In this document: positions 1 through 58,574 of the stretch, in pieces
Layout of the letters: each line of letters begins with the position of its first letter
Position numbering within the stretch: position 1 is the stretch's first letter
Assembly (NCBI GenBank): GCA_020051845.1
Contig: JAGVQG010000017.1
Coordinates: forward strand, 1-58,574
Length of the DNA: 58,574 nt
Reading direction: 5' to 3'
DNA from: an archaeon
GTDB lineage: Archaea; Nanobdellota; Nanobdellia; Woesearchaeales; ARS49
Notes under the pieces: model-generated
The model's input: the letters and a program-made list of their open reading frames with translations, nothing else
Databases searched by the model: none
What the model was told of the DNA's origin: nothing
Made by a program: the position numbers and the translations under genes

Positions 1-27
1 ATATAATTACGGCAAATCAGAAACATC

Positions 28-357
28 ATGAAAGAACTACTCGGAGTCCCTGCGTGGACAATTCAGCAGGTGCCACTTGTACGGCTCGAGACAAAACTAA
101 GAGAAGAAGGAAAACTCGACCCTGAAGACGAGAAACATCTCAACACTCTTTATGACATAATGATGTGGCACGTCGATTCAGGCAAAGAACACACGTGGAT
201 GAATTTACTTCCGACACGCATCCAGACAGAGTTCAAACAATATGTCGAACACGCTGCGATAAAGAGCATAGTAAAACTCTCGCAACTCTACAAAGGCGGC
301 CCGGATTGCACATACGATACTGATATCGAACATCCTGTCTGCTTGTGCTGCGATTAG
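28..357 (+). CDS. hypothetical protein, 109 aa, ends ...HPVCLCCD
   Basis: ATG ORF from the track. No family recognised by eye. Confidence 0.4.
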   Translation: MKELLGVPAWTIQQVPLVRLETKLREEGKLDPEDEKHLNTLYDIMMWHVDSGKEHTWMNLLPTRIQTEFKQYVEHAAIKSIVKLSQLYKGGPDCTYDTDIEHPVCLCCD

Positions 358-878
358 GACAAATCTATTTTTGCGAGCTCAGTGTACACAGGCCCCTGCC
401 GTGTGAGGACGCTTCGATATAGGACGAGCTTGTCGATCGTGAACTCCCTTGGCTCGACAGCGAGTTTCTGGATCTTTCCAGTCATTGGAGCATCGATGTC
501 CTCCTTGACCCTCGCGAGCGTGATGTGCGGATGGAACTTCTCATCTTTCGGGAACATGTCCTTGAGAAGGACATCGACCTGCTGCTGCAGTCTGATGACA
601 TCCTGCGCAGGCTCCACACCAACCCAGAGGACGCGCGGCTTCTTCCAGTCGGCGAACGCGCCGATCGGACCCAACCTCAGATTTATTCTCTTGGCGTCAA
701 TCTTCTTGATCAATGCCTTTAACGCATCCAGCTTCTCCTCATCCACCTCACCAAGGAATTTAATCGTCAAGTGCGGCGACTCGGGCAATCGAAGATGTGG
801 ATCCTCTATGTGCGTCTGCAGCGTGCCGACATAGGTGATGATGTCGGTCGGCAACGGGAATGCCAGAAATAATCTCAT
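354..878 (-). CDS. thpR: RNA 2',3'-cyclic phosphodiesterase / 2'-5' RNA ligase (LigT/ThpR, 2H family)
   Basis: Two HxT motifs, HLTIKFLG and HITLARV, with typical spacing. I start it at the internal ATG (MRLFLAFPLP, cat at 876-878). The Arg-rich upstream part of track ORF 354..1142 overlaps the TRAM gene. Confidence 0.8.
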   Translation of the reverse strand: MRLFLAFPLPTDIITYVGTLQTHIEDPHLRLPESPHLTIKFLGEVDEEKLDALKALIKKIDAKRINLRLGPIGAFADWKKPRVLWVGVEPAQDVIRLQQQVDVLLKDMFPKDEKFHPHITLARVKEDIDAPMTGKIQKLAVEPREFTIDKLVLYRSVLTRQGPVYTELAKIDLS

Positions 879-897
879 AAAAAAACAAAATACTCCG

Positions 898-1308
898 CTA
901 TGGCTGCTGTGGTTGCTCTTCGTCGCCGAAGTCTTCACTGTCCTCGGCGGCAGGTTCCTCGACAGGTGCTGCCTCAGCAGGAGCCTCTGACGACGCTTCC
1001 GCTGCAGGAGCTGACGCAGAACCACCGACGGCCTCCGCGAATCCGACCTTGCGCAACACTTTCGTGATGCGGATCTTAAGCTTCTGACCGGCCTTGGTGT
1101 TGGGCACGAAAAGGACGAAACCATCCTTCTTCGCGATGCCATCGCCCTTGACGCCGACAGCCTCGATCGTGACCTCCAATTCGTCTCCGACCTTCACGGG
1201 CGCTGTAGACGGACCTGTAGGACCGCCGCGTGGACTCCAAAATCCGCCACCACCGCCACCACCCATGTTATCGTTGTCTCTCCTACCGTATCCTCTATCT
1301 TCTCTCAT
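898..1308 (-). CDS. small TRAM-domain protein with Gly-rich N-terminus and acidic Ala/Glu/Pro C-terminal tail
   Basis: Core VKVGDELEVTIEAVGVKGDGIAKKDGFVLFVPNTKAGQKLKIRITKVLRKVGFAE matches the archaeal stand-alone TRAM pattern. AGGTGA SD lies upstream of the ATG. Confidence 0.8.
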   Translation of the reverse strand: MREDRGYGRRDNDNMGGGGGGGFWSPRGGPTGPSTAPVKVGDELEVTIEAVGVKGDGIAKKDGFVLFVPNTKAGQKLKIRITKVLRKVGFAEAVGGSASAPAAEASSEAPAEAAPVEEPAAEDSEDFGDEEQPQQP

Positions 1309-1565
1309 ATTTCACTTCACCTGTCTTCCGAGGAACGGACTCGTACAAACACGCAAGAAACCGCGGAATTCTCTTGACGCTCCGATATCCATTCTCGTAC
1401 AATCTGTAGGCAGCCGCTGCTGCACATCCTCACTTAGGCAAGGACCATATTTAAAGGTTATGCAATGGAGCAGAGCTCCATGCACACAAAACCAAGGGTT
1501 TTGTTGTGCAAGGATGCTTGTGTTATCGCGTTTGCCACCCGTCGGACGAGGGCGGCAAACACGGA

Positions 1566-1580
1566 TAAAAAAATAAAAAA
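1566..1580 (-). terminator. oligo-T tract (TTTTTTATTTTTTTAT on minus strand) downstream of radA
   Basis: A-run ataaaaaaataaaaaa on the plus strand about 45 nt past the radA stop. Archaeal terminators are T-stretches. Confidence 0.6.
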
Positions 1581-1623
1581 TCATGCGGTCGAAATGCAGT
1601 CTTAGACTTGAGATCCATCAAGT

Positions 1624-2610
1624 CTATGCATCCTTTATCCCGCCCTCATCCAGCACGTAGACGGCTTCTGTCTCAGCGAGGTTCGGAGAGTCTATCATCT
1701 TCGCCACACGGGTGCCCTTCTTTCCGCGACGCATATAGACGCGGTAGGTGCTGTTGTGACCTACGATGTGGCCGCCAATGGCCTCTGTCGGGTCGCCGAA
1801 GAACGTGTCAGGCTTCATCATGACCTGGTTCGTGACGTAGATGGCGATGTTGTACACATTCGCGAGCTTCGCAAGCGTGTGCATGTGCTTGTTCAGCTTC
1901 TGCTGACGGTCGGCCAATGTGCCACGGCCGACGTACTCCGCACGGAAATGGGCAGTAAGCGAGTCCACGATAAGCAGACGCACCGGCAACCCCTCGTTCT
2001 TGATCAGGTCTTCAACCTTCTCGGAAAGAAGCGCCTGATGGTCGGAGTTGAAAGCGCGCGCGACGCGGATGTTCTTCAGAGCCACATCCTTGTCAAGGCC
2101 GACATGATTAGCAATCTGCACTATCCTCTCAGGACGGAAAGTGCCTTCTGTGTCGATGAAGACAGCGATGCCCGCTGCTCCGCCTTCCTCGATGGGAAGC
2201 TGGCAGCGCACGGCAAGAGTGTGGGCAAGCTGACTCTTACCAGAACCATACTGGCCGTAGCATTCCGTGATAGCGCCCGTCTCTATACCACCACCAAGAA
2301 GCTTGTCGAACTCCTTGGAACCGGTGCCGATCTTTATGCAACGCTCCCTGCGCCGAAGCAGTTCGTCGCCTGACTCGAATCCCATCTGCAGGTTGGCCCT
2401 TGCGATGGCGATGATCTTCTTCGCGGTCTGCTCGCTGAGTTCGGTCGCACCGACAACCTCACCGGGCGTCGCGACAGCGATGCTCAACAGATCGCGGAAA
2501 CCCGCGGCCTCGAGCTTCTCGAGAGATGATGGCCCGATTCCGGGCAAGTCTCCGACACTCACAATCTTTTTCTTGGTTGGCGTTTCATCCATGATCGTTT
2601 CCTGTTCCAT
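1624..2610 (-). CDS. radA: DNA repair and recombination protein RadA
   Basis: N-terminal HhH ([17 protein letters not shown]), Walker [10 protein letters not shown], Walker B LLIVDS, full-length RadA/Rad51 pattern. Confidence 0.97.
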
Positions 2611-2695
2611 ATTCTTCCTCCATTGCTTATATCATTTATGCACTGCCCCACGGAAAACGTGAGGTGTGTGAACGTCAAATCTCCGGACAATTCGC

Positions 2696-2702
2696 AAAAA
2701 AA
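2696..2702 (-). terminator. T7 tract immediately after the stop of 2703..3062
   Basis: Minus strand reads TAA TTTTTTT GCGAA. Confidence 0.5.
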
Positions 2703-3062
2703 TTAGACCACTTGAGCCAGTTGGTCTTCCTGCCTGTTCAAAACCAGGTACTTGAACGCCTCATCCAAGACAAGAGCGGCCTTTGGCAGGTCAGCCACGC
2801 GCATGGACGTGGTATGCTCCCACTTGTCACCCTTCTTGTAGGCGCGCTGCAGCGTAACGGTGTGGAAGGACGACACCTTGCCGTCCTTCACTGAATCGTT
2901 GCGCCAGATGGCCGCGCTTATGGCGCCTGTGCTGAACTTCTTCTCCGGCTTGTTTGTTTCTGTTTCCATTTTTGTCTCCGTCCCTTGCTGGACGGCATCT
3001 TTTCCGTCACTTTCGCATCTTGTTTCAGGGACCGTATCGCATACTTGCAGGTCCTGGGACAT
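2703..3062 (-). CDS. hypothetical small protein; possible PC4/YdbC-like nucleic-acid-binding fold (weak)
   Basis: The track start is GTG and I use the next ATG at 3060-3062. The C-terminal 75 aa, ISAAIWRNDSVKDGKVSSFHTVTLQRAYKKGDKWEHTTSMRVADLPKAALVLDEAFKYL, looks like beta-beta-beta-beta-alpha. The family call is tentative. Confidence 0.45.
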   Translation of the reverse strand: MSQDLQVCDTVPETRCESDGKDAVQQGTETKMETETNKPEKKFSTGAISAAIWRNDSVKDGKVSSFHTVTLQRAYKKGDKWEHTTSMRVADLPKAALVLDEAFKYLVLNRQEDQLAQVV

Positions 3063-3174
3063 CACTCATAGAAGTCGAGGCCGCTTTTATACGCCACGAG
3101 AGCATGTCCAGTGGGAAGTGAATGATATAATTTATATGAGATATCAACACATACACCAAAAAAGAGGTGATATT

Positions 3175-3372
3175 ATGGCAAAGAGCGTAGTGGACTGGAT
3201 CGTGTTGATCCTTGTCTTTGTAGGAGGCCTGAACTGGGGACTGGTCGGATTACTGAACCTGGACCTGGTCGCCACGATATTCGGATCAATACCGATCCTT
3301 CAGAAGATCGTGTATGTCGTTGTCGCAATAGCGGCAATCGTGCTCCTTTACGGCGAAGTAAAGAAGAAGTGA
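3175..3372 (+). CDS. DUF378-family small membrane protein
   Basis: Internal ATG preceded by AGAGGTGA. Signature GGLNWGLVG...DLVATIFG. Confidence 0.8.
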   Translation: MAKSVVDWIVLILVFVGGLNWGLVGLLNLDLVATIFGSIPILQKIVYVVVAIAAIVLLYGEVKKK

Positions 3373-3377
3373 AAATA

Positions 3378-3388
3378 TTTTTTATTTT
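3378..3388 (+). terminator. T-rich tract after the DUF378 gene
   Basis: TTTTTTATTTT starts 6 nt after the stop. Confidence 0.5.
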
Positions 3389-3390
3389 GA

Positions 3391-4197
3391 TTATCCATTT
3401 CTATTGAGCAATTTGTGCAACAATGACACCAACAGGAACAATGCGCCAGCGACAAGCACAATCGCGCCGCCTGCCGCGATATCAAGATAGAACGCGGCAA
3501 ACAACCCCAAGAAAACCGAAAGCAGACCGAATAGCGCCGAATAAACGAGCGTCTGCTTGAAACTACGCGAGAACAGACGCACGGTTATGGTCGGCAATAC
3601 TATAAGGGAGCTGACGAGCAGGACACCGACGACACGCATGGCGACAATGACCGTTATCGCGGTGAGCACCATCAACAACGCATTGAGGAAACCTATCGGC
3701 AAACCACTGGCCTTGGCAGCCTCCTCATCGAAAGTGATGTATAGCAACTCCTTGTAGAATATTATCACCGCGGCGACAACGACCACGCCAAGCACACCGA
3801 CAGTGAACAGATCGGCCTCGCTGACGGCAAGGATGCTGCCGAAGAGGAAACTGAACAGGTCGATGTTGAAACCTCTCGCGAGACTCACAAGCACGACACC
3901 AAGAGCCAATCCCATCGAGAAAATGACGGCTATGGCTGCGTCGGCGGCGACTTTCTTCTGCTTGAGCCATTGTATGCAGAGCGCACCCAGAACAGTCGTG
4001 CCGAGCGCAGTGATCATCGGCGGCAAACCCGTGAAGAGTCCCAAAGCAAGACCGCCAAATGCTATGTGTGCGAGACCGTCGCCAATCAACGATAGTCTTC
4101 TGAGCACGAGGAAGACACCTATCAGCGAACAACTGAGAGCGACGAACAACCCGGCGATCAACGCCCGCTGCATGAACGCGTATTGGAAGAAATCCAT
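3391..4197 (-). CDS. znuB: metal (Zn/Mn-type) ABC transporter permease, ABC-3 family
   Basis: Polytopic membrane protein of about 268 aa with the typical ZnuB/MntB-like sequence (MDFFQYAFMQRAL...). Adjacent to the ATPase. Confidence 0.8.
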   Translation of the reverse strand: MDFFQYAFMQRALIAGLFVALSCSLIGVFLVLRRLSLIGDGLAHIAFGGLALGLFTGLPPMITALGTTVLGALCIQWLKQKKVAADAAIAVIFSMGLALGVVLVSLARGFNIDLFSFLFGSILAVSEADLFTVGVLGVVVVAAVIIFYKELLYITFDEEAAKASGLPIGFLNALLMVLTAITVIVAMRVVGVLLVSSLIVLPTITVRLFSRSFKQTLVYSALFGLLSVFLGLFAAFYLDIAAGGAIVLVAGALFLLVSLLHKLLNRNG

Positions 4198-4198
4198 A

Positions 4199-4957
4199 TC
4201 AGTGCTTGTGCCTCACCCTCTTGAAGATCTGCTCGTTTTTCTTGACATCGTTATGCTTATGTGAAGGCAACAGGAACTCGATGCTGCAACCGTGATCCAT
4301 GATGGTCTTGTTGATGCACAACAACCTGGAAACGTGCGTGCTCACCACATCGGTATCGTGCGAAATCAGGACCAATGTGAGCCTGTGGTGGACGTTGAGG
4401 TCATGCAGGAAATGGTAGAACTCATGCTGAGATCTGACATCCACTCCTGTTGTCGGCTCGTCGAGAATCAGCAAATCCGGATCCGAAGCGAGCGCCCTTG
4501 CGATGAAAACCTTCTGCTGCTGGCCACCCGAAAGCTCACCCACGCGACGGTCAGCAACCTTGTCCAACCCCACCATCTTCAACACATCGCCTATGCGGTG
4601 CCTGTCATGATGATCAAGCGGCCGGCCGACGCCTGCGAAAGCGAAACGACCCATGGCGACGACCTCTTCGACAGTGACAGGGAAAGTCGCGTCGAAAGTC
4701 GTTGCCTTCTGCTGGACATAGCCGATCTTGTGCCAGTCCTTGAATTCCTTGATGTTCTTTCCATAAAGTCTGACATTACCTGAAGACGGCTTCAGCAGGC
4801 CGAGAAGCACGCGGATAAGAGTGGTCTTGCCAGCGCCATTGGGGCCGATAAGGCCTATGTAATCGCCTTTATTGATGACCGCATTGACGTGCTGCAACGC
4901 GACCCTAGAGCCATAAGAGAACGAGACGTTCTGGAACTCCACAATTGGCTCGTGCAT
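4199..4957 (-). CDS. znuC: metal ABC transporter ATP-binding protein
   Basis: Walker A GPNGAGKTT, signature LSGGQQQ, Walker B LLILDEP. The track start is TTG; the ATG at 4955-4957 is preceded by AGGTGA. Confidence 0.88.
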   Translation of the reverse strand: MHEPIVEFQNVSFSYGSRVALQHVNAVINKGDYIGLIGPNGAGKTTLIRVLLGLLKPSSGNVRLYGKNIKEFKDWHKIGYVQQKATTFDATFPVTVEEVVAMGRFAFAGVGRPLDHHDRHRIGDVLKMVGLDKVADRRVGELSGGQQQKVFIARALASDPDLLILDEPTTGVDVRSQHEFYHFLHDLNVHHRLTLVLISHDTDVVSTHVSRLLCINKTIMDHGCSIEFLLPSHKHNDVKKNEQIFKRVRHKH

Positions 4958-5024
4958 CAAATCACCTGCTTTTGACTAATGATCGAGTTGGATATCATAC
5001 TGGACATTATAAATAACCATCGAT

Positions 5025-5492
5025 TCAGAGAATGAGACCATTCCTTGCAAGAAGCCACAGGTCCAGCGCGCCAACAATGACGAGCATGACCAACTCCAAG
5101 ATCCCTCCTGTAGATATGAAACCATTGAGCCTGAAGTTCCAAAGCGGATGGAAAGGCCTTGTCCCAAGACGAGTAAGGCTGTCTGACAACAGGTGGGAAA
5201 TATAACCAAGAGCGATCGCGGCGCCCATCCAAGCATAACCCATGAACGCTGCGACGATCACCACGATCATGGGCGGGAACAACGAATGAAACACACCCCT
5301 GTGCTCGAAGAACAATGGAATCCAGCGCGTGAGCGGGAATTTCTTGTTGAAAGTGCTGCCCTCGTGATCCACATCAGGCAACAAAGCGCCGACAAGAACA
5401 AGAGGGAAGAATAACATGCCCCAGGACTCGACAAAAGGATAGACTGCGAGCCCTGCAAGAAGGCCGATCGCCAGATGAGTCTTGCCCATCAT
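5025..5492 (-). CDS. membrane-bound metal-dependent hydrolase, YdjM/DUF457 family
   Basis: THLAIG..., LPDVDH, HRGVFHS and SHLLSDSLT motifs. Its ATGA overlaps the rpa stop. Confidence 0.75.
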   Translation of the reverse strand: MMGKTHLAIGLLAGLAVYPFVESWGMLFFPLVLVGALLPDVDHEGSTFNKKFPLTRWIPLFFEHRGVFHSLFPPMIVVIVAAFMGYAWMGAAIALGYISHLLSDSLTRLGTRPFHPLWNFRLNGFISTGGILELVMLVIVGALDLWLLARNGLIL

Positions 5493-6493
5493 GTGCGTGC
5501 TTGAAGCCGGGCGAGTTCCTCATCCGCGTTCGCCTGCTGCACGAACTGCGCCACGAACTCGAGCCTGTCAAAGAACTGGTTCTTGGAAGCACGGCCGGTG
5601 ACCTTCACTATGTTCCCTAGCAACTCCGTCTTTATCTCCTCGAAACGCTCGGGAATCTCACGATAGGCAAGCAATTGCTCCGTGGTCTTGTTGGTCAGGC
5701 GCTCGAGCTGATTGCGGAAGAAAACGACGCGTATGTTGCCGCTGCCGTCATCGACATAGGCATTGCCGACCATGGACCAGGCAGCCTGCACCGCACCGTG
5801 CTCAGGACAGACGACCTTGCCACTCTCATCGGGCTTGCTGCGCTTGTTGCACGTGGGACATACCTCATAGTACTTAGGATCGAATACCTGCACTATAGTG
5901 CCCACGATCTCGGCGCTCTGGTCCTGCTCGGAAAGATCCTTGATCATCTTGCGGACAGCCGCTTGACGCTGCTGCGGCTGCGCGACATCACCCACAGCGA
6001 CGCCAGGAGGGTTGTGGACTATGGACGTCTGCGAACCAATGTGAAGCTCCTTGAAGCCGCGGTTGTTCTCGCGCACCTGCGCCTGCTGAAGAAGAATGAT
6101 GCTGTTCTCCGATATCGCCGCGATCTCGTCGGCCTTCTCGCCCCAGGCGACCACTCTGATGGTGCCTGTCTCATCGCCAAGCGTGAAAGCCGCAAGCTTG
6201 CCAGAAGTACCGTCCTGCCTGCTGAACTCGCGGGCATCGAACTTCTGCGTGACCTTGCCCGCGATCTCGACGCTACGCATGCCAGGGAACGCGTCCTTGA
6301 CCTTGAGCCTGCCACCGTTGACTATCAACTGCACACCGAGCTCGTTCGCCACGATGTGCGCAGCACCATCCTTCGAGATAAGACCTGAGAGCTGCGTGCA
6401 CTTGGTCTCGATCCTTGCCATGATCTCTGCTTCGGCAAGACCGCTCTTCTCGGCTATGCGCTTGACAACCTCTTCAAAAGGGATACGTATCAT
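5489..6493 (-). CDS. rpa: replication protein A (RPA) ssDNA-binding protein with OB folds and a zinc finger
   Basis: The N-terminal domain (IPFEEVVKRIAEKSGL...LISKDGAAHIVANELGV), OB-fold segments and CPTCNKRS...VCPEHG are typical of euryarchaeal-type RPA. The track start is TTG; the ATG at 6491-6493 lies about 28 nt downstream of a TATA. Confidence 0.82.
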   Translation of the reverse strand: MIRIPFEEVVKRIAEKSGLAEAEIMARIETKCTQLSGLISKDGAAHIVANELGVQLIVNGGRLKVKDAFPGMRSVEIAGKVTQKFDAREFSRQDGTSGKLAAFTLGDETGTIRVVAWGEKADEIAAISENSIILLQQAQVRENNRGFKELHIGSQTSIVHNPPGVAVGDVAQPQQRQAAVRKMIKDLSEQDQSAEIVGTIVQVFDPKYYEVCPTCNKRSKPDESGKVVCPEHGAVQAAWSMVGNAYVDDGSGNIRVVFFRNQLERLTNKTTEQLLAYREIPERFEEIKTELLGNIVKVTGRASKNQFFDRLEFVAQFVQQANADEELARLQART

Positions 6494-6517
6494 CAAACCC
6501 TGCCTCCGCAAACGGTC

Positions 6518-6524
6518 TTATAAA
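6518..6524 (-). promoter_or_regulatory. TATA box (TTTATAA on minus strand) for the rpa operon
   Basis: About 28 nt upstream of the rpa ATG, implying a leaderless transcript. Confidence 0.55.
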
Positions 6525-6567
6525 GATTTGTGGGCTTGAACGATATTGAAAAATCAACGGTTTGCAT

Positions 6568-7476
6568 TCACTGGCTTTTCCTGACCCTGATCGCGAAGCG
6601 CAAGACAGGACGCTCGTTGATGCCTGGCAATGCATTACCAATCCTGACCTCATAGGTCGCGACAGCGCCACCATCAACGGCCACGACCTGCGAAACCATG
6701 CCCAAGCCAAGGCTCTTGAGGCAGCTCACCGGCTCGATGTCACCATCGCACTTCCGTATCTCTTCAAGACCTTTCCTCACGGTGTCTGCCGTCGAAAGGA
6801 TGTCATAGACAGAGACGTTGATCGGATGCCTGAAATCGGGCCGCAGAGCGATCTGACCACAGGCATAAACCTGCTGTTCGACACGGGCAGGATTCCAGTC
6901 AAAGACAAACTCGGTCGCTTTGCTCAAGCCTGTGGCAAGGATGTTGATAGGCACGTATTCCCGTTGGGTCCTGCACTTGACAGTCAGAAGAACCGGCCGC
7001 GCAGTGTGACCCTCGATGATCGTCAAGTTCGGTTCGACTGCGCTGTAATAGACGAAATCGCGAGGCCTCTTGTCTCCAAGTATGTACGGGTTCTTCGCCA
7101 GTTGCCGTGTGAAGTGGTCATACTCCATGAAAGAAGAGAGGTCTTGAGAGATGTTCTCCTGCGATGGAAAGCACTCAACCCCGCGATCATACCACAGCGT
7201 CGTCGTGCCAAACTTACCACAGGGCGCCTCGTACCAACCACCATTCCTGAAAAGGTCCATTACCGCATCATAGGACGCGTGCTTGCTCGCGACATCGAAG
7301 TACTGCAAAGCCACCTCGCGGTCGTGCAATCCCTGCAACGCCTCTATCGAACTCTGACCCATGACCAGCTGCTCTTTTCCGACCACTGCCTGGGTGTTGT
7401 TCCAGAGACGCAGCATTATGATCACCAGACCGAGCACGCCAAGAACGAAAGTATACATGAACGCCTTCCTGTTCAT
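6568..7476 (-). CDS. prepilin-like N-terminus protein, 302 aa, no known domain
   Basis: The track start is GTG. The ATG at 7474-7476 is preceded by GGAGGTG and forms an ATGA overlap with the upstream stop. N-terminus MNRKA/FMYTFVLGVLGLVIIML. Confidence 0.65.
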   Translation of the reverse strand: MNRKAFMYTFVLGVLGLVIIMLRLWNNTQAVVGKEQLVMGQSSIEALQGLHDREVALQYFDVASKHASYDAVMDLFRNGGWYEAPCGKFGTTTLWYDRGVECFPSQENISQDLSSFMEYDHFTRQLAKNPYILGDKRPRDFVYYSAVEPNLTIIEGHTARPVLLTVKCRTQREYVPINILATGLSKATEFVFDWNPARVEQQVYACGQIALRPDFRHPINVSVYDILSTADTVRKGLEEIRKCDGDIEPVSCLKSLGLGMVSQVVAVDGGAVATYEVRIGNALPGINERPVLRFAIRVRKSQ

Positions 7477-8195
7477 GATGCACCTCCGCACTTCGCCGAG
7501 TCAACAAGCACATCCCTCGAGAAAGACGCATCATCTACAAAACATAGCGATGCGACACTTGAGACTTCCGAGACGCAGACACGGGCATCACCCTCGCGCT
7601 TTGTGACGCACGGCAGACCCTCCTCGCTCCAGACGCCTGATTGGCCTGAAGGAGACCTGCTCCAATAAACCCAAACCCTACCATCAGCGGTCACGTACTG
7701 CCAGCCGCCCTTCTTGGCGAACTCGCGCACGACATGATCATACTGGTCCTGGGGCGCGCTTCGCACCTCGACCCTGATCTTCGAACCTGAGGATGAAGGC
7801 AGACGAACGCTGTCAAGGACAGGATGGGAATCCTCGGCCATCATCACCTTCCAACCACCATAATCTATGGACAACGTGTTGGCCTTGGCAGATGCCGCCA
7901 TGCGCTGCCGCAGGGCAAGCTGTATGGACGGGAAGACCTTGTCGAATTCGGACTCGACATCGCCCAATGATATCAGAAACGCAAGATCGACATCCTGTCC
8001 CTCGTAGACCACCGGCGTGCGCAGGACGGCAAGAGCCTGTTGACGTTCAGAAATCCCTGTCAACGCCTCCATCTGGATGGTCTGCAGCCTCGGACCAGAG
8101 CAAGACTTGAAGAAAATCACGGCGAACAATATCAAGATGAACATGGCTATCCACGACCAGAATTCAGCTATGGACCAAAGCGCGCCGCGTTTCAT
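7473..8195 (-). CDS. prepilin-like N-terminus protein, 240 aa
   Basis: MKRG/ALWSIAEFWSWIAMFILILFAVIFF. ATGA overlap with the upstream gene. Confidence 0.65.
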   Translation of the reverse strand: MKRGALWSIAEFWSWIAMFILILFAVIFFKSCSGPRLQTIQMEALTGISERQQALAVLRTPVVYEGQDVDLAFLISLGDVESEFDKVFPSIQLALRQRMAASAKANTLSIDYGGWKVMMAEDSHPVLDSVRLPSSSGSKIRVEVRSAPQDQYDHVVREFAKKGGWQYVTADGRVWVYWSRSPSGQSGVWSEEGLPCVTKREGDARVCVSEVSSVASLCFVDDASFSRDVLVDSAKCGGAS

Positions 8196-8704
8196 CGTGC
8201 AGGAGTCACCAGCTCAATGTTCAATATGCCTGGATGATGACCGCCATCCGTCTTTATCGTCACAGGATGGCTGAAGGAGACGGACAACGCCGATCCTGAA
8301 CCGGACTTCGTGGTCAATGGCTTATACAGATCATAGCCATATTTGTTCCAGTAAATCTTGCATGAATGCTTCGTACATGTACCTTCATCGACAAGATCGG
8401 TGAGCACGAACCTCGCGCCCGTGAACTTGTTGTCAGGATGGCTCAACATGGCATCAAGAGTCTTGTCGTTGAACTTGGAGATATCCACGGACAACGGATC
8501 CGACCTGCCTGCGTCCACCACATGGAAACCGCCGGGAGAGTAGATGAAAAGCTGGTCATAGACCGACATCTGGGCAAGGCGCGTGTCAGAAGTCTGCCTG
8601 ACGATCCCCGCGACAAGCACGACCACAAGAACTATGACTATGGCGGTCATCACAGAGTACCTTATCAGCTCAAGCGCGTTGAAAGCCACGGCGCGCCTAT
8701 CCAT
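8192..8704 (-). CDS. prepilin-like N-terminus protein, 170 aa
   Basis: The track start is GTG; I use the ATG at 8702-8704. N-terminus MDRRA/VAFNALELIRYSVMTAIVIVLVVVLV. Confidence 0.6.
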   Translation of the reverse strand: MDRRAVAFNALELIRYSVMTAIVIVLVVVLVAGIVRQTSDTRLAQMSVYDQLFIYSPGGFHVVDAGRSDPLSVDISKFNDKTLDAMLSHPDNKFTGARFVLTDLVDEGTCTKHSCKIYWNKYGYDLYKPLTTKSGSGSALSVSFSHPVTIKTDGGHHPGILNIELVTPAR

Positions 8705-9671
8705 AGTAAACACCCATGCCCGAGTATATCGCCTTGGTGAGAGCGGCCGTGTTGGACAACAGCTGCTGCTTTGCGCCTAGCTGCCCCACAACGATCTCGA
8801 CGCCAGGCCTGTCCGTGGGCAACAGCGTCGGCATCGACGTCGGAGCGACGGCAGAAGCATCGACAAAACCGGTCTCCTGCTGCAATGCATTGACCAATGC
8901 GCAGCCGAGCTTCTCGCTCTTGCGGCGCACATCCTCTGAAGCCTTCGGATTGTAGTATGCGACTATCCTGTTGCGGTCCTCCATCAAAGGATCCACACGC
9001 AATGAGACTACGATACCATCGCCTTTTGCGATGACCTGCTTGCGTTCATCCACCGTGCCTTTCGCTATCTGGCTCTGCGACATCAATGCCTTGAGCCTTC
9101 CAGCGACATCCTCAAGCACGCTCCGCACCACGATGCCGTCCTTCGAGCGATCGTCTGCCGCGATGTCGATGACGTGCCTACCTGCCAAGCCGTTTGGATC
9201 GGCGGTCGGAACAAACTGACAACGCATGATACTCGGGCGGAAATCAGGAGACTTGCGCAGGGTCACGCTGTTTCCCTCTTTCACCACATGGACCAAGCCT
9301 GTTGCGGGCGAAATGCTGAAGGGCTGCAGCGACGTGTCTGCCGGCGTGAAAATCCAGTACCTGCTCGGACCCTTGAGAGTGTTGGCAGTGACCTCGATGA
9401 TGTTCTTGCCGCCCGTGAAAGAGAACTCGGTCTCGCCGTATTTGTTGGCGAAATCCGCCATGATCATGCTGTCCGGACTCTCGGCGACAACAGTGGCGAG
9501 AAGACCGAAATGACCAGGATAGAACTGCTTGGCGAGAAGACCGCCACGGACGGCGCTGTCGATGTAACCGATCAGCAAAACCGTCAACAGCAGACCGCCG
9601 ACGGCCTGCGCCAGCAACCAAATGGTCTCTTCAGAGAGCATCGCTCCACGACGACCCCACCTTCTTTTCAT
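8697..9671 (-). CDS. prepilin-like N-terminus protein, 324 aa
   Basis: MKRRWGRRG/AMLSEETIWLLAQAVGGLLLTVLLIG. A TATA lies about 26 nt upstream of the ATG. Confidence 0.65.
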   Translation of the reverse strand: MKRRWGRRGAMLSEETIWLLAQAVGGLLLTVLLIGYIDSAVRGGLLAKQFYPGHFGLLATVVAESPDSMIMADFANKYGETEFSFTGGKNIIEVTANTLKGPSRYWIFTPADTSLQPFSISPATGLVHVVKEGNSVTLRKSPDFRPSIMRCQFVPTADPNGLAGRHVIDIAADDRSKDGIVVRSVLEDVAGRLKALMSQSQIAKGTVDERKQVIAKGDGIVVSLRVDPLMEDRNRIVAYYNPKASEDVRRKSEKLGCALVNALQQETGFVDASAVAPTSMPTLLPTDRPGVEIVVGQLGAKQQLLSNTAALTKAIYSGMGVYYG

Positions 9672-9693
9672 GGATCGATAACTGTCAAGCGCC

Positions 9694-9701
9694 TTTAAAA
9701 A
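9694..9701 (-). promoter_or_regulatory. internal TATA box (TTTTTAAA on minus strand) splitting the 14-gene array
   Basis: It sits in the only real gap of the array (9672-9713), about 26 nt upstream of the 9671 ATG. Confidence 0.45.
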
Positions 9702-9713
9702 TGCAACGGTCGA

Positions 9714-10463
9714 TTAATTGATAGGAGCGGCTGGTTGTGCCGGCTGTGCCGGCGTGGTCGGAGCAGGCGCAGGAGCGACCGGTGTGTTCGGAACGGCTGT
9801 AGGAACAACTGACGCGACCGGCGCCTTGGCCACAACTTTCCTTGACGGCGCCTTGCTGTCGAACACTATCTCCCTGTCCTTCGAGTCGCTCGCGTAAACA
9901 TACATCACGCTCGGAGTCATCGTCGACCAACCTATGCCGCAATCACCATAGACAAGAAGCTCGTTGCCCGTATAGCCTGCAGGTTTCGCCGGGCTTAGGA
10001 AGTTGTCGTTCGCCAGGCCGCGGACGCTCACGCGCTTGATGTTGTTGAAAGACTTGCACGTCGGATAACTTCCCTTGCACTGGCTGCCCTCGACGCACAG
10101 ACATAGGCACGCCCTGCCAGGAAGGCACTCGCCAGGCATGCTCGGACGCTCGACGACATCACCCTTGCACTTGTCCTGCACGCCTCCGCCGTTGGTGGCA
10201 TCGAAACCCACAAGATAGAAACCATCCTCTATGTAGAAATCAGGGAGCGTCCTCGAATCAGGCAACGACGCGACATCGGCACGGTCGAACTCGTCGAGGA
10301 TCAGCATCATCGTGCCCACAGAGATGCGCGTGCCCTGGCCGGCGCTGTCGACGGCGCGCAACGGACCCGAGAAAGTGAAGATGATGTAAAGGACGAGCAG
10401 GGTCATCATTATGCCGATGATCGCCTGGATGAGCTCACCCAAAGAGAGTTCTTCCTCTGCCAT
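9714..10463 (-). CDS. N-terminally anchored protein, 249 aa, Cys-containing ectodomain and Pro/Ala-rich C-terminus
   Basis: I use the internal ATG at 10461-10463, directly after the upstream stop. N-terminus MAEEELSLG/ELIQAIIGIMMTLLVLYIIFTF is atypical (no basic residue). Ends PVAPAPAPTTPAQPAQPAAPIN. Confidence 0.6.
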   Translation of the reverse strand: MAEEELSLGELIQAIIGIMMTLLVLYIIFTFSGPLRAVDSAGQGTRISVGTMMLILDEFDRADVASLPDSRTLPDFYIEDGFYLVGFDATNGGGVQDKCKGDVVERPSMPGECLPGRACLCLCVEGSQCKGSYPTCKSFNNIKRVSVRGLANDNFLSPAKPAGYTGNELLVYGDCGIGWSTMTPSVMYVYASDSKDREIVFDSKAPSRKVVAKAPVASVVPTAVPNTPVAPAPAPTTPAQPAQPAAPIN

Positions 10464-10464
10464 G

Positions 10465-10737
10465 TCACTTCTTCGGCACGCAGCACCAGGTCGCCACGTC
10501 ATCGCTGCCGATCTTCTTCGTGCAACCAAGACCTAGAAGCCCGCGCTCAGTGTTATCGTCGCAACCAGTTTCCCTGCAAACACCGCCCTGTCCTGCACAT
10601 GTGCCTGACACGCCTGCCTGCTCGCCAGGCTTGACGATGTATTTGTACGTGAGGAAAAGAAGGACAGCAAGCACCACAAGGGCCAGCGCCATAACCATAA
10701 TAGTGTTTATCGTGTCACCATCACCGCGCTTGTTCAT
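10465..10737 (-). CDS. 6-Cys mini-pilin-like protein, 90 aa, ends WCCVPKK
   Basis: MNKRG/DGDTINTIMVMALALVVLAVLLFL followed by C-x6-C-x4-C-x12-C-x12-CC. ATGA overlap with the upstream paralogue. Confidence 0.65.
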   Translation of the reverse strand: MNKRGDGDTINTIMVMALALVVLAVLLFLTYKYIVKPGEQAGVSGTCAGQGGVCRETGCDDNTERGLLGLGCTKKIGSDDVATWCCVPKK

Positions 10738-11027
10738 TGGCTCACCACACAGCAATAGAGTTCGTTGTTTTTATCATCTGCATTTAGATTCGGGTCGCCA
10801 GGACAGCCGAACTTGAAAGACTGACCGCTCTTGCACGAGCCGCCATCAATATCATTCTTGCTCATGCAGGTCTGGCCTGGTTTGGTCTCGCAATCACCAA
10901 GCTTCGCGGCGTTCTCACCGCCCTTGAGGATGTATTTGTACGCGAGGAAAAGAAGTATCGCGAGCAGCACCAGCGCGATGATCATCTTCACCAGCGTCTC
11001 CTGCGTCATACCTCTTTTCGATTTCAT
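10734..11027 (-). CDS. 6-Cys mini-pilin-like protein, 97 aa, ends YCCVVSQ
   Basis: MKSKRG/MTQETLVKMIIALVLLAILLFL followed by C-x7-C-x10-C-x9-C-x16-CC. Confidence 0.65.
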   Translation of the reverse strand: MKSKRGMTQETLVKMIIALVLLAILLFLAYKYILKGGENAAKLGDCETKPGQTCMSKNDIDGGSCKSGQSFKFGCPGDPNLNADDKNNELYCCVVSQ

Positions 11028-11060
11028 AGCATCACAACATCGCACGAATCTATATAAGGA

Positions 11061-11738
11061 TTACGTCGGATTGCCGTACTTGAACTTGAGCACGGCGTTG
11101 TTCGAGTCGATTGGAAGCTTCGTGGTACTATTGATGTACAACAGCGGGTCCAGTGGCTGGATATCGATCTGATACCAGCCAGGACCGGGCAACTTGCTGA
11201 TGTTCATGATTTTATCGTTCATCGAGCAAACGCCGCCATCGCAATATCTCGGGTACTCCTGGAAAACACACTCTTTCACGCGCGCGAACTGGAACCACTT
11301 GTCGACGGATTCCGGGCAATACCTTACCCTGACCTGGGGAGGCACTTGCTTATCCGGCGAACGGGACACATACTGATCCCAATAGATGACGATCGGCAAC
11401 ACTTCCACGACATCGAAGTCAACCTCGGCCAATCTCATCATGTTCGTACTCGCCTGGGTCGTCTGTTCGGCTGGATCGACCGCCTTTGTATTCACCTTAT
11501 TCCCACCGGCCATCACATTGTATATCGAAACGAAACCTTTCCGGTTAGGAGTCGCCGGTGCTGTCATGGGAGGGGTCGGATCCGCCTGCTTGAGATGCAG
11601 CCTTGTCGCCACATCATCCGAGGTGCTCTTGGCCATCGCGTACAGCTTGTTATTCGAGAAAATGGCGATCAGCACAAGGATCACCACTACGATAACGCCG
11701 ACCAAAAGAGCCTGGTGTTCAATGCCTCGCTTGTCCAT
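11061..11738 (-). CDS. prepilin-like N-terminus protein, 225 aa
   Basis: The track start is TTG; I use the ATG at 11736-11738. N-terminus MDKRG/IEHQALLVGVIVVVILVLIAIF. Confidence 0.62.
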   Translation of the reverse strand: MDKRGIEHQALLVGVIVVVILVLIAIFSNNKLYAMAKSTSDDVATRLHLKQADPTPPMTAPATPNRKGFVSIYNVMAGGNKVNTKAVDPAEQTTQASTNMMRLAEVDFDVVEVLPIVIYWDQYVSRSPDKQVPPQVRVRYCPESVDKWFQFARVKECVFQEYPRYCDGGVCSMNDKIMNISKLPGPGWYQIDIQPLDPLLYINSTTKLPIDSNNAVLKFKYGNPT

Positions 11739-11875
11739 CAAACACCCATGGCGCCCCTGATCGCGTCAAGGACATCGGGAAACTTACCAGTCACCATACC
11801 TATTATCGCAAGAACAACCAAAAGCACAACAACAAAAAGAATCACGTATCCAAGGTTGTCAGTAATCCAGGTCAT
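11738..11875 (-). CDS. unlisted 45-aa single-TM micro-protein
   Basis: Hand translation gives MTWITDNLGYVILFVVVLLVVLAIIGMVTGKFPDVLDAIRGAMGV. GGAG lies about 6 nt upstream. Its stop overlaps the next ATG (TGATG). It falls below the ORF-track length cutoff. Confidence 0.4.
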   Translation of the reverse strand: MTWITDNLGYVILFVVVLLVVLAIIGMVTGKFPDVLDAIRGAMGV

Positions 11876-11917
11876 GGTCTTCTCCAGTCAGGTTTTGTAT
11901 ATAAATTTATTTTAAAT

Positions 11918-12775
11918 TCAGGTGACGAATTGCAAAGGACCTGCCCTTCCCTCAAGGCGGCTGCACTTCAGCGCAGGTATATCCTCATAGGGCCACAGGA
12001 CCGTGCCTGCGACGAAATTCTGGTTGTAAAAGTGAGGTGAGATGAACATGTTGGTCGTGAATCCTGCTCCGGCTCCTGCGCCGGCCGCTATCACCAAGAA
12101 AGGAGTCGCTGTGCCACCGGTTACGAGGACCGCGCCCGCCGCAAGCGCTGTGCCGCCGGCAGTGATCAGATATCCTGTCCACTTGTCCACGTTCTTCTCC
12201 GCGACGAACATCACGGCGAGCGGTCTGGACGTGTCCAGAGTGTCCTGGCTCGCAATAGGGCTCCTTCGATATTCATCGACGACCTGAGGCGTGCCTTTGG
12301 TGTTGAAAAGATATTCATAATAGGTAGCATCCTTTCCCTTGGCGGTCGTCTTAAGCAGATATTCCCCGAAATCCTCCAGTTTGGCAGGCTTCGTGAACTC
12401 AATGCGAGAGCAGACGACACAATAGGAACCTGTCTCTATGTCGAACAGCTTCACCTTGCCCTCGCCGAACTGCTCCCAGCAAGATGCCATCTCGCTCGCC
12501 ACCAACGCCTTCTGCTTCTCAGGATCGTCCTCGTCAACCTTCATCTGCTTGGTCGTGCAACGCAGGTCGACGACTGTGGTGGGATTGATCATGCCGATAA
12601 GGGACTGGCTGCGCACGCTGGAGACACACTGCTCCTTCTCGCCGACGCTGGTCGAGATCTTCCCTGTCTGCGAGAGGAATATCAGAAGGACCACGCCCGC
12701 GACAAGGATAAGAACTATCCCGAGGATCGTCCCCCACATCGCCTCTTCAGCTTTCTTCGCCATTTTGTCAACCAT
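11918..12775 (-). CDS. 285-aa envelope protein, paralogue of 12782..13639, with an extra Gly/Ala-rich C-terminal TM
   Basis: N-terminus MVDKMAKKA/EEAMWGTILGIVLILVAGVVLLIFL. Shares the block EMAxCW..GEGK...F......CV.C......F..FG.YL.(T).....TY..YL with its neighbour. Confidence 0.65.
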   Translation of the reverse strand: MVDKMAKKAEEAMWGTILGIVLILVAGVVLLIFLSQTGKISTSVGEKEQCVSSVRSQSLIGMINPTTVVDLRCTTKQMKVDEDDPEKQKALVASEMASCWEQFGEGKVKLFDIETGSYCVVCSRIEFTKPAKLEDFGEYLLKTTAKGKDATYYEYLFNTKGTPQVVDEYRRSPIASQDTLDTSRPLAVMFVAEKNVDKWTGYLITAGGTALAAGAVLVTGGTATPFLVIAAGAGAGAGFTTNMFISPHFYNQNFVAGTVLWPYEDIPALKCSRLEGRAGPLQFVT

Positions 12776-12781
12776 CGATAC

Positions 12782-13639
12782 TCAATATAACGTGTCGCAA
12801 GGCGGCCTCAGGTCTGATGGCCAACCATAAACCGCCGCGTTCGGCCTGTCCTTGTAAAACACACTAGTCAGCAGATCAGAGTCACCCTGCAGATATGTTA
12901 TGACCATATCATCCTTGAAAAGATAGATGTCATGGGCGTTCACATTCTCCTCGCGCCCGCCCTGGGTGCGCTCCTCGCCGACGATGTCCTTGTATACATA
13001 GGACATTATCACCGAATCATAGGAGCTGAACTTGGCCTCGAACTTCTCGCGCTCAGGACGCAGATAATCGAAATAGGTCCTACCATCATCCATCTTGGTG
13101 TCCTTCAAGTATTGGCCGAAGCCGTTGAAACCGACACCACCCACCTTCTTGAGGAAGCTCGGGTCGAAGTGCACGACGGCGCAGGTCACGCAGCGATTGC
13201 CGCTGTAGAGCGTGCGCGTCTTGAAAGGATTCTTCTTACCCTCACCCCAAACGCGCCAGCAGATAGCCATCTCCTGCGCCATGGAATATTTGGCCATCTC
13301 CATCAACACCTCGTTCTCAGAGGGCTTCTGGTTGCCCGACTTCTGCAGACGCCTCGCAGCAGTGCCTGTCGACAGGTATTTCTCGGGGGACTTCGTCCTT
13401 ATGCTGTTGCGGTAGACGCCATCATCCTTGATGATGATCATCTGCGTCGGGCACTGGATCGTGACAAGATTGCCTATGGCCGCTGTGCTGGCGGCATCGA
13501 CGGTCGCCTCGCAGGCCTGGATGTCGGTGCCTTTCTTGACCGAAGCCTCCAGGTTGTATTGCCAGGCGAACAATGCTATGGCTGTGACTGCCAAGATGAT
13601 GAGCCCGATAAGGAAAGGATGGACATAGCCCTGCCTCAT
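12782..13639 (-). CDS. 285-aa envelope protein, paralogue of 11918..12775
   Basis: MRQG/YVHPFLIGLIILAVTAIALFA. Shares the Cys/Trp block described for its neighbour. Confidence 0.65.
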   Translation of the reverse strand: MRQGYVHPFLIGLIILAVTAIALFAWQYNLEASVKKGTDIQACEATVDAASTAAIGNLVTIQCPTQMIIIKDDGVYRNSIRTKSPEKYLSTGTAARRLQKSGNQKPSENEVLMEMAKYSMAQEMAICWRVWGEGKKNPFKTRTLYSGNRCVTCAVVHFDPSFLKKVGGVGFNGFGQYLKDTKMDDGRTYFDYLRPEREKFEAKFSSYDSVIMSYVYKDIVGEERTQGGREENVNAHDIYLFKDDMVITYLQGDSDLLTSVFYKDRPNAAVYGWPSDLRPPCDTLY

Positions 13640-13773
13640 CCTGCCACCAACATACCCCTGTTTATCATCATGTAGAACAGGATAATCAGAGCCACGAGCA
13701 GGACCAGCGTGACTATCATGGCGAAAGTCGAACGGGTGATCGCTTTCCTAGACTTGGATACAGCAGATGCCAT
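13636..13773 (-). CDS. possible 45-aa single-TM micro-protein
   Basis: Internal ATG of track ORF 13636..13869 gives MASAVSKSRKA/ITRSTFAMIVTLVLLVALIILFYMMINRGMLVAG. It overlaps the upstream gene by 26 nt and has an ATGA overlap with the downstream gene. Confidence 0.35.
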   Translation of the reverse strand: MASAVSKSRKAITRSTFAMIVTLVLLVALIILFYMMINRGMLVAG

Positions 13774-13999
13774 CTTCAATAGGTGCCTTTCTTCCATCAT
13801 CGCAATTCGGCGATGGGACTGTCGCCGAGTTAGCATTCGGGCAGGGGTTTCCGCGCTTGACGCACTCACCCTTGCACTGGCTAAGGCCCTGCGTGAACAC
13901 CTTGCCGCGCCCCAAGAAGATGATCGTCAGGACCAGCAGCACAATCAAGGCTATGGCTATGACAACGATGACATTAATCGACATATCCCCTTTCCTCAT
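13748..13999 (-). CDS. 6-Cys mini-pilin-like protein, 83 aa, ends ICCIQV
   Basis: MRKG/DMSINVIVVIAIALIVLLVLTIIFLG followed by C-x3-C-x6-C-x12-C-x12-CC. ATGA overlap with the upstream paralogue. Confidence 0.68.
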   Translation of the reverse strand: MRKGDMSINVIVVIAIALIVLLVLTIIFLGRGKVFTQGLSQCKGECVKRGNPCPNANSATVPSPNCDDGRKAPIEDGICCIQV

Positions 14000-14250
14000 T
14001 TGGGAAGCGCACAGCAGGTCTGTGACGCGCCGCCTGAAGTCTTAGGGCACACCCAGATGTTGTACTCGCCGATGCCTGCCGGACACGCGCCGACTACGCA
14101 CTGACCGCCCTGGCCCTCGCAATCCAGGCTCTTCTGTGAGAAGACGCCTGCTCTGCCAAGGAAAATCACCGACAGAACGACAAGCACAAGCAGCGCGATG
14201 GCTGCCACGATGATCACATTGATGGAGATGCCTTGTCCTTTGGAATTCAT
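13996..14250 (-). CDS. 6-Cys mini-pilin-like protein, 84 aa, ends TCCALPK; first gene of the array
   Basis: MNSKG/QGISINVIIVAAIALLVLVVLSVIFLG followed by C-x6-C-x4-C-x11-C-x10-CC. AGAGGTG SD 8 nt upstream. Confidence 0.7.
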   Translation of the reverse strand: MNSKGQGISINVIIVAAIALLVLVVLSVIFLGRAGVFSQKSLDCEGQGGQCVVGACPAGIGEYNIWVCPKTSGGASQTCCALPK

Positions 14251-14292
14251 GATTGAACACCTCTTGCTTATCTTGACTCGGTCGCAGAAGCA

Positions 14293-14300
14293 ATATATAA
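14293..14300 (-). promoter_or_regulatory. TATA box (TTATATAT on minus strand) for the pilin-like array
   Basis: About 46 nt upstream of the 14250 ATG, leaving a short SD-containing leader. Confidence 0.5.
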
Positions 14301-14325
14301 GCTTTCCTGTGAAGGAAACAGGTGC

Positions 14326-14802
14326 TCACGACGAGCCAGGCGCAACCACATCGACAAGCAAGGGGTCGCTGAGGAAAGCCTCCCGCTTGATATCGTCTAT
14401 GACGAAGAAGACCTGCTTTGACTTGATGTCGAACTGGCGCTCGGTCTTGTCCATGAAATCCTCAAGATCGTGCAGATCACGGAATACACAGTCGGCACAG
14501 AAGTCGAAGCCGTTGTTTATCTTGAACAATGAATTCACAGGCAAAGCCTTCGAAAGGTAGTCCCTCAAAGCATCCCTGGACTTGGGATCAGAACGCATCA
14601 GGATGGTGGCTCTCGTGTGGAAACCCAACTTCGAGAAGTCAAGCAGCGCCGTGTTCCTGACGATAAAAGTGCCGGCATAAATCTTCAGCCGGTCATAGAT
14701 CGTCGAGATGGGCACTCGCGCAGACTTGCTCATCGCGGTCAGACCCATCCTCGAGTTCTTCCGCAAATGACTCAACAGCACCAAATCACGTTTGTTTACC
14801 AT
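14326..14802 (-). CDS. Lrp/AsnC-family transcriptional regulator
   Basis: N-terminal HTH (DLVLLSHLRKNSRMGLTAMSKSARVPISTIYDRLK) plus a C-terminal RAM-like domain. GGAGGT SD. Confidence 0.8.
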   Translation of the reverse strand: MVNKRDLVLLSHLRKNSRMGLTAMSKSARVPISTIYDRLKIYAGTFIVRNTALLDFSKLGFHTRATILMRSDPKSRDALRDYLSKALPVNSLFKINNGFDFCADCVFRDLHDLEDFMDKTERQFDIKSKQVFFVIDDIKREAFLSDPLLVDVVAPGSS

Positions 14803-14953
14803 GGGATACCTCCGGACATAATTCCGAATCCAGGCATACTTCCGGTTTGCCCGAAAACCTAACAGGTATTATGGTAAGATTTTCGTATATACTTTTTTCT
14901 TATACATTATATATTGGGATATAATTATATACTAGTTCTTCCTAGAAGGCCAC

Positions 14954-15868
14954 ATGCAAAGAAGCGTCATACGGCTAGCAGGCAAGACATTCGTCGTGAG
15001 CCTACCAAGCAAATGGTGCAAGGCAAACGGCGTGACCAAGGGAGCCTTGCTGGAAGTCACACCCCATGGAAGGACACTACTAGTGGGAAGCCAAGGACCC
15101 AGCCATGACAAGCTGAAGCTGGCCTACGACGGCCACGCTGACGGCATCAAACCCCTCCTCACATCAGCGTACAAACGAGGATATGACGAGATCGAACTCG
15201 GCATCGGACCGGGAATGATGCGGCAGATCCAACGCACCATCGATGAAGAACTGGTGGGATTCGAGATAATCAACCAGGGCAAAAGCCACTGCACGATCAG
15301 GACCGTGACGGACGAACGCGAGGAAGAATACGACCAGATAATGCAACGCTGCGTCCACATACTGGGCGACATGCTCGAAAGCGGGCTTTCTGCGCTCAAA
15401 TCCAAGAAATGGGCTGAACTCGAGGAATCGGCGCTCTCCGAGCGGACGCTCGACAAGCTCACAAACTTCGCAAAACGCGTGCTCAACAAGAAATTCAGCG
15501 GCGACGCAGATTTCGCTTTCAACTACGGAATCCTGCGCGGAATAGAACAGACATCGGACGTGCTCGAAAACACATATGTCACGTGGGCAAAAGCAGGCCA
15601 CGCGACACACGACGAGATCGTCTTGTTCGAGGATGTATGCAAGTACGCGAAGACACAACTCGCGCTGATCCAATCACGCTCGCTGACGCACCCTTCATCC
15701 GGCAAGAAAATACTACTGATGCAGGCAGCGGTGCTGATCGAGAAAGGCGGACACGGAGCTATCATCGGCCATCATCTAAGCGAAGCGATAAACGCGCTCG
15801 ACAACATGGCCGGCCAAGTCATAGGTCTCAGCCTAGGGCAGACCGCAACGAGCAAAGATAATCCTTAG
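14954..15868 (+). CDS. AbrB/SpoVT-domain plus PhoU-like helical-domain regulator
   Basis: N-terminus IRLAGKTFVVSLPSKWCKANGVTKGALLEV is a swapped-hairpin AbrB-type motif. The rest is helical with a PhoU-like pattern. The upstream region is AT-rich and multi-TATA. Confidence 0.6.
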   Translation: MQRSVIRLAGKTFVVSLPSKWCKANGVTKGALLEVTPHGRTLLVGSQGPSHDKLKLAYDGHADGIKPLLTSAYKRGYDEIELGIGPGMMRQIQRTIDEELVGFEIINQGKSHCTIRTVTDEREEEYDQIMQRCVHILGDMLESGLSALKSKKWAELEESALSERTLDKLTNFAKRVLNKKFSGDADFAFNYGILRGIEQTSDVLENTYVTWAKAGHATHDEIVLFEDVCKYAKTQLALIQSRSLTHPSSGKKILLMQAAVLIEKGGHGAIIGHHLSEAINALDNMAGQVIGLSLGQTATSKDNP

Positions 15869-18773
15869 CCAACCCCTTCTCATTAGGCAATCTATCGACG
15901 ACAGACAACACGTTGTCGATGAAACCACGGACGACAGGCCCCCTGCTCGGCTGATCGGCCGCATAGGCCGCGAATGAAGCCGCGCGAAACGGAGCGACGC
16001 CGATCATATCCTGCACGAGAGAGCGCGACTCTCCAGATGCCAATGGCTTGCCCGACTCCTTGCGACCGGCGACATAGGCGCCGACGCAACGATCAAGCAG
16101 GATCTCAAGAAGAGGCAATGCACAGGCCTCGCGCTGGAAAATCAGCTTGCACAACTCGTTCGGCGGATGGGTGCTGCCATGCGGCTGGAAGTCGATAGCG
16201 ACGACGCCATCCTTAGTCCTTATCCAGTTCTCAGGATGCGGATCCTTCTTGAAAACAGCGGCGTACTGAATGTCCGCTCCCTTCGCCATGCGAGACAATA
16301 CCTCAAGCCCGGACAGCGATGAAAGCGCGGCAAGCCTTGACGCCCGTTGCGGAGAGAGCGAATAGTCATCGTTGTCCTTGCGTCGGGGCTCGAGAAGACC
16401 GTGTATCATCCCAAGAGCGCGGGCTGCTTCGACGTATGAATCGACCTCGACACATCCTGACAAAGGGCTGCCTGACTCGAAAAGCAACGGAAGGACGTGA
16501 GCGCCGGCATGTTCTCGGACCGACGACAGAACAACAGAGGTCTTCACACCGGCAGCGGACAGCCTATCGTGGGCATGACGCGTCAGATGTTCCTCGGCGT
16601 CAAGACCCTGTTTGTCTCCACGCTTGAGAAGCACGGTCGACTTCAAGAATTCACTGCCTCCAAGACGATGGACATCATAATCACCTATCCGCTCCCAGAC
16701 CGGATTTCTTTCAAGCGCGAGCTTGATCGCGTCGCGCAGGGTATCGCCGGCCATCGAATCATAGCCTGCCGCGGAAAGCAACAGACCCTGCATTATGCCG
16801 AGCTCAGGACGCTCCTTTGGGATCGGGCCGGAAAGGATCTTCCTGGACAACAGCGGAACCCGTGAATAGAATCCACATTGCAGCGCGCTGAACTGGGCTT
16901 CGATCATCTCGCCCAAATCCGCACGCCTCAAAGCCTTGCGGGAATCAAAATATGAGTGTTGAAGCAGAAGCATACGCTGTGGAAGACGCAACGCATCGAA
17001 AGGATCAAAGAGGGCATGATTGTCATCAGGATGCCGCATCGCCTCCTTCAACGACAAAGCAGCGACATCATAATCCTTGTCAAAAATCCTCAATCTGGCC
17101 TCGCACAGGGCGGCAGAACGCGTCGATGGATGCATGATATCGCGGAGAGTCTCGAGCTCGCCCTTCTTCAGACCGACACACATCAAGCCCTTCGCCGAAA
17201 GACCCAACAAACCAAGATATCGCCTGAATCTCGGCGACCGGACAGACCGCGCGTTCGTCAAAATATGGTCTGCAGCGGCGACGTAGGTCATAGATATCAT
17301 GGCAAGGCCGACTGAAAAGGAATACAAAGCAGGACCGTGCAAAGACTTCAACATCGCGCGATAATAGCCGCCATGCATCGAGTCGATCAAATACGAAGCG
17401 GCAACACAGGAGGCGGTCGCGACTGCAAGAGGGTGCTCGACAGCGACGTCGAAAACACCCTTCTCTCCAGAATCCTTCAAATCACGCAAGTGCCTATCGC
17501 GACGCCTGTAGAGCGAGAACAACAACCAAGGCAGGAATGGGACCAACGAAAGACCACCGGCCAAGGCGACCTGAAGGTTGGACATGACTGTTTTCCTGTC
17601 GAATCCAGACCCGCCATCAGGGACATAACAATCGAAACCGCCATCCCTGATCCTCACACAGTCAAGACGAGCGAGCATGGATGCGAACTTATCACTATAG
17701 ATGTACAACCCATCAGAACCCCAACCGCAAAGCAGATCCAAACCGCCGGGATTCTCGAAAGCAGGACGCGTGGAGCGGGCGGCACAATCGAATAACGAGA
17801 CATCGACGCTTTTCATGAGATCGATGGCTTCGTTCGTGGACACCCTCTTCCCGGAAACATCAGGGATTGCCTGGAACGCAAGGATATCGTCGACAGGAGA
17901 CCAGGCCATCGAAACACGAACATCTCCTGAACCCAAGACCATCTCATCCAAAGAACGCAGATCGGTGAGGCGCAACATCCTCTCCTTCTGGTTTGCGCTG
18001 GAGACTGTCGCAAGATATCTACCTGACGGTGAAAGCTCCGAGCGCTCGACCGTGCCAAATGCATTTTCCGTGGTCCGAGCGCGTTTCGACTCCCTGTCGA
18101 CAACAGCTATCCTGCCGAGACCATGCAACACGATCGAATCAAGGGTCAAAGATGGATCGCGCCATTGGTCTCCTTCGACCTCGACAGCATCCATCGCCTG
18201 TTTTTCATCGGCGTCATAAACACGCACAGAGGTCTTGCCTTCTTTTTCGACACAAAAAGGCAATTCTTTGCCTGACCATCGACCGACAGAGACAGCGGCT
18301 GCAGAAAAGACAGACTCCCTGGTCTTGGCGTTGACCATATTCAATCGACCGCTCTTGCCATCGTGAACAGCGACAAAAGCGGCATCACGAGAGATGAACG
18401 CAGAAGGCGACTCTGCGCAGGCAATCTCGACAGAATCATTTGGTTTCCTACCCACATCGACCAGGCAGACAACACCGCCATTCTTGACAACCAAATAATC
18501 CGAGGACACATCCAGGATTTTGTCAGCTGCGCACCTCCTTGTGCCATGGCGCCTGCCGGCATCGATCTCTTCGACACTGCCACCTGCAACACGGAAATAC
18601 GCCCCTTTGACAACATCATGCCTGCTGCCTGTGAACTCGTAGGGATACGGCCATGAACAATCCTTTTGTGAAGGTTGCTTAAGGTTGCAGATCAGATAAA
18701 CACCTGCGCAAAGAGCGCCTGCGCCGACGGCGAAAGAAACAGTCTCCATCAAAGAACGCAATCCCCTACCCAT
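15828..18773 (-). CDS. 981-aa membrane protein: N-terminal anchor, beta-propeller-like ectodomain, TM cluster, helical region, C-terminal protein-kinase-like (APH/PKL) domain
   Basis: TolB/WD-like strands (SPSGRYLATVSS, MAWSPVDDILAF). TM candidates LQVALAGGLSLVPFLPWLLFSLY and ALYSFSVGLAMISMTYVAAA. C-terminal FKKDPHPENWIRTKDGVVAIDF resembles the H.D.HP.N ... IDF catalytic/Mg loops of APH-like kinases. Confidence 0.6.
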   Translation of the reverse strand: MGRGLRSLMETVSFAVGAGALCAGVYLICNLKQPSQKDCSWPYPYEFTGSRHDVVKGAYFRVAGGSVEEIDAGRRHGTRRCAADKILDVSSDYLVVKNGGVVCLVDVGRKPNDSVEIACAESPSAFISRDAAFVAVHDGKSGRLNMVNAKTRESVFSAAAVSVGRWSGKELPFCVEKEGKTSVRVYDADEKQAMDAVEVEGDQWRDPSLTLDSIVLHGLGRIAVVDRESKRARTTENAFGTVERSELSPSGRYLATVSSANQKERMLRLTDLRSLDEMVLGSGDVRVSMAWSPVDDILAFQAIPDVSGKRVSTNEAIDLMKSVDVSLFDCAARSTRPAFENPGGLDLLCGWGSDGLYIYSDKFASMLARLDCVRIRDGGFDCYVPDGGSGFDRKTVMSNLQVALAGGLSLVPFLPWLLFSLYRRRDRHLRDLKDSGEKGVFDVAVEHPLAVATASCVAASYLIDSMHGGYYRAMLKSLHGPALYSFSVGLAMISMTYVAAADHILTNARSVRSPRFRRYLGLLGLSAKGLMCVGLKKGELETLRDIMHPSTRSAALCEARLRIFDKDYDVAALSLKEAMRHPDDNHALFDPFDALRLPQRMLLLQHSYFDSRKALRRADLGEMIEAQFSALQCGFYSRVPLLSRKILSGPIPKERPELGIMQGLLLSAAGYDSMAGDTLRDAIKLALERNPVWERIGDYDVHRLGGSEFLKSTVLLKRGDKQGLDAEEHLTRHAHDRLSAAGVKTSVVLSSVREHAGAHVLPLLFESGSPLSGCVEVDSYVEAARALGMIHGLLEPRRKDNDDYSLSPQRASRLAALSSLSGLEVLSRMAKGADIQYAAVFKKDPHPENWIRTKDGVVAIDFQPHGSTHPPNELCKLIFQREACALPLLEILLDRCVGAYVAGRKESGKPLASGESRSLVQDMIGVAPFRAASFAAYAADQPSRGPVVRGFIDNVLSVVDRLPNEKGLAKDYLCSLRSALG

Positions 18774-18796
18774 AGCTGATGCCTGCTGAATGGGCT

Positions 18797-18804
18797 CTTA
18801 AAAG
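18797..18804 (-). promoter_or_regulatory. TATA-like box (CTTTTAAG on minus strand) upstream of the kinase-like gene
   Basis: About 27 nt upstream of the 18773 ATG. Confidence 0.4.
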
Positions 18805-18838
18805 GGTTATGAAGCCCTGTTATAGTGATCCCTTGCCC

Positions 18839-19363
18839 TTATTGGCAAAGCTTCAGAACAAGAGTCAGTGTCTGACCGCCTATCGGACGAGGACGCGTTA
18901 TCTTCTGGAAACCTGCCGTGCACCCCCCAGGAGGGTTCTTGAACTCGATCTTCTGGTCGTTGATCTTCTCCTCTATCTCAAATACATACTTTCGGCCCCA
19001 GGTGTTGAGCGTGCTGTTGAGCATGTAGCCTATGGTCGCGTTCGCGTAAGCGCAACTGTCGCCGGCAGGGATGACAATGGTCGCGACACCTGCTTTCGTG
19101 ACCTCGATCTCGTCGCACTGGAAGGAAGCGCCTGTCGCACAGTCCTTGAGCATAACCGAAAGCGGCACGCCCTTGCAGACCATCGTAGTCTCAAGCATCG
19201 TGTCGAGAAGGTTCGCTCCGAGCTGCACGTCACGCGCGTTCTGCACAGGATTCTCCTGCACGTTGAAGAAAAAGAAACGCAATGCGAGAAGGATGCCCAT
19301 CAGCACGATGACCATTATTATCGCAAGCCCGAGAAGCTCCATCTGTGCGCGCCTATTTCGCAT
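18839..19363 (-). CDS. prepilin-like protein, 174 aa
   Basis: MRNRRA/QMELLGLAIIMVIVLMGILLAL. 11-nt overlap with the upstream gene. Confidence 0.68.
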   Translation of the reverse strand: MRNRRAQMELLGLAIIMVIVLMGILLALRFFFFNVQENPVQNARDVQLGANLLDTMLETTMVCKGVPLSVMLKDCATGASFQCDEIEVTKAGVATIVIPAGDSCAYANATIGYMLNSTLNTWGRKYVFEIEEKINDQKIEFKNPPGGCTAGFQKITRPRPIGGQTLTLVLKLCQ

Positions 19364-19880
19364 ATTGAGTCACCTCAATGTAGCCGAAAGCGTAGGTGCC
19401 TTCTGTAGACTGGCTGCCTGTGGCATTGAAAATAAGTATGGGAACCTGCATCTTGCTCGACTCCTTGTATTTAGGCAATGTATTGTTGTAGAGCGTGACC
19501 TGCCTGACGGCTGTCGGTGGAACGGCATTACGAGCGTAGATCTGCGTGACAGTGACCGTACTCCAACCGAAAACAGGGAAGTAAAGCGCGGAGATCGCGG
19601 AAGACTGAGGATTACTGTCATCAAGGACCGACGCGAACGCGCTCAACTTGCTCGCATCTATGCAAGCCTCCTCCTGGATGCCGGCTATGGCGCAATCCAG
19701 CTCTGGAAGGAATGAAATCTTCTGCGCCAGGCCGAACATGTGAAGCTGGCTCGCGCGCGCCAACTCCCTGTTCACCGACGTCTTCTGGATGCCGAAATAG
19801 AAGTTCACGCCGAAGATAAGCAGGAAGGCGAACACCACCATCACGGCTATCGACTCGAAGAGCTTTATCTGGGCTTTCAT
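19353..19880 (-). CDS. prepilin-like protein, 175 aa
   Basis: MKA/QIKLFESIAVMVVFAFLLIFGV. Confidence 0.68.
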   Translation of the reverse strand: MKAQIKLFESIAVMVVFAFLLIFGVNFYFGIQKTSVNRELARASQLHMFGLAQKISFLPELDCAIAGIQEEACIDASKLSAFASVLDDSNPQSSAISALYFPVFGWSTVTVTQIYARNAVPPTAVRQVTLYNNTLPKYKESSKMQVPILIFNATGSQSTEGTYAFGYIEVTQYAK

Positions 19881-19881
19881 C

Positions 19882-20967
19882 TCAGTACACCGTCGGACAA
19901 CTCAGACGCAACAACTTCTCATTGGAGGCGGCAAGGCTGTCCGCCGCTATCTGGAGTATATTGAAGTCAGGGGAGCTTTCGTCGACCACGGTCTTATGGG
20001 CGAACTTGATGATCGTCGGCAAAGGACCGTCATTCGCAGCGTCAAAACCACCCTCCAGATCGTTCGTCTTGGTGATGACCGTGTACTCTGCACCACACGC
20101 GGGGTTTTTTGTGGTGTCTTTCAGTTCGACAGCCCTTTGCTGATACACCCTGCCCACACCCTCAAGACGCTTGAACGCCGTGATTGCATTGCACGAGTAA
20201 TCCTCCATGTCCTGCGCCATTATGGCGCCGAAAAGCATCTCGTCTCCGAAAAACGCAGTCATTATCGTCTGACCACTGTCGTCAACCGCGTTCTCCTTCT
20301 CGATCATGTTCTTGTTCCTCTTGTAGAACGTGAGATCGTTGGTGGAAGCGCTGACAACCACCACGTGGACATCGACGTCCTTGAACTTTGAGTTCATGAC
20401 GGTCTGGATGGCAGGCGCATCATTGCCGAGCGTCACGAAAACCACACGGCTGTATTTCTCGTTGGTCGCGTCCTTGACATCACTGATCTGCTCGAAACGC
20501 ACATCGGCAGGCATCGCCGCCTTTATCCGGTCAAGCACAGGATCGTTGCCGACCAGGTAAATCTTGACGAAATCATTTGTGATGAAGAGGAAGTTGGTGG
20601 CGCGGAAAGGCGCCTTCCAGTCAAGGGTCCAGAGCTTCGCGTCAGCGCCCTCGACGGTGTATGGCGAAAATATGGAACGATCGTTGAACGGGATGCTGAA
20701 GCGGCCGAACTTTATCGAACAAGAACAATCAGCACAATCGAAGTTAAGACCCAGCTTAGGCAAAGGCACTGTCTGGATCGTGTCCTTGGATTGGAGCGCG
20801 GCTGTCGTTATCGCGTCGAAGTCGTTCTGCAGACGTATCGCCGCCTTGTCCGCGGAAAGCTGGCGCTGAGTGTTGGCGACCTTGAAGAAAAGAGCGAGTA
20901 TGACAGCACCTGCTATGAGGACGAAGATCCAGTTGAACTGGACATCAAGCTGTGCCTTGCGCTTCAT
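19882..20967 (-). CDS. prepilin-like protein, about 361 aa
   Basis: [28 protein letters not shown]. The ATG at 20965-20967 forms an ATGA overlap with the upstream stop. An alternative ATG lies 6 nt upstream at 20973. Confidence 0.68.
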   Translation of the reverse strand: MKRKAQLDVQFNWIFVLIAGAVILALFFKVANTQRQLSADKAAIRLQNDFDAITTAALQSKDTIQTVPLPKLGLNFDCADCSCSIKFGRFSIPFNDRSIFSPYTVEGADAKLWTLDWKAPFRATNFLFITNDFVKIYLVGNDPVLDRIKAAMPADVRFEQISDVKDATNEKYSRVVFVTLGNDAPAIQTVMNSKFKDVDVHVVVVSASTNDLTFYKRNKNMIEKENAVDDSGQTIMTAFFGDEMLFGAIMAQDMEDYSCNAITAFKRLEGVGRVYQQRAVELKDTTKNPACGAEYTVITKTNDLEGGFDAANDGPLPTIIKFAHKTVVDESSPDFNILQIAADSLAASNEKLLRLSCPTVY

Positions 20968-21509
20968 TGCCATGGCGATACGCGCACCGCATTACCAAGC
21001 CCCTCAAGCCGCAATACCACCGTGCCTTGGTCGACAGGCTCGCAGAACCAGCGCTGGTCGCTCTGCTTTTCCGGATCGCTCGAAGCCTGGATGTCAGGAA
21101 GCAGTATGTTCTTCGGAGCGCTTGGCTCGAAGAAGACATTGTCGCCGCCGGTCTCATACACCTCATAGATCAGAGAAGCGTTCTCGGGCAGGCCTGCCAG
21201 CTCGGACATCTCATTGAATTGCGGCTTGCCCTTGACATCGACTTGCGGGTCCTTGTTGCCTGTGACGATGCAGATCTTCTTGTACCTCATCGGCAGCCCT
21301 GCGAGCTCGACCTTCTTCACAGAACCATAGCTCAGACTGATGCTCTTGACCTCGGACTTGAGCGTGCTCGTGAAATCGATGAACGCGACCTCGTTGCCGC
21401 GTTGACTGATCCCCTGGATCGCCTTGTATCCATAACCGAGGATCAGCACGAAGATTATACCCGCCAGGATCAGCACGAAAACCTGCCCTATGATCTGCGC
21501 TTTCCTCAT
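20964..21509 (-). CDS. prepilin-like protein, 181 aa
   Basis: [32 protein letters not shown] overlap with the stop of the giant gene. Confidence 0.68.
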
Positions 21510-24500
21510 TTCTTCCCTCCCTTGGGCTTCTGGATGATCTTGTTGAGCTTGACCTGAGCCATGGACTTGCCAGTGGCATAGGCCTCGACCTCGTGCTCGA
21601 GCTGGTCCTTATGCTGAGAATAGTATTTCGCCGTGATGCGCAGCTTCTTGAAAAGCTCCTCCGCATCTTTCGACGAGAGCTTACCAAGGCGCAGCAACCG
21701 CAGCTTCCTGAGCAGATCCTTACGGTCCTTCGCCGACAATTGCGACAGCGCGATGTTGCCCAGGTTCGCAAGGACATCCTCCTTTGTCTCGACCTTATTC
21801 TCATCGACCTTTGAACCTGGCTTGTTCATCCCGAACTCCGCCGCCAGCTTGCCGATCGCGCCCTTCTCTCCGAGCGGGCCTTTAACATGCATATGCTGGC
21901 CCTTGCCATCCTCGGCGATGCGCCTCTCGAGCTCCTTCAACTTGGAGAACTCCTCCTTCTCAGGCGCCTTGAGAGAATCAAGTGAGACGTAATCATCCTG
22001 CTTCTTGGAACCTGCTCCCGGTGTTCCGGCCACTGTCCTCTTCTGCTGCTGACCAATCCGCTGGGCGATGCGCGCACGCGCCTCCTGCAAGCGTTGCATG
22101 AGGTTCGTGGACAAACCACCCTCCTTGGCGGTCTTCTTGAACCTCTCAGGATGCCTCTTCTGGTATTCCTTGTAGCCGAAATAGCCACCCACAAGCAATG
22201 CCAACAAGACTATCAACAATATCCACAGCCAGAGCCAGGAAGTCGGATGGCTTGCCGGATCAAGAGGATCGGTGCCTGCCTCGACCTCGACACCATCATT
22301 GTAACCATCAAGGTCGGTGTCGGCGTTGTTGGGGTCGGTGCCTGCCTGCCATTCCTGCATGTTGGTAAGACCGTCACCGTCAGGATCGGCGTCTGCCGCG
22401 GCATCGCCGGAGCATTCGATCTTGTCGCCGCCGCCCACGAAGCCGTTCTTGAAACGCCAGGAATCAGGTATGTCGTCACCGCAGGAATGACGCTGGTCGA
22501 TCGAACAACCATCGGCGTCGACCTCGGCGCCCTTCGCAGTGCCAGGACACTTGTCCGTACCGTCAGGCACACCGTCGGCGTCACGGTCACCCTCGACACC
22601 GCAGGAAGCGTCGCCGGGCTCGCACTTGCGGCACACGTTGGCCCCACAGACAAGACCCTGGGCGCAGTCAGCGTCGATCAGGCAAGCCTGGCCCTCGATG
22701 CACTTGGAAGAGCAGGCGCCGCCGCAATCGACATCGGACTCTGTGCCGTCATGGACCGAGTTGAAACAGGGATTCGATTGGACGCAAATATTGTTGATGC
22801 AGGTGTTCGACTTGCAGTCCGCGCTCACCAGGCAGGCCTTGCCGATATCACACTTGGTCGAACAGGAGCTACCGCAGTCGACATCGGTCTCATTGCCGTT
22901 ACGCGTACCATCGGCGCAACCGACCGGAGCGCAACGCGAGACATTGCCCGTCTTCTTGCAATTCCTGCTCTTGCAGTCCGTGTTCACCTTGCACAGCTTG
23001 TTGTCGTCGCACTCCATACACTCGGCGCCGCAGTCGATGTCCGTCTCTGTGAACAACTCGAGCGCCTTGTTCTTGCAATGCGACGGAAGCTTGGAGAGGT
23101 TGATGGTCACGCCATTGCTGTCGTTGGCAGGACCCACCATGCCACCCTCGTTCTGCGGCTTTACCGTGAAGAAATAGGAAGCGCCCTCGGTGAGGTTGAG
23201 ATTGCGGCCAAGCTGGTCCTTAGTCAGATAGAACTTGCCACTGTTCGGCAGCCTGCCTTCGCAGTTGCTGTTCGAGGAATTCGTGCCGTTCATGCAGTCG
23301 ACAATGACCTTGCCGCCGGTCTTGTCCTTGACAGTGTAGAAGTACGCCGTGACAGCGGTCTCGTCGTCCTTGCCCTGCCATTCGGCCTGCAGCTTGTCAG
23401 GGAAGTAGCTTATCTCCTTGTCCTCGGACAAGGGCCCGTCGTCACTGACCTTGACCATGTAGGGCGCTGTGTTGTCTATGACAAAAAGGACGGTGATCTT
23501 GGCTGTCTGCGCCTCCTGAATGCCGCCGACATCGATGACCGCAGTGCAAGTGACGTCGATGGCATTCGGGCCAAGAGTCCTATTGACAAAGCGCCTCGTG
23601 TGGCCTATGCCGTCGGCAGAAGCCATCGGATCATAGTTGACTCCTGCGACACATGTGGCCTTCTTGTTGGTCTCGACACCGATATCCACTGTGGTGTTGC
23701 TGAACGCAGACTTTGTCCTACTGACCACGGTGAGCGTCTGGTTGAGGTCCATGGAGACAGAAGTCGCGCCGAAGACCGGGCCAAGAAGCGCCTCGTTGAA
23801 GCAGGCGACAGCGTACCACTGGGTCTGATTGACCTTCTTGAGCACAGCAACGCTGACATTCACGTACACGTTCTGAGATACGGTCGGTGATAGATTGAAG
23901 TTCGGGAACTCATTGGTGAATGTGGCGTAGAAGTCCTGTGCTGCCTTGCCACTGACATTGACCTGCGAAGGGCTGTCTATCTCCCTGTATTTGCAGAATA
24001 TGTTCTCATCACCCTGAACCTCCAATTTGGTCACGAGCTGACCGTCGGTGGTCTGGGTTATGGGATTGGGATTCGTTGTGACAAGCACAAGTTGAGGAGC
24101 GGTCAGATCGACCTTGAGAGAGCACTGCTTCTGGACGGAATTGCCGCTATCATCGTCCTTGCACCAGATGAAGATCGTCTTCGTGCCAGCATCCTCCTTG
24201 ATGCCATCATAATCTTTCTTGAGATGCTCGAAACCGTCAGCCGACTTCGTGGTGGTGTAGAGACCGTTGAAAGGCAATGATGCGCCTGTCGGAAGATCGG
24301 AGAAGCGGCAGTTGGAGGGTTCACTCGTCTCGAAGATCACGTCGAACGGCGATATCTTCGAGGAGACGCCGAAGCGCGGCTGCTTCAGGCCGACAAAAGG
24401 ACTGCCTGCTGATGTCGAGAACTTGCTCGAACCATAGCCCTCGTTCCCTGCAAGGTCCATCGCCTTGGCCGAAAGCATCTTGCGACCACCCTGCAAAGTC

Positions 24501-27076
24501 AAAGGCTTGAGCAGCCACACCTTAGCCGGTGGACCGCTCATAGACAACTGCGTGTCCTGCGGAGCGAAAAGGCCGCAGTTGGTGCCGAAAATCACCCACT
24601 CTGTCAATGTGAGCTGCTTGATCGTCACTGGCTCGCTCGCATTGACGCCCATCGTGATGCCAGACTCATTCGTCTTTGTCCCATCCTTCGGGATAAGCGT
24701 CAGCGACGGAGCGACTGTATCGACGTTGATCGTGATGGGCTGGGGATTGTCCAATGTCGCGCCCTTCGCGTTGGCCGCGTCGAAACCCAAGGTGTAGATG
24801 CCGTCAGGCAAAGGCGCGCTCGGTGATATGGAATAGCTCGTCGCCGAAGCAGTGACGGCAGGATCGGGCGACACCACAAGGCTCACGCCACCCGACGGAC
24901 CGCTCATCGCGGCCTTGGTCAACTTCACAGGCGAGACGAACGTGACAATGATCTTGAGTTGAGGAGCGCCGGACCTGCCACTGCCTGCGTTGGTGTACCA
25001 GGGGCCCTTATCCGGATACTGGGTTCCTGGCGAGACATTGATGCCCTTGATCGTCGGACCAAGGCAGCCCTCGCAGATCAGCAACGGGATGGTCCTGACA
25101 ACCTCCACATTGTAGCTCGGATCCTCGGTATAGTAACGAAGTTCATACTGGCCCTCGGTGAGATTGAATAATGTCGTGTCATCCTGGGCAGGATCATCGA
25201 CCACACCATCACCCATGCAAAGCAGGTTGTAGCCGGTCGACTTCCAACCGCTCTTGTCATCACGCACGCGGGCGTCTGTGCAATCCGTCGTGTCGCCCTT
25301 CGGACGCACGCAATACCACGTCAAATAATTATCCTTGAACATCGAACCGTCGCCGCACTCGATCTGCGCGGACTGATCCAAAGGCTTGCCCTGAACCGCG
25401 ACAGGCGACGCAGGAAGCACGCCGGAAATCTTGTCGACAAGGCGCGCCACTATGAAACTCGTCACGCCAGACTTGGTCTTCGACGTCAAAGCCGTCTGCG
25501 GCGGGTAGTAATCCTGCTCGCAGGCCTTCTGCAAAAGCGCCGTGCTCGCGCCAAGGCAATCCGCAAAGGTCGCACCATTCGGCCTGCCGTCCGCGTTCTT
25601 GTGACATGCGCCGTTTATCCAGTCGCACACAGGGATCTTGCAGATGTTGGACGTGCTCATCCTTGAAAGTGAATTGTCGGCGTTGATCGCGATGCCGCCC
25701 GCAGGACCGCCGCAATCAGGCTCCTTCGGGAAGATAGAACAATCAGCCTCGGCACAGCTCTTCGCGCTATCCAGCTCAGGGGTAGGACCTGGCACGAAGA
25801 AGCACATGTTGTCCTGGGTCGAGAGAGCTGACGCGACCTCGGGCGAGCATTTGTTGAACACATCATTGTAGGCGTCCTTGTTGGGCGCATTCTTGCTACC
25901 AGCCATGTTGCAAAGCGCGCAATTGCTCGACGTGGAATCCTTGCAGACGCCTACACCGAGACCCTCAAGACCAGGCACAGGGGACCAGGCACAGGTGCCC
26001 TTCAGACCGCATGGGTTCTTTCCGCACACGCGGCTCGACTTGTAATCATAGCACACCATCGACCCGTCGCACTTGTAGCATTCATCGCCAGAAGCTGATC
26101 CGCGGTCGAGGAAGCAATAGGTCGGAGTATCGACAGGACCCTCACAATTCTGTTCGTTGATGTTCAAGCCGAAGACGTCGCTCGACGCGGGCTTGCATTC
26201 GGAAGGCACGATGCATTTCACCGCCTCTGCGCCGCGCTTGAAACACTGTTTGTCAGGAGGACACTGCAAACCCTTGACCACGATGTTGAACGGATTGCAC
26301 GATATCGCGCCATTAAGCCTGTCGGAGAAAGCCAACTTCACGGCAGAATCATAGTCCTTGTTGAAAGTCACATCCTTGCCATAGGAATCCTTGTAGCCCT
26401 TGTCGACCAAGTAATTCTTGCGCTTGTCGTTGTCGAAATGCGCGGGCGAGAGGCAGAACTCCTGCTCGTCGAAGACATCAAGGCACTCGATGTCACCAAG
26501 CATGCCCTGGCCAGACACATCATTCGACCAGCCCTGGATGTAATGCGCCTTGACCTTGTAGATGTACTTCGTCTTCCAAAGCACGATCCTCTTGCCAGCA
26601 GTATCAAGACCAGAATCCTCAAAGTAAGAGTTAGTGGTATCGCCGATCTCCAAACAGTTGCTTCCTGCGATATCACAACGCGTGACACGCACATAATCAG
26701 GAGAACAGCTCGCGTCACCGGGTGACCACTCGATGCGCATGATGTCCTTGCCCTTGACGCCACGCACGCGCACGTCCTTGACATCGGGCTTTCCTGCCGC
26801 ACAGGCAGGAAGCGTGGGAGATATCGACTGGCAAAGCGTGATGCAGTCATCGCCGATCTTCTCCGGCGTGGCTATGTCAGGATAATTCACGCAGTCGCCG
26901 GTGCCGCACTCGCCAGCAGGCCTGAAAGCGTCGCTGCACGCCGAGCTCGACTGAGCATTGCAGCAGCAGACAGGACCATCAGTGGTCTGCGCAGACGCAG
27001 GAACGACGAGGAGCGCGACAAGCGCGATCACCAGCAGGAAGCCGAGCTCAATTGAGCGGCAAGAGCGACTTGGCAA
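21506..27076 (-). CDS. giant (1856 aa) Cys-rich type-I membrane surface protein / putative adhesin
   Basis: TTG start 7 nt after GGAGGTG, with no in-frame ATG before the signal peptide ([22 protein letters not shown]). FN3/Ig-like segments with D-x-T/V-A-P linkers ([23 protein letters not shown]). Three Cys modules, Asp-rich TSP3-like repeats, [25 protein letters not shown] and a 221-aa Lys/Glu-rich tail. Confidence 0.85.
22241..22600 (-). repeat. Asp-rich thrombospondin-type-3-like (Ca-binding) repeats encoded just outside the TM segment
   Basis: [61 protein letters not shown]. Confidence 0.6.
22601..23077 (-). repeat. three tandem ~45-50 aa Cys-rich modules (protein-level repeat)
   Basis: [31 protein letters not shown] / [32 protein letters not shown] / [33 protein letters not shown]. 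Confidence 0.7.
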
Positions 27077-28442
27077 AGATCTCCACCTCCTGGTCGTCGA
27101 TGTTATGTGGAACGTAAATCTCCTTCTCTTCTGCCATTATGTAAACGGAAACCTTCTGGAGAGCGCTCTTCTCAGACGGGCTGAACTTGTGCTTGTCTCC
27201 ACCAGCGACAAGATCCGTGCCGCCAGCGCGCATCGTCATGAAAACTTCATCCTCATCAGGATCGAAGGAGACAATCTCTCCCAGACTTGAATTTGCGGCA
27301 TAGTTTGTAGGAGGCCACACGCCACCTTTTGGATGAGGAACTGTGCCATCGCAATCATCAACATTGAAAACCAAATGGTCGCCTTCCCTAGTGACGTTCG
27401 CCGCGTAACCACTCTGTAACGCGCAGAGCTGGATTTGAAGCGTGGTAGGGTTCGGAATGTACGACAAAGCAGGAGGCCTGTTGTGACGCATCACACGGAA
27501 CTCGTACGGATTGCCATCTATCTTGCTCGCCGCGTCCGTGAAAACGAGCAAATCATCGCCTGCAATGTTGTCCGACGCGTTGCGGACGATGCTGACATGG
27601 ATGGCATCACCGAAATAGGTCAAAGGATCATATGTTATGTCGGTCGCGTCAGCGTCGATGACCTGCTTGGTGACATTATGCACCTTCTTGAGACGCACAG
27701 GCATCTTCGCGGTGAAAGTAGGCAATGCTGTCTCGCCAGAACCGTCCTTCATCTTGACGACCAAAGACGCGTTGAGAATGAAAGTCGTGTCCTCGTCATT
27801 GAGCATGACCTGGACAACCGAGTGCGGCGGCGTTATGTCGACCTGGACGAACTTGGACCAGTCGAGGCAGCTGTCGACGTTCTTCTGTACAGCGGCGACA
27901 AGCTGGCTCTCCATCGAAGGCTGGGCAGGCTGCAGAGTCGTGCCGTTAAGGACAGGCAACCGGTTGATGCCATAGTAACCCTTGTAGGTACGACCGGAAG
28001 AACAACCCGGAGCGGCAGGGATCGGCTCCATCGATTCTTTGCAGAATGGAAAACTCTTCCAAGGATAGGTCGGCACGTACGATGAATACAAACCCTCACC
28101 CTCTGGAGCGTAGAGCCCGTACCACACATCGAAATCATCGTAATTGAGAGAGTTCACACCAGATATGAGATCGCCGCGCGGAGTAAGGCCGCCCTGATTC
28201 TCGGAATAAAGGACACCACCCTGCATGCCGATCTGCTTGACAGCGTCATTGGCAGCGGCCTTCAGGCAGCCGGTCACATATTCCCTGATAGGTTGAACGA
28301 TCTCCCGAGAGAGCTGAACGCCCTTGACAGCGTCTGTCTGGCGAGTCTCGGATTCCGAATTGACGATATAGTACCCCACTCCTGTCATGATTACCACAAC
28401 CAGCCCTACGATGATCATCAACGAGAGTTGTCCTTGCTTCAT
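27048..28442 (-). CDS. prepilin-like large protein, 464 aa
   Basis: [29 protein letters not shown] overlap with the upstream gene. Its 3' end overlaps the TTG start of the giant gene by 29 nt. Confidence 0.7.
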
Positions 28443-29962
28443 GGCCGCAGCTTCGCCGTGAGATCGCGCCAGGCGCCAATTATCGTTGTCTGGTCTGCGT
28501 TACGGAGCTGCGTGATAATTACATCCGATGACTGACCGGGCGGCGTGCAGGTCAGATCCTTGGTGTTGCTGGTGATGAAACCGCAGATGTTGAAAGTGGC
28601 GCCTGCGTAGTGCACGCCAATGACATCCTTGAAGTCATCCGCGGGTTGCTGCTTCTTCGTGTCATTCAATGGCTGCACTGCGAGATGATACTCTATCACT
28701 CCCCAGAGCTCCTTGCCTGCGTTCTGCGCAGCGTAGAATACATTGATGTTGTTCCTTTTACCGAAGAACGCGAAATCCTCACCACTCGTACCTGGAGCGG
28801 GCTCCCTTGCCTGGATTATGACATCCTTCTGCTTGAGAAGCTGCTGGTTAAGCGCATCCATGGCAGAGCCGCTGGCAGGAGTGACACCCTGCGAGTACAG
28901 GACGATGTTAAGGTCCTTGTTGTAGTAGATGTTCGTGCTGACACCCTGCGAGCATTTGGTGAACGTGTCAGAACCGCCGACCACATTGTCGCAGACGGTC
29001 TTCAAAAGATTCTTGTCGATGACCTTGATGAATGTGTTGTCGTCATTGATATTGTTGTTGAGCGAGGTACCGACAAGAGAGACGCCACCGACGCGCAACA
29101 GGCAGACGTTGTTGTGGCAGGAACCGGTCTTTCCGCCCGATGTCATCTTGCAATCGTTTATGACTGCCGGGCTGTCCTGGCCGAACACGCTGTCTATCGT
29201 GTCGCAGAATATCGAATACGGCTGACCTGCGAAAGACTGTTCTTTTATACGCAGCATAAGCAACGCGATGAATTTGGTCCTTGTCGTCCAAGTGCCGGTC
29301 TCATCGCACAGGTGGTCTCCGATGAACTGCCGCGACTTGATGCACGCGGGCGGAGTGGTGCTGTACTTCTCAGGCATGTCATTGTTCTGGATGTTCTGCA
29401 CGCCTGACGTCGGGAAGACAAGACCTGGCTTCACGACACAACGCTTGACAGTGTCTGTCTCAGGGCAATAGCCAAGATAGTCGTTGTCCCAGGTGGTCTT
29501 CGGAATCAATGCCTTCCAATCACCGTCGATGCAACGATAACCCTTGCCGCCAGCCATCACAGTGGAAGATTTCGGATCATTATACGCCGTGTCAAGGCTC
29601 TGGTTGCTTATGATATCGGTGCCGTTCCAGCAAGTGCCCACATCACAGCAACTGGCCTGCATGCCTTCCGGCGCCGGTGGAATGGTGAAACCCACTGGCG
29701 CTGAACATTCGTGCATGACCGGCTTCGTGGTCTTTTCCCACATCACCCAATTACCATTGGGCGAGCACCAGTAAGCGTTGCCTGACGTGCTCGAAGTGCT
29801 CGCGCCAGAACCAGAAATTGACGTAGGACCAAGAACGTCGCACTTGCTCTTGCCGACCACCAAAGGCCCGCCAGGCTTGGTGGGATCGGTCTCGGCTGCT
29901 ATTACGGCGACCGCAAGAACCGCAATGATTGACAAAACCAGGAGCGCTTTGGAGATTCTCAT
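28439..29962 (-). CDS. secreted Cys-rich protein, about 507 aa
   Basis: The track start is TTG. The ATG at 29960-29962 makes an ATGA overlap with the upstream stop. Sec-type signal MRISKALLVLSIIAVLAVAVIAAETD, with many Cys. Confidence 0.72.
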   Translation of the reverse strand: MRISKALLVLSIIAVLAVAVIAAETDPTKPGGPLVVGKSKCDVLGPTSISGSGASTSSTSGNAYWCSPNGNWVMWEKTTKPVMHECSAPVGFTIPPAPEGMQASCCDVGTCWNGTDIISNQSLDTAYNDPKSSTVMAGGKGYRCIDGDWKALIPKTTWDNDYLGYCPETDTVKRCVVKPGLVFPTSGVQNIQNNDMPEKYSTTPPACIKSRQFIGDHLCDETGTWTTRTKFIALLMLRIKEQSFAGQPYSIFCDTIDSVFGQDSPAVINDCKMTSGGKTGSCHNNVCLLRVGGVSLVGTSLNNNINDDNTFIKVIDKNLLKTVCDNVVGGSDTFTKCSQGVSTNIYYNKDLNIVLYSQGVTPASGSAMDALNQQLLKQKDVIIQAREPAPGTSGEDFAFFGKRNNINVFYAAQNAGKELWGVIEYHLAVQPLNDTKKQQPADDFKDVIGVHYAGATFNICGFITSNTKDLTCTPPGQSSDVIITQLRNADQTTIIGAWRDLTAKLRP

Positions 29963-32913
29963 TTTGTAGGTGCCACCTTCCAAACATAACCCATCGGTTG
30001 TAGCCTACCATCGCCCACAACCTGCTGACCCTCACAGGCAGGATCCGTGCTATCATAGTGATCCTTGCCATCCACAGTCACACAACTGTACAACGCGACA
30101 GCAGCGCCGCCAATCTCAGGCGTGGCACTGGCCAGCAAGTAACCAAGCGTGGTGCGCTTGGGCTTGTCTGCTTGCAGCGAATCAGCCACATTGGTGGTTG
30201 TCATGTAATCATTCACGCTGTCCTTGACGAAAACAGAGTAAAGCGTCTTGCCCGCCAGTGTCGTACCGCCAACCTTGGCAGCCTTCGGAATGTACCACTT
30301 CGCCTCTTCAGTGAAACCCGTCTTGCATGGCGTCGTCGTGGTCCTGTGGTCATAACTGGTACTGAAACACCTGTACAGCGTAGCGACGCCGGTCATCGGC
30401 TTGCCCGTGCCTGCTGCTGTAGCTGTACCCATCTTGTCAGGCTTTGTGGGCGTCTTGCATTTTATGCACTCTATTTTTACCTCGATTGCACTCTTAATGC
30501 TAGTTTTGGTAATGCCTTCTGTCGGAGGCAATGCCTGCGCGCCACAAGAGCATGCAGGAACCTTCTTCAACATGTCGATGACACTGCCCGTGCCACCAAT
30601 TTTCCAAAGTTCACTTGACTGAGTGGTCGTCGCCTTCGCAGACAGATATTCATTGCCAGTCATCCAGTTATAGCACTTCACATAATCGAATATCGCCTTT
30701 GCGGCCTTGTCCTTTGGAGCGACTCCATTGAACACCTTCTTGTCGACGATACGGAAGCATTTCTTGTTAGCAGTGGGCTTTAGCTTACCCTCCTTATCAT
30801 AGCAGGACTTGAGCTTTGGATCATCCGTGGCAGGAAGCAATACCGTTTCGAGGTCCTTGGCGTTATCACCAAGATCATCGGGCCTGATAGCAGCATAGCA
30901 TCCTGTCTTCTGCACCTTCAATACCGCTTTAAAGTAGGCTGTAACAGAACCATCATCATTATTCTTGACGCACGTGTCGACTGAACAATTCGGGGTGAGT
31001 GGGTTAATGTCGGCGCATTTCTTGCCATTCTTCAATTCAGTATTGATGAGCTCATAACGAGTATTAGGATCAGTAGCTGGCGCAGTACCACACTTATACT
31101 TGGGCAGCACACGCGCGCAATGCGCCTCGACTTTCTCTGACTCGACGCAGGACCTGCCTGTGGGACAGGCTGTCGCGATTGGATTGCACTTCCCATCATA
31201 TTCTACAAATCCTGTCTTATCGGCGTTGCACGTCGCCTTGCCCGGTATGCACCAGGTCCTGCTCAGAACAGTATTACCTGCCATGTTGCAGCCGTAGAAA
31301 GTGCCGTTGTAGTTCATGATCGAACGGTTTGTGAGCGTGCCACCGGCGTTAATGAAGAGCTTGTCATAGGGAATGCGCTCGCCGACGAAGCGCCAGATGG
31401 CAGCCGCTGTCGATGACGCCGGGTTCTGGGTGCCGACACCCTGTATGGGCGTGCTGTTCCAGCAACCTGCAGGAGGCACCAAAGCCTTCCATTCAATCTT
31501 TTGACTGTCTGGATTTAGGAAGGTCAACGCAGGCTCGTTGTAATACTGGCCTGGCCTGAAACCGCAACAATGCGTTCCTGTCCATTGTATCTTCGGGTCG
31601 GAATTAGACGCGGCTTCGCACGTCTCCTGATCATCGATATCAGACATCCACGCGCCGCTCTCTGTGCAGAAGTATTCGGTCTCGCCGTCTTCTGAAGAGT
31701 TGACTGTCTCGCCTGTTTTGTATGTCTTCTTGAAACCAGCATCACCGCCGATGGTGGCAATAGTCGTCCAAGCCTTCTTGGGATCCCCACCATAGCATTC
31801 CACGGCCGCAACAGCGGGCGGGTTCGCCAGTGGGTTGGCCATCGCGCAAGCGAAACCATGCATCACGGGCTTGGCACCGGTCGCCTGGTAAGCGGAGAAA
31901 TCCTCAGATTTGGCGTTTGCCGCCATCTCTATCTCAAGCTTCTGAGGATCGCCTGTCGCGCCCTCGAAGTCAACCAGTGAAGGACCGCAATAGCGGGGAC
32001 CGGCATCGGTGTAGACCGCAGTGCCTTCCCATTTCTTCTCGCCGTCGATGAATTTCACATTTGCCACGTTGCCCATCTCTTTCTTTGTCAGCCATTGCCA
32101 CTTGCCACTCGCATCCACAATGCACATCGCCTCGAAGTCCTTCGTGCGGTCATCCGGATGATCAGAATCAACTGCAGTGACGACATTCATGAAGTCGCCG
32201 CCTGCCTGAGGATCGTTGCCGCAGCACCTGAATTCGAGATCTTCATCAGTGGTGTTTATCCAAGCGCCATTATTGTTCGTGCAGACGTTCGGGACACTGT
32301 CGGAATCATTCATGAAATCATACTCGTATGAGACGTGGAAACAAGACTGTGTAGAAATGGTCGTCTTGTCGTTGAAGAATGATATCGTGTTAGGACCGGA
32401 TTGGGTTATCAACGGCTTTTTGGTCACTGGATCGACAAGAGGGAAGTTGACAGCTGCTGGCTCTTTAGACGCGCCTGTCACAGAACCCAATGGAATAGTA
32501 CCCCACAATAAAGTGAGTTTGCCAGAACCAGATACGACCAAGTCTATCTTGGCATCGACATTCTGGGGCTCGCCCTTTTTCTTCTCATCTGTCGGGACCT
32601 CATAAGCAGGGAGAGGAATGCTGAAATCACCACCGGATATGCAACCACAGGCCAACTTCTTCTTGCATGCAGTCAATGACCTGCCTTGATCGGCAAGCTG
32701 GCTCGCGTAAGATTCAGGATTCTTCCATTCGACAGGACCCCAATAGCCGCAAACGAAATGCGTGCCTTTACCATCAGCCAAATCAGACCCTGTGCAACCG
32801 GCTTTCAGGTTCTCAATCCCACTACCAACCTTTTGCGCATCCTTAGCAATAACACCAAAAGACAGCACTATCAGGGCAAGAACACAGAACAGCACGCGGA
32901 AGCCAATCTTCAT
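29959..32913 (-). CDS. secreted Cys-rich protein, 984 aa, first gene of the operon
   Basis: Signal peptide MKIGFRVLFCVLALIVLSFGVIAKDA. Very Cys-rich with no C-terminal TM. The C-terminus carries three LY...DH...GY repeats. Confidence 0.8.
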   Translation of the reverse strand: MKIGFRVLFCVLALIVLSFGVIAKDAQKVGSGIENLKAGCTGSDLADGKGTHFVCGYWGPVEWKNPESYASQLADQGRSLTACKKKLACGCISGGDFSIPLPAYEVPTDEKKKGEPQNVDAKIDLVVSGSGKLTLLWGTIPLGSVTGASKEPAAVNFPLVDPVTKKPLITQSGPNTISFFNDKTTISTQSCFHVSYEYDFMNDSDSVPNVCTNNNGAWINTTDEDLEFRCCGNDPQAGGDFMNVVTAVDSDHPDDRTKDFEAMCIVDASGKWQWLTKKEMGNVANVKFIDGEKKWEGTAVYTDAGPRYCGPSLVDFEGATGDPQKLEIEMAANAKSEDFSAYQATGAKPVMHGFACAMANPLANPPAVAAVECYGGDPKKAWTTIATIGGDAGFKKTYKTGETVNSSEDGETEYFCTESGAWMSDIDDQETCEAASNSDPKIQWTGTHCCGFRPGQYYNEPALTFLNPDSQKIEWKALVPPAGCWNSTPIQGVGTQNPASSTAAAIWRFVGERIPYDKLFINAGGTLTNRSIMNYNGTFYGCNMAGNTVLSRTWCIPGKATCNADKTGFVEYDGKCNPIATACPTGRSCVESEKVEAHCARVLPKYKCGTAPATDPNTRYELINTELKNGKKCADINPLTPNCSVDTCVKNNDDGSVTAYFKAVLKVQKTGCYAAIRPDDLGDNAKDLETVLLPATDDPKLKSCYDKEGKLKPTANKKCFRIVDKKVFNGVAPKDKAAKAIFDYVKCYNWMTGNEYLSAKATTTQSSELWKIGGTGSVIDMLKKVPACSCGAQALPPTEGITKTSIKSAIEVKIECIKCKTPTKPDKMGTATAAGTGKPMTGVATLYRCFSTSYDHRTTTTPCKTGFTEEAKWYIPKAAKVGGTTLAGKTLYSVFVKDSVNDYMTTTNVADSLQADKPKRTTLGYLLASATPEIGGAAVALYSCVTVDGKDHYDSTDPACEGQQVVGDGRLQPMGYVWKVAPTK
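29962..30393 (-). repeat. three C-terminal LY(R)-x-DH-x-T ... GY(V/L) repeats (DUF5648-type as far as I recall)
   Basis: LYRCFSTSYDHRTTTT...WYI / LYSVFVKDSVNDYMTTT...LGYLL / LYSCVTVDGKDHYDSTD...MGYVW. Confidence 0.5.
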
Positions 32914-32934
32914 ACCCCTTTTTCCTCAACAACC

Positions 32935-32944
32935 GTATATTAAG
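32935..32944 (-). promoter_or_regulatory. TATA box (CTTAATATAC on minus strand) for the giant-adhesin operon
   Basis: About 27 nt upstream of the 32913 ATG. Confidence 0.5.
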
Positions 32945-32962
32945 CAAGACAAGTGAAGAAAG

Positions 32963-32972
32963 CTTTTTATAT
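32963..32972 (+). promoter_or_regulatory. TATA box (CTTTTTATAT) for the divergent 32994 gene
   Basis: About 26 nt upstream of the ATG. Confidence 0.5.
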
Positions 32973-32993
32973 CTTTCTGCGTCCATCTATAAT

Positions 32994-33500
32994 ATGTCGC
33001 ATTCAAAAAGAGGTGTCAATAGATTAAACGTTCTTCTTTTGACCTTCGGGGTGCTGGCCTTGGTCCTGATAGGAATAATGGTTTTCTATACCTGGAAAGC
33101 GCCTGCCGAGAAAAAAGCCGAGCTAAGACGAGAATGCGCGTCCTCATTCGACGACAAAGTATACCACATGACGACGATGCAGCAATGCAATGACGCCAAC
33201 CTGTGGAAGGAAGCCTTGACGAAATGCAAGGCCTGGGTGAGCGGCAACACCGACTACTGCATCGGCCTCGCGCCGACAGACACTTCCTGGTGCAATGCCA
33301 TGGCCACAAAGGACCCTGCGAAGTGCGAAGGCACAGGAAGCGCGGCGAACTACTGCAAAGCGTTCGTGACAAGGAACCCTGCGCTCTGCGACGGCCTGGT
33401 CGGAACAGACTATGAATACTCGTGCGCGGTCACGATCAAAGGCGACTATAAAGCGGTAGACGCCGACGCCGCTGAATTATGCGGTGAGGACACTGTCTAG
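32994..33500 (+). CDS. prepilin-like/anchored protein with Cys-pair repeats, 168 aa
   Basis: MSHSKRG/VNRLNVLLLTFGVLALVLIGIMVF. Repeated C-x(6-10)-C units (KCKAWVSGNTDYC, WCNAMATKDPAKC, YCKAFVTRNPALC). Confidence 0.65.
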   Translation: MSHSKRGVNRLNVLLLTFGVLALVLIGIMVFYTWKAPAEKKAELRRECASSFDDKVYHMTTMQQCNDANLWKEALTKCKAWVSGNTDYCIGLAPTDTSWCNAMATKDPAKCEGTGSAANYCKAFVTRNPALCDGLVGTDYEYSCAVTIKGDYKAVDADAAELCGEDTV

Positions 33501-34069
33501 AATTCTCGGACAAGAGCTGCTGCGGCTTCAGAAGGATGCATGCCAAGCACGATTCCGACGGACTGCATGTCGTGCGGCGACCTCATATCATAGGGAGAAG
33601 CGGCGCATGAAGCGATGACAATCGGCACCTTCATCTTCCTGCACAAAGAGATGTTCTGCATCCAGCGACCCATAAGCTCGGACCTTTCCGCGCCTTCACG
33701 ACGGAGCAATGAGGCCAAAGAAAGGACGACGACAGCCTCCCGATGCGCGAGATCGCGCAACAACGGCTGGTTGAGGCCTGACTCGCGCTGGTGCATCTTG
33801 TCATGGCGCCCGCTCTCGCCAAGACCCAAAAGGACCTTCGGGGCATCAGAACGCTCGAAAACCAGCCTGTCCTTCTCGGAACTGAAGACCGCGATGCCGC
33901 TTTTCCCGTCAGCAGTCCTGACGGACCCTGTGACGACAGCCATGCCCAGGTCAGGCAAAATCTTTGGCTTGCCCTCATAGAGCATCAACAGGCGACCGAT
34001 TCCAAGGACCCTTGCCATCTCGACAATCTCCTTCTCATTGCCATGCGGAAACACTATATCGGTGAACAT
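33497..34069 (-). CDS. rnp3: probable RNase P protein component 3 (Rpp30)
   Basis: Size and C-terminal pattern ...VPIVIASCAASPYDMRSPHDMQSVGIVLGMHPSEAAAAL resemble archaeal Rpp30 (F.TSSA....R.P.D...LG...GM). Judged by eye only. Confidence 0.55.
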   Translation of the reverse strand: MFTDIVFPHGNEKEIVEMARVLGIGRLLMLYEGKPKILPDLGMAVVTGSVRTADGKSGIAVFSSEKDRLVFERSDAPKVLLGLGESGRHDKMHQRESGLNQPLLRDLAHREAVVVLSLASLLRREGAERSELMGRWMQNISLCRKMKVPIVIASCAASPYDMRSPHDMQSVGIVLGMHPSEAAAALVREF

Positions 34070-34120
34070 AGGCTACCGAGCGTGAAAGCATTTAAAAAGG
34101 TTGGGGACGGGCAGAACACA

Positions 34121-34825
34121 ATGGCAGAAGCCCAGCGCGTACAGAAATTGTTGGCCCAAGCAGGCATCGCTTCACGACGCAAATGCGAGGAGATGATCAA
34201 GGAAGGACGCGTAAGCGTGAATGGAACGATCGTGGGAATAGGAACCAGCGCCACGACAACAGACGACATACGAGTAGACGGAAAGAAAGTCGCTTTCGAA
34301 GAAAAAGTCTACATAATGCTCAACAAACCCGTGGGAGTCACAAGCACTGTCTCTGATCCGCACGCGCGCATGACCGTCTTGGACCTTGTGAAGGTACCGC
34401 AGAGAATATTCCCCGTCGGAAGACTGGACAAGGAGACAGAAGGGCTGCTCCTCCTCACAAACGACGGCGAGCTGATGCAACACATCACGCACCCGAGCCA
34501 TGGCGTCACGAAAACATACGTCGTCAACACGGAAAGGGCTGTGAGCGACGAAGAGATAATGAAACTCAGACAAGGAATAATGCTCGAAGGGAAGAAAGTG
34601 CAGGTCAATGCCATCGAAAAACACGCGCCGACCTTCATACAATTGACGATACACGAAGGAATGAAACACATCGTGCGCAACCTATTCGCCGCTTTGAACC
34701 ACAATGTCAAAAGACTGGTGCGCGTCAAACTAGGAACGCTAGACATAGGCAATCTGGACACGGGCAAATCAAGGCCTTTGACACCCGCAGAACTTGCGAG
34801 ACTGAAGAAAGCAGCAGGACTATAG
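34121..34825 (+). CDS. pseudouridine synthase, RsuA/RluB (bacterial rRNA) family, with N-terminal S4 domain
   Basis: S4 motif RVQKLLAQAGIASRRKCEEMIKEGRVSVNG and catalytic FPVGRLDKETEGLLLLTNDGEL. I use the internal ATG at 34121, because the track extension runs antisense through the Rpp30 gene. Confidence 0.85.
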   Translation: MAEAQRVQKLLAQAGIASRRKCEEMIKEGRVSVNGTIVGIGTSATTTDDIRVDGKKVAFEEKVYIMLNKPVGVTSTVSDPHARMTVLDLVKVPQRIFPVGRLDKETEGLLLLTNDGELMQHITHPSHGVTKTYVVNTERAVSDEEIMKLRQGIMLEGKKVQVNAIEKHAPTFIQLTIHEGMKHIVRNLFAALNHNVKRLVRVKLGTLDIGNLDTGKSRPLTPAELARLKKAAGL

Positions 34826-34867
34826 AACGTCCCTTCTCCATGCAAAATCACGCGGAAACCAACAAGC

Positions 34868-34875
34868 TTTATAAA
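34868..34875 (+). promoter_or_regulatory. TATA box (TTTATAAA) upstream of rpl34e
   Basis: About 26 nt upstream of the ATG at 34898. Confidence 0.5.
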
Positions 34876-34897
34876 CCCCCCCTTTGTCCACGAACAT

Positions 34898-35167
34898 ATG
34901 GTAACACCAGCACAGACAAAATCGAGATCTCTGCGACGCGTCCATATAACGACGCCCGGCGGAAGGACGGTCATACACTACCGCCCAAGGCCCCACAGCA
35001 AAGCCCAATGCGGTAACTGCAAGAAGGACCTTCAAGCGGTCATGACTGCAAGACCTCGACTACTGGCTAACTACGCCAAGACCGAACGCAGGCCAGAAAG
35101 ACCATACGGCGGAATGCTGTGCAGCAAGTGCAGCCGCGCGCTGATCAAGTCAAAGGCACGCGCATAA
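34898..35167 (+). CDS. rpl34e: 50S ribosomal protein L34e (eL34)
   Basis: RRVHITTPGGRTVIHY...CGNC...RPYGG.LCSKC pattern. Confidence 0.9.
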   Translation: MVTPAQTKSRSLRRVHITTPGGRTVIHYRPRPHSKAQCGNCKKDLQAVMTARPRLLANYAKTERRPERPYGGMLCSKCSRALIKSKARA

Positions 35168-35234
35168 TCACGTTCATAAAAATCAATCCTCCCGAGTCAG
35201 CGGCGACGCACTCAGGAGAGCGGAGGAAAAAACA

Positions 35235-35609
35235 ATGGTATTCGACATAGGAAGGGTCTGCGTAAAACTCGCAGGAAGAGACGCCGGAAAGAAGTGCGTC
35301 ATCGTTGAAATTCTAGAGAACGGCTACGTGCTCGTCGACGGCGAAACCCGCCGACGCAAGTGCAACATACTGCACCTCGAACCGACAAAGAACACTGTCG
35401 GGATCTCTTCAAAGGCATCGCACGACGAAGTCTGCAAAGCGCTCGACATCGAGGTCAACAAGGGCAAGCCGAAGAAAGCCGCTGCTCGACCGAAGAAGCA
35501 GAGAAAGACGGTCGCCAAACCCGCGCCTGCTGCGAAGTCTGCCGCAAACGCAGCGCCGAAAGCGCCTGCCAAGAAAGCGGCACCTAAAGCCGCAGAAAAA
35601 ACCGCGTAA
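35235..35609 (+). CDS. rpl14e: 50S ribosomal protein L14e (eL14) with a Lys/Ala/Pro-rich C-terminal extension
   Basis: KOW-like IGRVCVKLAGRDAGKKCVIVEILENGYVLVDG. GGAGG SD. The tail is KGKPKKAAARPKKQRKTVAKPAPAAKSAANAAPKAPAKKAAPKAAEKTA. Confidence 0.85.
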   Translation: MVFDIGRVCVKLAGRDAGKKCVIVEILENGYVLVDGETRRRKCNILHLEPTKNTVGISSKASHDEVCKALDIEVNKGKPKKAAARPKKQRKTVAKPAPAAKSAANAAPKAPAKKAAPKAAEKTA

Positions 35610-35616
35610 AACGAGA

Positions 35617-37272
35617 TTATCGCTCGTTGACAGCGTCGAACAATGCGTCCAGATCCAGCTCTACGACGACCGTCGGCATGTCAAGACCCCAATTCTGCAT
35701 GACCTGAGGGTGCACCTCGCCAAGGGTCGCGATCGGACGCTTTCCGACGGACAAAACCGCGACACGACCTTCGATGGCCCAGGCGTCTTCCGCTTCTGAG
35801 AGCGTGAACCCAATACCCAGGAGACGCAGCAGATATTCCACATGCTGACGTGCATCGGTGTAATCCGCGCGCATGTGGCTGATCGCGATCCCCAACGACG
35901 AGGTCTCGGAAATCCCGGTGTCGGCCTTCGGATCCTTGCCGAAGACAGTGCCGACGCAGAAAATCTTCTGCGGATAGTCGCGATGCTTGTTGGCGCGAAG
36001 CACATTGAGCAATGACGGCACCATCGACGCACGCAGGACGCTGTACTCCTTGTTGGTCTTGTTGATGAGCTGGATCACCGGTTTTTTCAGGTTTGTGCGC
36101 GAAGTCTGGTTCTCGAGACTGTCGAGATGATAGGTGCTGATCTCCAACAAACCCAAACCCACGAGCAGCGACGCAACGCGCGACTTGAATTCCTGGCAAC
36201 GGTCGGCGACAGCGACGAGCGAGACGGGAGAGGGTAATGGCTGGATGTTGTCCATGCCGACGGCGAGCATGATCTCCTCGGCGATGTCGACCGCGTGCAG
36301 GATATCGACCCTGTACGGAGGAACTATCGCTTTCCGGGCAGAATAGCCGATACCTACCTTGGCAAGCGCCTGCTTGACCTCGGTCTCCTTGAGCGACAGA
36401 CCAAGACGCCTGTTGACATCATCTATGCTGAAAGGCACCGACGCATTCTTGAGATCGGGAGTGATGCGCTTCGAAGCGCCGTATTCCACATCGACGGAGT
36501 GTATCGTTCCGCCCTCGTCCGCCAAAGAACACACAATGATGTTGAGCAGCTTGTCGAGCACGCCCTGATCAAAGCCGGAACACTCGATGAACACGTCGGT
36601 CGTGCCAGGGGTGACGCGGCCGGTCATCTCGGAATTAATTATCGGGGGCATCGACAGCACGTTGTTGTTGGCGTCGATGAAAATAGGGAACTTGTCAAGA
36701 CCCTGCAGCAGATTGCCGTAATCCTGGCCTGCCGGATGCGTGCTCAGGATCTGGGTGGCCGTCATCTCACGGCTGGACTCGAGCGGCGTGAAACGGATCT
36801 CGGAAGGCACACGCGCCTCATAGCTCACGGGCCAAGCGATTTTCTCCAACGGATAGACGCCGATAGCGGCTTTCCTGCGGTTGCGGCAATAGGTCTGATG
36901 CAGCTTCTCCTGCATCTGCACTACCTCCTTGATCTTCTCGTCGGTGAATGTTATACCTGTGACGACGGCGCACGCAGTCTTAGGCCGCACCTTGCCGACG
37001 CTCTTCTGCACGACGACCTTGAACTGCGGCTTCCTCGCCTCGTAGCTCCGCAACCCCTTGCGCACGCCGAGCATGCACGCGATCGACCGGGCGATGCCTG
37101 TCTCTGAAAGATAGTCCGGCCTGTTGGCCAAGGTCTCGACAGTGACTTTGTCATCGTCAAATCCCTCGGGGCTGATGCCGAGACGCACGAGGACATCCTC
37201 GAGCACCTCATCGGTCAGTCTCTTCCCCACAAGCCGTTCCAACGCCGCCCTTGAAAGTGTTATAGTCGACAT
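35617..37272 (-). CDS. pheT: phenylalanine--tRNA ligase beta subunit (archaeal type)
   Basis: 551 aa with B3/4 and B5 patterns. Immediately downstream of pheS. Confidence 0.93.
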   Translation of the reverse strand: MSTITLSRAALERLVGKRLTDEVLEDVLVRLGISPEGFDDDKVTVETLANRPDYLSETGIARSIACMLGVRKGLRSYEARKPQFKVVVQKSVGKVRPKTACAVVTGITFTDEKIKEVVQMQEKLHQTYCRNRRKAAIGVYPLEKIAWPVSYEARVPSEIRFTPLESSREMTATQILSTHPAGQDYGNLLQGLDKFPIFIDANNNVLSMPPIINSEMTGRVTPGTTDVFIECSGFDQGVLDKLLNIIVCSLADEGGTIHSVDVEYGASKRITPDLKNASVPFSIDDVNRRLGLSLKETEVKQALAKVGIGYSARKAIVPPYRVDILHAVDIAEEIMLAVGMDNIQPLPSPVSLVAVADRCQEFKSRVASLLVGLGLLEISTYHLDSLENQTSRTNLKKPVIQLINKTNKEYSVLRASMVPSLLNVLRANKHRDYPQKIFCVGTVFGKDPKADTGISETSSLGIAISHMRADYTDARQHVEYLLRLLGIGFTLSEAEDAWAIEGRVAVLSVGKRPIATLGEVHPQVMQNWGLDMPTVVVELDLDALFDAVNER

Positions 37273-38793
37273 TTATCTCAACCACGCTTTTATCGTCCTG
37301 AGCTGTTCGATATCGTTCGAGTACATGTCAGGCAGATTCATCTTGTAATAATCGGTTATCACGCGCTCAAGCCCCTGGCCCCAGGCAAGCACGGGCACGT
37401 CCTTGCCAAGCAAAGGAACGACGACCTCTGGACGCAGGATACCCGCGCCTCCGAGCTCGACCCACTCCTTGCGGACAGGATGGAAGACAGAGACCTCGAA
37501 ACTGGGCTCCGTATAGGGGAAGAACGACGGAGCAAGACGGACTTCCGAGTATCCCATCTTGCTGTAGAACTCCTTCAGGTAGAACATCAGATGACGAAGA
37601 TTCGCGTCCGGATCCACCACGATGCCCTCGAACTGGTGGAACTCGAAAAGATGCTTCCAGTCGAGCGCCTCGTTGCGGAAAACCCTGCCGACGGCGAAGA
37701 ATTTCGCGGGCAACGGTGCGTCCTTGAGCGCCGCGATCGTCCTCGCGCTGAGCACGGTGTTGTGCGTGCGCAGCACCAGCTGCTTCGCGATGTCATCGGT
37801 CCACTCACCGCCCCAGCCGCTGCCGCCACCGACGCCTTTCTCGTGCGCCGCCTTGACGCGCTTCGCGACATCCGCGGGGATCGTGGCCTTGCCTTCGACG
37901 AAGAACGTGTCCTGCATGTCGCGCGCAGGGTGGTCCTGGGGGACGAAAAGCACATCCAGATTCCAGAACGCGGGCTGCACAAGCGTGCCGGTCATCTCCG
38001 TGAAACCCATGTCCATCCAAATACGCCTGATGTATGAAATCCCTTCCTCGACGAAATGACGGCGGCCGCCGTTGATGCGAGGCACGTGAGCGGTCAGGTC
38101 ATAGCGGCGGAAGCGCTTCTGCTTCCAATCACCCGAGCGCAACATATCAGGCGTCAATGCGTCGATCACCTTACCATCGCCGACACCTCGCTCTACCAGG
38201 GTCTGGCCAAGAGGGGTCAACCGAACGCTGCGGCTCTTGATCTTCTCGACGACGACCAGCTGCTTGCGGGAACGCATCTGCTGCAAAAGCCTCTTCTCAG
38301 GCTCGGGCAACGCATCCACCTGCCTCGGGAACTCGGTCTTGAGGAAATCCTCCTCAGGAAGGGCGGCATCGCGAAGCTTCGCTCCCTGGGGCGTCAGCGA
38401 CACCACAAGATCCTTCTCCTTGGACAGAATGATGGCGCCTTTCTGGCGCAGCAGGCCGATGCAGATGTTCGCCTCCTCCTTGCTCAGGTCAGCCTTGGAA
38501 ATCAGCCTTGGCAGCGGCAGCGGCTTATCCGCCAGCGCGGCCAGGAACCTGCGTTCGGGAAGACCCTGCTTGAGATATCTCTGGCCGTTCACGTCGAGCC
38601 GGACTATGTCCGACTCGTGGACATCAAGCGTGACGACACCCTTGTTCTGCAACCACTGCAGAGCCCGCATGACCTCGACCTCCTTGAGTTTCGAGGCCTT
38701 CATCAGGTCATCTACGGAGGCGTGCGCCTTGATGAAAGGCAGCACGGTCCGCTCGAGCGGGTGGAGCGTGTCGACTAGCTTCTGTATGTCCAT
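37273..38793 (-). CDS. pheS: phenylalanine--tRNA ligase alpha subunit (archaeal type)
   Basis: N-terminal winged-helix repeats plus a class II core (FFVPQDHPARDMQDTF, FRNEALDWKHLFEFHQFEG, GAGILRPEV). Confidence 0.95.
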   Translation of the reverse strand: MDIQKLVDTLHPLERTVLPFIKAHASVDDLMKASKLKEVEVMRALQWLQNKGVVTLDVHESDIVRLDVNGQRYLKQGLPERRFLAALADKPLPLPRLISKADLSKEEANICIGLLRQKGAIILSKEKDLVVSLTPQGAKLRDAALPEEDFLKTEFPRQVDALPEPEKRLLQQMRSRKQLVVVEKIKSRSVRLTPLGQTLVERGVGDGKVIDALTPDMLRSGDWKQKRFRRYDLTAHVPRINGGRRHFVEEGISYIRRIWMDMGFTEMTGTLVQPAFWNLDVLFVPQDHPARDMQDTFFVEGKATIPADVAKRVKAAHEKGVGGGSGWGGEWTDDIAKQLVLRTHNTVLSARTIAALKDAPLPAKFFAVGRVFRNEALDWKHLFEFHQFEGIVVDPDANLRHLMFYLKEFYSKMGYSEVRLAPSFFPYTEPSFEVSVFHPVRKEWVELGGAGILRPEVVVPLLGKDVPVLAWGQGLERVITDYYKMNLPDMYSNDIEQLRTIKAWLR

Positions 38794-38808
38794 GTGAACA
38801 CTATCCCA

Positions 38809-39618
38809 TCACTTGATCACTGGATTCTTCATTCCCTTCCACGCGGTATCGAAGAGACCTTCCAACGCGTTCGCGAAGAACGGCGTGTTCGCCCAGATGC
38901 CGATGTCATAGGTCGGATGGACTTCCTCGTCATTCATGACCATGAAGACAAGCTCCTTTCCGTCGACGATGCAGAAGCGCGCCTTGGAATCCGTCTGGCG
39001 GACCTCGGCGACCTTGCCCAATTCCTTGAACGTGTTCTTGTTCTCCTTCGTGAGAGGCGCCGCGATCCGTATCTTGACGCCGCGCTTCTTGAGCTTCTCC
39101 AGCACAGGCATCATACCCTCGGCCTTGCGGATCAGACCCTGCGACGTCGTCATCAGCGTTATGCTGGTGTTGGCGTTGCGGATCGTGTGCTCAAGATGAT
39201 TGTACAGGTTGTGCCTGCCACGGAGACTGCCCGAGACGTCGGACGGCTCGATGAGCTCGATGCCCTGCGTGTGCAGAAGGTTGAGCTCGCCGAGGATGTC
39301 CGTGTTCTTGAGGTCCTCGAGGCGCTTGATCTTCTCCTGTGCCTCGGAGTGCATGTTCTTCTTGACACGCTCGACGACCTCTTCCGGAGGAACGGTGATG
39401 TACTTGATGGGCTTGCCTAACTTCATGATGACGAAGCCCTTCTTCTCGAGAGATTCGAGGACATCATAGCTCCTGGACCTCGGCACATTGGCGATGTCCG
39501 ACAACTCACCTGCTGTCGAGACGCCACGCGATAGCAACGCTGCCCAAATCTTAACCTCATATAGGTTCAAAGCAAAATATCTACGTAACTGGCTCAAAAA
39601 CTCCTCTTTGACGATCAT
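38809..39618 (-). CDS. TrmB-family transcriptional regulator
   Basis: LYEVKIWAALLSRGVSTAGELSDIANVPRSRSYDVLESLEKKGFV plus a C-terminal TrmB-type domain. Confidence 0.8.
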   Translation of the reverse strand: MIVKEEFLSQLRRYFALNLYEVKIWAALLSRGVSTAGELSDIANVPRSRSYDVLESLEKKGFVIMKLGKPIKYITVPPEEVVERVKKNMHSEAQEKIKRLEDLKNTDILGELNLLHTQGIELIEPSDVSGSLRGRHNLYNHLEHTIRNANTSITLMTTSQGLIRKAEGMMPVLEKLKKRGVKIRIAAPLTKENKNTFKELGKVAEVRQTDSKARFCIVDGKELVFMVMNDEEVHPTYDIGIWANTPFFANALEGLFDTAWKGMKNPVIK

Positions 39619-39779
39619 ACTACCACACCCCCCCTTTTTTACCGTACAATGGAATTTCTATCTTGTGGGGGTGAAAGTTTACCACTATTAATATGTTACG
39701 TTTCCCCCCTTCTGAAACAGGATGACAAAAACGTGTTGATACCAATTAGTGGCACTTGTTATATATAGACACGCAGTGG

Positions 39780-40817
39780 TCAAGAAAGCCTGAACCTGAG
39801 AATCGCGGCGATGCCGCCAAGACCGTCGAGCTTCTTTCCGCCATCGTTGGTGCTCGCGACGATCACGACCTCACCCTTGCCTGAATCGACCTGCCGCATC
39901 AGGGCGTCTATCGGGCCGAATGAATCGTCCCTGCGCGCGGCCGCGATCCTGCCGTCGCTGATCAGCAGCGTCGAGACGGCGCCGTTCTCGGCGGCTGTCC
40001 GCACGTCAGCCAATCCATAGGCGACGGCGCTGCCCTTCGCGATTCCGGCCAGCAACTGCTCGACAAGACGGGACTCGTGCGTCGTGCGATCCTGCGCAAG
40101 CGCGGTCCTCACCTCATCACGACGAAGCACCTCGTTGATGGCCTGCTCATGGCCGCCCGCGCTCGTGGCCAACACCACCTTCTTGCGGATGCTGTCGGGC
40201 ACGAAAGGAAGGAATTCCTCCTTCCAGAATGCAGGACTCGCGAGGACTATGGACGCGGGATGCAAACGCTCGTCATAATCCTTGATGACAGACGCGAGCT
40301 CGTCGAAGAACTGCTTGCCGATGTGTTGCTGAAGCCTCTTGCGTTCCACCTGACCTGACAGCCGCATCAGGAGTTGGTATCCGCTGCGACGCATCATCGC
40401 GATGGCGGCCTCCTCGCGATCGAACACCACGATAAGCACGGGTGGTGGTTGGGTGTCACAGGCCTGACGAAGACGCTGCACCTGGTCATGACCCCAGTGC
40501 GGCTTGACCATGGTTATGCTGGTGCCTGGCGAAACGAGGAAACTATGGTGCTCACCGCTCGGCACATCCTGAGTACCCTCGCGCACCACACCCAAAACAC
40601 GCAACGACTCACCCTCGAAGGCGACCTTCTCCACATCAAGGCTCAATACCATGGTCTTGCGCTCGCTTGACGACTCACCGACCTGGATCTTGCGGGTGGT
40701 GAGCGCCGTGCAGCGGTCACCTGCCTCGATGATCGTGCTAAGAAGCCATACATCATCAGCGTTCTCGGGCGTGACACGCCAGTGGCCGGTCTTAAGGTTC
40801 TGGGTCTCTGATTTCAT
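39780..40817 (-). CDS. pelA: mRNA surveillance protein Pelota (Dom34)
   Basis: Full-length Pelota pattern. I prefer the ATG at 40815-40817 (MKSETQNL...), about 27 nt downstream of the TATA, over the ATG at 40841 that abuts the TATA. Confidence 0.88.
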   Translation of the reverse strand: MKSETQNLKTGHWRVTPENADDVWLLSTIIEAGDRCTALTTRKIQVGESSSERKTMVLSLDVEKVAFEGESLRVLGVVREGTQDVPSGEHHSFLVSPGTSITMVKPHWGHDQVQRLRQACDTQPPPVLIVVFDREEAAIAMMRRSGYQLLMRLSGQVERKRLQQHIGKQFFDELASVIKDYDERLHPASIVLASPAFWKEEFLPFVPDSIRKKVVLATSAGGHEQAINEVLRRDEVRTALAQDRTTHESRLVEQLLAGIAKGSAVAYGLADVRTAAENGAVSTLLISDGRIAAARRDDSFGPIDALMRQVDSGKGEVVIVASTNDGGKKLDGLGGIAAILRFRLS

Positions 40818-40840
40818 CACCGAGGATATGCAGACAAACA

Positions 40841-40848
40841 TTTATATA
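40841..40848. promoter_or_regulatory. single A/T-palindromic TATA element (TTTATATA) between divergent pelota and the envelope operon
   Basis: About 27 nt from the pelota ATG (40817) and about 20 nt from the 40864 ATG. Confidence 0.45.
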
Positions 40849-40863
40849 GTTTCGTAGAAGCCA

Positions 40864-42075
40864 ATGACTAACAAAAAAAGCAAGGTGCAGAGAGTGCGGA
40901 ACAACAAACGCGCCCAAGGAGGCTCAGCGGCCACAGTAATCGGCATCATCACTCTCCTCTTCGTGTTCTACATATTGTTCATACCCCCAGAAGAGAGGGT
41001 CAAACTCCTCCTGGATGACGGAGAAGACGGCAGTCACACATACACCAGCGACACCTACAACAGGACACTCCTGCTCGCAAACATCGGAAGGCTCGACTAC
41101 ATAGCCGAAAGCGCCTATGACCACACGATGCCGAACGCCTACCTCACCATGTCGAAGAACGCCCAAGTCATATCCGCGTTCAGCCCATTCGTGATAGAGC
41201 ACAGCACATTCACCAACAAGAACAAGGAAGTCACTTTCAACATACTCGAACCAGACAAGACCGAGAACGTGCTACTGGTGTTCGAGGCGCCTGTACGCAC
41301 AGGAGTACTCACGGTAAAACTGAACAACCAAGTCATATTCGAATCCACCATCGACTCGCAGAATCCAGCGCCAATACCTCTACGCCGTGCGCAACTAAGC
41401 AACATCAACACACTGTCCTTCGAGCTCAACGGCGTCGGCATGGCATTCTGGCGTACGAACGAGATGCAGTTCCGCAACGTACAAGTCATCGGCGACGTGA
41501 GCGATGAACAATACCAACGCAGCACCACGGTCTTCACCCTCATCGAAGAGGAGGCTCGCAACATGAAGAAAGCGACGCTATGGTTCTACCCTGTCTGCGA
41601 CCGCAACCAGGTGGGCCTTGTCGAGGCCTTCGTCAACGACAACCGCGTGCTCAGCGAGCGGCCTGACTGCGACAGCATAAACAAGATCGAACTCGACACC
41701 AATAAGCTGCACACCGGCGCCAACACGCTCCAGATGCGCACGACACAGGGCACGATGCGCATCGAACAGATCCGCATCAAGACAGAACTCGAAAGCACGA
41801 AAAGCTACGTCGATTACTTCTTCCTCAACCAGACCGAATACGAGCGCGTCCAGAACGGCGACCGCCATGTGAAGCTCCAGATGGACTTCGTCGATGACAA
41901 TCAGGACAAGATAGGCACGGTCAACATAAACGGCCGGCTAAGCACATTCGACCAAACCAATGCGACCTACCGCAAGGACGTCAGCGACGTCGTGCAGGAA
42001 GGCAACAACTATGTCGAACTGCGGCCTGAGACCGTCCTCAACGTCGTCAGGCTCGGAGTTCTGCTGGAGCGGTGA
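40864..42075 (+). CDS. prepilin-like N-terminus protein with three similar beta-sandwich-like modules, 403 aa
   Basis: NNKRA/QGGSAATVIGIITLLFVFYILFI. Three recurring segments: GVLTVKLNNQVIFES...NTLSFEL, GLVEAFVNDNRVLSE...NTLQMRT, GTVNINGRLSTFD...NYVELRP. Confidence 0.65.
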   Translation: MTNKKSKVQRVRNNKRAQGGSAATVIGIITLLFVFYILFIPPEERVKLLLDDGEDGSHTYTSDTYNRTLLLANIGRLDYIAESAYDHTMPNAYLTMSKNAQVISAFSPFVIEHSTFTNKNKEVTFNILEPDKTENVLLVFEAPVRTGVLTVKLNNQVIFESTIDSQNPAPIPLRRAQLSNINTLSFELNGVGMAFWRTNEMQFRNVQVIGDVSDEQYQRSTTVFTLIEEEARNMKKATLWFYPVCDRNQVGLVEAFVNDNRVLSERPDCDSINKIELDTNKLHTGANTLQMRTTQGTMRIEQIRIKTELESTKSYVDYFFLNQTEYERVQNGDRHVKLQMDFVDDNQDKIGTVNINGRLSTFDQTNATYRKDVSDVVQEGNNYVELRPETVLNVVRLGVLLER

Positions 42076-43998
42076 ATGGCAGAGGAACGCACAGGAGTAG
42101 CCGTAAAAGGCTTCTTCCTAATCGCCCTGTGTCTTTATGCGGTCGACTTCGTCTTCCGAGTAGGACTCGGATTCGGACAGGATGCGGCGACGGGAATAAC
42201 CACCATCCTGTTCATAGGCTACATCTTCCTCGCGGTCTGGGCCGCATTCGGAATATTCAAGGTGGATGACCAGCATGAGCGCCTGAAGAACTTCGGTAAA
42301 TACCTACTGATGGCATTCATAGCCACGTTCGCGCCCAACATAGTGAACCAACTCTACAAGATATTCCCTGGCATAGCGACACAACTGCTATTCGGGCTCG
42401 CTGTCGCGTTCATCAGCCAGATATGGCTCTGGTACGTCTTCATGAACTACGGAGAGCAGATGGGAAAGCTGCTCTACTGGATCTTCCTGATATACATATT
42501 CTCGCTGATAATCGCGGTGATTTATGGAACAGGCCTCGCGGCATCGCTGAGCAAGATAGACATCGCCAACGGAAAAGGCATCGCACAGCAGCAGATGTAC
42601 AAGGACGTCTACACAAGAACGTACGAAGGCATCGCGTCGATAATACTCACGGGGAAAATCGCGACACAGAAAGGGGAACAGAAACTCAACGAGACGTTAT
42701 CCTACGCCACCGGCGATTATTACACGGGCCAGGTCGACAAAAAAGCGGTGATACCCAACAAGGTCGAACTCAAGGAGCTGACGGCGACACAGGCTGAATT
42801 CAAGGACTACGAACCTGTCTCGGTATACGCGACCCTAAGCACCCAAATGATCGACATGACACCTCCGCCCACGGCGACCATAACCTGCAATGCGGCCAAC
42901 GACGGAGCAAAGGGCATAGTGAAGAGCTACAGCGCAACACCTAAACCCGAACAGGTCGAACTGCGCCCCTTCGACGCATGGGACATAACCTGCAGCTTCA
43001 AGGAAGGCACATTCAAGGACCCGCCGACAAAACAAGCCATAATCAACATCTCAGTGCAATTCGACTTCTCGACCCAGGCATACCTGAAGACCTACTGGAT
43101 GGACAAGGCGCGATTGCAGGAACTCAAGACCGCAAAGCAGGATCCGTTGGCGATCTACGACATAGCCGACAAGAATCCCGTAACCATCTACACGAGCGGA
43201 CCGCTCAAGACAGGAATGCGGCTGTCGTCGCAATCGGTCCAGGGATTGGACAAGACCATTGAGAGTGATTTCACGCTGGGTGTGACGATGGACAACGCCT
43301 GGAACGGAAAGATAGCACAACTGCGCAGCCTCGTCGTCTTCGTGCCGAAGGGAATGCGCATCGTCAGCACAGTGGGCCAGGAACAACCACCCAAGCAGAT
43401 CGCCTGCAACGACGACGCCATAGCAAAGACAGGACAGGTCGAAGCATGCGATGACACGCTCAACAACATCTACTACCTCGAACCAAAGAGAGTCGACGCT
43501 TCGAAGTTCCTTACGCTGATCTTCAACATAAAGGCAGGACCTGCCGACTACGAGAAGATACTCTCGAAAGCGCCGATAACCGCGCGCTACTTCAAGACGA
43601 CGGCGGCATACACATACGTCATAAACCGCGTATTGAACGTACCCATAATGCCAACACAACAGGCAACGGTATCCGGCGGCACACTCGACAACGTGGCGGC
43701 GCTTGTCGTCGGCAATCCGACAACGACGACTACAGGCACTGAAGCGATAGTGAGCTACACCACCAACCAACTCACAAAGGACAAAATCACCCACTACTCA
43801 CCTACACTCGGGACCGCGTTCGTCGACGTATTCGAAGACGGCTACGCAGGCAAGAACGAGACGGCCGAGCACACAGTGCACATCAGCGGACTGGTGCCGA
43901 ACACCAAATACAATTACAAGATCACCTCTTTGAACAGGAACAACATCAAGGCAGTCAACCAGGAAGAGAACTACACCTTCACGACAGGCGCATCATGA
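42076..43998 (+). CDS. polytopic membrane protein (about 5 N-terminal TM) with a large ectodomain and FN3-like C-terminus, 640 aa
   Basis: TM runs FFLIALCLYAVDFVF, ILFIGYIFLAVWAAFGIF, YLLMAFIATFAP, LLFGLAVAFISQIWLWYVFM, WIFLIYIFSLIIAVIYG. C-terminal HTVHISGLVPNTKYNYKITS...YTFTT. Confidence 0.7.
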   Translation: MAEERTGVAVKGFFLIALCLYAVDFVFRVGLGFGQDAATGITTILFIGYIFLAVWAAFGIFKVDDQHERLKNFGKYLLMAFIATFAPNIVNQLYKIFPGIATQLLFGLAVAFISQIWLWYVFMNYGEQMGKLLYWIFLIYIFSLIIAVIYGTGLAASLSKIDIANGKGIAQQQMYKDVYTRTYEGIASIILTGKIATQKGEQKLNETLSYATGDYYTGQVDKKAVIPNKVELKELTATQAEFKDYEPVSVYATLSTQMIDMTPPPTATITCNAANDGAKGIVKSYSATPKPEQVELRPFDAWDITCSFKEGTFKDPPTKQAIINISVQFDFSTQAYLKTYWMDKARLQELKTAKQDPLAIYDIADKNPVTIYTSGPLKTGMRLSSQSVQGLDKTIESDFTLGVTMDNAWNGKIAQLRSLVVFVPKGMRIVSTVGQEQPPKQIACNDDAIAKTGQVEACDDTLNNIYYLEPKRVDASKFLTLIFNIKAGPADYEKILSKAPITARYFKTTAAYTYVINRVLNVPIMPTQQATVSGGTLDNVAALVVGNPTTTTTGTEAIVSYTTNQLTKDKITHYSPTLGTAFVDVFEDGYAGKNETAEHTVHISGLVPNTKYNYKITSLNRNNIKAVNQEENYTFTTGAS

Positions 43999-44909
43999 TA
44001 AAGGGCATTGCCGCGGCATTGACACTACTGACACTGCTTGCGGGATGTGGTCTACTCGGCACAGGAGGGGGCAGGACTCCGGAAGAGAACGTGCACGTCG
44101 GAGTGAAAGGCCTTGTCATGACGCTCGAACCGGTACAGACCAAGATCTTCCCGAACGACCCGTTCACGATCATAGGCACGATCGCGAACGCCGGCGCCAC
44201 TGACGTCGACAACGGAATACTGACGATCGGGCTAGAGGACGACTTCGTGACAATGGAGGGGCCGCGTACGCAACCATTGCGGCTCGTCGGCCGCAGCGCA
44301 CTGCAACCTGAAGGGGAGACAGGCACATTGCACCTGAACCTACAAGCACGACAATTGCCAAGCGTCACAGAGACCGTGACAAGCACCGTTCTGCTCACGA
44401 TGTGCTACCCCTATAAAACGGTTGGAAGCGCGACTGTCTGCCTTGACACCGACATCGAGAAGAGAATAAAGAACAAACCCTGCACCATGGGAAAAGTCAG
44501 CCTTGGCAACGGCCAAGGAGCGCCTGTCTCGATATCCAGCATAGACGTCTCGATGACATCACACACCGACAGGAACAAACTGATACCGACATTCACATTG
44601 ACATTCGACAACCCTGGTGGCGGCCAGATCGTGGCGCCTGACAAGGTCTCCGAGGCATGCTCAGGCAGGGCGGTCGAAAACATAAACCACGGAGAGGTAA
44701 AAGCATACCTGGTCGACAAGGAACTCAGCTGCGCAAAGGAAGGCAAGGCACAGGTGAGCTTCGAGAAAGGCCGCAACGTCGTGCGCTGCACACTTCCTGA
44801 AGGCATAGACAAGACCCTGGCGCCCTTCAACAGCGTGCTGAGGGTGGAAGTCGACTATGGATACAGCTCGACCATAAGCAGGAGCGTGCAGATAGCACGC
44901 CTGACATAG
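43995..44909 (+). CDS. lipobox lipoprotein, paralogue family member 1
   Basis: ALTLLTLLAGC lipobox-like signal. Shares CYPYKTVGSATVCLDTD and GQGAPVSISSI blocks. ATGA overlap. Confidence 0.7.
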   Translation: MIKGIAAALTLLTLLAGCGLLGTGGGRTPEENVHVGVKGLVMTLEPVQTKIFPNDPFTIIGTIANAGATDVDNGILTIGLEDDFVTMEGPRTQPLRLVGRSALQPEGETGTLHLNLQARQLPSVTETVTSTVLLTMCYPYKTVGSATVCLDTDIEKRIKNKPCTMGKVSLGNGQGAPVSISSIDVSMTSHTDRNKLIPTFTLTFDNPGGGQIVAPDKVSEACSGRAVENINHGEVKAYLVDKELSCAKEGKAQVSFEKGRNVVRCTLPEGIDKTLAPFNSVLRVEVDYGYSSTISRSVQIARLT

Positions 44910-44934
44910 GAAATGTTTATATAAAAAGGCGATA

Positions 44935-45882
44935 ATGACGATGGACATGAAGAGGTTGGTCATTCTGTGCGCGGCACTGCTATTTGTGACAGCCTGCGCC
45001 TCAAGTTCAACAAACCGAGACACGCTCGGAGCGAACTTCAGGACAGGATCCGAAGGATTATACTTCAATTTCGCGTCCAACCTGCCGCCGGCACGCATCT
45101 ACGATGACCAGAAACTGGACATACTGGTGGAAGTCGAGAACCGCGGCGCCACAAACATAGGAGGCGCGGGAGACAGGATATACCTCACCGGCTTCGACCC
45201 AAGCATAATCACAGGAATACCATTCATCGGACAGCAAATACCATTCATGAACGGCAAGGATGTTTACGGACCGGGCGACAAGTCATACGTGTCGTTCTCG
45301 GGCGTGCCTGTGTCTTTGTTCTCCTTGAACATAGACAAGTACACACCACGCCTCCAGCTGACCGCATGCTACTTGTACGAAACACTCGCCACGGCGAACA
45401 TATGCATAGACCCTGACCCCACATCGTTCACGGCACGGGACAAGGTATGCAAGCCCGCCGACGTCAGCCTCGGAAGCCAAGGAGCGCCCGTTGCAGTCAG
45501 CACAGTCCAAGTGGACGCCACACCAGGCACGACACGCTTCGAGATACTCATACAGAACGTCGGAAAAGGACAGCCATTCCGCAGCGGCCTGATGTACCTA
45601 CAAAAGTGCAGCCCCAACGACCCCACATCACTGGCGTACAACGAACTGGGATACGTCGAACTCGTGGACGTCGCGATCGCGGGCCGCAGCATAAAGAACA
45701 GCTGCAGACCAATGGACCAGGGCCACATACGGCTGAGCACATCAGGACCGACGCACCTGTTCTGCCAGTTCGACAACATACCCGGCTCGTCAGCATACAC
45801 AAGCCCACTGACAGTGACTCTGCGCTACGGCTACAGAGAAACCATGCAAAGAGATCTGACGGTCATACAATCAACAAGGTAA
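44935..45882 (+). CDS. lipobox lipoprotein, paralogue family member 2
   Basis: LCAALLFVTAC lipobox-like signal. Shares CYLYETLATANICIDPD and SQGAPVAVSTV blocks. Confidence 0.7.
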   Translation: MTMDMKRLVILCAALLFVTACASSSTNRDTLGANFRTGSEGLYFNFASNLPPARIYDDQKLDILVEVENRGATNIGGAGDRIYLTGFDPSIITGIPFIGQQIPFMNGKDVYGPGDKSYVSFSGVPVSLFSLNIDKYTPRLQLTACYLYETLATANICIDPDPTSFTARDKVCKPADVSLGSQGAPVAVSTVQVDATPGTTRFEILIQNVGKGQPFRSGLMYLQKCSPNDPTSLAYNELGYVELVDVAIAGRSIKNSCRPMDQGHIRLSTSGPTHLFCQFDNIPGSSAYTSPLTVTLRYGYRETMQRDLTVIQSTR

Positions 45883-45972
45883 CAAGTGCAGGGCTTTGAA
45901 CCCGCACGATTTCTTTGTAATGACGAATTCCATAGCGAAACATTTAAAAGAGACTTTGCTCTTGGTCGTCTT

Positions 45973-46932
45973 ATGAAACGACTCGCCACATTCGCGGTTC
46001 TCATAACGTTTTTGCTTGTTGTCGGCTGCACATCCGGAGGAAAGACGGTGACCCTAAAGACATTCATCGGCGGCACGCAAGGCGTGTCAATAGCCTTTGA
46101 CAAGAATGCACCACCGAAAGAAGTGTTCGACGGCGGAGACTTCCCCTTCGACATAGCTCTCAAGATCCAGAACAAAGGCGAGTATGCGGTACCCGCGGCA
46201 AACGCCAAAGTCAGCATAACAGGCATAAGGCCCCAGGAATTCAACCTGCAGGAAGCAGACCTCGTCAAATCACCGCCTGAAGACCTGATACAGCGCAAGC
46301 AGGACAGCACAGGCAAGACCACTGAACCCGGCGATGTATTCGTCGAGTTCAACAAGTTCAACCACGTCGGATTCATCACCGGTAACGCGCTCGAATATCC
46401 GATACGCGCGGAGATATGCTACCTCTACGGCACCACCGCGACAAGTTCGCTGTGCATCCGCAAGAACCTGGCCAACCCTGAAGAGAACGGCATCTGCACC
46501 ATAGACGGCAGCAGACCATTGTCGATCAGCGGCGCGCCTGTCCAGATCACGGATGTCAAGGAATTCCAACGCGGCAAGGACAGCATAGGATTCAGCTTCA
46601 CTGTGAAGAACGGCAACACCGCGAACGGCAAGGTATTCGCACGCAACAGCCGTTGCGAAGGCGGAAGAAGCGTCGAAGACAGAATCTTCGCCTCGGTAAA
46701 GACCGACATACCCGGTCTCACGTGCCAGGGCCTGGATGCCACAGGAGAAGGCACCGTCGAAGGGACAATATCTACCTTCGCCCAGGACCGCACAGTGACG
46801 TGCACGCAGCGCGTCGCGTCGCCATCCGACTATGAGATGCCGATAACGATAGTGTTGTCCTACGACTACCGCGACTACGTAGAAACCACTGTCACGGTCA
46901 AGCACTCGGGCGACGAAACCACGACGACATGA
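45973..46932 (+). CDS. lipobox lipoprotein, paralogue family member 3
   Basis: Internal ATG at 45973 (MKRLATFAVLITFLLVVGC). Shares CYLYGTTATSSLCIRKN and ISGAPVQITDV blocks. Confidence 0.7.
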   Translation: MKRLATFAVLITFLLVVGCTSGGKTVTLKTFIGGTQGVSIAFDKNAPPKEVFDGGDFPFDIALKIQNKGEYAVPAANAKVSITGIRPQEFNLQEADLVKSPPEDLIQRKQDSTGKTTEPGDVFVEFNKFNHVGFITGNALEYPIRAEICYLYGTTATSSLCIRKNLANPEENGICTIDGSRPLSISGAPVQITDVKEFQRGKDSIGFSFTVKNGNTANGKVFARNSRCEGGRSVEDRIFASVKTDIPGLTCQGLDATGEGTVEGTISTFAQDRTVTCTQRVASPSDYEMPITIVLSYDYRDYVETTVTVKHSGDETTTT

Positions 46933-47276
46933 GTGTATCTGAGTTACTCAGGCCGAAAAAGTGGAAGTTTGTTTTATTTTCATCTCTCTTAATCATTTCT
47001 TTCATTCTTGGAACATTCGAGGGACGACTTGGTAGCTGTCCCGTATCTTTTGAACCCCTGCCACCAAGTAAAAGATACTGTGAACTAACACATTCATTAA
47101 TTCAAATCCCGTTCTTTTTTCTGATATTGCCTGCTGCTATACTTAATGCCCTGCCAACCATATTTGGCAACGTATTTCTTACTATCGGAATTGCTGTGAT
47201 GTTTATCTTAGTGTGGCAGTGGTTCCTGGCATGCATAATTGACCGATTACGAATCAAATTGTTCAAGAAATCCTAA
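46929..47276 (+). CDS. small 3-TM-like membrane protein, 115 aa, compositionally AT-rich
   Basis: ATGA overlap with the upstream gene. Hydrophobic runs FVLFSSLLIISFILG, IPFFFLILPAAILNAL, FLTIGIAVMFILVWQWFLACII. Confidence 0.55.
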   Translation: MSVSELLRPKKWKFVLFSSLLIISFILGTFEGRLGSCPVSFEPLPPSKRYCELTHSLIQIPFFFLILPAAILNALPTIFGNVFLTIGIAVMFILVWQWFLACIIDRLRIKLFKKS

Positions 47277-48238
47277 CTTTGCTTCGCCATCGTCACATAG
47301 GCCAACAGGGCCTCAAGCTGAACGTACTCGTCAGCGCCCTCGACCATCCTGAACTCTATCTCGCCGCACTTGTCGATAAGAAGGACCTTTGCGCGGTCGG
47401 GGATGGCGAGCTTCCACACCGCAGGCTGGAGCTGTTTGATGACATCAAGCCCTGACATGCCGTACTTGAGCATGACATCCAAAAGCAAAGAACGCGACTC
47501 GTGGAACTTGCCTGCGATGGCGAGCTCGAGGATCTTCTGAATGTCCTGAGGCCGAGCATGGCTTGAGAGCGTGAAGACGACCTCTGGCGTGACCTTGTCA
47601 CCCAACGCACTAGCGCTCTGCAAAAGGTTCGCCAGGCGCCTGCAATCGCCGCCAGCGACCTCGACAAGGGCATCAAGCGCCTCGTCGGTTATGGAAATAC
47701 CCTCCTTCTTAGAGATGGACGCTGCCATCGACTTGAGGTCGGCATCTGGCAATGGCTTGAACCTGAAAATCGCACACCTGCTCTGGATAGGATCGATTAT
47801 CTTGCTCGAGAAGTTCGCGCTCAATATGAACCTGCAAGTCTGCGTGAAGTTCTCCATGGTCCTTCTAAGCGCCTGCTGCGCCTCCTTCGTCAAGGCATCA
47901 CATTCGTCCAGATATATTATCTTGAAAGGAACATCGCCAATGGCCCGGGTCCTCGCGAAATCCTTGACCTTGACGCGGACGACGTCTATCCCACGCTCAT
48001 CGGAAGCATTGAGTTCAAGGAAGTTCTCGCGCCAGGCATCGCCGAAAAGGGTCTTGGCGACGACAAGAGAGAGGCTGGTCTTGCCAGTGCCGGCAGGACC
48101 CGTGAACATAAGATGCGGGAGATTGCGCTGCTCGACGAAAGCGCGCACCTTGCTGACGATGTCATGCTGGCCGTGCACCTCGTCGAATGACTTCGGCCGG
48201 TACTTCTCAGTCCAGATAATCGCAGAGACATCCGTCAT
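47273..48238 (-). CDS. rfcS: replication factor C small subunit
   Basis: WTEKYRP, GPAGTGKTS, DECD, SRC motifs. Confidence 0.95.
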   Translation of the reverse strand: MTDVSAIIWTEKYRPKSFDEVHGQHDIVSKVRAFVEQRNLPHLMFTGPAGTGKTSLSLVVAKTLFGDAWRENFLELNASDERGIDVVRVKVKDFARTRAIGDVPFKIIYLDECDALTKEAQQALRRTMENFTQTCRFILSANFSSKIIDPIQSRCAIFRFKPLPDADLKSMAASISKKEGISITDEALDALVEVAGGDCRRLANLLQSASALGDKVTPEVVFTLSSHARPQDIQKILELAIAGKFHESRSLLLDVMLKYGMSGLDVIKQLQPAVWKLAIPDRAKVLLIDKCGEIEFRMVEGADEYVQLEALLAYVTMAKQS

Positions 48239-48260
48239 AGTGAAGAAGCGAACATGGAAT

Positions 48261-48269
48261 GTATAAAAA
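48261..48269 (-). promoter_or_regulatory. TATA box (TTTTTATAC on minus strand) upstream of rfcS
   Basis: About 27 nt upstream of the ATG at 48238. Its T-run could also terminate the PRC-barrel gene. Confidence 0.5.
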
Positions 48270-48282
48270 ACTTACACAATAA

Positions 48283-48546
48283 TCAAACAATGTCTTCTTC
48301 GGAAACGACAAGGTAGTCGCCTGCCGCGATGACCGCGCTATACGGTATCAGCATAAGGCCTTCCTTGTCCTTCTCGAGCTCGAGCTTGTCTGCGTAGGGC
48401 GTCGGGTTCTTGAGGATGACATGGATCAATTCACCTGACTTGACCTCAAAAATGACGTCACCGACCTCGCCGAACTTCTTGCCTGACTTGCTAACTACCG
48501 TCTTACCTATCAATTGCTTGGAGAATTTGCGTTCTTCATCTGCCAT
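48283..48546 (-). CDS. PRC-barrel domain protein
   Basis: LIGKTVVSKSGKKFGEVGDVIFEVKSGELIHVIL. Internal ATG at 48544-48546 preceded by GAGGGTGA. Confidence 0.7.
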   Translation of the reverse strand: MADEERKFSKQLIGKTVVSKSGKKFGEVGDVIFEVKSGELIHVILKNPTPYADKLELEKDKEGLMLIPYSAVIAAGDYLVVSEEDIV

Positions 48547-48656
48547 GAGCGTCACCCTCAAACCTATTTTGTTATTGAGCAATGAATATGGGTCGCCCTT
48601 TTTAAGTTTTTCTGTGAACGGGAATTGACGTTGGGTCCTAGGGCTCCGACGATAGT

Positions 48657-48666
48657 CTTTTATACC
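48657..48666 (+). promoter_or_regulatory. TATA box (TCTTTTATAC) upstream of tyrS
   Basis: About 26 nt upstream of the ATG at 48688. Confidence 0.5.
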
Positions 48667-48687
48667 GTGCAAACCGCGTCTTCGACC

Positions 48688-49767
48688 ATGGATATAAACG
48701 AACGGCTAGGGCTCATACAACAGGTGGGAGAGGAGATACTGACCCACGAAGAGCTCAAGACGCTGCTTGAAACCAAGAAAAAACCCGTCGCCTACGACGG
48801 ATTCGAGCCGAGCGGACAGCTGCACATAGCCCAAGGACTGCTAAGGGCCATAAACATAGGCAGGATGGTCGATGCAGGATGCCACTTCAAGATGTGGGTC
48901 GCTGACTGGTTCGCCTGGATGAACAACAAGTACGATGGCGACCTGGAAAAGATACACAAAGCAGGCGAATACTTCATCGAAACCTGGAAGGCCTGCGGCC
49001 TGGACACCAGCAAGGTCGAATTCGTCTGGACCAGCGAAGAGATCGGCAACAAGGAATACTGGACCAAAGTCATACAGATAGGCAGGAACTCCACGTTGCA
49101 ACGCGTGCTGCGCACTACCCAGATCATGGGACGCAGCGAAAAAGACACGCTCAGCGCAGCCCAGATATTCTACCCCTGCATGCAAGCGGCCGACATATTC
49201 CATCTCAAGGCAGACATCTGCCAGCTCGGAATGGACCAACGCAAGGTGAACATACTCGCGCGCGAAGTAGGACCCAAACTATTCGGATGGAAACCGGTCG
49301 CTGTCCACCACCACATGCTCATGGGACTTCAAGCACCGCCAGCGCCGGTGGGTGAAGGAGACGGCGTCGAGCGAGCCATCGCAATGAAGATGAGCAAGAG
49401 CAACCCGAACAGCGCGATATTCATGCAGGACACCCCAGAAGATGTCGTGCGGAAGATCAAGAACGCATACTGTCCTGAGAAGCAGACGACAGAGAACCCT
49501 ATCCTCGAATACAACAAGTACATCGTATTCAACAAGCTCAAGGCACTGCACATCGAAAGGCCCGCCAAATTCGGGGGGCCGCTCGACATAGCGAGCTATG
49601 CCGAACTCGAGGAACTGTTCGCCGCAGGAAAACTACACCCGATGGATCTGAAAAGCGGGACAGCGGCGGCGATAAATGAACTGCTCGAACCTGTCCGCAA
49701 ACACTTCTCAAAGGGGAAGCCGGCGGAACTGCTCGAACAGGTGCGAAGTTTCCAAATCACGAGATAG
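48688..49767 (+). CDS. tyrS: tyrosine--tRNA ligase (archaeal type)
   Basis: HIAQG (HIGH) and KMSKS motifs, with archaeal/eukaryal TyrS length. Confidence 0.95.
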   Translation: MDINERLGLIQQVGEEILTHEELKTLLETKKKPVAYDGFEPSGQLHIAQGLLRAINIGRMVDAGCHFKMWVADWFAWMNNKYDGDLEKIHKAGEYFIETWKACGLDTSKVEFVWTSEEIGNKEYWTKVIQIGRNSTLQRVLRTTQIMGRSEKDTLSAAQIFYPCMQAADIFHLKADICQLGMDQRKVNILAREVGPKLFGWKPVAVHHHMLMGLQAPPAPVGEGDGVERAIAMKMSKSNPNSAIFMQDTPEDVVRKIKNAYCPEKQTTENPILEYNKYIVFNKLKALHIERPAKFGGPLDIASYAELEELFAAGKLHPMDLKSGTAAAINELLEPVRKHFSKGKPAELLEQVRSFQITR

Positions 49768-49790
49768 GCTTCTGAACGTGATTCGCTACC

Positions 49791-49798
49791 TTTATAAA
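49791..49798 (+). promoter_or_regulatory. TATA box (TTTATAAA) upstream of pan
   Basis: About 27 nt upstream of the ATG at 49822. The track start at 49813 is GTG. Confidence 0.5.
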
Positions 49799-49821
49799 CA
49801 ACTATAATTTCTGTGAACACC

Positions 49822-50979
49822 ATGGGGGCAAAGGAAGCAGTCAAAGACGACGAGAAGTTCGAGAAAGCCATGTTCTCTTACGTGTCGAGCGTCTCAGGAC
49901 TAGAGGAAGAGAACCGCGTGCTCAAGGAGAGCATCGACACCCTGGAAAAGGAGGTCGAGAAGTTCAAGCGCACACCGCTCATAGTCTGCGAAGTGCGCGA
50001 CATATTGGATGACAAAGCACTCATACGGCTGCCCAACGGCAACGAGTTCCTGGTCGAGATAAGCGAGCAATGCAAAGGCATAGCGGCCGGAGATGGCGTG
50101 CTTGCCGAGCAGAAGAACCTCACACTCATACGAAAGATACCCAACAGCAAGAAGTTCGACGTCGAGAAATTCGTGGTCATCGAGAAGCCGACCATCACCT
50201 GGAACGACATCGGCGGCCTGCAACACCAGCAGCGCGAGATAGTCGAGGTCATAGAGCTTCCACTCAAGAAGCCGCATCTTTTCAAGAAAGTAGGCATAAC
50301 ACCGCCGAAAGGCGTGCTGCTCTATGGTCCTCCTGGAACGGGCAAGACAATCCTCGCAAAGGCGGTGGCGGCAAGCACCAACAGCACATTCATAGAAGTC
50401 GTCGGCAGCGAGCTCGTGCAGAAGTTCATAGGAGAAGGAGCGAAGCTAGTCAAGGAGATATTCCAGCTAGCGCGTGAACGGGCGCCGAGCATCATCTTCA
50501 TAGACGAACTCGATGCCATCGCGGCGACACGCGTCGACATAGGAACCTCTGGTGAGCGCGAGGTGCAACGCACATTCATGCAACTGCTCGCCGAGGTAGA
50601 CGGATTCGAACCACTGGACAACGTCAAGGTCATCGGATGCACGAACAGGAAAGACATACTCGACACCGCGGTGACGCGACCAGGACGTCTAGACCGCCTA
50701 ATCTACGTCCCTTTGCCAGATGTAGACGGCAGACGCGAGATATTCAAGATCCACAGCGCAAGGATGACGCTTGACAAAAACATCGATATCGACGACGCAG
50801 TCAAGCGCATGGAACACTTCAGCGGAGCGGAGATACGCGCGGTGTGCACAGAAGCGGGATATTTCGCGATACGCACAAACCGCACCAAGATCACCGCACA
50901 GGACTTGAACGAAGCAATAGAGAAAGTCATGTCAGAGAAACAGCTCGAAGGCGACGACTACCTGCAGATGTTCGGCTAA
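49822..50979 (+). CDS. pan: proteasome-activating nucleotidase (PAN, AAA+ ATPase)
   Basis: N-terminal coiled coil, OB segment, GPPGTGKT, IIFIDELD and C-terminal hydrophobic-Tyr-X-like end (LQMFG). Confidence 0.95.
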   Translation: MGAKEAVKDDEKFEKAMFSYVSSVSGLEEENRVLKESIDTLEKEVEKFKRTPLIVCEVRDILDDKALIRLPNGNEFLVEISEQCKGIAAGDGVLAEQKNLTLIRKIPNSKKFDVEKFVVIEKPTITWNDIGGLQHQQREIVEVIELPLKKPHLFKKVGITPPKGVLLYGPPGTGKTILAKAVAASTNSTFIEVVGSELVQKFIGEGAKLVKEIFQLARERAPSIIFIDELDAIAATRVDIGTSGEREVQRTFMQLLAEVDGFEPLDNVKVIGCTNRKDILDTAVTRPGRLDRLIYVPLPDVDGRREIFKIHSARMTLDKNIDIDDAVKRMEHFSGAEIRAVCTEAGYFAIRTNRTKITAQDLNEAIEKVMSEKQLEGDDYLQMFG

Positions 50980-51806
50980 TCCAACAACACATCTACGCAG
51001 ACACGGTGCACCCTCGGCTTTTTCTGACCACAGACATGGATGCCGCTGACTTTACAATTTCTCTTGGCGGTTTTGCACGCAGCGGTGACCTTGTCCGCTG
51101 AAAGACCGAACTCGCCTTCCTCCGCAAAATCATAGAAGTGGAGAGTGCCGCCTTTCTTGACCGCTTTTATCGCGGCTGGAATGAATTTATCCGCGTGGCC
51201 AGGCCAGGCGAGAAGTATCCTAGCATACCTCTTTTTGCAGGACTTGAGGAACTTGGCTGCGTCGGCTTTTATCGGGGCGACTATGGAATCCACTTTGTTC
51301 AGCTTGACATTCTCCAGCGCGAACTTGTGGGCGTCCGGATTCAGCTCGACGCTGTCGATGTGAGCTGGCTTCGCGAGTCTGGCCAGCACAATCGAGAAAG
51401 GAGCCACGCCTGCGAAGAGGACAAGCACATCCTCATTCGGCCGTACTAGCTTCGCGACACGCATGCGCTCGGTGCCAAGACGCGGACTAAAGTAGCAGGT
51501 CTGAACATTGAGTTTGAACTGGCAACCACTTTCTTTATGGATGGTCTCCAGGCGCTTCTCGCCCGCGATGACCTTCAGCGGCTGATGGCGGAACTTGCCG
51601 ACGTGACCACCCATCTTCTTGGCGACGACCTTGATGCTCGGCTGAGAGTCAAGAAGCAGCTTCGCAAGCTTGCGTTCCTTCTTGGACAGACCGCGGGCGA
51701 TCTCCACAATGGCGATATCACCCACCGTGTCGAAAGAAGCGCGCATCTTCTTGCGCTCGGAAACCGACAGCATCGACGCCACGAGCTCACGCCAGGAATT
51801 TCCCAT
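50976..51806 (-). CDS. trm5: SAM-dependent tRNA methyltransferase, Trm5/Taw2 (Met-10+) family
   Basis: FDTVGDIAIVEI, ERMRVAKLV..NEDVLVLFAGVAPFSI, VELNPDA motifs. Confidence 0.8.
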   Translation of the reverse strand: MGNSWRELVASMLSVSERKKMRASFDTVGDIAIVEIARGLSKKERKLAKLLLDSQPSIKVVAKKMGGHVGKFRHQPLKVIAGEKRLETIHKESGCQFKLNVQTCYFSPRLGTERMRVAKLVRPNEDVLVLFAGVAPFSIVLARLAKPAHIDSVELNPDAHKFALENVKLNKVDSIVAPIKADAAKFLKSCKKRYARILLAWPGHADKFIPAAIKAVKKGGTLHFYDFAEEGEFGLSADKVTAACKTAKRNCKVSGIHVCGQKKPRVHRVCVDVLLD

Positions 51807-52840
51807 CAGAAAAACGACCCCAATCCTTGCTGCGAGCGCGCCTTGTGCTCCTTTGTCAATCCTGAGACCGCTCTGCTTATGCGCTCGGCAGAGAAACCAT
51901 GCTCATCCACAAGCAGTTTGTTGAGTTGCTCGACATCAGGAGCGCGCCATTTGAGAGTGTATTCGTCAGAAACGGGCATTGTCTTGAACACCTTGATCAG
52001 ATCCTGCCAGCCCAAATCCCAGTGATCATCCCACTTCGCGTGCTTGAAAACAGCGTCGAAATCATCGCCGTGCTCCTTCACGAGCTTAAGGGCCTTCTGC
52101 GGCCCTATGCCCTTCACTCCACCCGGATTGTAGTCCGTGCCGACAAGCAATGAAAGGACGAGAAGCTGATCCTGCGAAATGCCGAGATGCGCGAGCGCCT
52201 TGTCAAGCTCGATCAACTGAGGCTTCACATCCTCATAGGCTAGGACACCAACTTTCTTCTTTTTACCGGTTATCGCGAGATTGCGCACAAGACGCGGAGC
52301 GCCGAACAACAACGAGTCAGCATCCTGGCTGACGCACGCCCACACATCGCCCTTCTTCGCGAGATAGGCTGCCTGGGCCTCACCCTCGCTAGGAGATTGA
52401 ACCACAGGAAGCCCGAGCGCTGCAATGACCTGCTTGGCCTCATCGACCATCTCAGGAGTCAGCCGTGTCGTGCGGCTGGCGAACTTCTTCATGGACTCCA
52501 CATCCTCTGCCTTCGCGGCCTCCTCATACTGACGTTGCGCCTCTTTCTTTATCGCCGCGCGCTTCTCGAGAACCGCACGCTTGAGCTCGGGCGGCTTTCC
52601 ATCGAACACATAGCACGGCAGGATCCCCTGCTGCATGAAATTCGTCGTGCGAGAAAGCAAACCCACAAGATGGGATGTGACGCGGCCTTTGTTGTCGGTC
52701 AACAAAGCGCCGTCACGTGAACGGATGGTGGCAAGAAATTGATAAAGAAAAATAGAAGCGTCTATCGCCACCCTCTTTCCCTTCAGGTCCGCTATCGCGA
52801 GCTCCGTGCCAGGACACAGATCGTACAGCTTGACTCCCAT
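51806..52840 (-). CDS. fen: flap endonuclease 1
   Basis: MGVKL...IAIDASIFLYQFL N-domain, I-domain, H3TH and C-terminal PIP-like QQGLGSFF. Confidence 0.95.
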   Translation of the reverse strand: MGVKLYDLCPGTELAIADLKGKRVAIDASIFLYQFLATIRSRDGALLTDNKGRVTSHLVGLLSRTTNFMQQGILPCYVFDGKPPELKRAVLEKRAAIKKEAQRQYEEAAKAEDVESMKKFASRTTRLTPEMVDEAKQVIAALGLPVVQSPSEGEAQAAYLAKKGDVWACVSQDADSLLFGAPRLVRNLAITGKKKKVGVLAYEDVKPQLIELDKALAHLGISQDQLLVLSLLVGTDYNPGGVKGIGPQKALKLVKEHGDDFDAVFKHAKWDDHWDLGWQDLIKVFKTMPVSDEYTLKWRAPDVEQLNKLLVDEHGFSAERISRAVSGLTKEHKARSQQGLGSFF

Positions 52841-53512
52841 CTAGGGTTCGACCAGGATGGTTAGCAGGATCACCGAGTATTCATCGAGGAGCTTCACATT
52901 CTTGTCCTTGTTGAACACCTTGATATTGAGCTCATAGGTTCCTGGCTGCGTTTTAGCGCCATCCGCGAACTCGGGCTTGATATCTATGATCAACGGATAC
53001 TTCTTCTCACCATTTGGACTCAGTGCCACGGTAGCGAAACCATTATTCACATCATCCTCGATGTTCGCCTGGAAAAAAGGCTTGACCTGGGCGAAGTCGG
53101 ACGTTATGATGCTGCGGCTCTTGTCGTATGCTTGCCTGAGATCAAACCTGATCTGATAGGTATCGGGTTCAGGACGCAAAGCGCGCAATGCAACACCGAT
53201 GACCTTGCGTTCACCGATCTTCATCTTGAAGAACGAACCCGAGAGCGCCATCTTAACGCCCGGCTTGAAGTTCTTGTCAAGCGCTGCCTGGGTGGCTGCA
53301 TCCATCTCATTCGAAGGAGGCGCGGTCTGCGGAACAGCAGAAGGTAACTGTGTTGGCTTGGTCTCCGTGACAGGAGGTTGCTCAGACACAGGCGGCACAT
53401 CTGAATCAGCGGCTGCCACAGGCGCCGCGGGTTTCACCGGTTGCACGGGCTGCTCCTTCGCACACGCGGCAAGCATCAACAGACAAACACAGAGTATAAT
53501 CAACCTTTTCAT
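52841..53512 (-). CDS. lipobox lipoprotein, Pro/Ala-rich linker, 223 aa
   Basis: MKRLIILCVCLLMLAAC signal followed by a Pro-rich linker and a beta-rich domain. Confidence 0.65.
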   Translation of the reverse strand: MKRLIILCVCLLMLAACAKEQPVQPVKPAAPVAAADSDVPPVSEQPPVTETKPTQLPSAVPQTAPPSNEMDAATQAALDKNFKPGVKMALSGSFFKMKIGERKVIGVALRALRPEPDTYQIRFDLRQAYDKSRSIITSDFAQVKPFFQANIEDDVNNGFATVALSPNGEKKYPLIIDIKPEFADGAKTQPGTYELNIKVFNKDKNVKLLDEYSVILLTILVEP

Positions 53513-54465
53513 TGTTCCCCTCCCAATTGTTTGAAGGTGAGACCGTGCAAGTCGCGCTGGACCAGCTCCTGGGCCTTCTTGGCAAGCTCGCCAGTGCCTA
53601 TCAGAAGAACGGGCAGCTTCCTTAGCTGACCTTGCACAAAAGCACCGCTGACATCCGTGTCAGCCAGTTTCTTCTTTGCCTTCGCCTTGCAATAATAGGT
53701 CAATTCACCCACACTGCTAGGCAGTCTCAGCACGAAATCGTACTCAGCCTTCTTCTTCAAACACTGCTGTTCGACTATTTTAATGTTATTCTTGGAAAAG
53801 AACACCAGCAACGACGCAAGGAAGTCATCCGTAGCAGGATCACCCGGGTTGTGCGGCGCTTGACCGGGCAAGATGACGCTGATGGGTTCATCTGATTCCA
53901 CCAAATGGGTCTGCTCGGCGATTGGCACCGGGTGTTCGACCGGTTCCTGCCTCTGGACTGGCCGCGGCCTCGGCTCAGGCCTTGCCTTCAACGGCTCGGG
54001 CTTGGGCTCCGGTCTTGGCGGCTGCAAAATAATCTTGATCCTCTCCGACGTCTCCTCATCCGACACCAAATGCCATTTCCAGAACGTCTCCTTCTGCTGG
54101 TTGAAAGAGACATCAAGAGGTATCGCGAAGTCAGGGATATTATGCAATGAAGCCCTGAGCAACGGAGTCAACTGGTTCTCACGCAGAACATTCTCACGTT
54201 CGAGCAATTGCACTGTCTGCCTATCCTTGTCAGGCAGGTATTCTATGAACTTGACAAGCAACGATTCCTGGCCCGGCACATAATAAACAGGAGAGCCGCC
54301 GACCTTCAACTTGCTTATCTTGAGGATACCCTTGCCACTCAACTCAGACAGCATCGCGCCGGCAAGCATCGAATTCATACCCATGTGCTTGCCGATCTGC
54401 ATCGGCACAGCAGGGCCATGAGAATTGATGAAAGCGACCACTGTCTCGCGATAGTCCGCACCCAT
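53509..54465 (-). CDS. winged-helix protein with Pro-rich linker and C-terminal PD-(D/E)xK-like domain (tentative)
   Basis: The track start is TTG. The ATG at 54463-54465 lies 27 nt downstream of a TATA (54488-54496). wH-like VAFINSHGPAVPMQIGKHMGMNSMLAGAMLSELSGKGILKI. C-terminal EYDFVLRLP...LTYYCKAKAKKK. Confidence 0.5.
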   Translation of the reverse strand: MGADYRETVVAFINSHGPAVPMQIGKHMGMNSMLAGAMLSELSGKGILKISKLKVGGSPVYYVPGQESLLVKFIEYLPDKDRQTVQLLERENVLRENQLTPLLRASLHNIPDFAIPLDVSFNQQKETFWKWHLVSDEETSERIKIILQPPRPEPKPEPLKARPEPRPRPVQRQEPVEHPVPIAEQTHLVESDEPISVILPGQAPHNPGDPATDDFLASLLVFFSKNNIKIVEQQCLKKKAEYDFVLRLPSSVGELTYYCKAKAKKKLADTDVSGAFVQGQLRKLPVLLIGTGELAKKAQELVQRDLHGLTFKQLGGEQ

Positions 54466-54534
54466 GCTCCTGAACTGAGAATCACGGCATAAAAGGTTTT
54501 CGAGGGTGGGGACGCAGACCAAACCCCTATTGAT

Positions 54535-55065
54535 TCAAGGACGGAGCCAGCCGACATCCCAGTAGGTGATGTCACCCTCGTCGTCGACCACACCTATGAG
54601 AAGACCCTTCTTGGTGCTGTGCGCCACACGGCTCTTGGCAGCAAAAGAATGCCAAGTCAGTTTGTCATGCTCATGCACCGCGAACAAGACCCAGCGCGCG
54701 TGGTCATCGCCAGGCAAAGAACCGCGATCGTAAACCCTGAAATCCGCGCCGAACTTCAGCGCGGTCTTGACAACATAGCCACGCTTGCGCATGTCTGCGA
54801 AAACAGCATACTGCACATAGCGCTGCTTCGAGGAACCGATGATTTTCTTGTGCAAAACATCCGACGCTATCTGCTTTCCCTTGGAATTCTGGATGGCGAT
54901 CCTGCCAGACTCGGCAAGGAAAAGCGCCTCAAAACCGCTGAGCTCGACCCTGTTGTCAGAGCGCAATGAACCAAACCTGCTCTTCTTGAACAGCGCTTGC
55001 GCCTCGCCAGAATGCTCTGTGACACATCTGGAGCCGACAAGGACCGCGGTGACTAGCTGTTGCAT
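54535..55065 (-). CDS. endA: tRNA-splicing endonuclease (short, homotetramer-type size)
   Basis: KRGYVVKTALKFGADFRVYDRG...HARWVLFAVHE...KGLLIGVVD pattern, 176 aa. Confidence 0.85.
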   Translation of the reverse strand: MQQLVTAVLVGSRCVTEHSGEAQALFKKSRFGSLRSDNRVELSGFEALFLAESGRIAIQNSKGKQIASDVLHKKIIGSSKQRYVQYAVFADMRKRGYVVKTALKFGADFRVYDRGSLPGDDHARWVLFAVHEHDKLTWHSFAAKSRVAHSTKKGLLIGVVDDEGDITYWDVGWLRP

Positions 55066-55088
55066 GATGACACACCCAATAACCCACC

Positions 55089-55095
55089 TTTAAAT
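55089..55095. promoter_or_regulatory. shared TATA element (TTTAAAT) between divergent endA and rnz
   Basis: About 27 nt from the endA ATG (55065) and about 23 nt from the rnz ATG (55115). Confidence 0.45.
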
Positions 55096-55114
55096 CACTA
55101 TCTATTTAAAGGAT

Positions 55115-56032
55115 ATGACGGTCAGCGAGCGTATGCAACTGACGGTATTGGGGACCAGCGCGATGGTCCCGACAAAGGACAGGAACCACTCAGCATACCT
55201 TCTGACACACAAGACAGAAGGACTGATCATGGACTGTGGCGAAGGCACGCAACGCCAACTCAAGCTAGCAGGCATACCACCATCCAAGATCACGCGCATA
55301 ATGCTCTCACACTGGCACGGAGACCACACCCTAGGCCTGCCAGGGCTCTTGATGACCATGTCACAGAGCGGTTACTCCGAAACACTCCAGATATACGGAC
55401 CAAAAGGAACGAAGCAGCATCTCAAAAGCATGTTCGAGGCCTTTGAATTCGACATGCGCATGCGCATAGAAGTCCACGAGGTAGGAAAGGACACCTTGTT
55501 CGAGACAGAGGAACTTATCGTCACGTCATTGCCACTGGAACACGGCATACCCTGCATCGGTTTCAGGATCGAGGAGAAAGACCGGCGCAGGATAAACCTC
55601 GCGAAGACCAAGAAAATGGGAATCCCGGAAGGGCCGTTGCTCGGCAAACTGCAGCGTGGTGAAGAGATAATCTGGAAAGGGAAACCCGTGCATCCAAAAG
55701 ACACCACAGAACTCATCAAAGGAAAGATAGTCGCATTGGTGACAGACACCTCGCCGTGCAAGAATGCGCATATACTTGCCGAAAACGCGGACCTGCTCAT
55801 CTGTGAAGCGAGCTACACCTCGACACTAGAGGAAAAAGCGGAAGAATACACCCATATGACCGCGCGACAGGCAGGACAGCTCGCGTCACAGGCCGGTGTG
55901 AAGAAACTCTGCATCACCCACTTCTCAGCGCGCTACATAACGACTAACGAGCTGCTCGAAGATGCCCGTACGGCGTTCCAAGAAACAGTGGCTGCGCATG
56001 ATTTGATGAAGATCGCGCTGGACAAAGTCTGA
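55115..56032 (+). CDS. rnz: ribonuclease Z
   Basis: Metallo-beta-lactamase motif LSHWHGDH and typical RNase Z length. Confidence 0.9.
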   Translation: MTVSERMQLTVLGTSAMVPTKDRNHSAYLLTHKTEGLIMDCGEGTQRQLKLAGIPPSKITRIMLSHWHGDHTLGLPGLLMTMSQSGYSETLQIYGPKGTKQHLKSMFEAFEFDMRMRIEVHEVGKDTLFETEELIVTSLPLEHGIPCIGFRIEEKDRRRINLAKTKKMGIPEGPLLGKLQRGEEIIWKGKPVHPKDTTELIKGKIVALVTDTSPCKNAHILAENADLLICEASYTSTLEEKAEEYTHMTARQAGQLASQAGVKKLCITHFSARYITTNELLEDARTAFQETVAAHDLMKIALDKV

Positions 56033-56043
56033 ACATATATCCT

Positions 56044-56265
56044 TCATTCCTTCTTCAAAGAAAGCTTCACATCATCACGCATGACAGTCCGCCTGCCCGC
56101 GTGCTTCGAGAACGTCACGGCCTTCGATGCGAGATCCTTGCCCAAATCCTCCAATGCCTGCTTCAGGGCGACCTTCGCGCTATCGCTCACGCGAGCAGCG
56201 CCGGCCTTACGCAGAATCTTCTCCATCGCCGCAAGCGGCAAACCCCTTTCTGAACGTCGGACCAT
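56044..56265 (-). CDS. archaeal histone (HMf-type histone fold)
   Basis: Internal ATG gives LPLAAMEKILRKAGAARVSDSAKVALKQALEDLGKDLASKAVTFSKHAGRRTV, matching the HMfB pattern. The longer track ORF is rejected. Confidence 0.88.
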   Translation of the reverse strand: MVRRSERGLPLAAMEKILRKAGAARVSDSAKVALKQALEDLGKDLASKAVTFSKHAGRRTVMRDDVKLSLKKE

Positions 56266-56287
56266 ATCCGGACAAAGGCACAATTGA

Positions 56288-56295
56288 TATTTAAA
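56288..56295. promoter_or_regulatory. single TATA element (TATTTAAA) equidistant from the divergent histone and hjc starts
   Basis: The centre is about 26.5 nt from both ATGs (56265 on minus, 56318 on plus). Confidence 0.55.
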
Positions 56296-56317
56296 GAGTA
56301 GGGTAATAACTTCAGGC

Positions 56318-56716
56318 ATGGTAAACCGCAAAGCAAAGGGCTCTGGAGCCGAACGAGAGCTGATCCACAAGTTCTGGAAATGCGGGTGGGCGGCCATCCG
56401 GGTGGCAGGCAGCGGATCCATAAAGTATCCTACGCCAGACATCATAGCGTCGAACAACCTTCGCAAGATAGCCATAGAAGTAAAGGCCACAAAAGGGGAT
56501 GCACAATACATCACCAAAGACCAGATCGGCCAGATGCAGGAATTCTGCCAACGCTTCGGGGCAGAAGCGTGGATAGCTGTCAGGTTCGACAACCGCGGCT
56601 GGTACTTCGTGAGCCTTGAGGAACTCAGGGAAACGACTGCCGCTTTCGTCCTTGATTATGACAAAGCCAAGGCAATAGGCATGACTTTCGAGGACGTGAC
56701 AAGGCAAATGCCCTGA
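56318..56716 (+). CDS. hjc: Holliday junction resolvase Hjc
   Basis: KGSGAERELIHKFWKCGWAAIRVAGSG...PDIIASN...IAIEVKAT (PD-ExK). Confidence 0.9.
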   Translation: MVNRKAKGSGAERELIHKFWKCGWAAIRVAGSGSIKYPTPDIIASNNLRKIAIEVKATKGDAQYITKDQIGQMQEFCQRFGAEAWIAVRFDNRGWYFVSLEELRETTAAFVLDYDKAKAIGMTFEDVTRQMP

Positions 56717-56771
56717 ACACGCCAATTGCACTGACGAAAGATTTATAATATACCCTGTCGAGAAAAACACC

Positions 56772-57425
56772 GTGGCACATTCTAAGAAAGGAAAGAAACC
56801 AATCCAGAAGAAGAAGCCAAAGGCCCCTAGGAAGGCAAAGAAACCTGTCCAGAAGAAAGCGCCTGTTGAATCCAAGAGCGCAAAGATGCTCGAAGAGGTC
56901 ATATCAGAGGTGGCAGGAAAGGATGTAATGGCTCTTGTCCGCGCGCTGCGCAACAAGAAGAACGTCTCAGAATTCACACTCGCAGAAGCCGTCAAGCGAG
57001 AGATCAACGCCACGCGAAACATGCTCTACCGTTTGTATGAGAACAACCTCGTCACGTTCATCAGGAAGAAGGACAAGAAGAAAGGGTGGTACATCTATTA
57101 CTGGACCTTCAACCCTAACCGCGTCAAGGAAATATATGTCAACCTTCGCAAGAAGAAGCTCGAAAAGCTATACGAACGGCTTGAGCGGGAGAAGACAACC
57201 CAGTTCTACGTCTGCTACGCGCAGGAACAGGCCCCCGACGGGACAAAAAAACAGGGACCGGTCAGCATGCGCCTTGATTTCGACCAGGCCATGAATTTCG
57301 AGTTCAAATGCCCTGAGACAGGCCAACTGCTAGAGCTGGAAGACAACAGCGACCGAATAAAGCAGATATCGGATGAAATAGAACAAATAAAGAAAGAACT
57401 GAAAGAGATCAGCGTCGCTTCTTGA
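56772..57425 (+). CDS. tfe: transcription factor E (TFE alpha) with Lys-rich N-terminal extension
   Basis: wH core EFTLAEAVKREINATRNMLYRLYENNLVTFIRKKDKKKGWYIYYWTF. GTG start about 26 nt downstream of TATA 56741-56750. The alternative start is the ATG for MLEEVISEV. Confidence 0.78.
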   Translation: MAHSKKGKKPIQKKKPKAPRKAKKPVQKKAPVESKSAKMLEEVISEVAGKDVMALVRALRNKKNVSEFTLAEAVKREINATRNMLYRLYENNLVTFIRKKDKKKGWYIYYWTFNPNRVKEIYVNLRKKKLEKLYERLEREKTTQFYVCYAQEQAPDGTKKQGPVSMRLDFDQAMNFEFKCPETGQLLELEDNSDRIKQISDEIEQIKKELKEISVAS

Positions 57426-57603
57426 GCGCGCGTTCTATCTTCTTCTCTTCACCCAAAGTCTTGTGAACCAGGGTGTCGATGTGCTGCTCGATGCGGGCGA
57501 CACGGCGCTCCATCAAGACAAGCACGCGAAGACTATATACAATAGCGGCCAAAGTGCCGATAATCACCGCAAGCGTAATCCTCATCAGGGCTTCGTCAGC
57601 CAT
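57409..57603 (-). CDS. small single-TM protein with basic coiled C-terminus, 64 aa
   Basis: ATG at 57601-57603 preceded by AGAGGTGA. Sequence MADEALMRITLAVIIGTLAAIVYSL... Its 3' end overlaps the tfe 3' end by 17 nt. Confidence 0.55.
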   Translation of the reverse strand: MADEALMRITLAVIIGTLAAIVYSLRVLVLMERRVARIEQHIDTLVHKTLGEEKKIERALKKRR

Positions 57604-57674
57604 AACATTCACCTCTTATTACTGAGATGTTAATAAGGCGGCGAGTATAAAAAGGTTACTGGGAAGTCAAGAAA

Positions 57675-58463
57675 TCAGTGGTAAGGTCTTCGGACAGCCT
57701 CTTCCAAAGAAACATTGAACCTGGATGTGACGCCGTAAACCTTCTTGTCAAAGGCCTCTGAAAGGACTATGCCCTTGGGATCCTGCTCCTCACACACACC
57801 ATTTTTCAACGCAAAGACGCGGCCTGTCAATTCACCGCTCTTCGTCTCCAACAACAACATACCATTCTCATGCATGTGAGTGTCGAGCGATTTCGCTTCG
57901 GGATTGAACCTATCTTCAGTGTGATGAAGCGACACTCCTTGTGGCAATGCAAGATTGTAATGATACACCAACTGCGCGCTGTTCGTCGGCGCGTGGAAGT
58001 ATATCCTAACATTATTGCCGAGCGCACATCCATCCATGACCACAACACGCTTGGCTGAAAGATCAGGAACTGAGAAGTCACAAGTGTCCGATGTCAAATC
58101 ACATGTCTGCCGGGAATAAGCGACCTTACCTTCAAAGGGTTTGCTGCATGGAACACCATCCACGGCCAATGGCAGAACCAATTCCCCTTGCTGGACTATG
58201 CACTCTTCACCCAGCTCTTCCATAATCGCCTGCTGCGGATCAACAAGGTGTTTTACGTCGAGATAGCCCGAAAGCAATTTGAGGACGACATCGTTGAAAT
58301 CTTTGTTGGCACGCCTATCTTGTCGGACAACAAGCGAGTATGAGTGACCGTCGATTTCGGTGTCCACAATGGCACTAATGCCGATGTTCGCAAATTCATG
58401 GCCTTGGGCCTGAATATTCGCGTACATCGTTTCTGGTGAAAACGGCACACGCTTTGACATCAT
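57675..58463 (-). CDS. hypothetical protein, 262 aa, with a degenerate Nudix-box-like segment
   Basis: SGYLDVKHLVDPQQAIMEELGEEC loosely fits G-x5-E-x7-REUxEExGU, but only EExG is clearly kept. Confidence 0.5.
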   Translation of the reverse strand: MMSKRVPFSPETMYANIQAQGHEFANIGISAIVDTEIDGHSYSLVVRQDRRANKDFNDVVLKLLSGYLDVKHLVDPQQAIMEELGEECIVQQGELVLPLAVDGVPCSKPFEGKVAYSRQTCDLTSDTCDFSVPDLSAKRVVVMDGCALGNNVRIYFHAPTNSAQLVYHYNLALPQGVSLHHTEDRFNPEAKSLDTHMHENGMLLLETKSGELTGRVFALKNGVCEEQDPKGIVLSEAFDKKVYGVTSRFNVSLEEAVRRPYH

Positions 58464-58574
58464 GACACTAAAAACATGTGCTGTGTTGCATAACTATTCC
58501 AAGGCTTTAGCGGCGTGATGAGAGTTACGCTTCGCCATAGCGTTTGAGTCTTTGGTACGCCCAGACTTTGCATG

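Follow-up and report, generated by a model that had tools for sequence, protein, structure and literature searches.

A conserved fourteen-gene array of Woesearchaeota that may well encode the subunits of a type IV filament-like surface structure

What is made by fourteen adjacent archaeal genes whose products nearly all begin like prepilins, when no gene for assembling a pilus accompanies them? The question is raised by a 58,574-nucleotide stretch of DNA (the window), in which 14 co-directional, mostly overlapping ORFs occupy positions 6568-14250 of the minus strand. The original prediction gave their products class III (prepilin-like) signals; all 14 ORFs and every N-terminal string it quoted were found where it had placed them, as were its ATGA/TGATG overlaps (13996-13999, 13636-13639, 11738-11741, 10734-10737, 8192-8195, 7473-7476). 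The genes are as follows, a slash marking the end of the putative leader:

Gene 1, 13996..14250, minus strand: 84 aa, MNSKG/QGISINVIIVAAIALLVLVVL..., small pilin-like protein with a 6-Cys head
Gene 2, 13748..13999, minus strand: 83 aa, MRKG/DMSINVIVV..., 6 Cys; paralogue of gene 1, with which it has an ATGA overlap
Gene 3, 13636..13800 (start uncertain, up to 13869), minus strand: about 54 aa, helix-only, ...SRKA/ITRSTFAMIVTLVLLVAL; overlaps the end of gene 2
Gene 4, 12782..13639, minus strand: 285 aa, MRQG/YVHPFLIGLIIL..., 6 Cys
Gene 5, 11918..12775, minus strand: 281-285 aa, MAKKA/EEAMWGTILGIVL..., 6 Cys
Gene 6, 11738..11875, minus strand: 45 aa, helix-only, DNLG/YVILFVVVLL...
Gene 7, 11061..11741, minus strand: 225 aa, MDKRG/IEHQALLVGVIVVV..., 4 Cys
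Gene 8, 10734..11027, minus strand: 97 aa, MKSKRG/MTQETLVKMIIAL..., small 6-Cys pilin-like paralogue; TATA-like box upstream
Gene 9, 10465..10737, minus strand: 90 aa, MNKRG/DGDTINTIMVMALAL..., small 6-Cys pilin-like paralogue
Gene 10, 9714..10463, minus strand: 249 aa, MAEEELSLGELIQAIIG..., 8 Cys
Gene 11, 8697..9671, minus strand: 324 aa, MKRRWGRRG/AMLSEETIWLL..., putative degenerate Amidase_3 C-terminal domain
Gene 12, 8192..8704, minus strand: 170 aa, MDRRA/VAFNALELIRYSVMTAIVIV...
Gene 13, 7473..8195, minus strand: 240 aa, MKRG/ALWSIAEFWSWIAMFILIL...
Gene 14, 6568..7476, minus strand: 302 aa, MNRKA/FMYTFVLGVLGL..., two-module scaffold without insert

The overlap of gene 3 with its upstream neighbor recurs in the ortholog of one relative (L007); the database call for gene 8 (P0008) starts downstream of the motif; and genes 4 and 5 are paralogues with a common CW..[FW]GEGK...C..C motif.

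One strong N-terminal hydrophobic segment was predicted in each of the 14 proteins. A [KR][GA] pair lies ahead of it in 11 and RQG in one; the pair is absent from the two members already singled out as less canonical, 9714-10463 (gene 10) and 11738-11875 (gene 6, with DNLG). Both departures are seen in the window's lineage: a distant relative has canonical KKG/Q at the array position of gene 6, and MARA/Q at that of gene 10, the latter a positional correspondence only. The hydrophobic stretch does not always follow the motif ‘at once’: 2-10 partly polar residues intervene in about half of the genes. Of 20000 rounds in which each N-region was shuffled with its composition preserved, 12 gave 11 or more positives (P=0.0006); the automated class III rule is only moderately specific, as 5 of the 12 helix-bearing window proteins outside the array and its companion cluster (below) were also positive.

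Position-specific conservation makes the stronger argument. Genes 1, 2, 8 and 9 belong to a family of more than 976 relatives, 82-90 aa long, all from Woesearchaeota/Nanoarchaeota and present in 123 GTDB species, with the N-terminus M-x-K-[KR]-[GA]-Q followed by a nearly invariant helix. Every one of 102 relatives compared with gene 1 has K or R at position 4 and G or A at position 5, and 83 have Q at position 6; identity is 84% in the helix (residues 9-33) vs 48% in the head, a pattern typical of pilins because their helices form the filament core. Across 51 relative loci the rule is satisfied by 443 of 557 array ORFs (~80%; median 9 of 11 per locus), with Q the commonest +1 residue. Motif and helix being kept in over 100 gene 1 homologues and array-wide in 51 other species, the prepilin-like reading emerges much strengthened.

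The AlphaFold2 model of gene 1 (pLDDT 79) has a long helix (5-41) capped by a small beta knot, much as the helix-plus-beta-domain expectation had it, and the protein is a candidate major subunit. The 6-Cys heads share with beta-defensins six cysteines, a C-x6-C-x4-C start and a terminal CC, and beta-defensins supply both the top Foldseek matches and a sub-threshold Pfam match; the later cysteine spacings are longer, however, a membrane helix is attached, and neither score reaches significance (Foldseek E 0.26; Pfam 16 bits, with the cut-off at 21). We regard this as a resemblance only.

At least 51 further Woesearchaeota/Nanoarchaeota species share the gene order of the array: it is a large, conserved and undescribed gene cluster of tiny, uncultured archaea. 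Its chromosomal position is fixed order-wide beside the housekeeping genes RPA and RadA, and array, companion cluster, AsnC-like gene and RPA are syntenic in unrelated samples. Complete Woesearchaeota chromosomes with the array include OY970338.1 and JBAYIU010000001.1. The neighbors concerned are:

14326..14802, minus strand: conserved upstream neighbor, whose positional counterparts are AsnC/Lrp-type regulators (PF01037 in L004, L005 and L007); the window copy has no Pfam match
15828..32913, minus strand: companion cluster, with giant secreted proteins beside six further class III-like genes
27048-28442 (MKQG/Q), 20964-21509 (MRKA/Q), 19882-20973 (KRKA/Q), 19353-19880 (MKA/Q), 18839-19363 (RRA/Q) and 15828-18773, minus strand: companion class III-like genes
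21506-27076, minus strand: giant secreted protein of 1856 aa with TSP3 repeats
28439-29983 and 29959-32913, minus strand: further giant secreted proteins

The companion cluster is contiguous with the array in relatives L003 and L010, and the 14 genes are only half of a system to which 15828-32913 belongs too. Their transcription may also be more divided than was proposed. A TATA-like box does lie at 9694-9699, where two transcription units were said to part; similar boxes, predicted like it from sequence pattern alone, stand 27-50 nt upstream of four other genes:

14294-14300, minus strand: before gene 1, at 49-50 nt
12785-12790: before gene 5
11898-11905: before gene 6
11051-11057: before gene 8

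Up to five units, rather than two, are therefore possible.

As first reported, the window's proteins include no family of secretion ATPases, platforms or prepilin peptidases; none turned up in the 10-kb flanks of the array in some 85 relatives either, and the absence is a conserved trait of the locus. The genes flaI, flaJ and flaK are reported in most Woesearchaeota genomes and MAGs, with ‘archaellin’ genes among the most highly expressed (PMC5994134, PMC11606122), so the lack of local machinery is no evidence for an unknown assembly route; one groundwater study states that DPANN genomes are missing type IV pilus components (10.1101/2020.05.14.094862). Haloferax and Methanococcus are known to have pilin genes that lie apart from those for ATPase and platform (PMC4371748 among the sources). 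Fourteen genes had been called far more than the usual set, which overstates the case: FlaFind-positive proteins number 16 in M. maripaludis and 47 in H. volcanii, and 11 genes make up the Epd cluster (PMC4371748; preprint 10.64898/2026.04.22.720090). What is unusual in the array is its contiguity, not its gene number.

We lean, with real reservations, to the reading that the array supplies the building blocks of a type IV filament-like surface structure, pilus or pseudopilus, for host contact, its machinery being encoded elsewhere; such a structure would be a trait conserved among Woesearchaeota, which are DPANN archaea. Each protein would be inserted by Sec through its N-terminal helix; a FlaK/EppA-type prepilin peptidase would remove the short basic leader after G/A; and a FlaI-type ATPase and FlaJ-type platform, from genes elsewhere in the genome, would join the subunits through their helices. 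The small 6-Cys proteins (genes 1, 2, 8 and 9), possibly with helix-only genes 3 and 6, would form the shaft, the larger proteins would serve as minor, tip or base subunits, and the structure would make contact with partner cells jointly with the products of the neighboring cluster, more pilin-like proteins and giant adhesin-like ones. Counted against this are the want of any match to a pilin, archaellin or class III family model, the missing local machinery, the groundwater report, the polar or charged spacer between G/A and the hydrophobic core in half of the genes, the lack of the canonical -2 charge in three, and the positive score of two clear non-pilins of the window by the same rule.

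The structure also appears tied, lineage-wide, to peptidoglycan, through an Amidase_3 homologue at position 11 and a hydrolase carrier at position 14. None of the 14 proteins matches a Pfam or NCBIfam model (pilin, archaellin and class III models included), and to that extent the claim that no ectodomain family is recognizable holds; it fails for these two genes. The C-terminal domain of gene 11 (about residues 150-324) is, on its AlphaFold2 model, a degenerate homologue of Amidase_3 (N-acetylmuramoyl-L-alanine amidase): the model matches 4rn7, 4lq6 and 7agm (Foldseek E 3.6e-5 to 2.5e-4), and 7 of 26 family members, though not the window copy, match PF01520 (best E 3.2e-18). It has the fold of the peptidoglycan amidases Rv3717, Ami1 and C. 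difficile 4rn7; unlike them it bears a prepilin-like leader, and by motif comparison it has lost the DPGHG His, SxH His and ExG Glu positions. For gene 14 an exhaustive phmmer search gave 94 matches, and Pfam scans covered 91 family members and 53 relatives at species level, of which 51 are terminal genes; synteny is kept in 61 loci. In about one-third of related species the family carries M23, SLT, Amidase_2, M15, glucosaminidase or similar peptidoglycan hydrolase domains (CHAP also occurs), set between the two conserved scaffold modules. Most likely the structure carries bacterial cell-wall-cutting enzymes in many related species. In the window, positions 11 and 14 both appear catalytically empty, and this version probably binds the cell wall rather than cutting it.

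These ectodomains also favor an alternative that we consider unlikely, though worth keeping in mind: class III leaders are cleaved, yet no extended fiber forms, and the amidase-like domain, the hydrolase carrier and the adhesins are presented at the cell surface by an assembly that is anchored in the membrane or amounts to a very short pseudopilus, on the model of the class III-signal sugar-binding proteins of Sulfolobus. Functional surface proteins with such signals are established there (PMC3047682, PMC4371748). Many array members have large ectodomains unlike pilins, gene 11 having an alpha/beta enzyme fold rather than a pilin head, which also counts against a filament; the hydrolase modules of gene 14 relatives reach ~1100 aa. 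Gene 5, the only member with an extra segment (a conserved, weakly hydrophobic Gly/Ala-rich region near the C-terminus, residues 195-245; its family is marked polytopic in nine loci), possibly stays in the membrane for good, and its extraction into a fiber would be hard. However, the small 6-Cys protein exists in four copies whose helix hardly varies while the head does, a pattern closer to shaft subunits than to enzymes on display, and genes 3 and 6, with a helix alone, offer no domain to present.

Less probable again is that these N-termini are ordinary signal anchors that stay uncleaved, with the basic residue and G/A as a lineage-specific trait of type II anchors in an envelope complex unrelated to type IV filaments. 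The want of any family match, the absence of local machinery from every relative examined, the limited specificity of the class III rule, the polar spacer after G/A in many members and the DPANN report cited above are all as this would have it. Invariant -2 K/R and -1 G/A with dominant +1 Q are nonetheless unexpected in a simple anchor, because net charge alone matters there; and the recurrence of the motif in ~80% of array genes in 51 species, the shuffle test and the flaK, flaI and flaJ genes reported for the lineage also argue against it. A conjugation or type IV secretion-like apparatus or integrated virus, its hydrolase resembling VirB1/PrgK-type enzymes, is largely refuted and very improbable: in gene 14 relatives M23, SLT, CHAP or amidase domains do accompany an N-terminal anchor, an architecture also found in hydrolases of Gram-positive conjugation systems, but the site is fixed among housekeeping genes, 1.4 Mb of flanks hold no VirB4/VirD4-type or other secretion ATPase P-loop, integrase and capsid families were sought and none found, and GC content is even throughout the window.

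Among the closest known systems is the Epd pilus, which Methanococcus maripaludis makes and which falls in ‘system 1’ or clade 1 of archaeal type IV filaments. The N-terminus of the small 6-Cys proteins matches this EppA/Epd type, [KR][GA]Q with +1 Gln being the motif at which EppA cleaves Epd pilins (PMC4371748). Epd pili and array have in common several small major-pilin paralogues and at least five larger minor pilins per operon (putative ones in the array), large adhesin-like proteins alongside, and some pilin genes apart from the machinery (PMC4371748, PMC4858521, preprint 10.64898/2026.04.22.720090). The Woesearchaeota locus differs in lacking ATPase, TadC pair and EppA in ~85 species, in sequence-family membership (array proteins have none), in the 6-Cys head, in the many members with a +1 residue other than Q and in the attached peptidoglycan-hydrolase modules. 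The Sulfolobus bindosome, assembled by Bas, likewise exports functional ectodomains with prepilin-type leaders, presumably to be held at the surface; its proteins and lineage are others, it is served by a dedicated BasE/BasF pair of ATPase and membrane protein, and it is without small shaft-type subunits. The ‘large lytic murein transglycosylases’ of Woesearchaeota (AR20; Lake A MAGs; PMC9723730, PMC12352652) probably correspond to the gene 14 relatives with hydrolase domains; they are described there as stand-alone enzymes, prepilin-like leader and surrounding array going unmentioned, and gene 14 of the window has no enzyme domains. Bacterial modular type IV pilins, such as PilB and PilC of Streptococcus sanguinis, join a pilin module to a functional domain and so give the filament a new activity (PMC8179133); their modules are adhesive or lectin domains, whereas those of Woesearchaeota are peptidoglycan hydrolases held between two scaffold modules.

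The 14 minus-strand ORFs between 6568 and 14250, numbered here from gene 1 (13996-14250) to gene 14 (6568-7476), are present with the coordinates and N-terminal sequences originally predicted, and six of their junctions are ATGA or TGATG overlaps of 4 bases, as had been claimed. Each of the 14 products has one strong N-terminal hydrophobic segment. To this extent the proposed prepilin-like start is common to all; the motif itself, lysine or arginine followed by glycine or alanine ([KR][GA]), precedes the segment in 11 of 14, with RQG in one more, and two do not fit. Nor does the helix always follow the G or A at once, as first thought: in about half of the genes, 2-10 partly polar residues lie between. 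The processing site of archaeal class III leaders has G, A or S at -1 and a charged residue at -2, and cleavage of the leader by a peptidase of the FlaK/PibD/EppA type is predicted; glutamine at +1 occurs within the window's array in gene 1 only. Even numbers of ectodomain cysteines (12 of the 14 proteins; cysteines are lacking in genes 3 and 6 and number five in gene 13) fit the expectation for disulfide-bonded extracellular proteins. A TATA-like box, taken to divide the array into two transcription units, is indeed found at 9694-9699; it is one of several, since genes 1, 5, 6 and 8 each have an equivalent box at a distance of 27-50 nt upstream.

Some of these starts are hidden from automated annotation. 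For genes 8 and 11 (at 10734-11045 and 8697-9671), the database entries (P0008, 91 aa, beginning MTQETL; P0128, 314 aa) start after the basic leader, which costs them the class III motif; the longer starts are backed by ortholog conservation. Genes 2 and 3 share sequence in different frames (region 13748-13869): the 3' end of gene 2 runs into gene 3 for at least about 25 nt, and for 53 nt if gene 3 starts at the ATG at 13800; the overlap is retained in L007, one of the related loci fetched for comparison.

None of the 14 array proteins is matched by a Pfam or NCBIfam model. For the curated pilin and archaellin models (PF04021, PF07790, TIGR02537 and others), Pfam gives no hit at E up to 1 with ten of the proteins and at E up to 0.1 with the remaining four, and NCBIfam gives none at E up to 1 among the seven array proteins run; the sole trace (TIGR02537, E 0.5) is to a neighbouring gene at 20964-21509. 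Profiles of the gene 1, gene 11 and gene 14 families find only chance-level matches among PDB sequences, and Rfam and tRNA scans of the window return no matches. A word-indexed homologue search yields just four relatives for the gene 4/5 family and about ten for gene 11; the families become visible only through exhaustive search and local HMM searches over the fetched loci. No published description of the array, of the small pilin family or of prepilin-type leaders on Woesearchaeota hydrolases was found in the literature.

Genes 1, 2, 8 and 9 are paralogues, and encode small proteins with six cysteines. A profile search with the gene 1 family collects at least 976 proteins of 82-90 aa, without a Pfam domain and with uninformative names. 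In 102 aligned members, position 4 is K or R and position 5 is G or A without exception, and position 6 is Q in 83; identity is 84% over residues 9-33, the helix, versus 48% in the head; six cysteines are present in 117 of 120. An N-terminal helix packed with a beta domain had been expected, and the AlphaFold model of gene 1 has this form: a helix at 5-41 and a small beta-rich knot (pLDDT 79). The combination of K[GA]Q and a conserved helix is the signature of the Methanococcus Epd pilins processed by EppA, for which the +1 Gln is required (PMC4371748). The head (13996-14250 and paralogues) shares C-x6-C-x4-C and a terminal CC with beta-defensins, later spacings being longer; beta-defensins are the top Foldseek PDB matches for the model, at a non-significant E of 0.26; and Pfam Defensin_beta (PF00711) scores 16 bits, below its cut-off of 21. 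These are three weak concordant signals, none significant, and homology to beta-defensins is not claimed.

The array is part of a larger conserved locus. The window is archaeal, as it encodes RadA, RPA, RFC, PAN, FEN-1, PheRS, RNase P p30 and the tRNA-splicing endonuclease, and MAGs with the labels Woesearchaeota or Nanoarchaeota contain the nearest relatives of the array proteins. On the 6.7-kb contig L001, genes 4-14 appear again in the same order; the organization recurs in L004/L005 (a 969-kb contig), L007, L010/L011 and L012. There, giant secreted proteins with four or five pilin-like genes are followed, usually after an AsnC-type regulator, by the array and then by RPA and YdjM; in L003 and L010, the companion cluster adjoins the array with no regulator between. 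This shared organization, together with the fusion in L003 and L010, argues that the cluster at 15828-32913 of the window belongs to the same system. Surface-protein features outside the array are as follows, a slash dividing the leader from the sequence that follows it.

15828-32913, minus strand: companion cluster, with giant secreted proteins and six more class III-like genes, canonical starts MKQG/Q, MRKA/Q, KRKA/Q, MKA/Q and RRA/Q
18839-19363, minus strand: pilin-like gene, 174 aa (MRNRRAQ/MELLGLAIIMV...), orthologs in L003, L004, L007 and L010
32994-33500: class III-like gene, 168 aa (MSHSKRG/VNRLNVLLL), outside the third surface cluster
40864-46932, plus strand: third surface cluster, with a 403-aa protein, a 640-aa protein and three lipobox-like proteins

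Five companion-cluster genes have Q at +1, and one of the giant secreted proteins (1856 aa) carries bacterial TSP3 repeats. The gene at 18839-19363 is hidden by a longer, probably spurious ORF on the opposite strand (18779-19408, plus). In the third surface cluster, the 403-aa protein starts NKRA/QGGSAATVIGIITLLF, and the lipobox-like motifs of the three further proteins are LLAGC, VTAC and VVGC.

With each GTDB species represented by one genome, 123 species prove to carry a gene 1 relative. Complete or near-complete chromosomes with the array include OY970338.1, JBAYIU010000001.1, CAZJXP010000001.1 and PCXY01000005.1. Array composition was counted in 51 loci with sufficient sequence, using a gene caller confined to the plus strand since antisense ORFs otherwise displace genes. 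From the small pilin gene to the terminal gene there is a median of 11 ORFs, of which a median of 9 pass an automated rule for class III leaders; over the 51 species, 443 of 557 array ORFs pass. At the passing sites, G or A stands at -1 and K or R at -2, and Q is the commonest residue at +1 (105 of 443). Many TPA MAG records with a locus of the Woesearchaeota type (L015, L018, L020-L022 and others) bear the title 'uncultured Methanosarcinales archaeon', and one bears 'Thermoplasmatota'; mislabelling or mis-binning is the probable cause.

That none of the ectodomains belongs to a recognizable family, as the original prediction had it, no longer holds for two genes, 11 and 14. Gene 11 (8697-9671) is a homologue of Amidase_3 (PF01520). 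Its C-terminal domain is modelled at pLDDT of about 80-88, and Foldseek returns three N-acetylmuramoyl-L-alanine amidase structures (E 3.6e-5 to 2.5e-4, probability 1.0). The Pfam model itself is matched by 7 of 26 family members from related loci (best E 3.2e-18), one of which also has a muramidase domain. Where apparently active relatives have IDPGHG, SLHTG and EIGN, the window copy has IDIAADD, SLRVD and VVGQ, and a conserved His or Glu is absent across the close family. The motifs DPGHG, SxH and ExG provide what we take to be the Amidase_3 zinc ligands and catalytic Glu; as the active-type motifs are replaced, the window copy is a degenerate, probably non-catalytic one. Among the relatives that look active is the Amidase_3 at L064:16010-17068.

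Gene 14 belongs to a family of scaffold proteins, many of which carry peptidoglycan hydrolases. Exhaustive phmmer search finds 94 relatives, most matching query residues 1-120 only: an anchor and about 100 residues with conserved G, D, GG, CG, W and C.P, which constitute a shared N-terminal module. Among 91 of these relatives, nearly all the Pfam domains are peptidoglycan hydrolases: M23 (11), SLT (9), M15 (3), CHAP (3), Amidase_2 (2) and VanY (2), with single cases of M74, NlpC/P60, 3D and glucosaminidase; the others are fn3, TSP3 repeat, two DUFs and Ig-like. A species-level sample of 53 (51 terminal genes and two other array genes) gives a similar list: SLT 8, M23 7, Amidase_2 4, M15_4 2, glucosaminidase 2 and others. 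The hydrolase domains begin past the shared module, from residue 189 onward in the mapped proteins; from the sequences and the family consensus we read a second conserved stretch beyond them, which would make them insertions. An apparently active relative is the M23+SLT protein at L010:15866-19246. The window's gene 14 product (302 aa) contains no hydrolase or any other Pfam family and is, judged by its length, a bare scaffold with room only for the two scaffold modules. Hydrolases are also carried by non-terminal array members in relatives, where M23, Amidase_2 or 3D domains follow class III-like leaders; examples are L012:12761-14251, L082:11984-12898 and L080:17799-19328, with 3D, M23 and Amidase_2 domains and the leaders KKKA/Q, KKG/L and NKKG/D.

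The array was originally described as lacking assembly machinery in the window, and this is borne out: no protein of the window resembles a secretion ATPase, a FlaJ/TadC platform or an A24 peptidase. Precomputed Pfam annotation of five related contexts contains none either, and regular-expression scans covering 1.4 Mb from related loci found neither the pairing of Walker A with GE[IVLM]R that marks a PilB/FlaI-type ATPase nor the GxGD-K motif of an A24 peptidase, though these scans had no positive control and highly divergent proteins could escape them. Clustering of the polytopic neighbours, meant to expose any concealed platform protein, brought out just two recurrent kinds, YdjM and the gene 5 family. 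The gene 5 product (11918-12775) has a weak extra Gly/Ala-rich hydrophobic region at residues 195-245 and could be a membrane-resident base component. This region, near the C-terminus, is conserved in relatives (L003, L013, L017, L023 and others), and extra membrane segments, atypical of pilins, are predicted in nine species; the assembly index lists no exact copy of the product (285 aa as delimited), although entries encoded by the window turn up among the hits of protein searches. At 42076-43998, the 640-aa membrane protein combines four helices at its N-terminus with an fn3 ectodomain, an architecture unlike that of FlaJ.

The reading with the best support makes the array products subunits of a type IV filament-like surface structure, the machinery for which would be encoded elsewhere. 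Its shaft would consist of the small six-cysteine proteins, with the larger array proteins as minor or accessory subunits. In Haloferax and Methanococcus, it is well established that pilin genes can lie apart from their ATPase (PMC4371748, PMC4858521). Published accounts of the machinery in this lineage disagree. Two surveys place flaI, flaJ and flaK (secretion ATPase, platform and prepilin peptidase) in most Woesearchaeota genomes and rank 'archaellin' with the most highly expressed genes (PMC5994134, PMC11606122); a highly expressed 'flaB' of Woesearchaeota from Lake Dziani Dzaha is a candidate for the small pilin. A recent survey puts an Epd-type 'system 1' in some DPANN (preprint 10.64898/2026.04.22.720090); a groundwater study reports type IV pilus components to be missing in DPANN (10.1101/2020.05.14.094862).

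Across the order, the domain content of these families indicates that the structure is coupled to peptidoglycan hydrolysis. As is well established, archaea of the Woesearchaeota group have no peptidoglycan of their own; hydrolases on their array members therefore point to bacterial targets. This agrees with earlier suggestions drawn from isolated 'murein transglycosylase' genes (PMC9723730, PMC12352652). We tentatively propose, as a possibility that falls short of being probable, an order-wide, hitherto undescribed wall-breaching type IV pilus with a shaft of small disulfide-knotted, defensin-like pilins and with modular minor pilins bearing peptidoglycan amidases, endopeptidases and lytic transglycosylases, which opens the walls of attached partner cells that are bacterial, not archaeal; the window would hold a derived version, its enzymes lost or inactivated. 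On this proposal, loss of the enzymatic modules would mean either a switch from cutting to binding or a host without peptidoglycan. As both peptidoglycan-related positions of the window, genes 11 and 14, are enzymatically empty, one may speculate that there the structure binds or adheres rather than cuts.

Other accounts of the array fare less well. An anchored display resembling a bindosome, with no fibre at all, is the strongest of them and still unlikely; large ectodomains such as the Amidase_3 fold of gene 11 speak for it, and the four small paralogues with their near-invariant helix speak against it. That the N-termini are simply uncleaved signal anchors we consider more doubtful again. 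The class III rule is not highly specific: of 12 other window proteins with an N-terminal anchor, it passes 5, two of them clear false positives. When the N-regions of the array genes were shuffled, just 12 of 20000 trials gave 11 or more positives. A module of a mobile element or a secretion system (T4SS or virus) was considered and rejected as highly improbable for a locus whose chromosomal position is fixed across the order.

Few uncultured archaea are as widespread as Woesearchaeota, and in a genome of about 1-2 Mb the locus occupies some 26 kb; for its commonest component, about 1000 relatives stand unannotated and no family model exists. If the reading given here is right, the 'large murein transglycosylases' cited for a predatory lifestyle would be parts of a prepilin-type apparatus, and contact with bacteria would acquire a concrete, testable mechanism. 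The K[GA]Q-GISINVII pilin and the gene 14 scaffold would then serve as markers to find and image the cells. Since such leaders would be missed by standard gene calls and family models, annotation artefacts may be part of the reason why DPANN have been said in print to have no pili.

We do not assign the array to the Epd pili, because the features that define them, locus composition and family-model membership, differ: the Epd locus has an ATPase, two TadC-like genes and EppA, a set not found at the array locus or its relatives, and the array proteins match none of the curated pilin models. The Epd, or system 1, pilus is nevertheless the closest known system, and has in common with the array the motif, small paralogous major pilins, many minor pilins and large adhesins.

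Follow-up and report, generated by a model that had tools for sequence, protein, structure and literature searches.

On the minus strand of the window, by which we mean the whole stretch of 58,574 nucleotides (58.6 kb) of a DPANN archaeal contig (Woesearchaeota-type) analysed here, four short ORFs lie in two pairs at the coordinates given by a previous sequence-only reading. Type A (13996..14250, 84 aa), the first gene of an operon, begins MNSKG/QGISINVII..., where the slash marks the predicted end of the leader, and has a head of C-x6-C-x4-C-x11-C-x10-CC-ALPK; type B (13748..13999, 83 aa) begins MRKG/DMSINVIV... and continues with C-x3-C-x6-C-x12-C-x12-CC-IQV. The second pair consists of type C (10734..11027, 97 aa), with MKSKRG/MTQETLV... 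and then C-x7-C-x10-C-x9-C-x16-CC-VVSQ, and type D (10465..10737, 90 aa), with MNKRG/DGDTINTIM... and then C-x6-C-x4-C-x12-C-x12-CC-VPKK. Each ORF has six Cys, no more and no fewer, with the spacings and terminal CC doublet previously described for all four, while the residues after the doublet number 3–4 (ALPK, IQV, VVSQ, VPKK) and not 4–5 as had been stated. Stop and start overlap as ATGA in both pairs (B ATG with A TGA, and D ATG with C TGA). Longer TTG/GTG starts are also possible for types C and D in the ORF listing, but homologues (MKSKRGMTQE..., MNKRGDG...) support the ATG starts previously given; the public gene call of type C (P0002) has a later start at MTQE, giving 91 aa. Homologues of type A with 60–86% identity occur in many DPANN metagenome-assembled genomes (MAGs), orthologues of type B occupy the second slot in the related loci L001 and L002, as they do in three public gene calls (P0052, P0058, P0062), and six and eight close homologues were found for types C and D, respectively. 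The motif C-x3-GG-x-C is common to types A and D.

As the sequence-only reading had proposed, the first pair opens the operon. A putative promoter and ribosome-binding site (14258..14307, minus strand), read from the sequence, are located in the 75-nt gap that follows an AsnC-type gene and comprise a BRE/TATA-like GGAAAGC-TTATATAT at 14307-14293 and a Shine-Dalgarno AGAGGTG at 14264-14258, ahead of the type A ATG at 14250. Directly upstream lies a gene of AsnC/Lrp type (14326..14802, minus strand; Pfam AsnC_trans_reg, E 0.0012, below cut-off), whose product is a candidate regulator, and precomputed AsnC_trans_reg matches are found at the equivalent position in L001–L004, L008 and L009. The remaining genes are also on the minus strand. 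The first pair is followed by a 45-aa 'headless' ORF (13636..13773; MASAVSKSRKA/ITRSTFAMIVTLVLLVALIILFYMMINRGMLVAG), which consists of a class-III-like signal and helix only and has 35–57-aa ORFs at its position in related loci, and then by a 285-aa protein (12782..13639; MRQG/YVHPFLIGLIIL...) with six Cys and a CW-x2-W-GEG motif, which has counterparts in L001 and L003 and no Pfam, NCBIfam or PDB match. Its 285-aa paralogue (11918..12775) likewise has six Cys and begins with a hydrophobic helix, and a 226-aa protein (11061..11741; MDKRG/IEHQALLVGVIVVV...) precedes the second pair. The ATG of a Cys-rich protein of about 249 aa (9714..10463), which starts with MAEEELSLGELIQAIIGIMMTLLVL... and has a Pro/Ala-rich tail, comes immediately after the type D stop. 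Four further proteins of 324, 173, 240 and 307 aa (6568..9671) have size-matched counterparts in L001–L004 and no Pfam, NCBIfam or PDB matches; three of them have [KR]-[GA] and a hydrophobic helix near the N-terminus (RRGA/MLSEE, KRGA/LWSIAEF, NRKA/FMYTF), and the 173-aa protein, starting MDRRAVAF, is a poorer fit to this signal.

The four genes stand at the head of a conserved operon, and its other products bear prepilin-like N-termini as well: these proteins are unrelated in sequence, and here and in L001–L003 nearly all have M-x(0-8)-[KR]-[GA] and then a hydrophobic helix. By a crude count over 89 loci, such an N-terminus is found in 965 of 5234 same-strand ORFs and in 154 of 7192 opposite-strand ORFs. 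Across divergent genomes, the gene order is two to three mini-pilin-like genes, then a headless protein of 35–57 aa, then the larger ones. A syntenic companion cluster (18839..28442, minus strand) encodes a giant 1856-aa TSP3-repeat protein with 87 Cys and five proteins (464, 181, 363, 175 and 174 aa) with [KR]-[AG]/Q class-III-like signals, and L001, L003, L008 and a 397-kb JGI contig have the same arrangement upstream of their mini-pilin operons.

The four ORFs are real, conserved genes and members of a very large, unannotated family, for which a profile search gave 4,187 cluster representatives. The C..C..C..C..CC layout, defined as C-x(2-9)-C-x(2-12)-C-x(6-24)-C-x(3-20)-CC ending at most 12 residues from the C-terminus, is kept in 249 of the 259 members retrieved; exactly six Cys were counted in 114 of the best 120 matches of a word-indexed profile search, and the six form invariant columns in an alignment of 119 sequences. 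The six-Cys pattern is far beyond chance, and it is conserved in homologues, so the grounds for refutation that the sequence-only reading had named on this point do not apply. Every genome match belongs to Woesearchaeota/Nanoarchaeota-type DPANN archaea, and the pilin-like family is specific to this group. The sequence-only reading knew of no such pilin class, and our search of Pfam, NCBIfam and PDB profiles and of the literature likewise brought to light neither a described family of pilins nor a paper that matches it.

The prepilin-like N-termini, [KR]-[GA] and after it a hydrophobic helix of about 26 residues, are present as previously noted. The family consensus is M-x-K-K-[AG]-Q-G-I-S-I-N-V-I-I-x-A-A-I-A-L-L-V-L-V-V-L; the logo of 239 members reads K(-5), K/R(-4), A/G(-3), Q(-2, in 220) and G I/L/M S I/M/L N V I I I/V A A I A L L V L V V L, and then F-x-G-R, so that Gln and a long hydrophobic helix come after [KR]-[GA]. 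Judged from its sequence, this N-terminus is consistent with an archaeal class III (prepilin) signal whose +1 residue is Gln; in Methanococcus maripaludis, Gln at this position is essential for the processing of pilins by EppA (PMC4390842). The +1 residue is not Gln in three of the four mini-pilins of the window (D, M, D). A structure prediction had been recommended as a check, and the AlphaFold (AF2) model of type A suggests a pilin-like lollipop, with a helix at residues 6–41 and a small three-stranded head (pLDDT 79). The AF2 model of the type C head on its own has three strands and a short helix (pLDDT 75.6).

On these grounds we judge it fairly probable that the four genes encode type-IV-pilin-like subunits of a filament or surface assembly whose machinery is encoded elsewhere. 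Scans of the window, which covered all but a few small ORFs near 55–58 kb, detected neither an ATPase nor a platform protein nor an A24-type peptidase, and motif scans likewise detected none within 10 kb of a family gene at the 89 loci, so that assembly into a pilus, like signal cleavage, disulfides, polymerisation and function, is what we infer. Homologues of flaI, flaJ and flaK have been reported from Woesearchaeota genomes in published surveys, one of which has them in the majority of its MAGs (PMC5994134, PMC11606122), and a type-4-filament system 1 (Epd-like) has been reported in DPANN (bioRxiv 10.64898/2026.04.22.720090); a contrary preprint describes DPANN as lacking type IV pilus components (10.1101/2020.05.14.094862). 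Pilin and archaellin HMMs of Pfam and NCBIfam and solved pilins gave no significant match to the mini-pilins, the sole pilin match being ComGC (E 0.2).

Among known systems, M. maripaludis Epd pili (type-4-filament system 1, with the EppA-processed EpdA–E) share the short basic leader that ends with [KR]-G/A before a Gln at +1, very small subunits, multi-gene clusters of pilin-like proteins and the encoding of some pilins away from ATPase and platform genes. Sequence homology with them is undetectable, however, and the Epd cluster has its own peptidase and machinery, whereas none is linked to the family at the 89 loci. Moreover, the major Epd pilin, EpdE, has no globular head, unlike the mini-pilins with their six-Cys knob; for this reason, the 45-aa headless ORF is an alternative candidate for the major subunit. 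Bacterial Flp/Tad pilins and other mini-pilins, such as Geobacter PilA, likewise have fewer than 100 residues, most of them in the N-terminal helix, and come as tandem paralogues, but these are essentially headless, lack a disulfide knot, use bacterial machineries and carry a different signal motif (G/xxxxEY, or G/F with E5). In disulfide-containing type IV pilins (the bacterial T4a D-region; the archaeal Pyrobaculum type), Cys also stabilise the exposed part, with one or two disulfides in an alpha/beta head of 100–150 residues, whereas the whole head of a mini-pilin appears from its sequence to be a three-disulfide-type mini-domain of about 45 residues.

A rather unlikely alternative is display without polymerisation, in which the helix would anchor the protein permanently in the membrane, N-in/C-out, or would belong to a short assembly of the pseudopilus or bindosome kind, and the Cys knob would be a ligand or adhesion module on the cell surface with no long fibre. 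The unlinked assembly genes at all 89 loci and the lack of homology with known pilins would agree with this, as would the many different class-III-signal proteins co-encoded, as in pseudopilus-type systems; class III signals are also carried by archaeal surface proteins outside pili, for example the sugar-binding proteins of Sulfolobus. However, conservation of the helix extends to single residues and exceeds that of the head, even among 50%-identity cluster representatives, which fits a polymerisation helix and, together with the conserved [KR]-[AG]-Q, is hard to reconcile with a leader or simple anchor. The tandem paralogues are typical of pilin sets, and the gene stands first in the operon after a canonical TATA box and Shine-Dalgarno sequence.

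The sequence-only reading regarded the resemblance of the heads to defensins as superficial and convergent. For type A, and by sequence type D, the likeness is stronger than stated; the type C head gave no meaningful Foldseek match and no defensin likeness. Pfam Defensin_beta is the recurring head match, found in 51 of 119 members at E<=1 (best E 3e-5). A few members reach its curated cut-off: P0226 does so with 21.5 bits (cut-off 21) over profile positions 3–36 of 36, and the type A protein of the window, at 16 bits (E 0.012), stays below the 21-bit cut-off. Scores lie about 11 bits above Cys-fixed shuffles, hhalign aligns all six Cys with 66.6% probability, and a PDB profile search, with no significant match, placed gallinacin-11 first and also listed crotamine and a carboxypeptidase inhibitor. 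Among the top 13 Foldseek matches to the type A model, 12 were chains of beta-defensins and the other was a sea-anemone toxin, none being statistically significant (best E 0.33), and comparison with hBD1, hBD2, hBD3 and AvBD3 gave TM-scores (normalised to the target) of 0.52–0.65 with rmsd of 1.8–3.2 A. With vertebrate beta-defensins (PF00711; trans-defensin fold, including crotamine), the heads share the Cys order C-C-C-C-CC, the consensus C..kGG.C....Cp of both profiles, in types A and D the spacings C1-C2 = 6 and C2-C3 = 4, and in type A a predicted three-stranded sheet, for which the sea-anemone toxin ShI was also a match; 234 of 249 members keep G-x-C2. Here the C4-C5 loop is longer (10–12 versus about 6), and the head sits on a prepilin-type helix in archaea, not behind a Sec signal and propeptide in animals. 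Invertebrate big defensins (PF14862) have a similar two-part build, a hydrophobic N-terminal part and a beta-defensin-like C-terminal domain (PMC7203481); they differ in being secreted animal peptides whose N-domain is globular and hydrophobic rather than a transmembrane or pilin helix, and Defensin_big matched four family members weakly, not significantly (best E 0.13). We consider the type A head beta-defensin-like beyond the superficial; the statistics are borderline, and the likeness may stem from homology with defensins or from convergence.

These matches would also suit a secreted or released effector, the head being a genuine peptide of the beta-defensin type with an antimicrobial, host-membrane or toxin-like action and the helix an export signal or an anchor before release, to which we give little chance. 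The heads are neutral or anionic (mean net charge -2.1, maximum +2), unlike the cationic beta-defensins compared, and such charges agree better with a structural or adhesive surface than with a cationic antimicrobial. Conservation is highest in the 'leader', the reverse of secreted peptide precursors; neighbouring genes include none for a maturation protease or a transporter; and the locus is core and syntenic beside housekeeping genes in every genome, not a variable toxin/immunity cassette. Least probable of all is a small metal-binding (Zn or Fe-S) or redox module on a membrane helix without disulfides, for which the anaerobic lifestyle described for Woesearchaeota (PMC5994134), the six invariant Cys within about 40 residues and the very Cys-rich adjacent extracellular proteins would speak, and against which stand a framework and G-x-C motif matching a disulfide-rich fold, a layout that reads unlike ferredoxin CxxCxxCxxxCP or zinc-ribbon CxxC pairs, the lack of any metal-binding Pfam family that stood out, a predicted topology placing the domain outside the cell, and the compact, defensin-like beta-sheet of the AF2 head.

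In the preferred reading of pilus subunits, the precursor would be inserted into the membrane through its N-terminal hydrophobic helix, and a FlaK/EppA-type class III signal peptidase encoded elsewhere would cut the basic leader of 3–6 residues after [KR]-[GA], leaving Gln at +1 in type A. A FlaI/FlaJ-type ATPase and platform, also encoded elsewhere, would then polymerise the subunits into a filament with a core of invariant helices (AAIALLVLVVL) and a surface covered by heads of 42–55 residues, presumably locked by three disulfides. Type A, being the first gene, with the best promoter and Shine-Dalgarno sequence, the most conserved and the most widespread, is the likeliest candidate for the main subunit; types B–D and the larger operon proteins with class III signals would serve as minor subunits, as tip subunits or as alternatives. 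In these episymbiont-type archaea, such a structure would probably serve adhesion or contact with a host, jointly with the giant Cys-rich adhesin-like cluster next to it.

All four minus-strand reading frames that a sequence-only reading had picked out as mini-pilins were found exactly where it had placed them, and the six cysteines of each product have the spacings that it had listed: 6/4/11/10/0 in type A (13996–14250, 84 aa), 3/6/12/12/0 in type B (13748–13999, 83 aa), 7/10/9/16/0 in type C (10734–11027, 97 aa) and 6/4/12/12/0 in type D (10465–10737, 90 aa). The adjacent cysteine pair is terminal in every protein, as had been claimed, but is followed by 3–4 residues and not by 4–5. In both gene pairs (A/B and C/D) the stop codon (TGA) of the first gene overlaps the ATG of the second. 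The 75-nt gap between an AsnC-type gene and type A holds a putative BRE/TATA box, GGAAAGC-TTATATAT (14307–14293), and a putative Shine-Dalgarno element, AGAGGTG (14264–14258), both read from the sequence. Inside the operon, the type C ATG (11027) is preceded at a distance of only about 25 nt by CCTTATATAG (11051–11060, minus strand), possibly an internal promoter from which a leaderless type C/D transcript would start. Neither Rfam nor tRNA scanning yielded a match in the window.

The window is archaeal, encoding RadA, RPA with DUF2240, eRF1, PheRS, RNase P p30, RFC and Fen1, and relatives of the four proteins come without exception from MAGs of Woesearchaeota, Nanoarchaeota, Pacearchaeota or Nanobdellota, i.e. 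from DPANN archaea. A word-indexed search with a profile of the four paralogues retrieved 488 proteins at E ≤ 0.01, and exactly six cysteines were present in 114 of the 120 best matches. When the search was made exhaustive, with an HMM built from 119 sequences, the family grew to at least 4,187 cluster representatives (50% identity, E ≤ 1e-3; 1,660 at E ≤ 1e-10), nearly all of them 80–100 aa long. The C..C..C..C..CC layout, with the CC pair near the C-terminus, occurs in 249 of 259 retrieved family sequences, six residues being the dominant C1–C2 spacing, and the six cysteines are invariant columns of the family alignment; homologues therefore conserve the pattern whose loss the sequence-only reading had named as evidence against itself. 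Conservation also rules out the view that the four genes are spurious ORFs. Among the matches listed, no Pfam domain is on record and the source names are only "hypothetical protein" or "uncharacterized membrane protein"; no family relative was found in IMG/VR viral contigs. Many TPA_asm MAGs that carry a related locus (L013, L016, L018, L020, L021 and others) are titled "uncultured Methanosarcinales archaeon"; in one such case, the 969-kb contig CAZJXP010000001.1, the synteny matches that of Woesearchaeota MAGs, and the label on these MAGs is probably generic or mis-assigned.

As read from the alignment, the family N-terminus is built like an archaeal class III (prepilin-type) signal, namely a basic leader, [KR]-[GA] and a long hydrophobic helix. 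The logo of 239 members is M-N-K-K-[A/G]-Q-G-[I/L/M]-S-[I/M/L]-N-V-I-I-[I/V]-A-A-I-A-L-L-V-L-V-V-L-S-V-I-F-x-G-R-x-G-x-F, with K/R at position -4 in 234 members and A/G at position -3 in 224, followed by 26 hydrophobic positions. Class-III-type leaders are present in all four window proteins (an arrow marks the putative cleavage site): SKG↓QGISINV in type A, RKG↓DMSINV in type B, KRG↓MTQETLV in type C and KRG↓DGDTINT in type D. The residue after this site (+1) is Gln in 220 of the 239 members; in the window it is Gln only in type A, and D, M and D in types B, C and D, respectively. In Methanococcus maripaludis, +1 Gln is essential for the processing of pilins by EppA, the pilin-specific peptidase (PMC4390842). 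Residue-by-residue conservation of the helix extends even across clusters less than 50% identical and exceeds that of the head, the C-terminal six-Cys part; a polymerisation helix would look like this, a leader peptide or simple membrane anchor would not. At about 26 residues, the hydrophobic stretch exceeds what a Sec signal peptide would have, and that reading was rejected.

This N-terminal form is common to much of the operon. Nearly all minus-strand products from 14250 to about 6568 start with M-x(0-8)-[KR]-[GA] and continue into a hydrophobic helix, but are otherwise unrelated in sequence, examples from the larger proteins being MRQG↓YVHPF, MDKRG↓IEHQ, RRGA↓MLSEE, KRGA↓LWSIA and NRKA↓FMYTF. 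The same pattern was found among operon products in three other genomes, and a crude count over 89 loci gave class-III-like N-termini for 965 of 5234 same-strand ORFs versus 154 of 7192 opposite-strand ORFs. The operon proteins had no match in Pfam, NCBIfam or PDB sequences, and for three larger ones the search of PDB sequences returned noise only. A 45-aa product, MASAVSKSRKA↓ITRSTFAMIVTLVLLVALIILFYMMINRGMLVAG (13636–13773, minus strand), whose gene overlaps the 3' end of type B and runs into the beginning of the following gene, consists only of a class-III-like signal and a hydrophobic helix; ORFs of 35–57 aa occupy the same position in the related loci L001, L003, L006 and L008, and the product could be a headless (Flp/EpdE-like) subunit.

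The gene order in divergent genomes is syntenic and runs from a giant-protein cluster through a kinase-type membrane protein, a PhoU/AbrB-like protein and an AsnC-type regulator to two or three six-Cys minis, a headless mini, larger class-III-signal proteins and then RPA, YdjM and RadA. Two proteins of about 240–310 aa that follow the first mini pair (11918–13639, minus strand, in the window; 10913–12384 in L001; 10966–12602 in L003) also have six cysteines, and a CW-x2-[WF]-GEG-type motif recurs in most of them from one genome to another. Related operons (L002, 5689–6678; L003, 12742–13528) encode more small Cys-rich proteins with class III signals but different cysteine patterns, for example a 77-aa protein ending in YCCQNGIVDKPC and proteins of 118–159 aa with 8–12 Cys, indicating that the design of a helix plus a Cys knob has diversified well beyond the four window types.

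Upstream of the mini-pilin operon, and syntenic with it in several genomes, lies a companion cluster (18839–28442, minus strand) encoding a giant protein of 1856 aa with 87 Cys and TSP3 repeats. Around it are five proteins with [KR]-[AG]↓Q and a hydrophobic helix (464, 181, 363, 175 and 174 aa), one upstream and four downstream. The giant Cys-rich neighbouring proteins are candidate adhesins. Two other very Cys-rich proteins (28439–32913, minus strand; 514 aa with 19 Cys and 984 aa with 42 Cys) have ordinary Sec-type signal peptides and no Pfam match. Three genes separate the two clusters: the AsnC-type gene (14326–14802, minus strand), a gene for a 304-aa protein (14954–15868, plus strand), whose L003 counterpart has weak PhoU and MazE/AbrB matches, and one for a 981-aa membrane protein (15828–18773, minus strand), whose L001 and L003 counterparts carry a Pkinase domain. 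The position of this trio is conserved across genomes, and we regard its members as candidate regulators.

Assembly machinery was searched for in two ways. Pfam searches of nearly all large ORFs found no T2SSE/FlaI-type ATPase, FlaJ/TadC platform or A24-type peptidase in the window, and scans for Walker A/B and GxGD motifs found no assembly ATPase, platform or peptidase within 10 kb of a family gene at 89 loci. Pfam and NCBIfam searches of the window proteins and 119 family members gave no pilin or archaellin family at E ≤ 0.1 to 1, the sole pilin-type match being ComGC at E 0.2; apart from a sub-threshold Defensin_beta match, the other hits were transmembrane-helix noise (DUF948, Asp4, claudin and similar). 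No solved pilin was matched in a PDB profile search. The literature is divided: homologues of flaI, flaJ and flaK have been reported in Woesearchaeota genomes, including most MAGs of one survey (PMC5994134, PMC11606122), and type-4-filament system 1 (Epd-like) is assigned to DPANN in a survey of 2026 (bioRxiv 10.64898/2026.04.22.720090), whereas another preprint describes type IV pilus components as missing in DPANN (10.1101/2020.05.14.094862). As no machinery is linked and the published accounts are split, we can only infer leader processing and polymerisation of the mini-pilins.

One reading of the locus is that its products form a non-polymerised anchor or a short, pseudopilus-like surface display; the conservation of the helix argues against a plain anchor, and we hold this reading to be rather unlikely. 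A pilus-like filament is, in our judgement, moderately probable. Precursors of the mini-pilins would enter the membrane via the N-terminal helix, a FlaK/EppA-type peptidase would cut the leader after [KR]-[GA], and a FlaI/FlaJ-type motor encoded elsewhere would polymerise the subunits into a thin filament, with the invariant helix as its core and a presumably disulfide-locked knob at its surface. The main subunit would most plausibly be type A, which opens the operon behind the best expression signals and surpasses the other types in conservation and spread; types B–D and the larger class-III-signal proteins would then be minor or tip subunits. The closest known system in working principle is the Epd pilus of Methanococcus: its subunits, too, are tiny, its pilin-like genes are numerous, some of its pilins are encoded apart from the motor, and its pilins carry the +1 Gln seen in type A and in most of the family. 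No sequence homology between the two is detectable, and the Epd major pilin lacks a globular head, whereas the mini-pilins have a six-Cys head.

The predicted structure of type A has the helix-plus-knob arrangement that the sequence-only reading had expected. Its AlphaFold2 model, built with 119 homologues, consists of a long N-terminal helix (residues 6–41) and a beta-rich head with strands at 50–52, 61–63 and 78–81 (pLDDT 79 on average and 95 in the helix). When this model was compared with the PDB by Foldseek, beta-defensins (hBD1 variants, hBD3, AvBD3 and hBD2) took ranks 1–11 and 13, and the sea-anemone toxin ShI took rank 12; TM-scores to the defensins, normalised to the target, were 0.52–0.65, with an rmsd of 1.8–3.2 Å and an identity of 25–30%, the best E being only 0.33 and the best probability 0.77. 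The sole head-domain match of type A in Pfam is Defensin_beta (16 bits, E 0.012, below the 21-bit gathering cut-off), and types B, C and D have no match to this model. In the family, 51 of 119 members match Defensin_beta at E ≤ 1, the best E being 3e-5; one retrieved member, P0226, scores 21.5 bits across profile positions 3–36 of 36, and two others, P0027 and P0041, 20.7. A PDB profile search placed gallinacin-11 at the top and also listed crotamine and carboxypeptidase inhibitor, none of them significantly.

We also compared the heads with 13 hand-entered reference beta-defensins, which served in all of these tests. When 78 type-A-like heads were aligned with them by hhalign, the probability was 66.6% (pairwise P 5.4e-5), all six cysteines were aligned, and a consensus C..kGG.C....Cp was common to both sets; with all family heads pooled, the probability went down to 5.7%. 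Real type A heads average 10.5 bits against an HMM of the 13 defensins and shuffles that keep the cysteine positions -1.0 ± 3.6, only 1.2% of the shuffles reaching the median of the real heads, so that the likeness of type A to defensins exceeds the cysteine framework. It should be mentioned that the family sequences are mutually related and that all database-corrected statistics on this likeness are borderline. The framework of the references, which we take to be about C-x6-C-x4-C-x9-C-x6-CC, fits types A and D at C1–C2 (6) and C2–C3 (4) and roughly at C3–C4 (11–12), and their C4–C5 spacing (10–12) is longer; the agreement is poorer for types B (3/6/12/12) and C (7/10/9/16). The beta-defensin trait G-x-C2 is found in 234 of 249 heads, G49 being nearly invariant. 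Beta-defensins have the disulfide connectivity C1–C5, C2–C4 and C3–C6.

For type C, the most divergent type, a head-only AlphaFold model (pLDDT 75.6) has three strands and a short helix, and Foldseek found for it no defensin and nothing else meaningful; the defensin-like fold thus fails to generalise. The sequence-only reading had treated the defensin likeness as superficial; for type A, and by sequence for type D, it is stronger than that, and a defensin-like character is reasonably supported, whereas the type C model lends it no support. True homology of the type A/D heads with the animal beta-/big-defensin (trans-defensin) domain, with these heads as pilin knobs on the surface of a Woesearchaeota host-contact filament, would go further, and we consider it quite unlikely. 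The net charge of the head averages -2.1 over 249 members (range -10 to +2) and is -1, 0, -3 and 0 in the window, i.e. not cationic as in beta-defensins. Anionic or neutral heads, the longer C4–C5 loop, the type C model and the low hhalign value of the pooled heads all count against a defensin identity. The anionic heads rule out a cationic antimicrobial peptide. They also speak against a released defensin-like effector, as do the conserved "leader" and the core, syntenic nature of the locus, and we hold release of the heads to be very improbable. A metal-binding Cys cluster is hardly to be expected.

Among known pilins are mini-pilins such as Flp and others that one or two disulfides stabilise. 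The sequence-only reading had recognised no class of pilin whose whole head is a disulfide knot, and our literature search likewise found no description of Cys-rich or defensin-like archaeal pilins, of a pilin with an entire six-Cys mini-domain as its head, or of the present family, which no Pfam or NCBIfam model covers. In our assessment this large pilin-like family is specific to its lineage, lacks annotation and has an unusual head that is in part like a beta-defensin. Its genes stand first in a syntenic island with at least 12 prepilin-type proteins, beside the giant Cys-rich adhesin-like proteins.

Woesearchaeota and related DPANN archaea are abundant, uncultivated and thought to be host-attached, and we know of no account of the means by which they contact their hosts. 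Published accounts conflict over pili in DPANN. The family offers a concrete candidate subunit for cryo-ET, proteomics and metatranscriptomes. A knob of about 45 residues of the triple-disulfide type, forming the entire head of a pilin, would be structurally new among type IV filaments. The trans-defensin fold has to our knowledge been described only from animals so far; if the homology is true, this fold has an ancient prokaryotic representative as the knob of an archaeal pilin, and the recurring near-threshold beta-defensin match raises the question of whether the fold is older than animals or was reinvented.

Follow-up and report, generated by a model that had tools for sequence, protein, structure and literature searches.

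A conserved gene cluster of Woesearchaeota/Nanoarchaeota-type DPANN archaea that probably builds a pilus-type attachment structure

The analyzed window, that is, the whole stretch of 58,574 nucleotides of contig JAGVQG010000017.1, contains four consecutive genes (here A to D) which are part of a surface-structure super-locus of approximately 26 kb. This super-locus extends from ~6.5 to 33 kb and is confined to Woesearchaeota/Nanoarchaeota-type DPANN archaea. [quoted passage not shown] The best overall reading, to which we assign about even chances of being correct, is that B, C and D form the minor-pilin core of a lineage-specific type IV filament, to which an accessory adhesin cassette composed of a 464-aa pilin-like protein, a giant surface protein and A is added. 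No description of this gene cluster was found in the literature. The features are listed below in 5' to 3' order along the coding strand; a slash within an N-terminus marks the putative cleavage site.

28439-32913, minus strand: secreted Cys-rich proteins of 514 aa and 984 aa, the pair that opens the conserved gene string
27048-28442, minus strand: fifth pilin-like gene, 464 aa, MKQG/QLSLMIIVG, paired with the giant gene
21506-27076, minus strand: giant surface protein, 1856 aa, with Sec-type signal peptide, 87 Cys, Ig-like region, Cys-rich repeats and TSP3 calcium-binding repeats
20964-21509, minus strand: gene A, 181 aa, N-terminus MRKA/QIIGQVF, one N-terminal TM helix, 2 Cys
19882-20967, minus strand: gene B, 361 aa, N-terminus MKRKA/QLDVQFNWIF, alternative start at 20973
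19353-19880, minus strand: gene C, 175 aa, N-terminus MKA/QIKLFES
18839-19363, minus strand: gene D, 174 aa, N-terminus MRNRRA/QMELLGL
15828-18773, minus strand: 981-aa membrane protein, occupying the variable slot that separates D from the regulator
14326-14802, minus strand: AsnC/Lrp-like regulator (weak AsnC_trans_reg match), between the two halves of the super-locus
13748-14250, minus strand: two genes for tiny Cys-rich pilin-like proteins, 84 aa (MNSKG/QGISINVIIVAAIALLV) and 83 aa (MRKG/DMSINVIVV)
6568-13639, minus strand: 'locus i', eight more genes whose products start with a hydrophobic anchor, several bearing [KR][GA] motifs

Genes A-D were confirmed in the ORF list, on the minus strand, at the coordinates and with the N-termini given by an initial annotation of this DNA; each product opens with [KR]-A-Q, and a hydrophobic helix comes next. 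The overlaps described there were also recovered: an ATGA joins the stop codon of the giant gene to the start of A (21509/21506) and another the stop of A to the start of B (20967/20964), and C and D share 11 nt (19353-19363). A single spacer base between B and C, absent from that annotation, completes the string, and the longest ORF of B begins two codons before its ATGA start, at 20973. Shine-Dalgarno-like motifs (GGAGG/GAGGTG) precede the start codons of the giant gene, A and D by 6-8 nt; the giant gene starts with TTG, and the motif preceding it is a strong GGAGGTG. The four genes had been described as translationally fused to the giant and obligately co-translated with it. The first description was wrong, as A-D are distinct reading frames, and the second was not borne out; since the stop and start codons of these separate frames overlap, the arrangement suggests translational coupling of A-D and the giant instead. 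The public gene call for D (P0224, 158 aa) begins at Met17 and thus hides the signal peptide. Exact-sequence look-ups of A and B returned no matching record; public gene calls choose other start codons, as in P0224.

Sequences with [KR][GAS]Q and a hydrophobic stretch near the N-terminus were found in seven ORFs among 1792 candidate starts (ORFs of at least 70 aa, six frames). Four of these seven are the consecutive genes A-D, and both motif and gene order are kept in 89 related loci, so the motif pattern is not a product of chance. All four window proteins carry a FlaFind-type motif, that is, a short basic leader ending in [KR]-[GA] and then a hydrophobic helix of about 20 residues, and each has a single N-terminal TM helix and an even number of conserved Cys. 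This helix was the best-conserved segment of every family, with a mean top-residue frequency of 0.61-0.68 over residues 1-30 vs. 0.39-0.46 after residue 60. The prepilin-like character attributed earlier to the four proteins is thus supported by the basic leader, the small residue at -1 and the strong conservation of the one N-terminal hydrophobic helix.

The Gln at +1, previously considered invariant, was nearly so in families A (48/51), C (72/73) and D (61/65), but not in family B, in which Val (21), Gln (20/85), Phe (19), Ile (11) and other residues occupied the position; in the 464-aa family, 16 of 18 members carried [KR][GAS]Q. The residue at -1 was Gly, Ala or Ser, mostly Ala or Ser, and families B (+2/+3), C (+6) and D (+3) had an acidic residue close to the cleavage site, unlike A, which had none. 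In Methanococcus, EppA substrates have Gln at +1, typically Glu at +5, and Gly at -1 (PMC3875500). The proposed agreement with an EppA-type consensus stands as to the Gln at +1 in families A, C, D and 464-aa; a conserved Glu at +5 and Gly at -1 were not found.

Alignments by hhalign among the A, B, C, D and 464-aa families showed similarity confined to the N-terminal 20-70 residues; these families are therefore not recent paralogues, and such an origin was discarded. Each has its own set of conserved positions. Invariant residues were W13, G20, C259 and C357 in B, together with a C-terminal SCPxxY motif, Q4, E9, C63 and C73 in C, and Q7, E9 and G12 in the locus-derived alignment of D, which also keeps six invariant Cys across 83 database homologues. 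Family B comprised 1281 clusters at 50% identity in a representative search.

AlphaFold models were available for B and D, the latter built on the alignment of database homologues. Both consist of an N-terminal helix of about 55 residues followed by a globular, beta-containing domain. In B (pLDDT 93.7), helix 3-59 precedes a beta domain, an alpha/beta domain and a helical bundle, and in D (pLDDT 91.7), helices 4-33 and 39-58 are followed by an alpha/beta domain with a terminal four-strand sheet. The Foldseek comparison with minor pilins and pseudopilins, suggested in the initial annotation, gave no match to a solved pilin among PDB entries (best E-values of 0.019 for B and 0.16 for D, TM values of at most 0.32), nor a fold match of any kind above noise. 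Profile searches with the four families and a single-sequence search with the giant against PDB sequences also found nothing, solved pilins included. In Pfam and NCBIfam no fitting family was found for A-D, a sub-threshold match to GspG (E 0.058) aside. The curated N-terminal models of pilins and archaellins (Class_IIIsignal/DUF361, Pilin_N, arch_flag_Nterm) did not match A-D or the small pilins, the pilin HMMs did not match any of the 83 homologues of D, and Pfam, pilin HMMs included, yielded zero matches among 125 members of family B. Across A-D, their neighbours, the small pilins and 'locus i', the only clear matches were the TSP3 and Ig-like domains of the giant, besides the weak AsnC_trans_reg match.

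The order giant-A-B-C-D was repeated in Woesearchaeota/Nanoarchaeota contigs. Within the 89 related loci, C and D followed B in 65/65 loci, a homologue of the giant lay just upstream of B in 58 of the 64 informative loci, and family A was present in 48 of these 64, solely where the giant gene exists. The proposed genetic link between the pilin-like genes and the giant is thus well established, and the median distances at the successive junctions of the string (-4, -1, +1 and -4 nt) reflect its tight packing. In six loci, B-C-D occurred without the giant and without A. The initial annotation had regarded the occurrence of the genes elsewhere, without giant or pilus genes, as evidence against its model; B-C-D did occur without the giant, but in these six loci they were always adjoined by pilin-like genes coding for 83-130 aa. 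Based on these six loci, the giant is an accessory rather than an obligate partner.

The giant has one TM helix (residues 1613-1631) followed by a charged cytoplasmic tail of about 225 aa, and a C-terminal TM helix with a cytoplasmic tail of 110-370 aa was found in nearly every homologue with a readable C-terminus. Among 25 homologues, TSP3_bac was detected in 15 and Big_13 in 8, whereas Pfam searches of the giant and its homologues found no PilY1, beta-propeller, vWA or DUF2341 domain. The 464-aa gene was located directly upstream of a complete giant gene in 22 of 27 cases, and the pair was duplicated in two loci (L071 and L078). Further upstream, the families of the 514-aa and 984-aa proteins cross-matched in jackhmmer, and neither protein had a Pfam match.

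On the other side of D, the 83-84-aa Cys-rich proteins are candidate major pilins of the super-locus, and small pilin-like genes of this kind are kept in the related loci as well. Their family, with no Pfam match, included at least 1362 clusters at 90% identity, the named members all being 'hypothetical' proteins from Nanoarchaeota/Woesearchaeota, and in giant-less loci the small pilin-like genes lay directly downstream of B-C-D. Of the 45 loci with at least 3 kb of sequence beyond D, 21 had the AsnC/Lrp-like regulator at a distance of 2.5-4.2 kb downstream; in locus L090 it carries a Pfam annotation. No homologue of the 981-aa membrane protein was found in the 89 loci; in close relatives, the same slot between D and the regulator is occupied by an unrelated gene coding for 700-760 aa. 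Regarding 'locus i', none of its genes had a Pfam/NCBIfam match. Homologues of i1, i2, i4, i5 and i6 were present downstream of D in many loci, those of i2 serving as position markers only, as its jackhmmer profile drifted to a generic TM-helix profile (135 matches); i3 had a homologue in a single locus (L001), and i7 and i8 in none.

Genes for a pilus ATPase, platform or prepilin peptidase were found neither in the 58-kb window nor within 10 kb of the cassette in the 89 loci. When every ORF of 50 aa or more in these loci was screened for the secretion-ATPase Walker A motif, one hit emerged, a 181-aa protein, discarded as a secretion ATPase for being far too short.

Under the preferred reading, we infer that a prepilin peptidase encoded elsewhere in the genome would cut after [KR]-[GAS], exposing the N-terminal Gln. 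B, C and D, which are always found together, would be a core of low-copy, equimolar 'minor pilins'. Their conserved N-terminal helices may form a bundle that primes or caps a type IV-like filament, built for the most part, probably, from the 83-84-aa Cys-rich pilins encoded at 13748-14250. Each locus would have between 0 and 2 copies of an accessory adhesin cassette made up of the 464-aa protein, the giant and A, putatively co-expressed with the core through translational coupling and functionally attached to it; there may also be physical contact with the giant.

In the Sulfolobus bindosome idea, processed pilin-like proteins stay in the membrane. Following this model, the five pilin-like proteins, once processed, might form a membrane scaffold and no filament at all, their helices packed round the C-terminal TM helix of the giant as a collar or stalk positioning an S-layer-like or adhesin giant. 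The TM anchor and cytoplasmic tail kept in nearly all giant homologues, the absence of ATPase and platform genes nearby, and the coupled translation, which suggests equimolar subunits, are consistent with such a scaffold, as is the view of Makarova et al., who regard as S-layer-like the large Cys-rich proteins of pilus loci that have a TM helix at the C-terminus (PMC4858521). We nevertheless consider it unlikely, given that B-C-D exist without the giant, yet always with small pilin genes, and that the N-terminal helices and the proteins of 83-130 aa are very strongly conserved, as is typical of polymerising pilins.

The initial annotation had favoured a tip complex, with A-D at the end of a pilus physically carrying the giant adhesin, as PilY1 is carried with FimU-PilVWX. 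Its operon logic corresponds to that of bacterial minor-pilin/PilY1 clusters (PMC7541494), and both the linkage of the giant in 58/64 loci and the restriction of A to loci having the giant agree with it. A giant riding on the tip of an extended filament fits poorly, however, because the protein has its own C-terminal TM anchor and cytoplasmic tail; it also lacks PilY1, vWA and DUF2341 domains, B-C-D are found without it, and the folds of B and D are unlike those of GspHIJK or PilVWX, which together make this literal model quite improbable. Least probable of these alternatives, and very doubtful in our opinion, is that A-D have nothing to do with type IV filaments and are ordinary signal-anchor (type II) membrane proteins that stay uncleaved, with [KR]-x-Q acting as a topogenic signal only. 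The lack of pilin HMM or fold matches and of machinery genes nearby would be expected in that case, but not the conservation of a small residue at -1 and Gln at +1 across four non-homologous families, nor a TM helix better conserved than the ectodomains, and the presence alongside of a large family of tiny pilin-like proteins makes little sense unless a step of processing or assembly is shared.

Surface proteins of uncultured DPANN archaea are mostly annotated as 'hypothetical', and we know of no established mode of attachment to hosts or surfaces for Woesearchaeota and other uncultured members of this group. The present analysis defines a large and widespread cluster with a fixed gene order, a shared putative processing motif and a clear candidate adhesin, as well as two confident structural models (B and D) without PDB counterparts, and provides a concrete target for HMM building, metaproteomics, multimer modelling and cryo-ET. 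It also illustrates how truncated public gene calls, such as that of D from Met17, can cut signal peptides, because of which such proteins escape pilin predictors. A bolder proposal, which we regard as speculative and improbable, is a DPANN-specific host-attachment organelle in which the B-C-D complex, with folds not seen before, would prime a type IV filament of 83-84-aa Cys-rich pilins, the 464-aa pilin and A would dock the calcium-binding adhesin of about 1800 aa, and the TM helix and tail of the latter would couple surface binding to the cell interior; if true, this organelle would be the machinery, long sought, by which Woesearchaeota episymbionts make contact.

Among known systems, the Epd pilus of Methanococcus maripaludis (EppA-processed pilins EpdA-E, with the 74-aa major pilin MMP1685) shares with the cluster class III signal peptides and Gln at +1 (PMC3875500), several distinct minor pilins per operon and a very small major pilin, here a candidate. 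Epd-like 'system 1' machineries with many stand-alone pilins were found in DPANN (bioRxiv 10.64898/2026.04.22.720090), and in that system, as here, pilin genes can sit apart from the ATPase and platform genes. Unlike the Epd pilins, the proteins described here have no match to the DUF361/Class_IIIsignal HMM, often have Ala or Ser instead of Gly at -1, and lack the Glu at +5; their globular domains are unrelated and without known fold, and the operon includes a giant TM-anchored protein.

The bacterial minor-pilin/PilY1 priming or tip complexes (FimU-PilVWX-PilY1; Myxococcus clusters) and the GspH-I-J-K pseudopilins of type II secretion resemble the cluster in having four to five distinct pilin-like genes, and the minor-pilin/PilY1 clusters also in including a large non-pilin adhesin in a tightly packed operon (PMC7541494); the unusually large B (361 aa) recalls GspK/PilX in size. 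The subunits, in contrast, have no sequence or fold homology to the bacterial ones, the giant differs from PilY1 in lacking PilY1-type domains and in being membrane-anchored by a C-terminal TM helix, and the host is an archaeon with a single membrane.

Makarova, Koonin and Albers (2016; PMC4858521) describe archaeal pilus loci that combine minor pilins with a large Cys-rich protein, 'S-layer-like' and held in the membrane by a TM helix at its C-terminus. Those of Thermoproteales (clades 4B and 4G) differ from the present cluster in containing ATPase and TadC genes and in their protein families and lineage, DPANN here. They nonetheless present the same cast: several small class III proteins alongside a large one that bears a signal peptide at its N-terminus, a TM helix at its C-terminus and conserved Cys in number throughout (PMC4858521).

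The four pilin-like genes A to D are consecutive open reading frames (ORFs) on the minus strand within 18839-21509, immediately downstream of the gene for the giant surface protein (1856 aa; 21506-27076, minus strand):

20964-21509, minus strand: A, ORF of 181 aa
19882-20967 (longest ORF from 20973), minus strand: B, ORF of 361 aa
19353-19880, minus strand: C, ORF of 175 aa
18839-19363, minus strand: D, ORF of 174 aa

Their N-termini agreed with those quoted in the initial annotation, and the overlaps it described were seen in the sequence: ATGA at 21509/21506 holds the stop of the giant gene and the start of A, ATGA at 20967/20964 the stop of A and the start of B, and C and D share 11 nt; B and C are separated by 1 base. 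A GGAGG-like motif stands ahead of the giant gene's start codon, and likewise ahead of those of A and D. The genes are, however, separate frames and not translationally fused to the giant, and their overlapping stop and start codons suggest translational coupling rather than the obligate co-translation originally proposed. Exact look-up in the public protein collection returned no record for A or B. D is deposited there as a 158-aa product from Met17 (P0224), and its predicted signal peptide is thus absent from the public annotation.

When the window's 1792 candidate starts were screened, just seven ORFs combined [KR][GAS]Q with an N-terminal hydrophobic stretch, and A-D accounted for four of them. 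Across the families, position -2 was K or R, -1 was G, A or S, and +1 was Gln in 48/51 members of family A, 72/73 of C, 61/65 of D and 16/18 of the family of the 464-aa pilin-like protein encoded upstream of the giant (27048-28442, minus strand). The window's own 464-aa protein begins MKQG with Q at +1, its -2 residue being Gln instead of Lys or Arg, while its homologues carry [KR][GAS]Q. The EppA-type +1 Gln attributed to all four genes was therefore retained for families A, C and D but not for B, where +1 was V, Q, F or I and the near-invariant Gln was instead Q10 in xDVQFNW. Methanococcus EppA substrates have the +1 Gln in common with these families, but their +5 Glu and -1 Gly are not conserved here (PMC3875500). 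The N-terminal segment was the best-conserved stretch of every family, likeness between families was confined to the N-terminal 20-70 residues, and A-D each have a single N-terminal transmembrane (TM) helix and an even cysteine count. Such a conserved segment, single helix and even cysteines are pilin hallmarks.

Structure models were built from alignments of 125 (B) and 83 (D) sequences. The B model (pLDDT 93.7, pTM 0.88) comprised a helix (3-59), a beta domain (64-139), an alpha/beta region (143-224) and a helical bundle (241-354), and the D model (pLDDT 91.7, pTM 0.75) had helices at 4-33 and 39-58 and an alpha/beta domain with four strands at the end. The best Foldseek matches against PDB were poor (B: E 0.019, TM <= 0.2; D: E 0.16, TM <= 0.32), and the anticipated resemblance to minor-pilin or pseudopilin structures was not recovered, no pilin being among the best 50 matches listed for each model. 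Likewise, no pilin family was found by profiles of the A, B, C and D families against PDB sequences, or in any Pfam or NCBIfam scan. Based on these model shapes and searches, B and D have a predicted "lollipop" architecture, with modelled head domains that are without known counterpart.

The archaeal origin of the window was evident from its genes (RNase P p30, archaeal PheRS, TrmB, aRF1/Pelota-like protein, RFC, FEN1, histone, TFE, tRNA-splicing endonuclease and RadA), and named relatives of the A-D proteins were from e.g. "Candidatus Woesearchaeota archaeon" and "Nanoarchaeota archaeon". The giant has a Sec-type signal peptide, 87 cysteines, three Cys-rich repeats and TSP3 calcium-binding repeats; bacterial Ig-like domain families matched it weakly, below threshold, and significantly in 8 of 25 homologues. 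A single TM helix (1613-1631) is followed by a charged cytoplasmic tail of ~225 aa; nearly all homologues with a readable C-terminus likewise keep a C-terminal TM helix and a cytoplasmic tail.

A total of 89 loci were gathered with B (nine from a genome-collection scan; 80 kept of 460 metagenome relatives), and families were counted by jackhmmer over every ORF; an exhaustive representative search with B gave 1281 clusters (E <= 1e-3). C and D followed B in 65/65 loci. Of the 64 loci with sufficient flanking sequence, 58 had a giant-family gene that ended <=1.5 kb upstream of B, and 48 had A, which was limited to loci where the giant was present. The proposed link of the giant to A-D thus held in most loci, yet six (L064, L065, L070, L072, L081, L084) contained B-C-D without giant or A. 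Median junction distances were -4 nt (giant-A), -1 (A-B), +1 (B-C) and -4 (C-D). The complete string often read 984-like, 514-like (secreted Cys-rich proteins; 28439-32913, minus strand, in the window), 464-aa, giant, A, B, C, D, followed, where sequence reached, by a variable 700-980-aa gene and an AsnC-like regulator; homologues of five of the eight anchor-bearing window genes at 6568-13639 (minus strand) also lay downstream. In 22/27 cases the 464-aa gene immediately preceded a complete giant gene, and the pair occurred twice, flanking B-C-D, in L071 (1748-14690) and L078 (3-10106), suggesting an adhesin cassette that is modular and can be duplicated.

In the six giant-less loci, the genes immediately after B-C-D were pilin-like, encoding 85-132 aa with the N-terminus [KR][GAS]QG[LMI][SP][LI]N..II. 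Two small pilin-like genes also occur in the window, right after the AsnC-like regulator (14326-14802, minus strand):

13996-14250, minus strand: small pilin-like gene
13748-13999, minus strand: small pilin-like gene, second of the pair

These encode Cys-rich proteins of 83 and 84 aa with class III-like N-termini (MNSKGQGISINVIIVAAIALLV; MRKGDMSINVIVV). The family comprised at least 1362 90%-identity clusters; those members that carry names are all Nanoarchaeota or Woesearchaeota entries labelled "hypothetical protein". Their size and conservation make these proteins the best candidates for a major subunit, by analogy with the 74-aa Methanococcus major pilin (PMC3875500).

Other surface genes were also observed. 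L072 encodes a 1241-aa protein (3502-7227, minus strand) with an A-like class III N-terminus (MKKRGQLEGEFFRYFLVIFIGV), a possible modular pilin with a large domain attached by fusion. The window's 981-aa membrane protein (15828-18773, minus strand) had neither a Pfam match nor, among the 89 loci, a homologue, its slot being occupied by an unrelated 700-760-aa gene in close relatives; its C-terminal "DPHPENW...IDF" stretch recalls UbiB/ABC1-type kinase motifs. A second surface-protein cluster (40864-46932, plus strand) encodes a 403-aa protein with N-terminus KRAQ plus hydrophobic stretch, a 640-aa protein that combines multiple TM segments with an fn3-like domain, and three proteins whose N-termini resemble lipoboxes (LAGC, VTAC, VVGC).

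Taken together, a two-module model is the best-supported reading. B-C-D would be an invariant set of core minor pilins in a type IV-like filament specific to the lineage, and the 464-aa protein, giant and A would constitute an adhesin cassette that is accessory to these core pilins and coupled to them. Secretion-type ATPase, platform and peptidase genes were found neither in the window nor within 10 kb in any locus, and the filament machinery would be encoded elsewhere. The initial proposal of an A-D tip complex that carries the giant is weakened, since the giant has its own membrane anchor and loci exist without it. The rivals of the two-module model are a membrane scaffold that forms no filament and ordinary signal-anchor proteins.

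No Pfam or NCBIfam model or named homologue was found for any of the families, nor any description of this gene cluster in the literature, and the cluster is a concrete candidate for a Woesearchaeota attachment apparatus. Class III signal proteins beside a large surface protein are a known kind of system, and the two-module model agrees with published schemes of archaeal pilus loci, in which several minor pilins accompany a large Cys-rich protein with a C-terminal TM anchor (PMC4858521), of the Epd-like machineries ("system 1") found in DPANN, which have numerous stand-alone pilins (bioRxiv 10.64898/2026.04.22.720090), and of bacterial minor pilins and PilY1, which prime the pilus and are located at its tip (PMC7541494).

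Follow-up and report, generated by a model that had tools for sequence, protein, structure and literature searches.

PilY1 and the minor pilins of bacterial type IV pili are reported to form a priming and tip complex (PMC7541494). In archaea, type IV filament loci often hold large adhesin-like proteins with Ig folds or Cys-containing proteins anchored at their C-terminus (PMC4858521; bioRxiv 10.64898/2026.04.22.720090), and one archaeal type IV filament (TFF), designated System 1, has been reported in DPANN archaea (bioRxiv 10.64898/2026.04.22.720090). The Epd pilins of this system are processed at the sites RAQI, KGQV and KGQL, with a Gln at position +1 (PMC4371748). How DPANN archaea recognize and hold their partners is an open question; cryo-ET has revealed pili, filaments and an "attachment organelle" whose protein components await identification (PMC7906910, PMC11420986). 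The attachment organelle of the Nanobdellota (YN1, Nanobdella) consists of a cone, a portal and a 6.6-nm filament (PMC11420986).

The locus described here lies in a window of 58,574 nucleotides, which is the whole stretch of Woesearchaeales DNA that was analyzed. Named PheRS-β matches and the related loci agree on a DPANN archaeon of Woesearchaeota type. Its largest ORF (21506..27076 (-)) encodes 1856 amino acids from a TTG start, and its translation reads as a type I membrane glycoprotein, called the giant below. The runners-up reach 984 and 981 residues, and an open frame of 1856 codons cannot arise by chance. A Shine-Dalgarno sequence, GGAGGTG (27084..27090 (-)), precedes the TTG (27076–27074) with a 7-nt spacer, and the TGA of the upstream gene, A, is at 27050–27048, so that the two genes overlap by 29 nt. 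The frame has an in-frame stop upstream at 27139, and below residue 64 the only alternative starts are the GTG codons 16 and 63, with no ATG. A start at GTG-16 would leave the signal peptide, whose length is similar in the orthologues, without its charged n-region. The NCBI and JGI gene callers chose the identical TTG (the second member of the giant's 90% cluster is the JGI call of this same contig), and TTG is also the sole available start in a few orthologues (L017, L049 and L054). The initial annotation had named the size, the spacing, the overlap and the lack of an in-frame ATG before the signal peptide; the ORF list, the start scan and the gene calls bear these out, and its non-ATG start is sound.

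The giant begins with a Sec-type signal peptide (residues 1–29, 26990..27076 (-); …VVPASA/Q), hydrophobic from residue 9 to 29. I rejected the possibility that it is itself a type IV pilin with a class III signal peptide, since cleavage at ASA/Q is followed by a polar GCCC. An N-terminal Cys-knot segment (26780..26989 (-)), modeled with lower confidence, carries an invariant CCC at residues 37–39. The mature protein had been said to start with CCC; the triplet is indeed there, and the signal peptide followed by GCCC is a family hallmark present in nearly all orthologues, but it occupies residues 8–10 of the mature chain and not its first positions. Next is an FN3-like β-sandwich (residues ∼100–192, 26501..26779 (-)), identified from the AF2 model and Foldseek (FN3 matches with a probability of 1.0 and a TMt of 0.6–0.77), with a weak sequence match to PDB entry 3mpc. 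It leads into a Cys-rich α/β core of ∼330 residues (∼193–526, 25499..26500 (-)), with ∼28 near-invariant Cys and the motifs MxCYDYKS and CExDYFPPxT, for which no relative was found in Pfam, the PDB or BFVD. Foldseek comparison of the head to the PDB and BFVD matched the FN3 domain alone and gave no recognisable binding fold. A further β-sandwich in the AF2 model (527–672, 25061..25498 (-)) closes the head.

The stalk (673–1322, 23111..25060 (-)) comprises six Ig/FN3-like β-sandwich domains, identified by AF2, Foldseek and weak Big_13/Big_3_3 matches, with linkers of the D-x-T-A-P type (VDTVAP at 785, VDLTAP at 989 and IDNTAP at 1200), and it holds 15 of the giant's 18 N-x-S/T sequons. Its Foldseek matches are tandem Ig/FN3 rods, with E-values down to 1e-15, among them the GhpA grappling hook, mastigonemes, S-layer proteins and cadherins; together with the head FN3 domain, the rod belongs to the FN3/Ig-like β-sandwiches. 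The AF2 models of the giant's segments are confident (pLDDT 87.9 with pTM 0.80, and pLDDT 89.2 with pTM 0.71).

Three modules of ∼50 residues and eight Cys each follow (1334–1485, 22622..23077 (-)), with the pattern E-T-D-x-D-C-G-G-x-C…D-C-x-S-x-x-C and no match in Pfam or the PDB. They are succeeded by Asp-rich Ca-binding repeats of the TSP3 type (1486–1612, 22241..22621 (-)), which match Pfam TSP3_bac (E 9e-14 to 4e-13, 49–51 bits against a cutoff of 25) and also TSP_3, the latter under its cutoff (E 2e-4). A single transmembrane (TM) helix (1613–1635, 22172..22240 (-)), kept in ∼90 family members, precedes a basic, Lys/Glu-rich and Cys-free cytoplasmic tail of 221 residues (1636–1856, 21509..22171 (-)). 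The tail contains F-x-K-L-K motifs at nt 21929–21955 (EEFSKLKEL) and 21620–21658 (-). Family-wide, this motif has 82 copies in 55 of 90 tails, while shuffled tails give 4.4 ± 2.1; the tails vary from 60 to 340 residues and contain 0.1% Cys and 20% Lys. When the head, the Cys modules and the tail were compared to Pfam, NCBIfam and the PDB sequences, the only matches were TSP3, a weak Big_13 and FN3, and PDB matches to designed β-trefoils were discarded as repeat artefacts. Proteins of the PGF-CTERM type, anchored through an archaeosortase, have a PGF motif, a TM helix and a very short basic C-terminus; the giant has no PGF motif and a 221-residue tail, and I rejected this mode of anchoring.

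Of the giant's 87 Cys, one lies in the signal peptide, 86 lie between residues 30 and 1612, and none in the TM helix or the tail; the ectodomain density is 5.43%, whereas nine housekeeping proteins encoded in the window average 1.00%. Across the family, 59 of 69 members have an even number of ectodomain Cys (p 1e-9). Sequons are enriched in the family's stalks (1019 observed, 742 expected), depleted in the heads (224 and 379) and near absent from the tails. The even ectodomain Cys count, the Cys-free tail and the restriction of sequons to the ectodomain make a type I topology well supported. The initial annotation's outline, a Cys-dense protein with FN3/Ig-like segments on D-x-T/V-A-P linkers, three Cys modules, Asp-rich Ca-binding repeats, one TM helix and a 221-residue Lys/Glu-rich tail, is confirmed in nearly all points; the domain annotation and segment-wise AlphaFold modeling it proposed yielded the TSP3 repeats, the FN3 domain, the β-sandwiches and the novel core.

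The giant belongs to a widespread and unnamed family, and is neither rare nor unique. An exhaustive HMM search gave 250 matches below 1e-30, and the head domain is present in at least 125 of the best 150 representatives (50% identity clusters). A word-index homology search had found only 6 relatives, and none with the head alignment, both of which are undercounts by the HMM result. The full plan, from signal peptide through head, stalk, modules, TSP3 repeats and TM helix to tail, is present in ∼90 members, and at least 40 Cys positions are invariant. All named members come from Woesearchaeota/Nanoarchaeota MAGs and all are labeled "hypothetical". The ectodomain is evenly conserved overall, without a variable tip, and conservation is among the highest in the membrane-distal head (39%, versus 30% for the stalk). 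No relatives were found on IMG/VR viral contigs, no homologue from cultivated Nanobdellales by the pattern scan, and no description of the family or of its operon in literature searches.

The initial annotation treated the giant on its own and missed its context, four neighbours and a fifth gene that all encode prepilin-like proteins. The giant is in fact the centre of a translationally coupled eight-gene operon, in the order U1-U2-A-GIANT-B-C-D-E, with gene junctions of −29 to +1 nt in the window. U1, the first gene (29959..32913 (-)), encodes a secreted Cys-rich protein of 984 residues with 42 Cys and no membrane anchor, and is preceded by a TATA-like TTAATATA at 32936–32943. U2 (28439..29983 (-)) encodes a second secreted Cys-rich protein, with 19 Cys, and probably starts at the ATG at 29962, overlapping the U1 stop (ATGA). 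Prepilin-like proteins are encoded by A (464 residues, 27048..28442 (-), MKQGQ/LSLMIIVG…), B (181 residues, 20964..21509 (-), MRKAQ/…), which overlaps the giant's stop by 4 nt, C (363 residues, 19882..20973 (-)), D (175 residues, 19353..19880 (-), MKAQ/IKLFESIAVMVVF…) and E (174 residues, 18839..19363 (-), MRNRRAQ/MELLGLAIIM…), the operon's last gene. Shine-Dalgarno-like motifs are also seen before B, E and U2. A kinase-like domain considered at the C-terminus of a downstream 981-residue ORF had no Pfam support. The complete, ordered, same-strand A-G-B-C-D-E array is found in 36 of 51 distinct loci, with orthology confirmed at each operon position and no exception in order or strand; most of the incomplete loci are cut by contig ends. 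U1 and U2 are the components that vary between genomes, which makes them better candidates than the giant for host-specific binding.

The designation of A–E as prepilin-like is assigned from the N-terminal motif alone. Across 38–46 orthologues per family, the signal-peptide consensus is [KR][KR][AGS]Q followed by ∼20 hydrophobic residues, which conforms to the class III signal-peptide rule (FlaFind-type, with the +1 Gln of EppA substrates) and equals the RAQI/KGQV/KGQL sites of the Epd pilins. The Glu at +5 is missing in some of the five families, and Pfam matched none of 145 A–E orthologues to a pilin family. Two tandem small proteins of 84 and 83 residues (MNSKGQGISINVIIVAAIALLVLVVL…; 13748..14250 (-)) are candidate major pilins, and this family lies downstream of the operon in 22 loci (the window and 21 others). 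No assembly ATPase, platform protein or prepilin peptidase was found within ±10 kb of any locus or in the window, and a Walker-A scan for type IV ATPases over all loci found none near the operon; the filament machinery was thus not seen in these regions.

The position of the giant, mid-operon among genes for pilin-subunit-like proteins, points to an attachment device that is linked to a pilus and has not been described before. Membership in one operon is evidence of co-expression, not of contact; the gene, its topology features, folds, family and operon and the pilin-type signal peptides are shown, and I infer that the giant and a filament cooperate physically, that the giant adheres, and that its tail signals. 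I judge it slightly better than an even bet that the giant serves a type IV filament apparatus as an accessory or adhesin subunit that is not itself a pilin. The disulfide-locked head of ∼640 residues, with its FN3 domain and novel Cys-rich core, would be a conserved binding head, and the rod of about six β-sandwich domains, probably N-glycosylated, would carry it through the cell envelope to a height of some tens of nanometres over the membrane, with the Ca-binding TSP3 repeats adjoining the membrane. The giant may work with the minor-pilin set as PilY1 does with FimU-PilVWX-PilE in bacteria, but stay membrane-anchored, and the F-x-K-L-K motifs may dock a cytoplasmic partner. Against this reading, the C-terminal TM anchor misfits a PilY1-like location at the pilus tip, A–E are not matched by any pilin family of Pfam, a binding fold could not be recognized in the head, and the assembly ATPase, platform protein and peptidase were not found within ±10 kb of the loci or in the window. 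A more far-reaching version, which I hold to be doubtful, would have U1-U2-A-GIANT-B-C-D-E and the small pilins form a hitherto undescribed Woesearchaeota cell-contact organelle, in which a type IV filament is physically coupled to the anchored giant, its stalk crossing the envelope as a portal or collar, or acting as a grappling head, and the F-x-K-L-K motifs of its tail linking contact to machinery in the cytoplasm. Such an organelle could be a mesophilic counterpart of the attachment organelle of the Nanobdellota.

Other accounts of the giant deserve consideration. It is rather unlikely, in my estimation, that it is an S-layer-like envelope protein, building or remodeling the surface layer for filament passage, with A–E as periplasmic stators, like ArlF and ArlG of the archaellum, and not as filament subunits. 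Its Sec peptide, tandem β-sandwiches, C-terminal TM helix and conserved Cys do follow the "S-layer-like" plan (PMC4858521), the TFF survey suggests that the cell wall may be primed by such proteins to let the filament through (bioRxiv 10.64898/2026.04.22.720090), and an evenly conserved ectodomain without a variable tip would suit a wall protein. Foldseek also matches Haloferax csg (7ptp) and the Bacillus proteins Sap and EA1, but with low TM-scores (0.1–0.19) that reflect a generic likeness between strings of domains. The giant is moreover mid-operon, translationally coupled and started here by TTG, a setting uncharacteristic of wall proteins made in very large amounts, and motif-bearing cytoplasmic tails of 60–340 residues are normally absent from S-layer anchors. 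Less likely still is a stand-alone host or partner adhesin with outside-in signaling, the pilin genes being merely co-regulated. The giant-adhesin-like plan, with a stalk resembling the GhpA hook and cadherins, would fit this, as would the DPANN lineage, the conserved F-x-K-L-K tail motif, and the contacts, pili-like and other, that ultrasmall cells were seen to make with hosts in the groundwater source of several related MAGs (PMC7906910). However, the invariant overlapping order in 36 of 36 complete loci argues for a stoichiometric complex over loose co-regulation, the head is conserved and not diversifying, and the variable U1 and U2 are the better host-specific candidates.

The same conservation (39% in the head, 30% in the stalk) led me to reject an adhesin with a hypervariable tip. 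Host attachment, as the initial annotation had proposed it, is retained here as a possible role, in which a conserved head would fit a conserved partner or ligand better than it would a fast-evolving, host-specific tip. The outside-in coupling that it also suggested may draw some support from the short motif conserved in the tails. That the gene results from a chimeric assembly, is a pseudogene or goes unexpressed has a negligible probability: its TTG start is unusual, but more than 90 homologues sharing its plan are colinear with it from end to end, and the at least 40 invariant Cys, the confident AF2 models, the conserved synteny and the perfect Shine-Dalgarno sequence all speak against an artefact. 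The chimera that the initial annotation had allowed for is ruled out by colinearity with more than 100 homologues.

With the giant read as part of a filament apparatus, a vague "giant adhesin" turns into testable hypotheses, and a concrete, conserved eight-gene candidate becomes available, with domain boundaries for each part: a confidently modeled head without a known structural relative, five minor-pilin-like proteins, candidate major pilins and a short linear motif on the cytoplasmic side. The family, whose clusters at 50% identity number at least 125, is annotated only as "hypothetical" and deserves a model of its own.

Among known systems, the SPEARE proteins of Nanohaloarchaeota combine protease, adhesion and restriction-endonuclease domains in more than 5000 residues; the giant has no such Pfam domains and only 1856 residues, and I rejected an assignment to this type. 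The succession of 8-Cys modules and TSP3 repeats presumably recalls the signature of thrombospondin and COMP, where EGF-like repeats lead into type 3 repeats. The giant has its three Cys-knot modules directly before the TSP3 repeats, but these modules are not EGF by Pfam, and the best model for its repeats is the bacterial-type TSP3_bac rather than the thrombospondin type. The Nanobdellota organelle shares with the operon the same broad phylum, and it is embedded in the envelope and bears a host-contact filament, a structure of the sort that the operon might build; this link is purely conjectural.

PilY1, encoded with the minor pilins in Pseudomonas (fimU-pilVWXY1-pilE) and Myxococcus, is like the giant a large, Sec-exported non-pilin with Ca sites, and in both cases the gene lies among about five pilin-like genes, apart from those of the assembly ATPase. 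The β-propeller and vWA domain of PilY1/PilC are however absent from the giant in Pfam and AF2, and PilY1 is soluble or exported at the pilus tip, whereas the giant is TM-anchored with a cytoplasmic tail. The giant's Ca sites are TSP3 repeats in an archaeal lineage, with undetectable homology to PilY1. The missing propeller and the presence of the TM anchor and tail led me to reject the giant as a PilY1 homologue.

The Epd pilus of Methanococcus maripaludis shares with the operon the [KR][AG]/Q motif with its +1 Gln, and several minor pilins with a small major pilin; A–E are likened to it by motif, without Epd sequence homology being shown, and neither EppA nor an ATPase turned up in the window. 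Compared to the archaeal loci for type IV filaments that encode large Ig-fold adhesin-like proteins, the giant's operon lacks the ATPase and platform genes. Those adhesin-like proteins share with the giant a fold likeness to the Aureispira hook protein GhpA. The "S-layer-like" proteins of Makarova 2016, for example arCOG05471 and arCOG05616 (PMC4858521), have a signal peptide, Ig folds, conserved Cys and in some cases a C-terminal TM helix, next to pilin genes, and the giant has the same signal peptide, single C-terminal TM helix, conserved Cys and pilin locus. As those arCOG adhesin-like and S-layer-like proteins come from Thermoproteota and Euryarchaeota loci, the giant is likened to them by description, not sequence, and it adds to their plan a 330-residue Cys-rich core, 8-Cys modules, TSP3 repeats and a long motif-bearing tail.

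The giant gene (21506–27076, minus strand, 1856 codons) is a real open reading frame, an artefact being excluded, and a listing of the window's ORFs confirms it as the largest. The TTG start proposed in the initial annotation also holds: it lies at 27076–27074, seven bases after GGAGGTG (27090–27084), within a 29-nt overlap with the upstream gene, whose TGA is at 27050–27048. The frame closes upstream at 27139 and has no early in-frame ATG; before residue 64 the only two other starts are both GTG, and starting at GTG-16 would leave the signal peptide without its Arg-containing n-region. Two independent pipelines (NCBI and JGI) give the identical TTG. Orthologue signal peptides are similar in length, with GCCC within a few residues after them, and most orthologues start with ATG, TTG being the sole option at three loci (L017, L049 and L054). 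A 598-aa ORF antisense to the gene (22094–23890, plus strand) is almost certainly a shadow ORF produced by G+C-rich coding sequence on the other strand, not a gene.

Hydrophobic segments lie at aa 9–29 and 1613–1635, and the ectodomain between them (aa 30–1612) contains 86 Cys (5.4%, compared to an average of 1.0% in nine housekeeping proteins of the window), with none in the TM helix and tail. The CCC triplet reported for the start of the mature chain is present, at residues 8–10 of the predicted chain rather than at its very first positions. The other described elements were all recovered: the linkers (VDTVAP at 785, VDLTAP at 989, IDNTAP at 1200), three Cys modules (aa 1334–1485), the Asp-rich Ca-binding-type repeats, which are TSP3 repeats (Pfam E 4e-13), and a 221-aa tail rich in Lys and Glu.

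A word-index protein search returned six homologues, and zero when queried with an alignment. From this search alone the giant would wrongly appear rare, since an exhaustive profile (HMM) search with the head domain (aa 30–672) gave 3612 matches, 250 of them below 1e-30. The head is present in 125 of the best 150 representatives at the 50% identity level, and about 90 full-length representatives among these have the same complete architecture: signal peptide, head, stalk (aa 673–1322 in the window protein), 1–6 ETDxDCG modules, TSP3 motifs, one C-terminal TM helix and a tail of 57–336 aa. All named members are annotated "hypothetical protein", and no sequence match to the head core, Cys modules or tail was found in Pfam, NCBIfam or PDB. 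Depending on the alignment used, some 30 head Cys positions are invariant and a further 10–15 nearly so, and 59 of 69 members have an even number of Cys in the ectodomain (p 1.4e-9), which is the expectation for complete disulfide pairing there. Pairwise identity averages 39% in the Cys core, 44% in the Cys modules and 40% in the TSP3 region, the highest values, whereas it is lower in the stalk (30%) and lowest in the tail (23%); this region-by-region comparison revealed no hypervariable tip.

The head was modeled from a 52-sequence alignment with a pLDDT of 87.9 and a pTM of 0.80. From the N-terminus, the model consists of a less certain Cys knot, an FN3-like sandwich, a Cys-rich core of ∼330 aa with a mixed alpha/beta fold (pLDDT >90), and a closing beta-sandwich. 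Foldseek matches in PDB and BFVD were confined to the FN3 part, and no structural relative of the Cys-rich core was detected in either. Residues 673–1612 (pLDDT 89.2) are predicted to form six beta-sandwiches, three small Cys modules and Asp-rich loops, and matched generic tandem-domain rods, including the Aureispira GhpA grappling hook, mastigonemes, contactins, complement, cadherins and S-layer proteins; as the TM-scores are low, this is a resemblance of kind between a model and these proteins, not homology. Across the family, N-x-S/T sequons are enriched in stalks (1.70 per 100 aa, 1019 observed versus 742 expected), depleted in heads (0.62 per 100 aa, 224 versus 379) and almost missing from tails; all 18 sequons of the window giant fall within aa 638–1395.

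The family tails are Cys-free and basic (20% Lys, 7% Arg, 11% Glu). A motif, [DE][VIL]-F-x-[KR]-L-[KR]-x-[IL], occurs in 82 copies in 55 of 90 tails (4.4 ± 2.1 copies in shuffles), often 10–30 residues before the C-terminus. The window tail has two copies, the second inside a longer block common to a sub-family. A motif that serves to dock a cytoplasmic partner would be expected to show such a pattern, so this is its putative role.

The genes flanking the giant, A and B to E, encode prepilin-like N-termini: a short basic leader, [KR][AGS]Q, and ∼20 hydrophobic residues. Family HMMs were run over 51 distinct loci. The same-strand order A-GIANT-B-C-D-E is complete in 36, with no exception in order or strand; contig ends account for most incomplete loci, and three apparently do not have gene A. 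In most, a secreted Cys-rich protein, U2, precedes A, and a variable large secreted protein, U1, precedes U2. In the window, U1 (29959–32913, minus strand; 984 aa, 42 Cys) and U2 (28439–29983, minus strand; about 507 aa, 19 Cys) are both Sec-exported and unanchored. Each of the window's eight genes overlaps the next or lies directly beside it; the junctions measure −25 (or an ATGA overlap), −4, −29, −4, −10, +1 and −11 nt, and a TATA-like TTAATATA lies 23–30 nt ahead of the U1 ATG. U2 is conserved, and in places fused to larger proteins; U1, whose counterparts elsewhere contain PKD or CBM60 domains, may be what makes the system specific to a host or substrate.

The prepilin-like N-termini are very regular within each family (38–46 orthologues), with a consensus of [KR][AGS]QIKMFETIAVLVVFF for D and [KR][KR][AGS]QMEIxGLxIIV for E. 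The A–E consensus equals the processing sites of the Methanococcus Epd pilins (RAQI/KGQV/KGQL), whose peptidase EppA requires Gln at +1 (PMC4371748), and Epd-like "System 1" filaments were recently reported in DPANN (bioRxiv 10.64898/2026.04.22.720090). At 22 loci (the window and 21 others), the operon is followed on the same strand by small genes (81–103 aa), usually in tandem and often in pairs or triplets, whose class III N-termini are almost the same (MNKKAQGISINTIIIAAIALxVLVVL) and whose C-termini are rich in Cys. These are good candidates for major pilins; the window has four (83–103 aa; 13748–14250 and 10465–11045, minus strand). No assembly ATPase was found within 10 kb of the operon at any locus. 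Bacterial minor-pilin operons are likewise not known to have one this close.

The window also contains another row of larger prepilin-like ORFs, at least eight in number (173–324 aa; 6568–13639, minus strand), with N-termini such as MDKRG|IEHQALLVGVIVVV and MKRG|ALWSIAEFW, and two more at 32994–33500 and 40864–42075 (both plus strand); only some have recognisable homologues in related loci. The region from ∼6.5 to 33 kb has the look of a type IV filament super-locus. An AsnC/Lrp-type regulator (14326–14802, minus strand) and a protein of 304 aa whose N-terminus weakly resembles AbrB/MazE (14954–15868, plus strand) are encoded between the operon and the small pilins, with homologues downstream of the operon at 17 and 19 loci respectively; both are possible regulators of the locus. 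A 981-aa membrane protein (15828–18773, minus strand), encoded on the operon's strand from 65 nt past its end, shows little conservation: weak homologues turned up at about four loci. The visual impression of a kinase-like C-terminus found no support in Pfam.

Archaeal RadA, RPA, PheRS, RFC, FEN1 and PAN were recognised by eye in the window, and Pfam confirmed RPA and RNase P p30. All named best matches of PheRS-beta are from Woesearchaeota/Nanoarchaeota MAGs (∼50% identity), labels also borne by loci with giant relatives, which supports the premise of a small-genome archaeon. Public records give many operon-carrying MAGs (L008–L014, L018–L021, L024, L029, L032 and others) the title "uncultured Methanosarcinales archaeon", a label that is probably wrong or a placeholder. 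RNase P p30 (33497–34069) and then PheRS-beta (35617–37272), both on the minus strand, lie closely upstream of the operon; the former is also found there in L001, L003 and L005, and the latter in L001, a deep synteny across lineages with ∼30% identity in the giant. Four predicted exported proteins (43995–46932, plus strand, and 52841–53512, minus strand) have a bacterial-style lipobox (LAGC, VTAC, VVGC, LAAC) after the signal peptide, suggesting that this archaeon may possess lipoproteins.

On anatomy and synteny, the reading with the most support places the giant in a type IV filament apparatus, as an accessory or adhesin subunit that is not itself a pilin. A glycosylated stalk, stabilised by disulfides and Ca, would hold the conserved head outside the envelope, and the protein would be made at a constant ratio to its operon partners, namely five minor-pilin-like proteins plus one or two that are secreted and Cys-rich. 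The initial annotation saw a stand-alone adhesin; its gene, topology features and domains stand, but the operon, invariant and coupled, and the conservation of the head both speak against a stand-alone role. Surveys of archaeal filament loci already record large Ig-fold, sometimes C-terminally anchored, Cys-containing proteins, for which adhesin, S-layer-like and envelope-priming roles have been weighed (PMC4858521; bioRxiv 10.64898/2026.04.22.720090). An envelope or S-layer-like role is possible for the giant too, but the mid-operon position, weak start codon and long tail make it less likely than the filament-subunit reading.

The context of the giant is more interesting than its size: in Woesearchaeota, a conserved pilin operon has as its central gene a member of a widespread, unannotated and confidently foldable family. 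Cultivated Nanobdellota possess a cone-portal-filament organelle whose proteins are not known (PMC11420986). That the operon builds a functionally related contact organelle is speculative, since no giant homologue was found in these cultivated lineages. Among the large Ig-fold proteins of filament loci, the family is a new, DPANN-specific variant. Homology to PilY1 is ruled out, as the giant has neither propeller nor vWA domain, and a TM helix followed by a tail with the motif anchors it, whereas PilY1 has no such anchor. In composition, the giant operon mirrors fimU-pilVWXY1-pilE, which comprises five pilins and one large Sec-exported Ca-binding protein.
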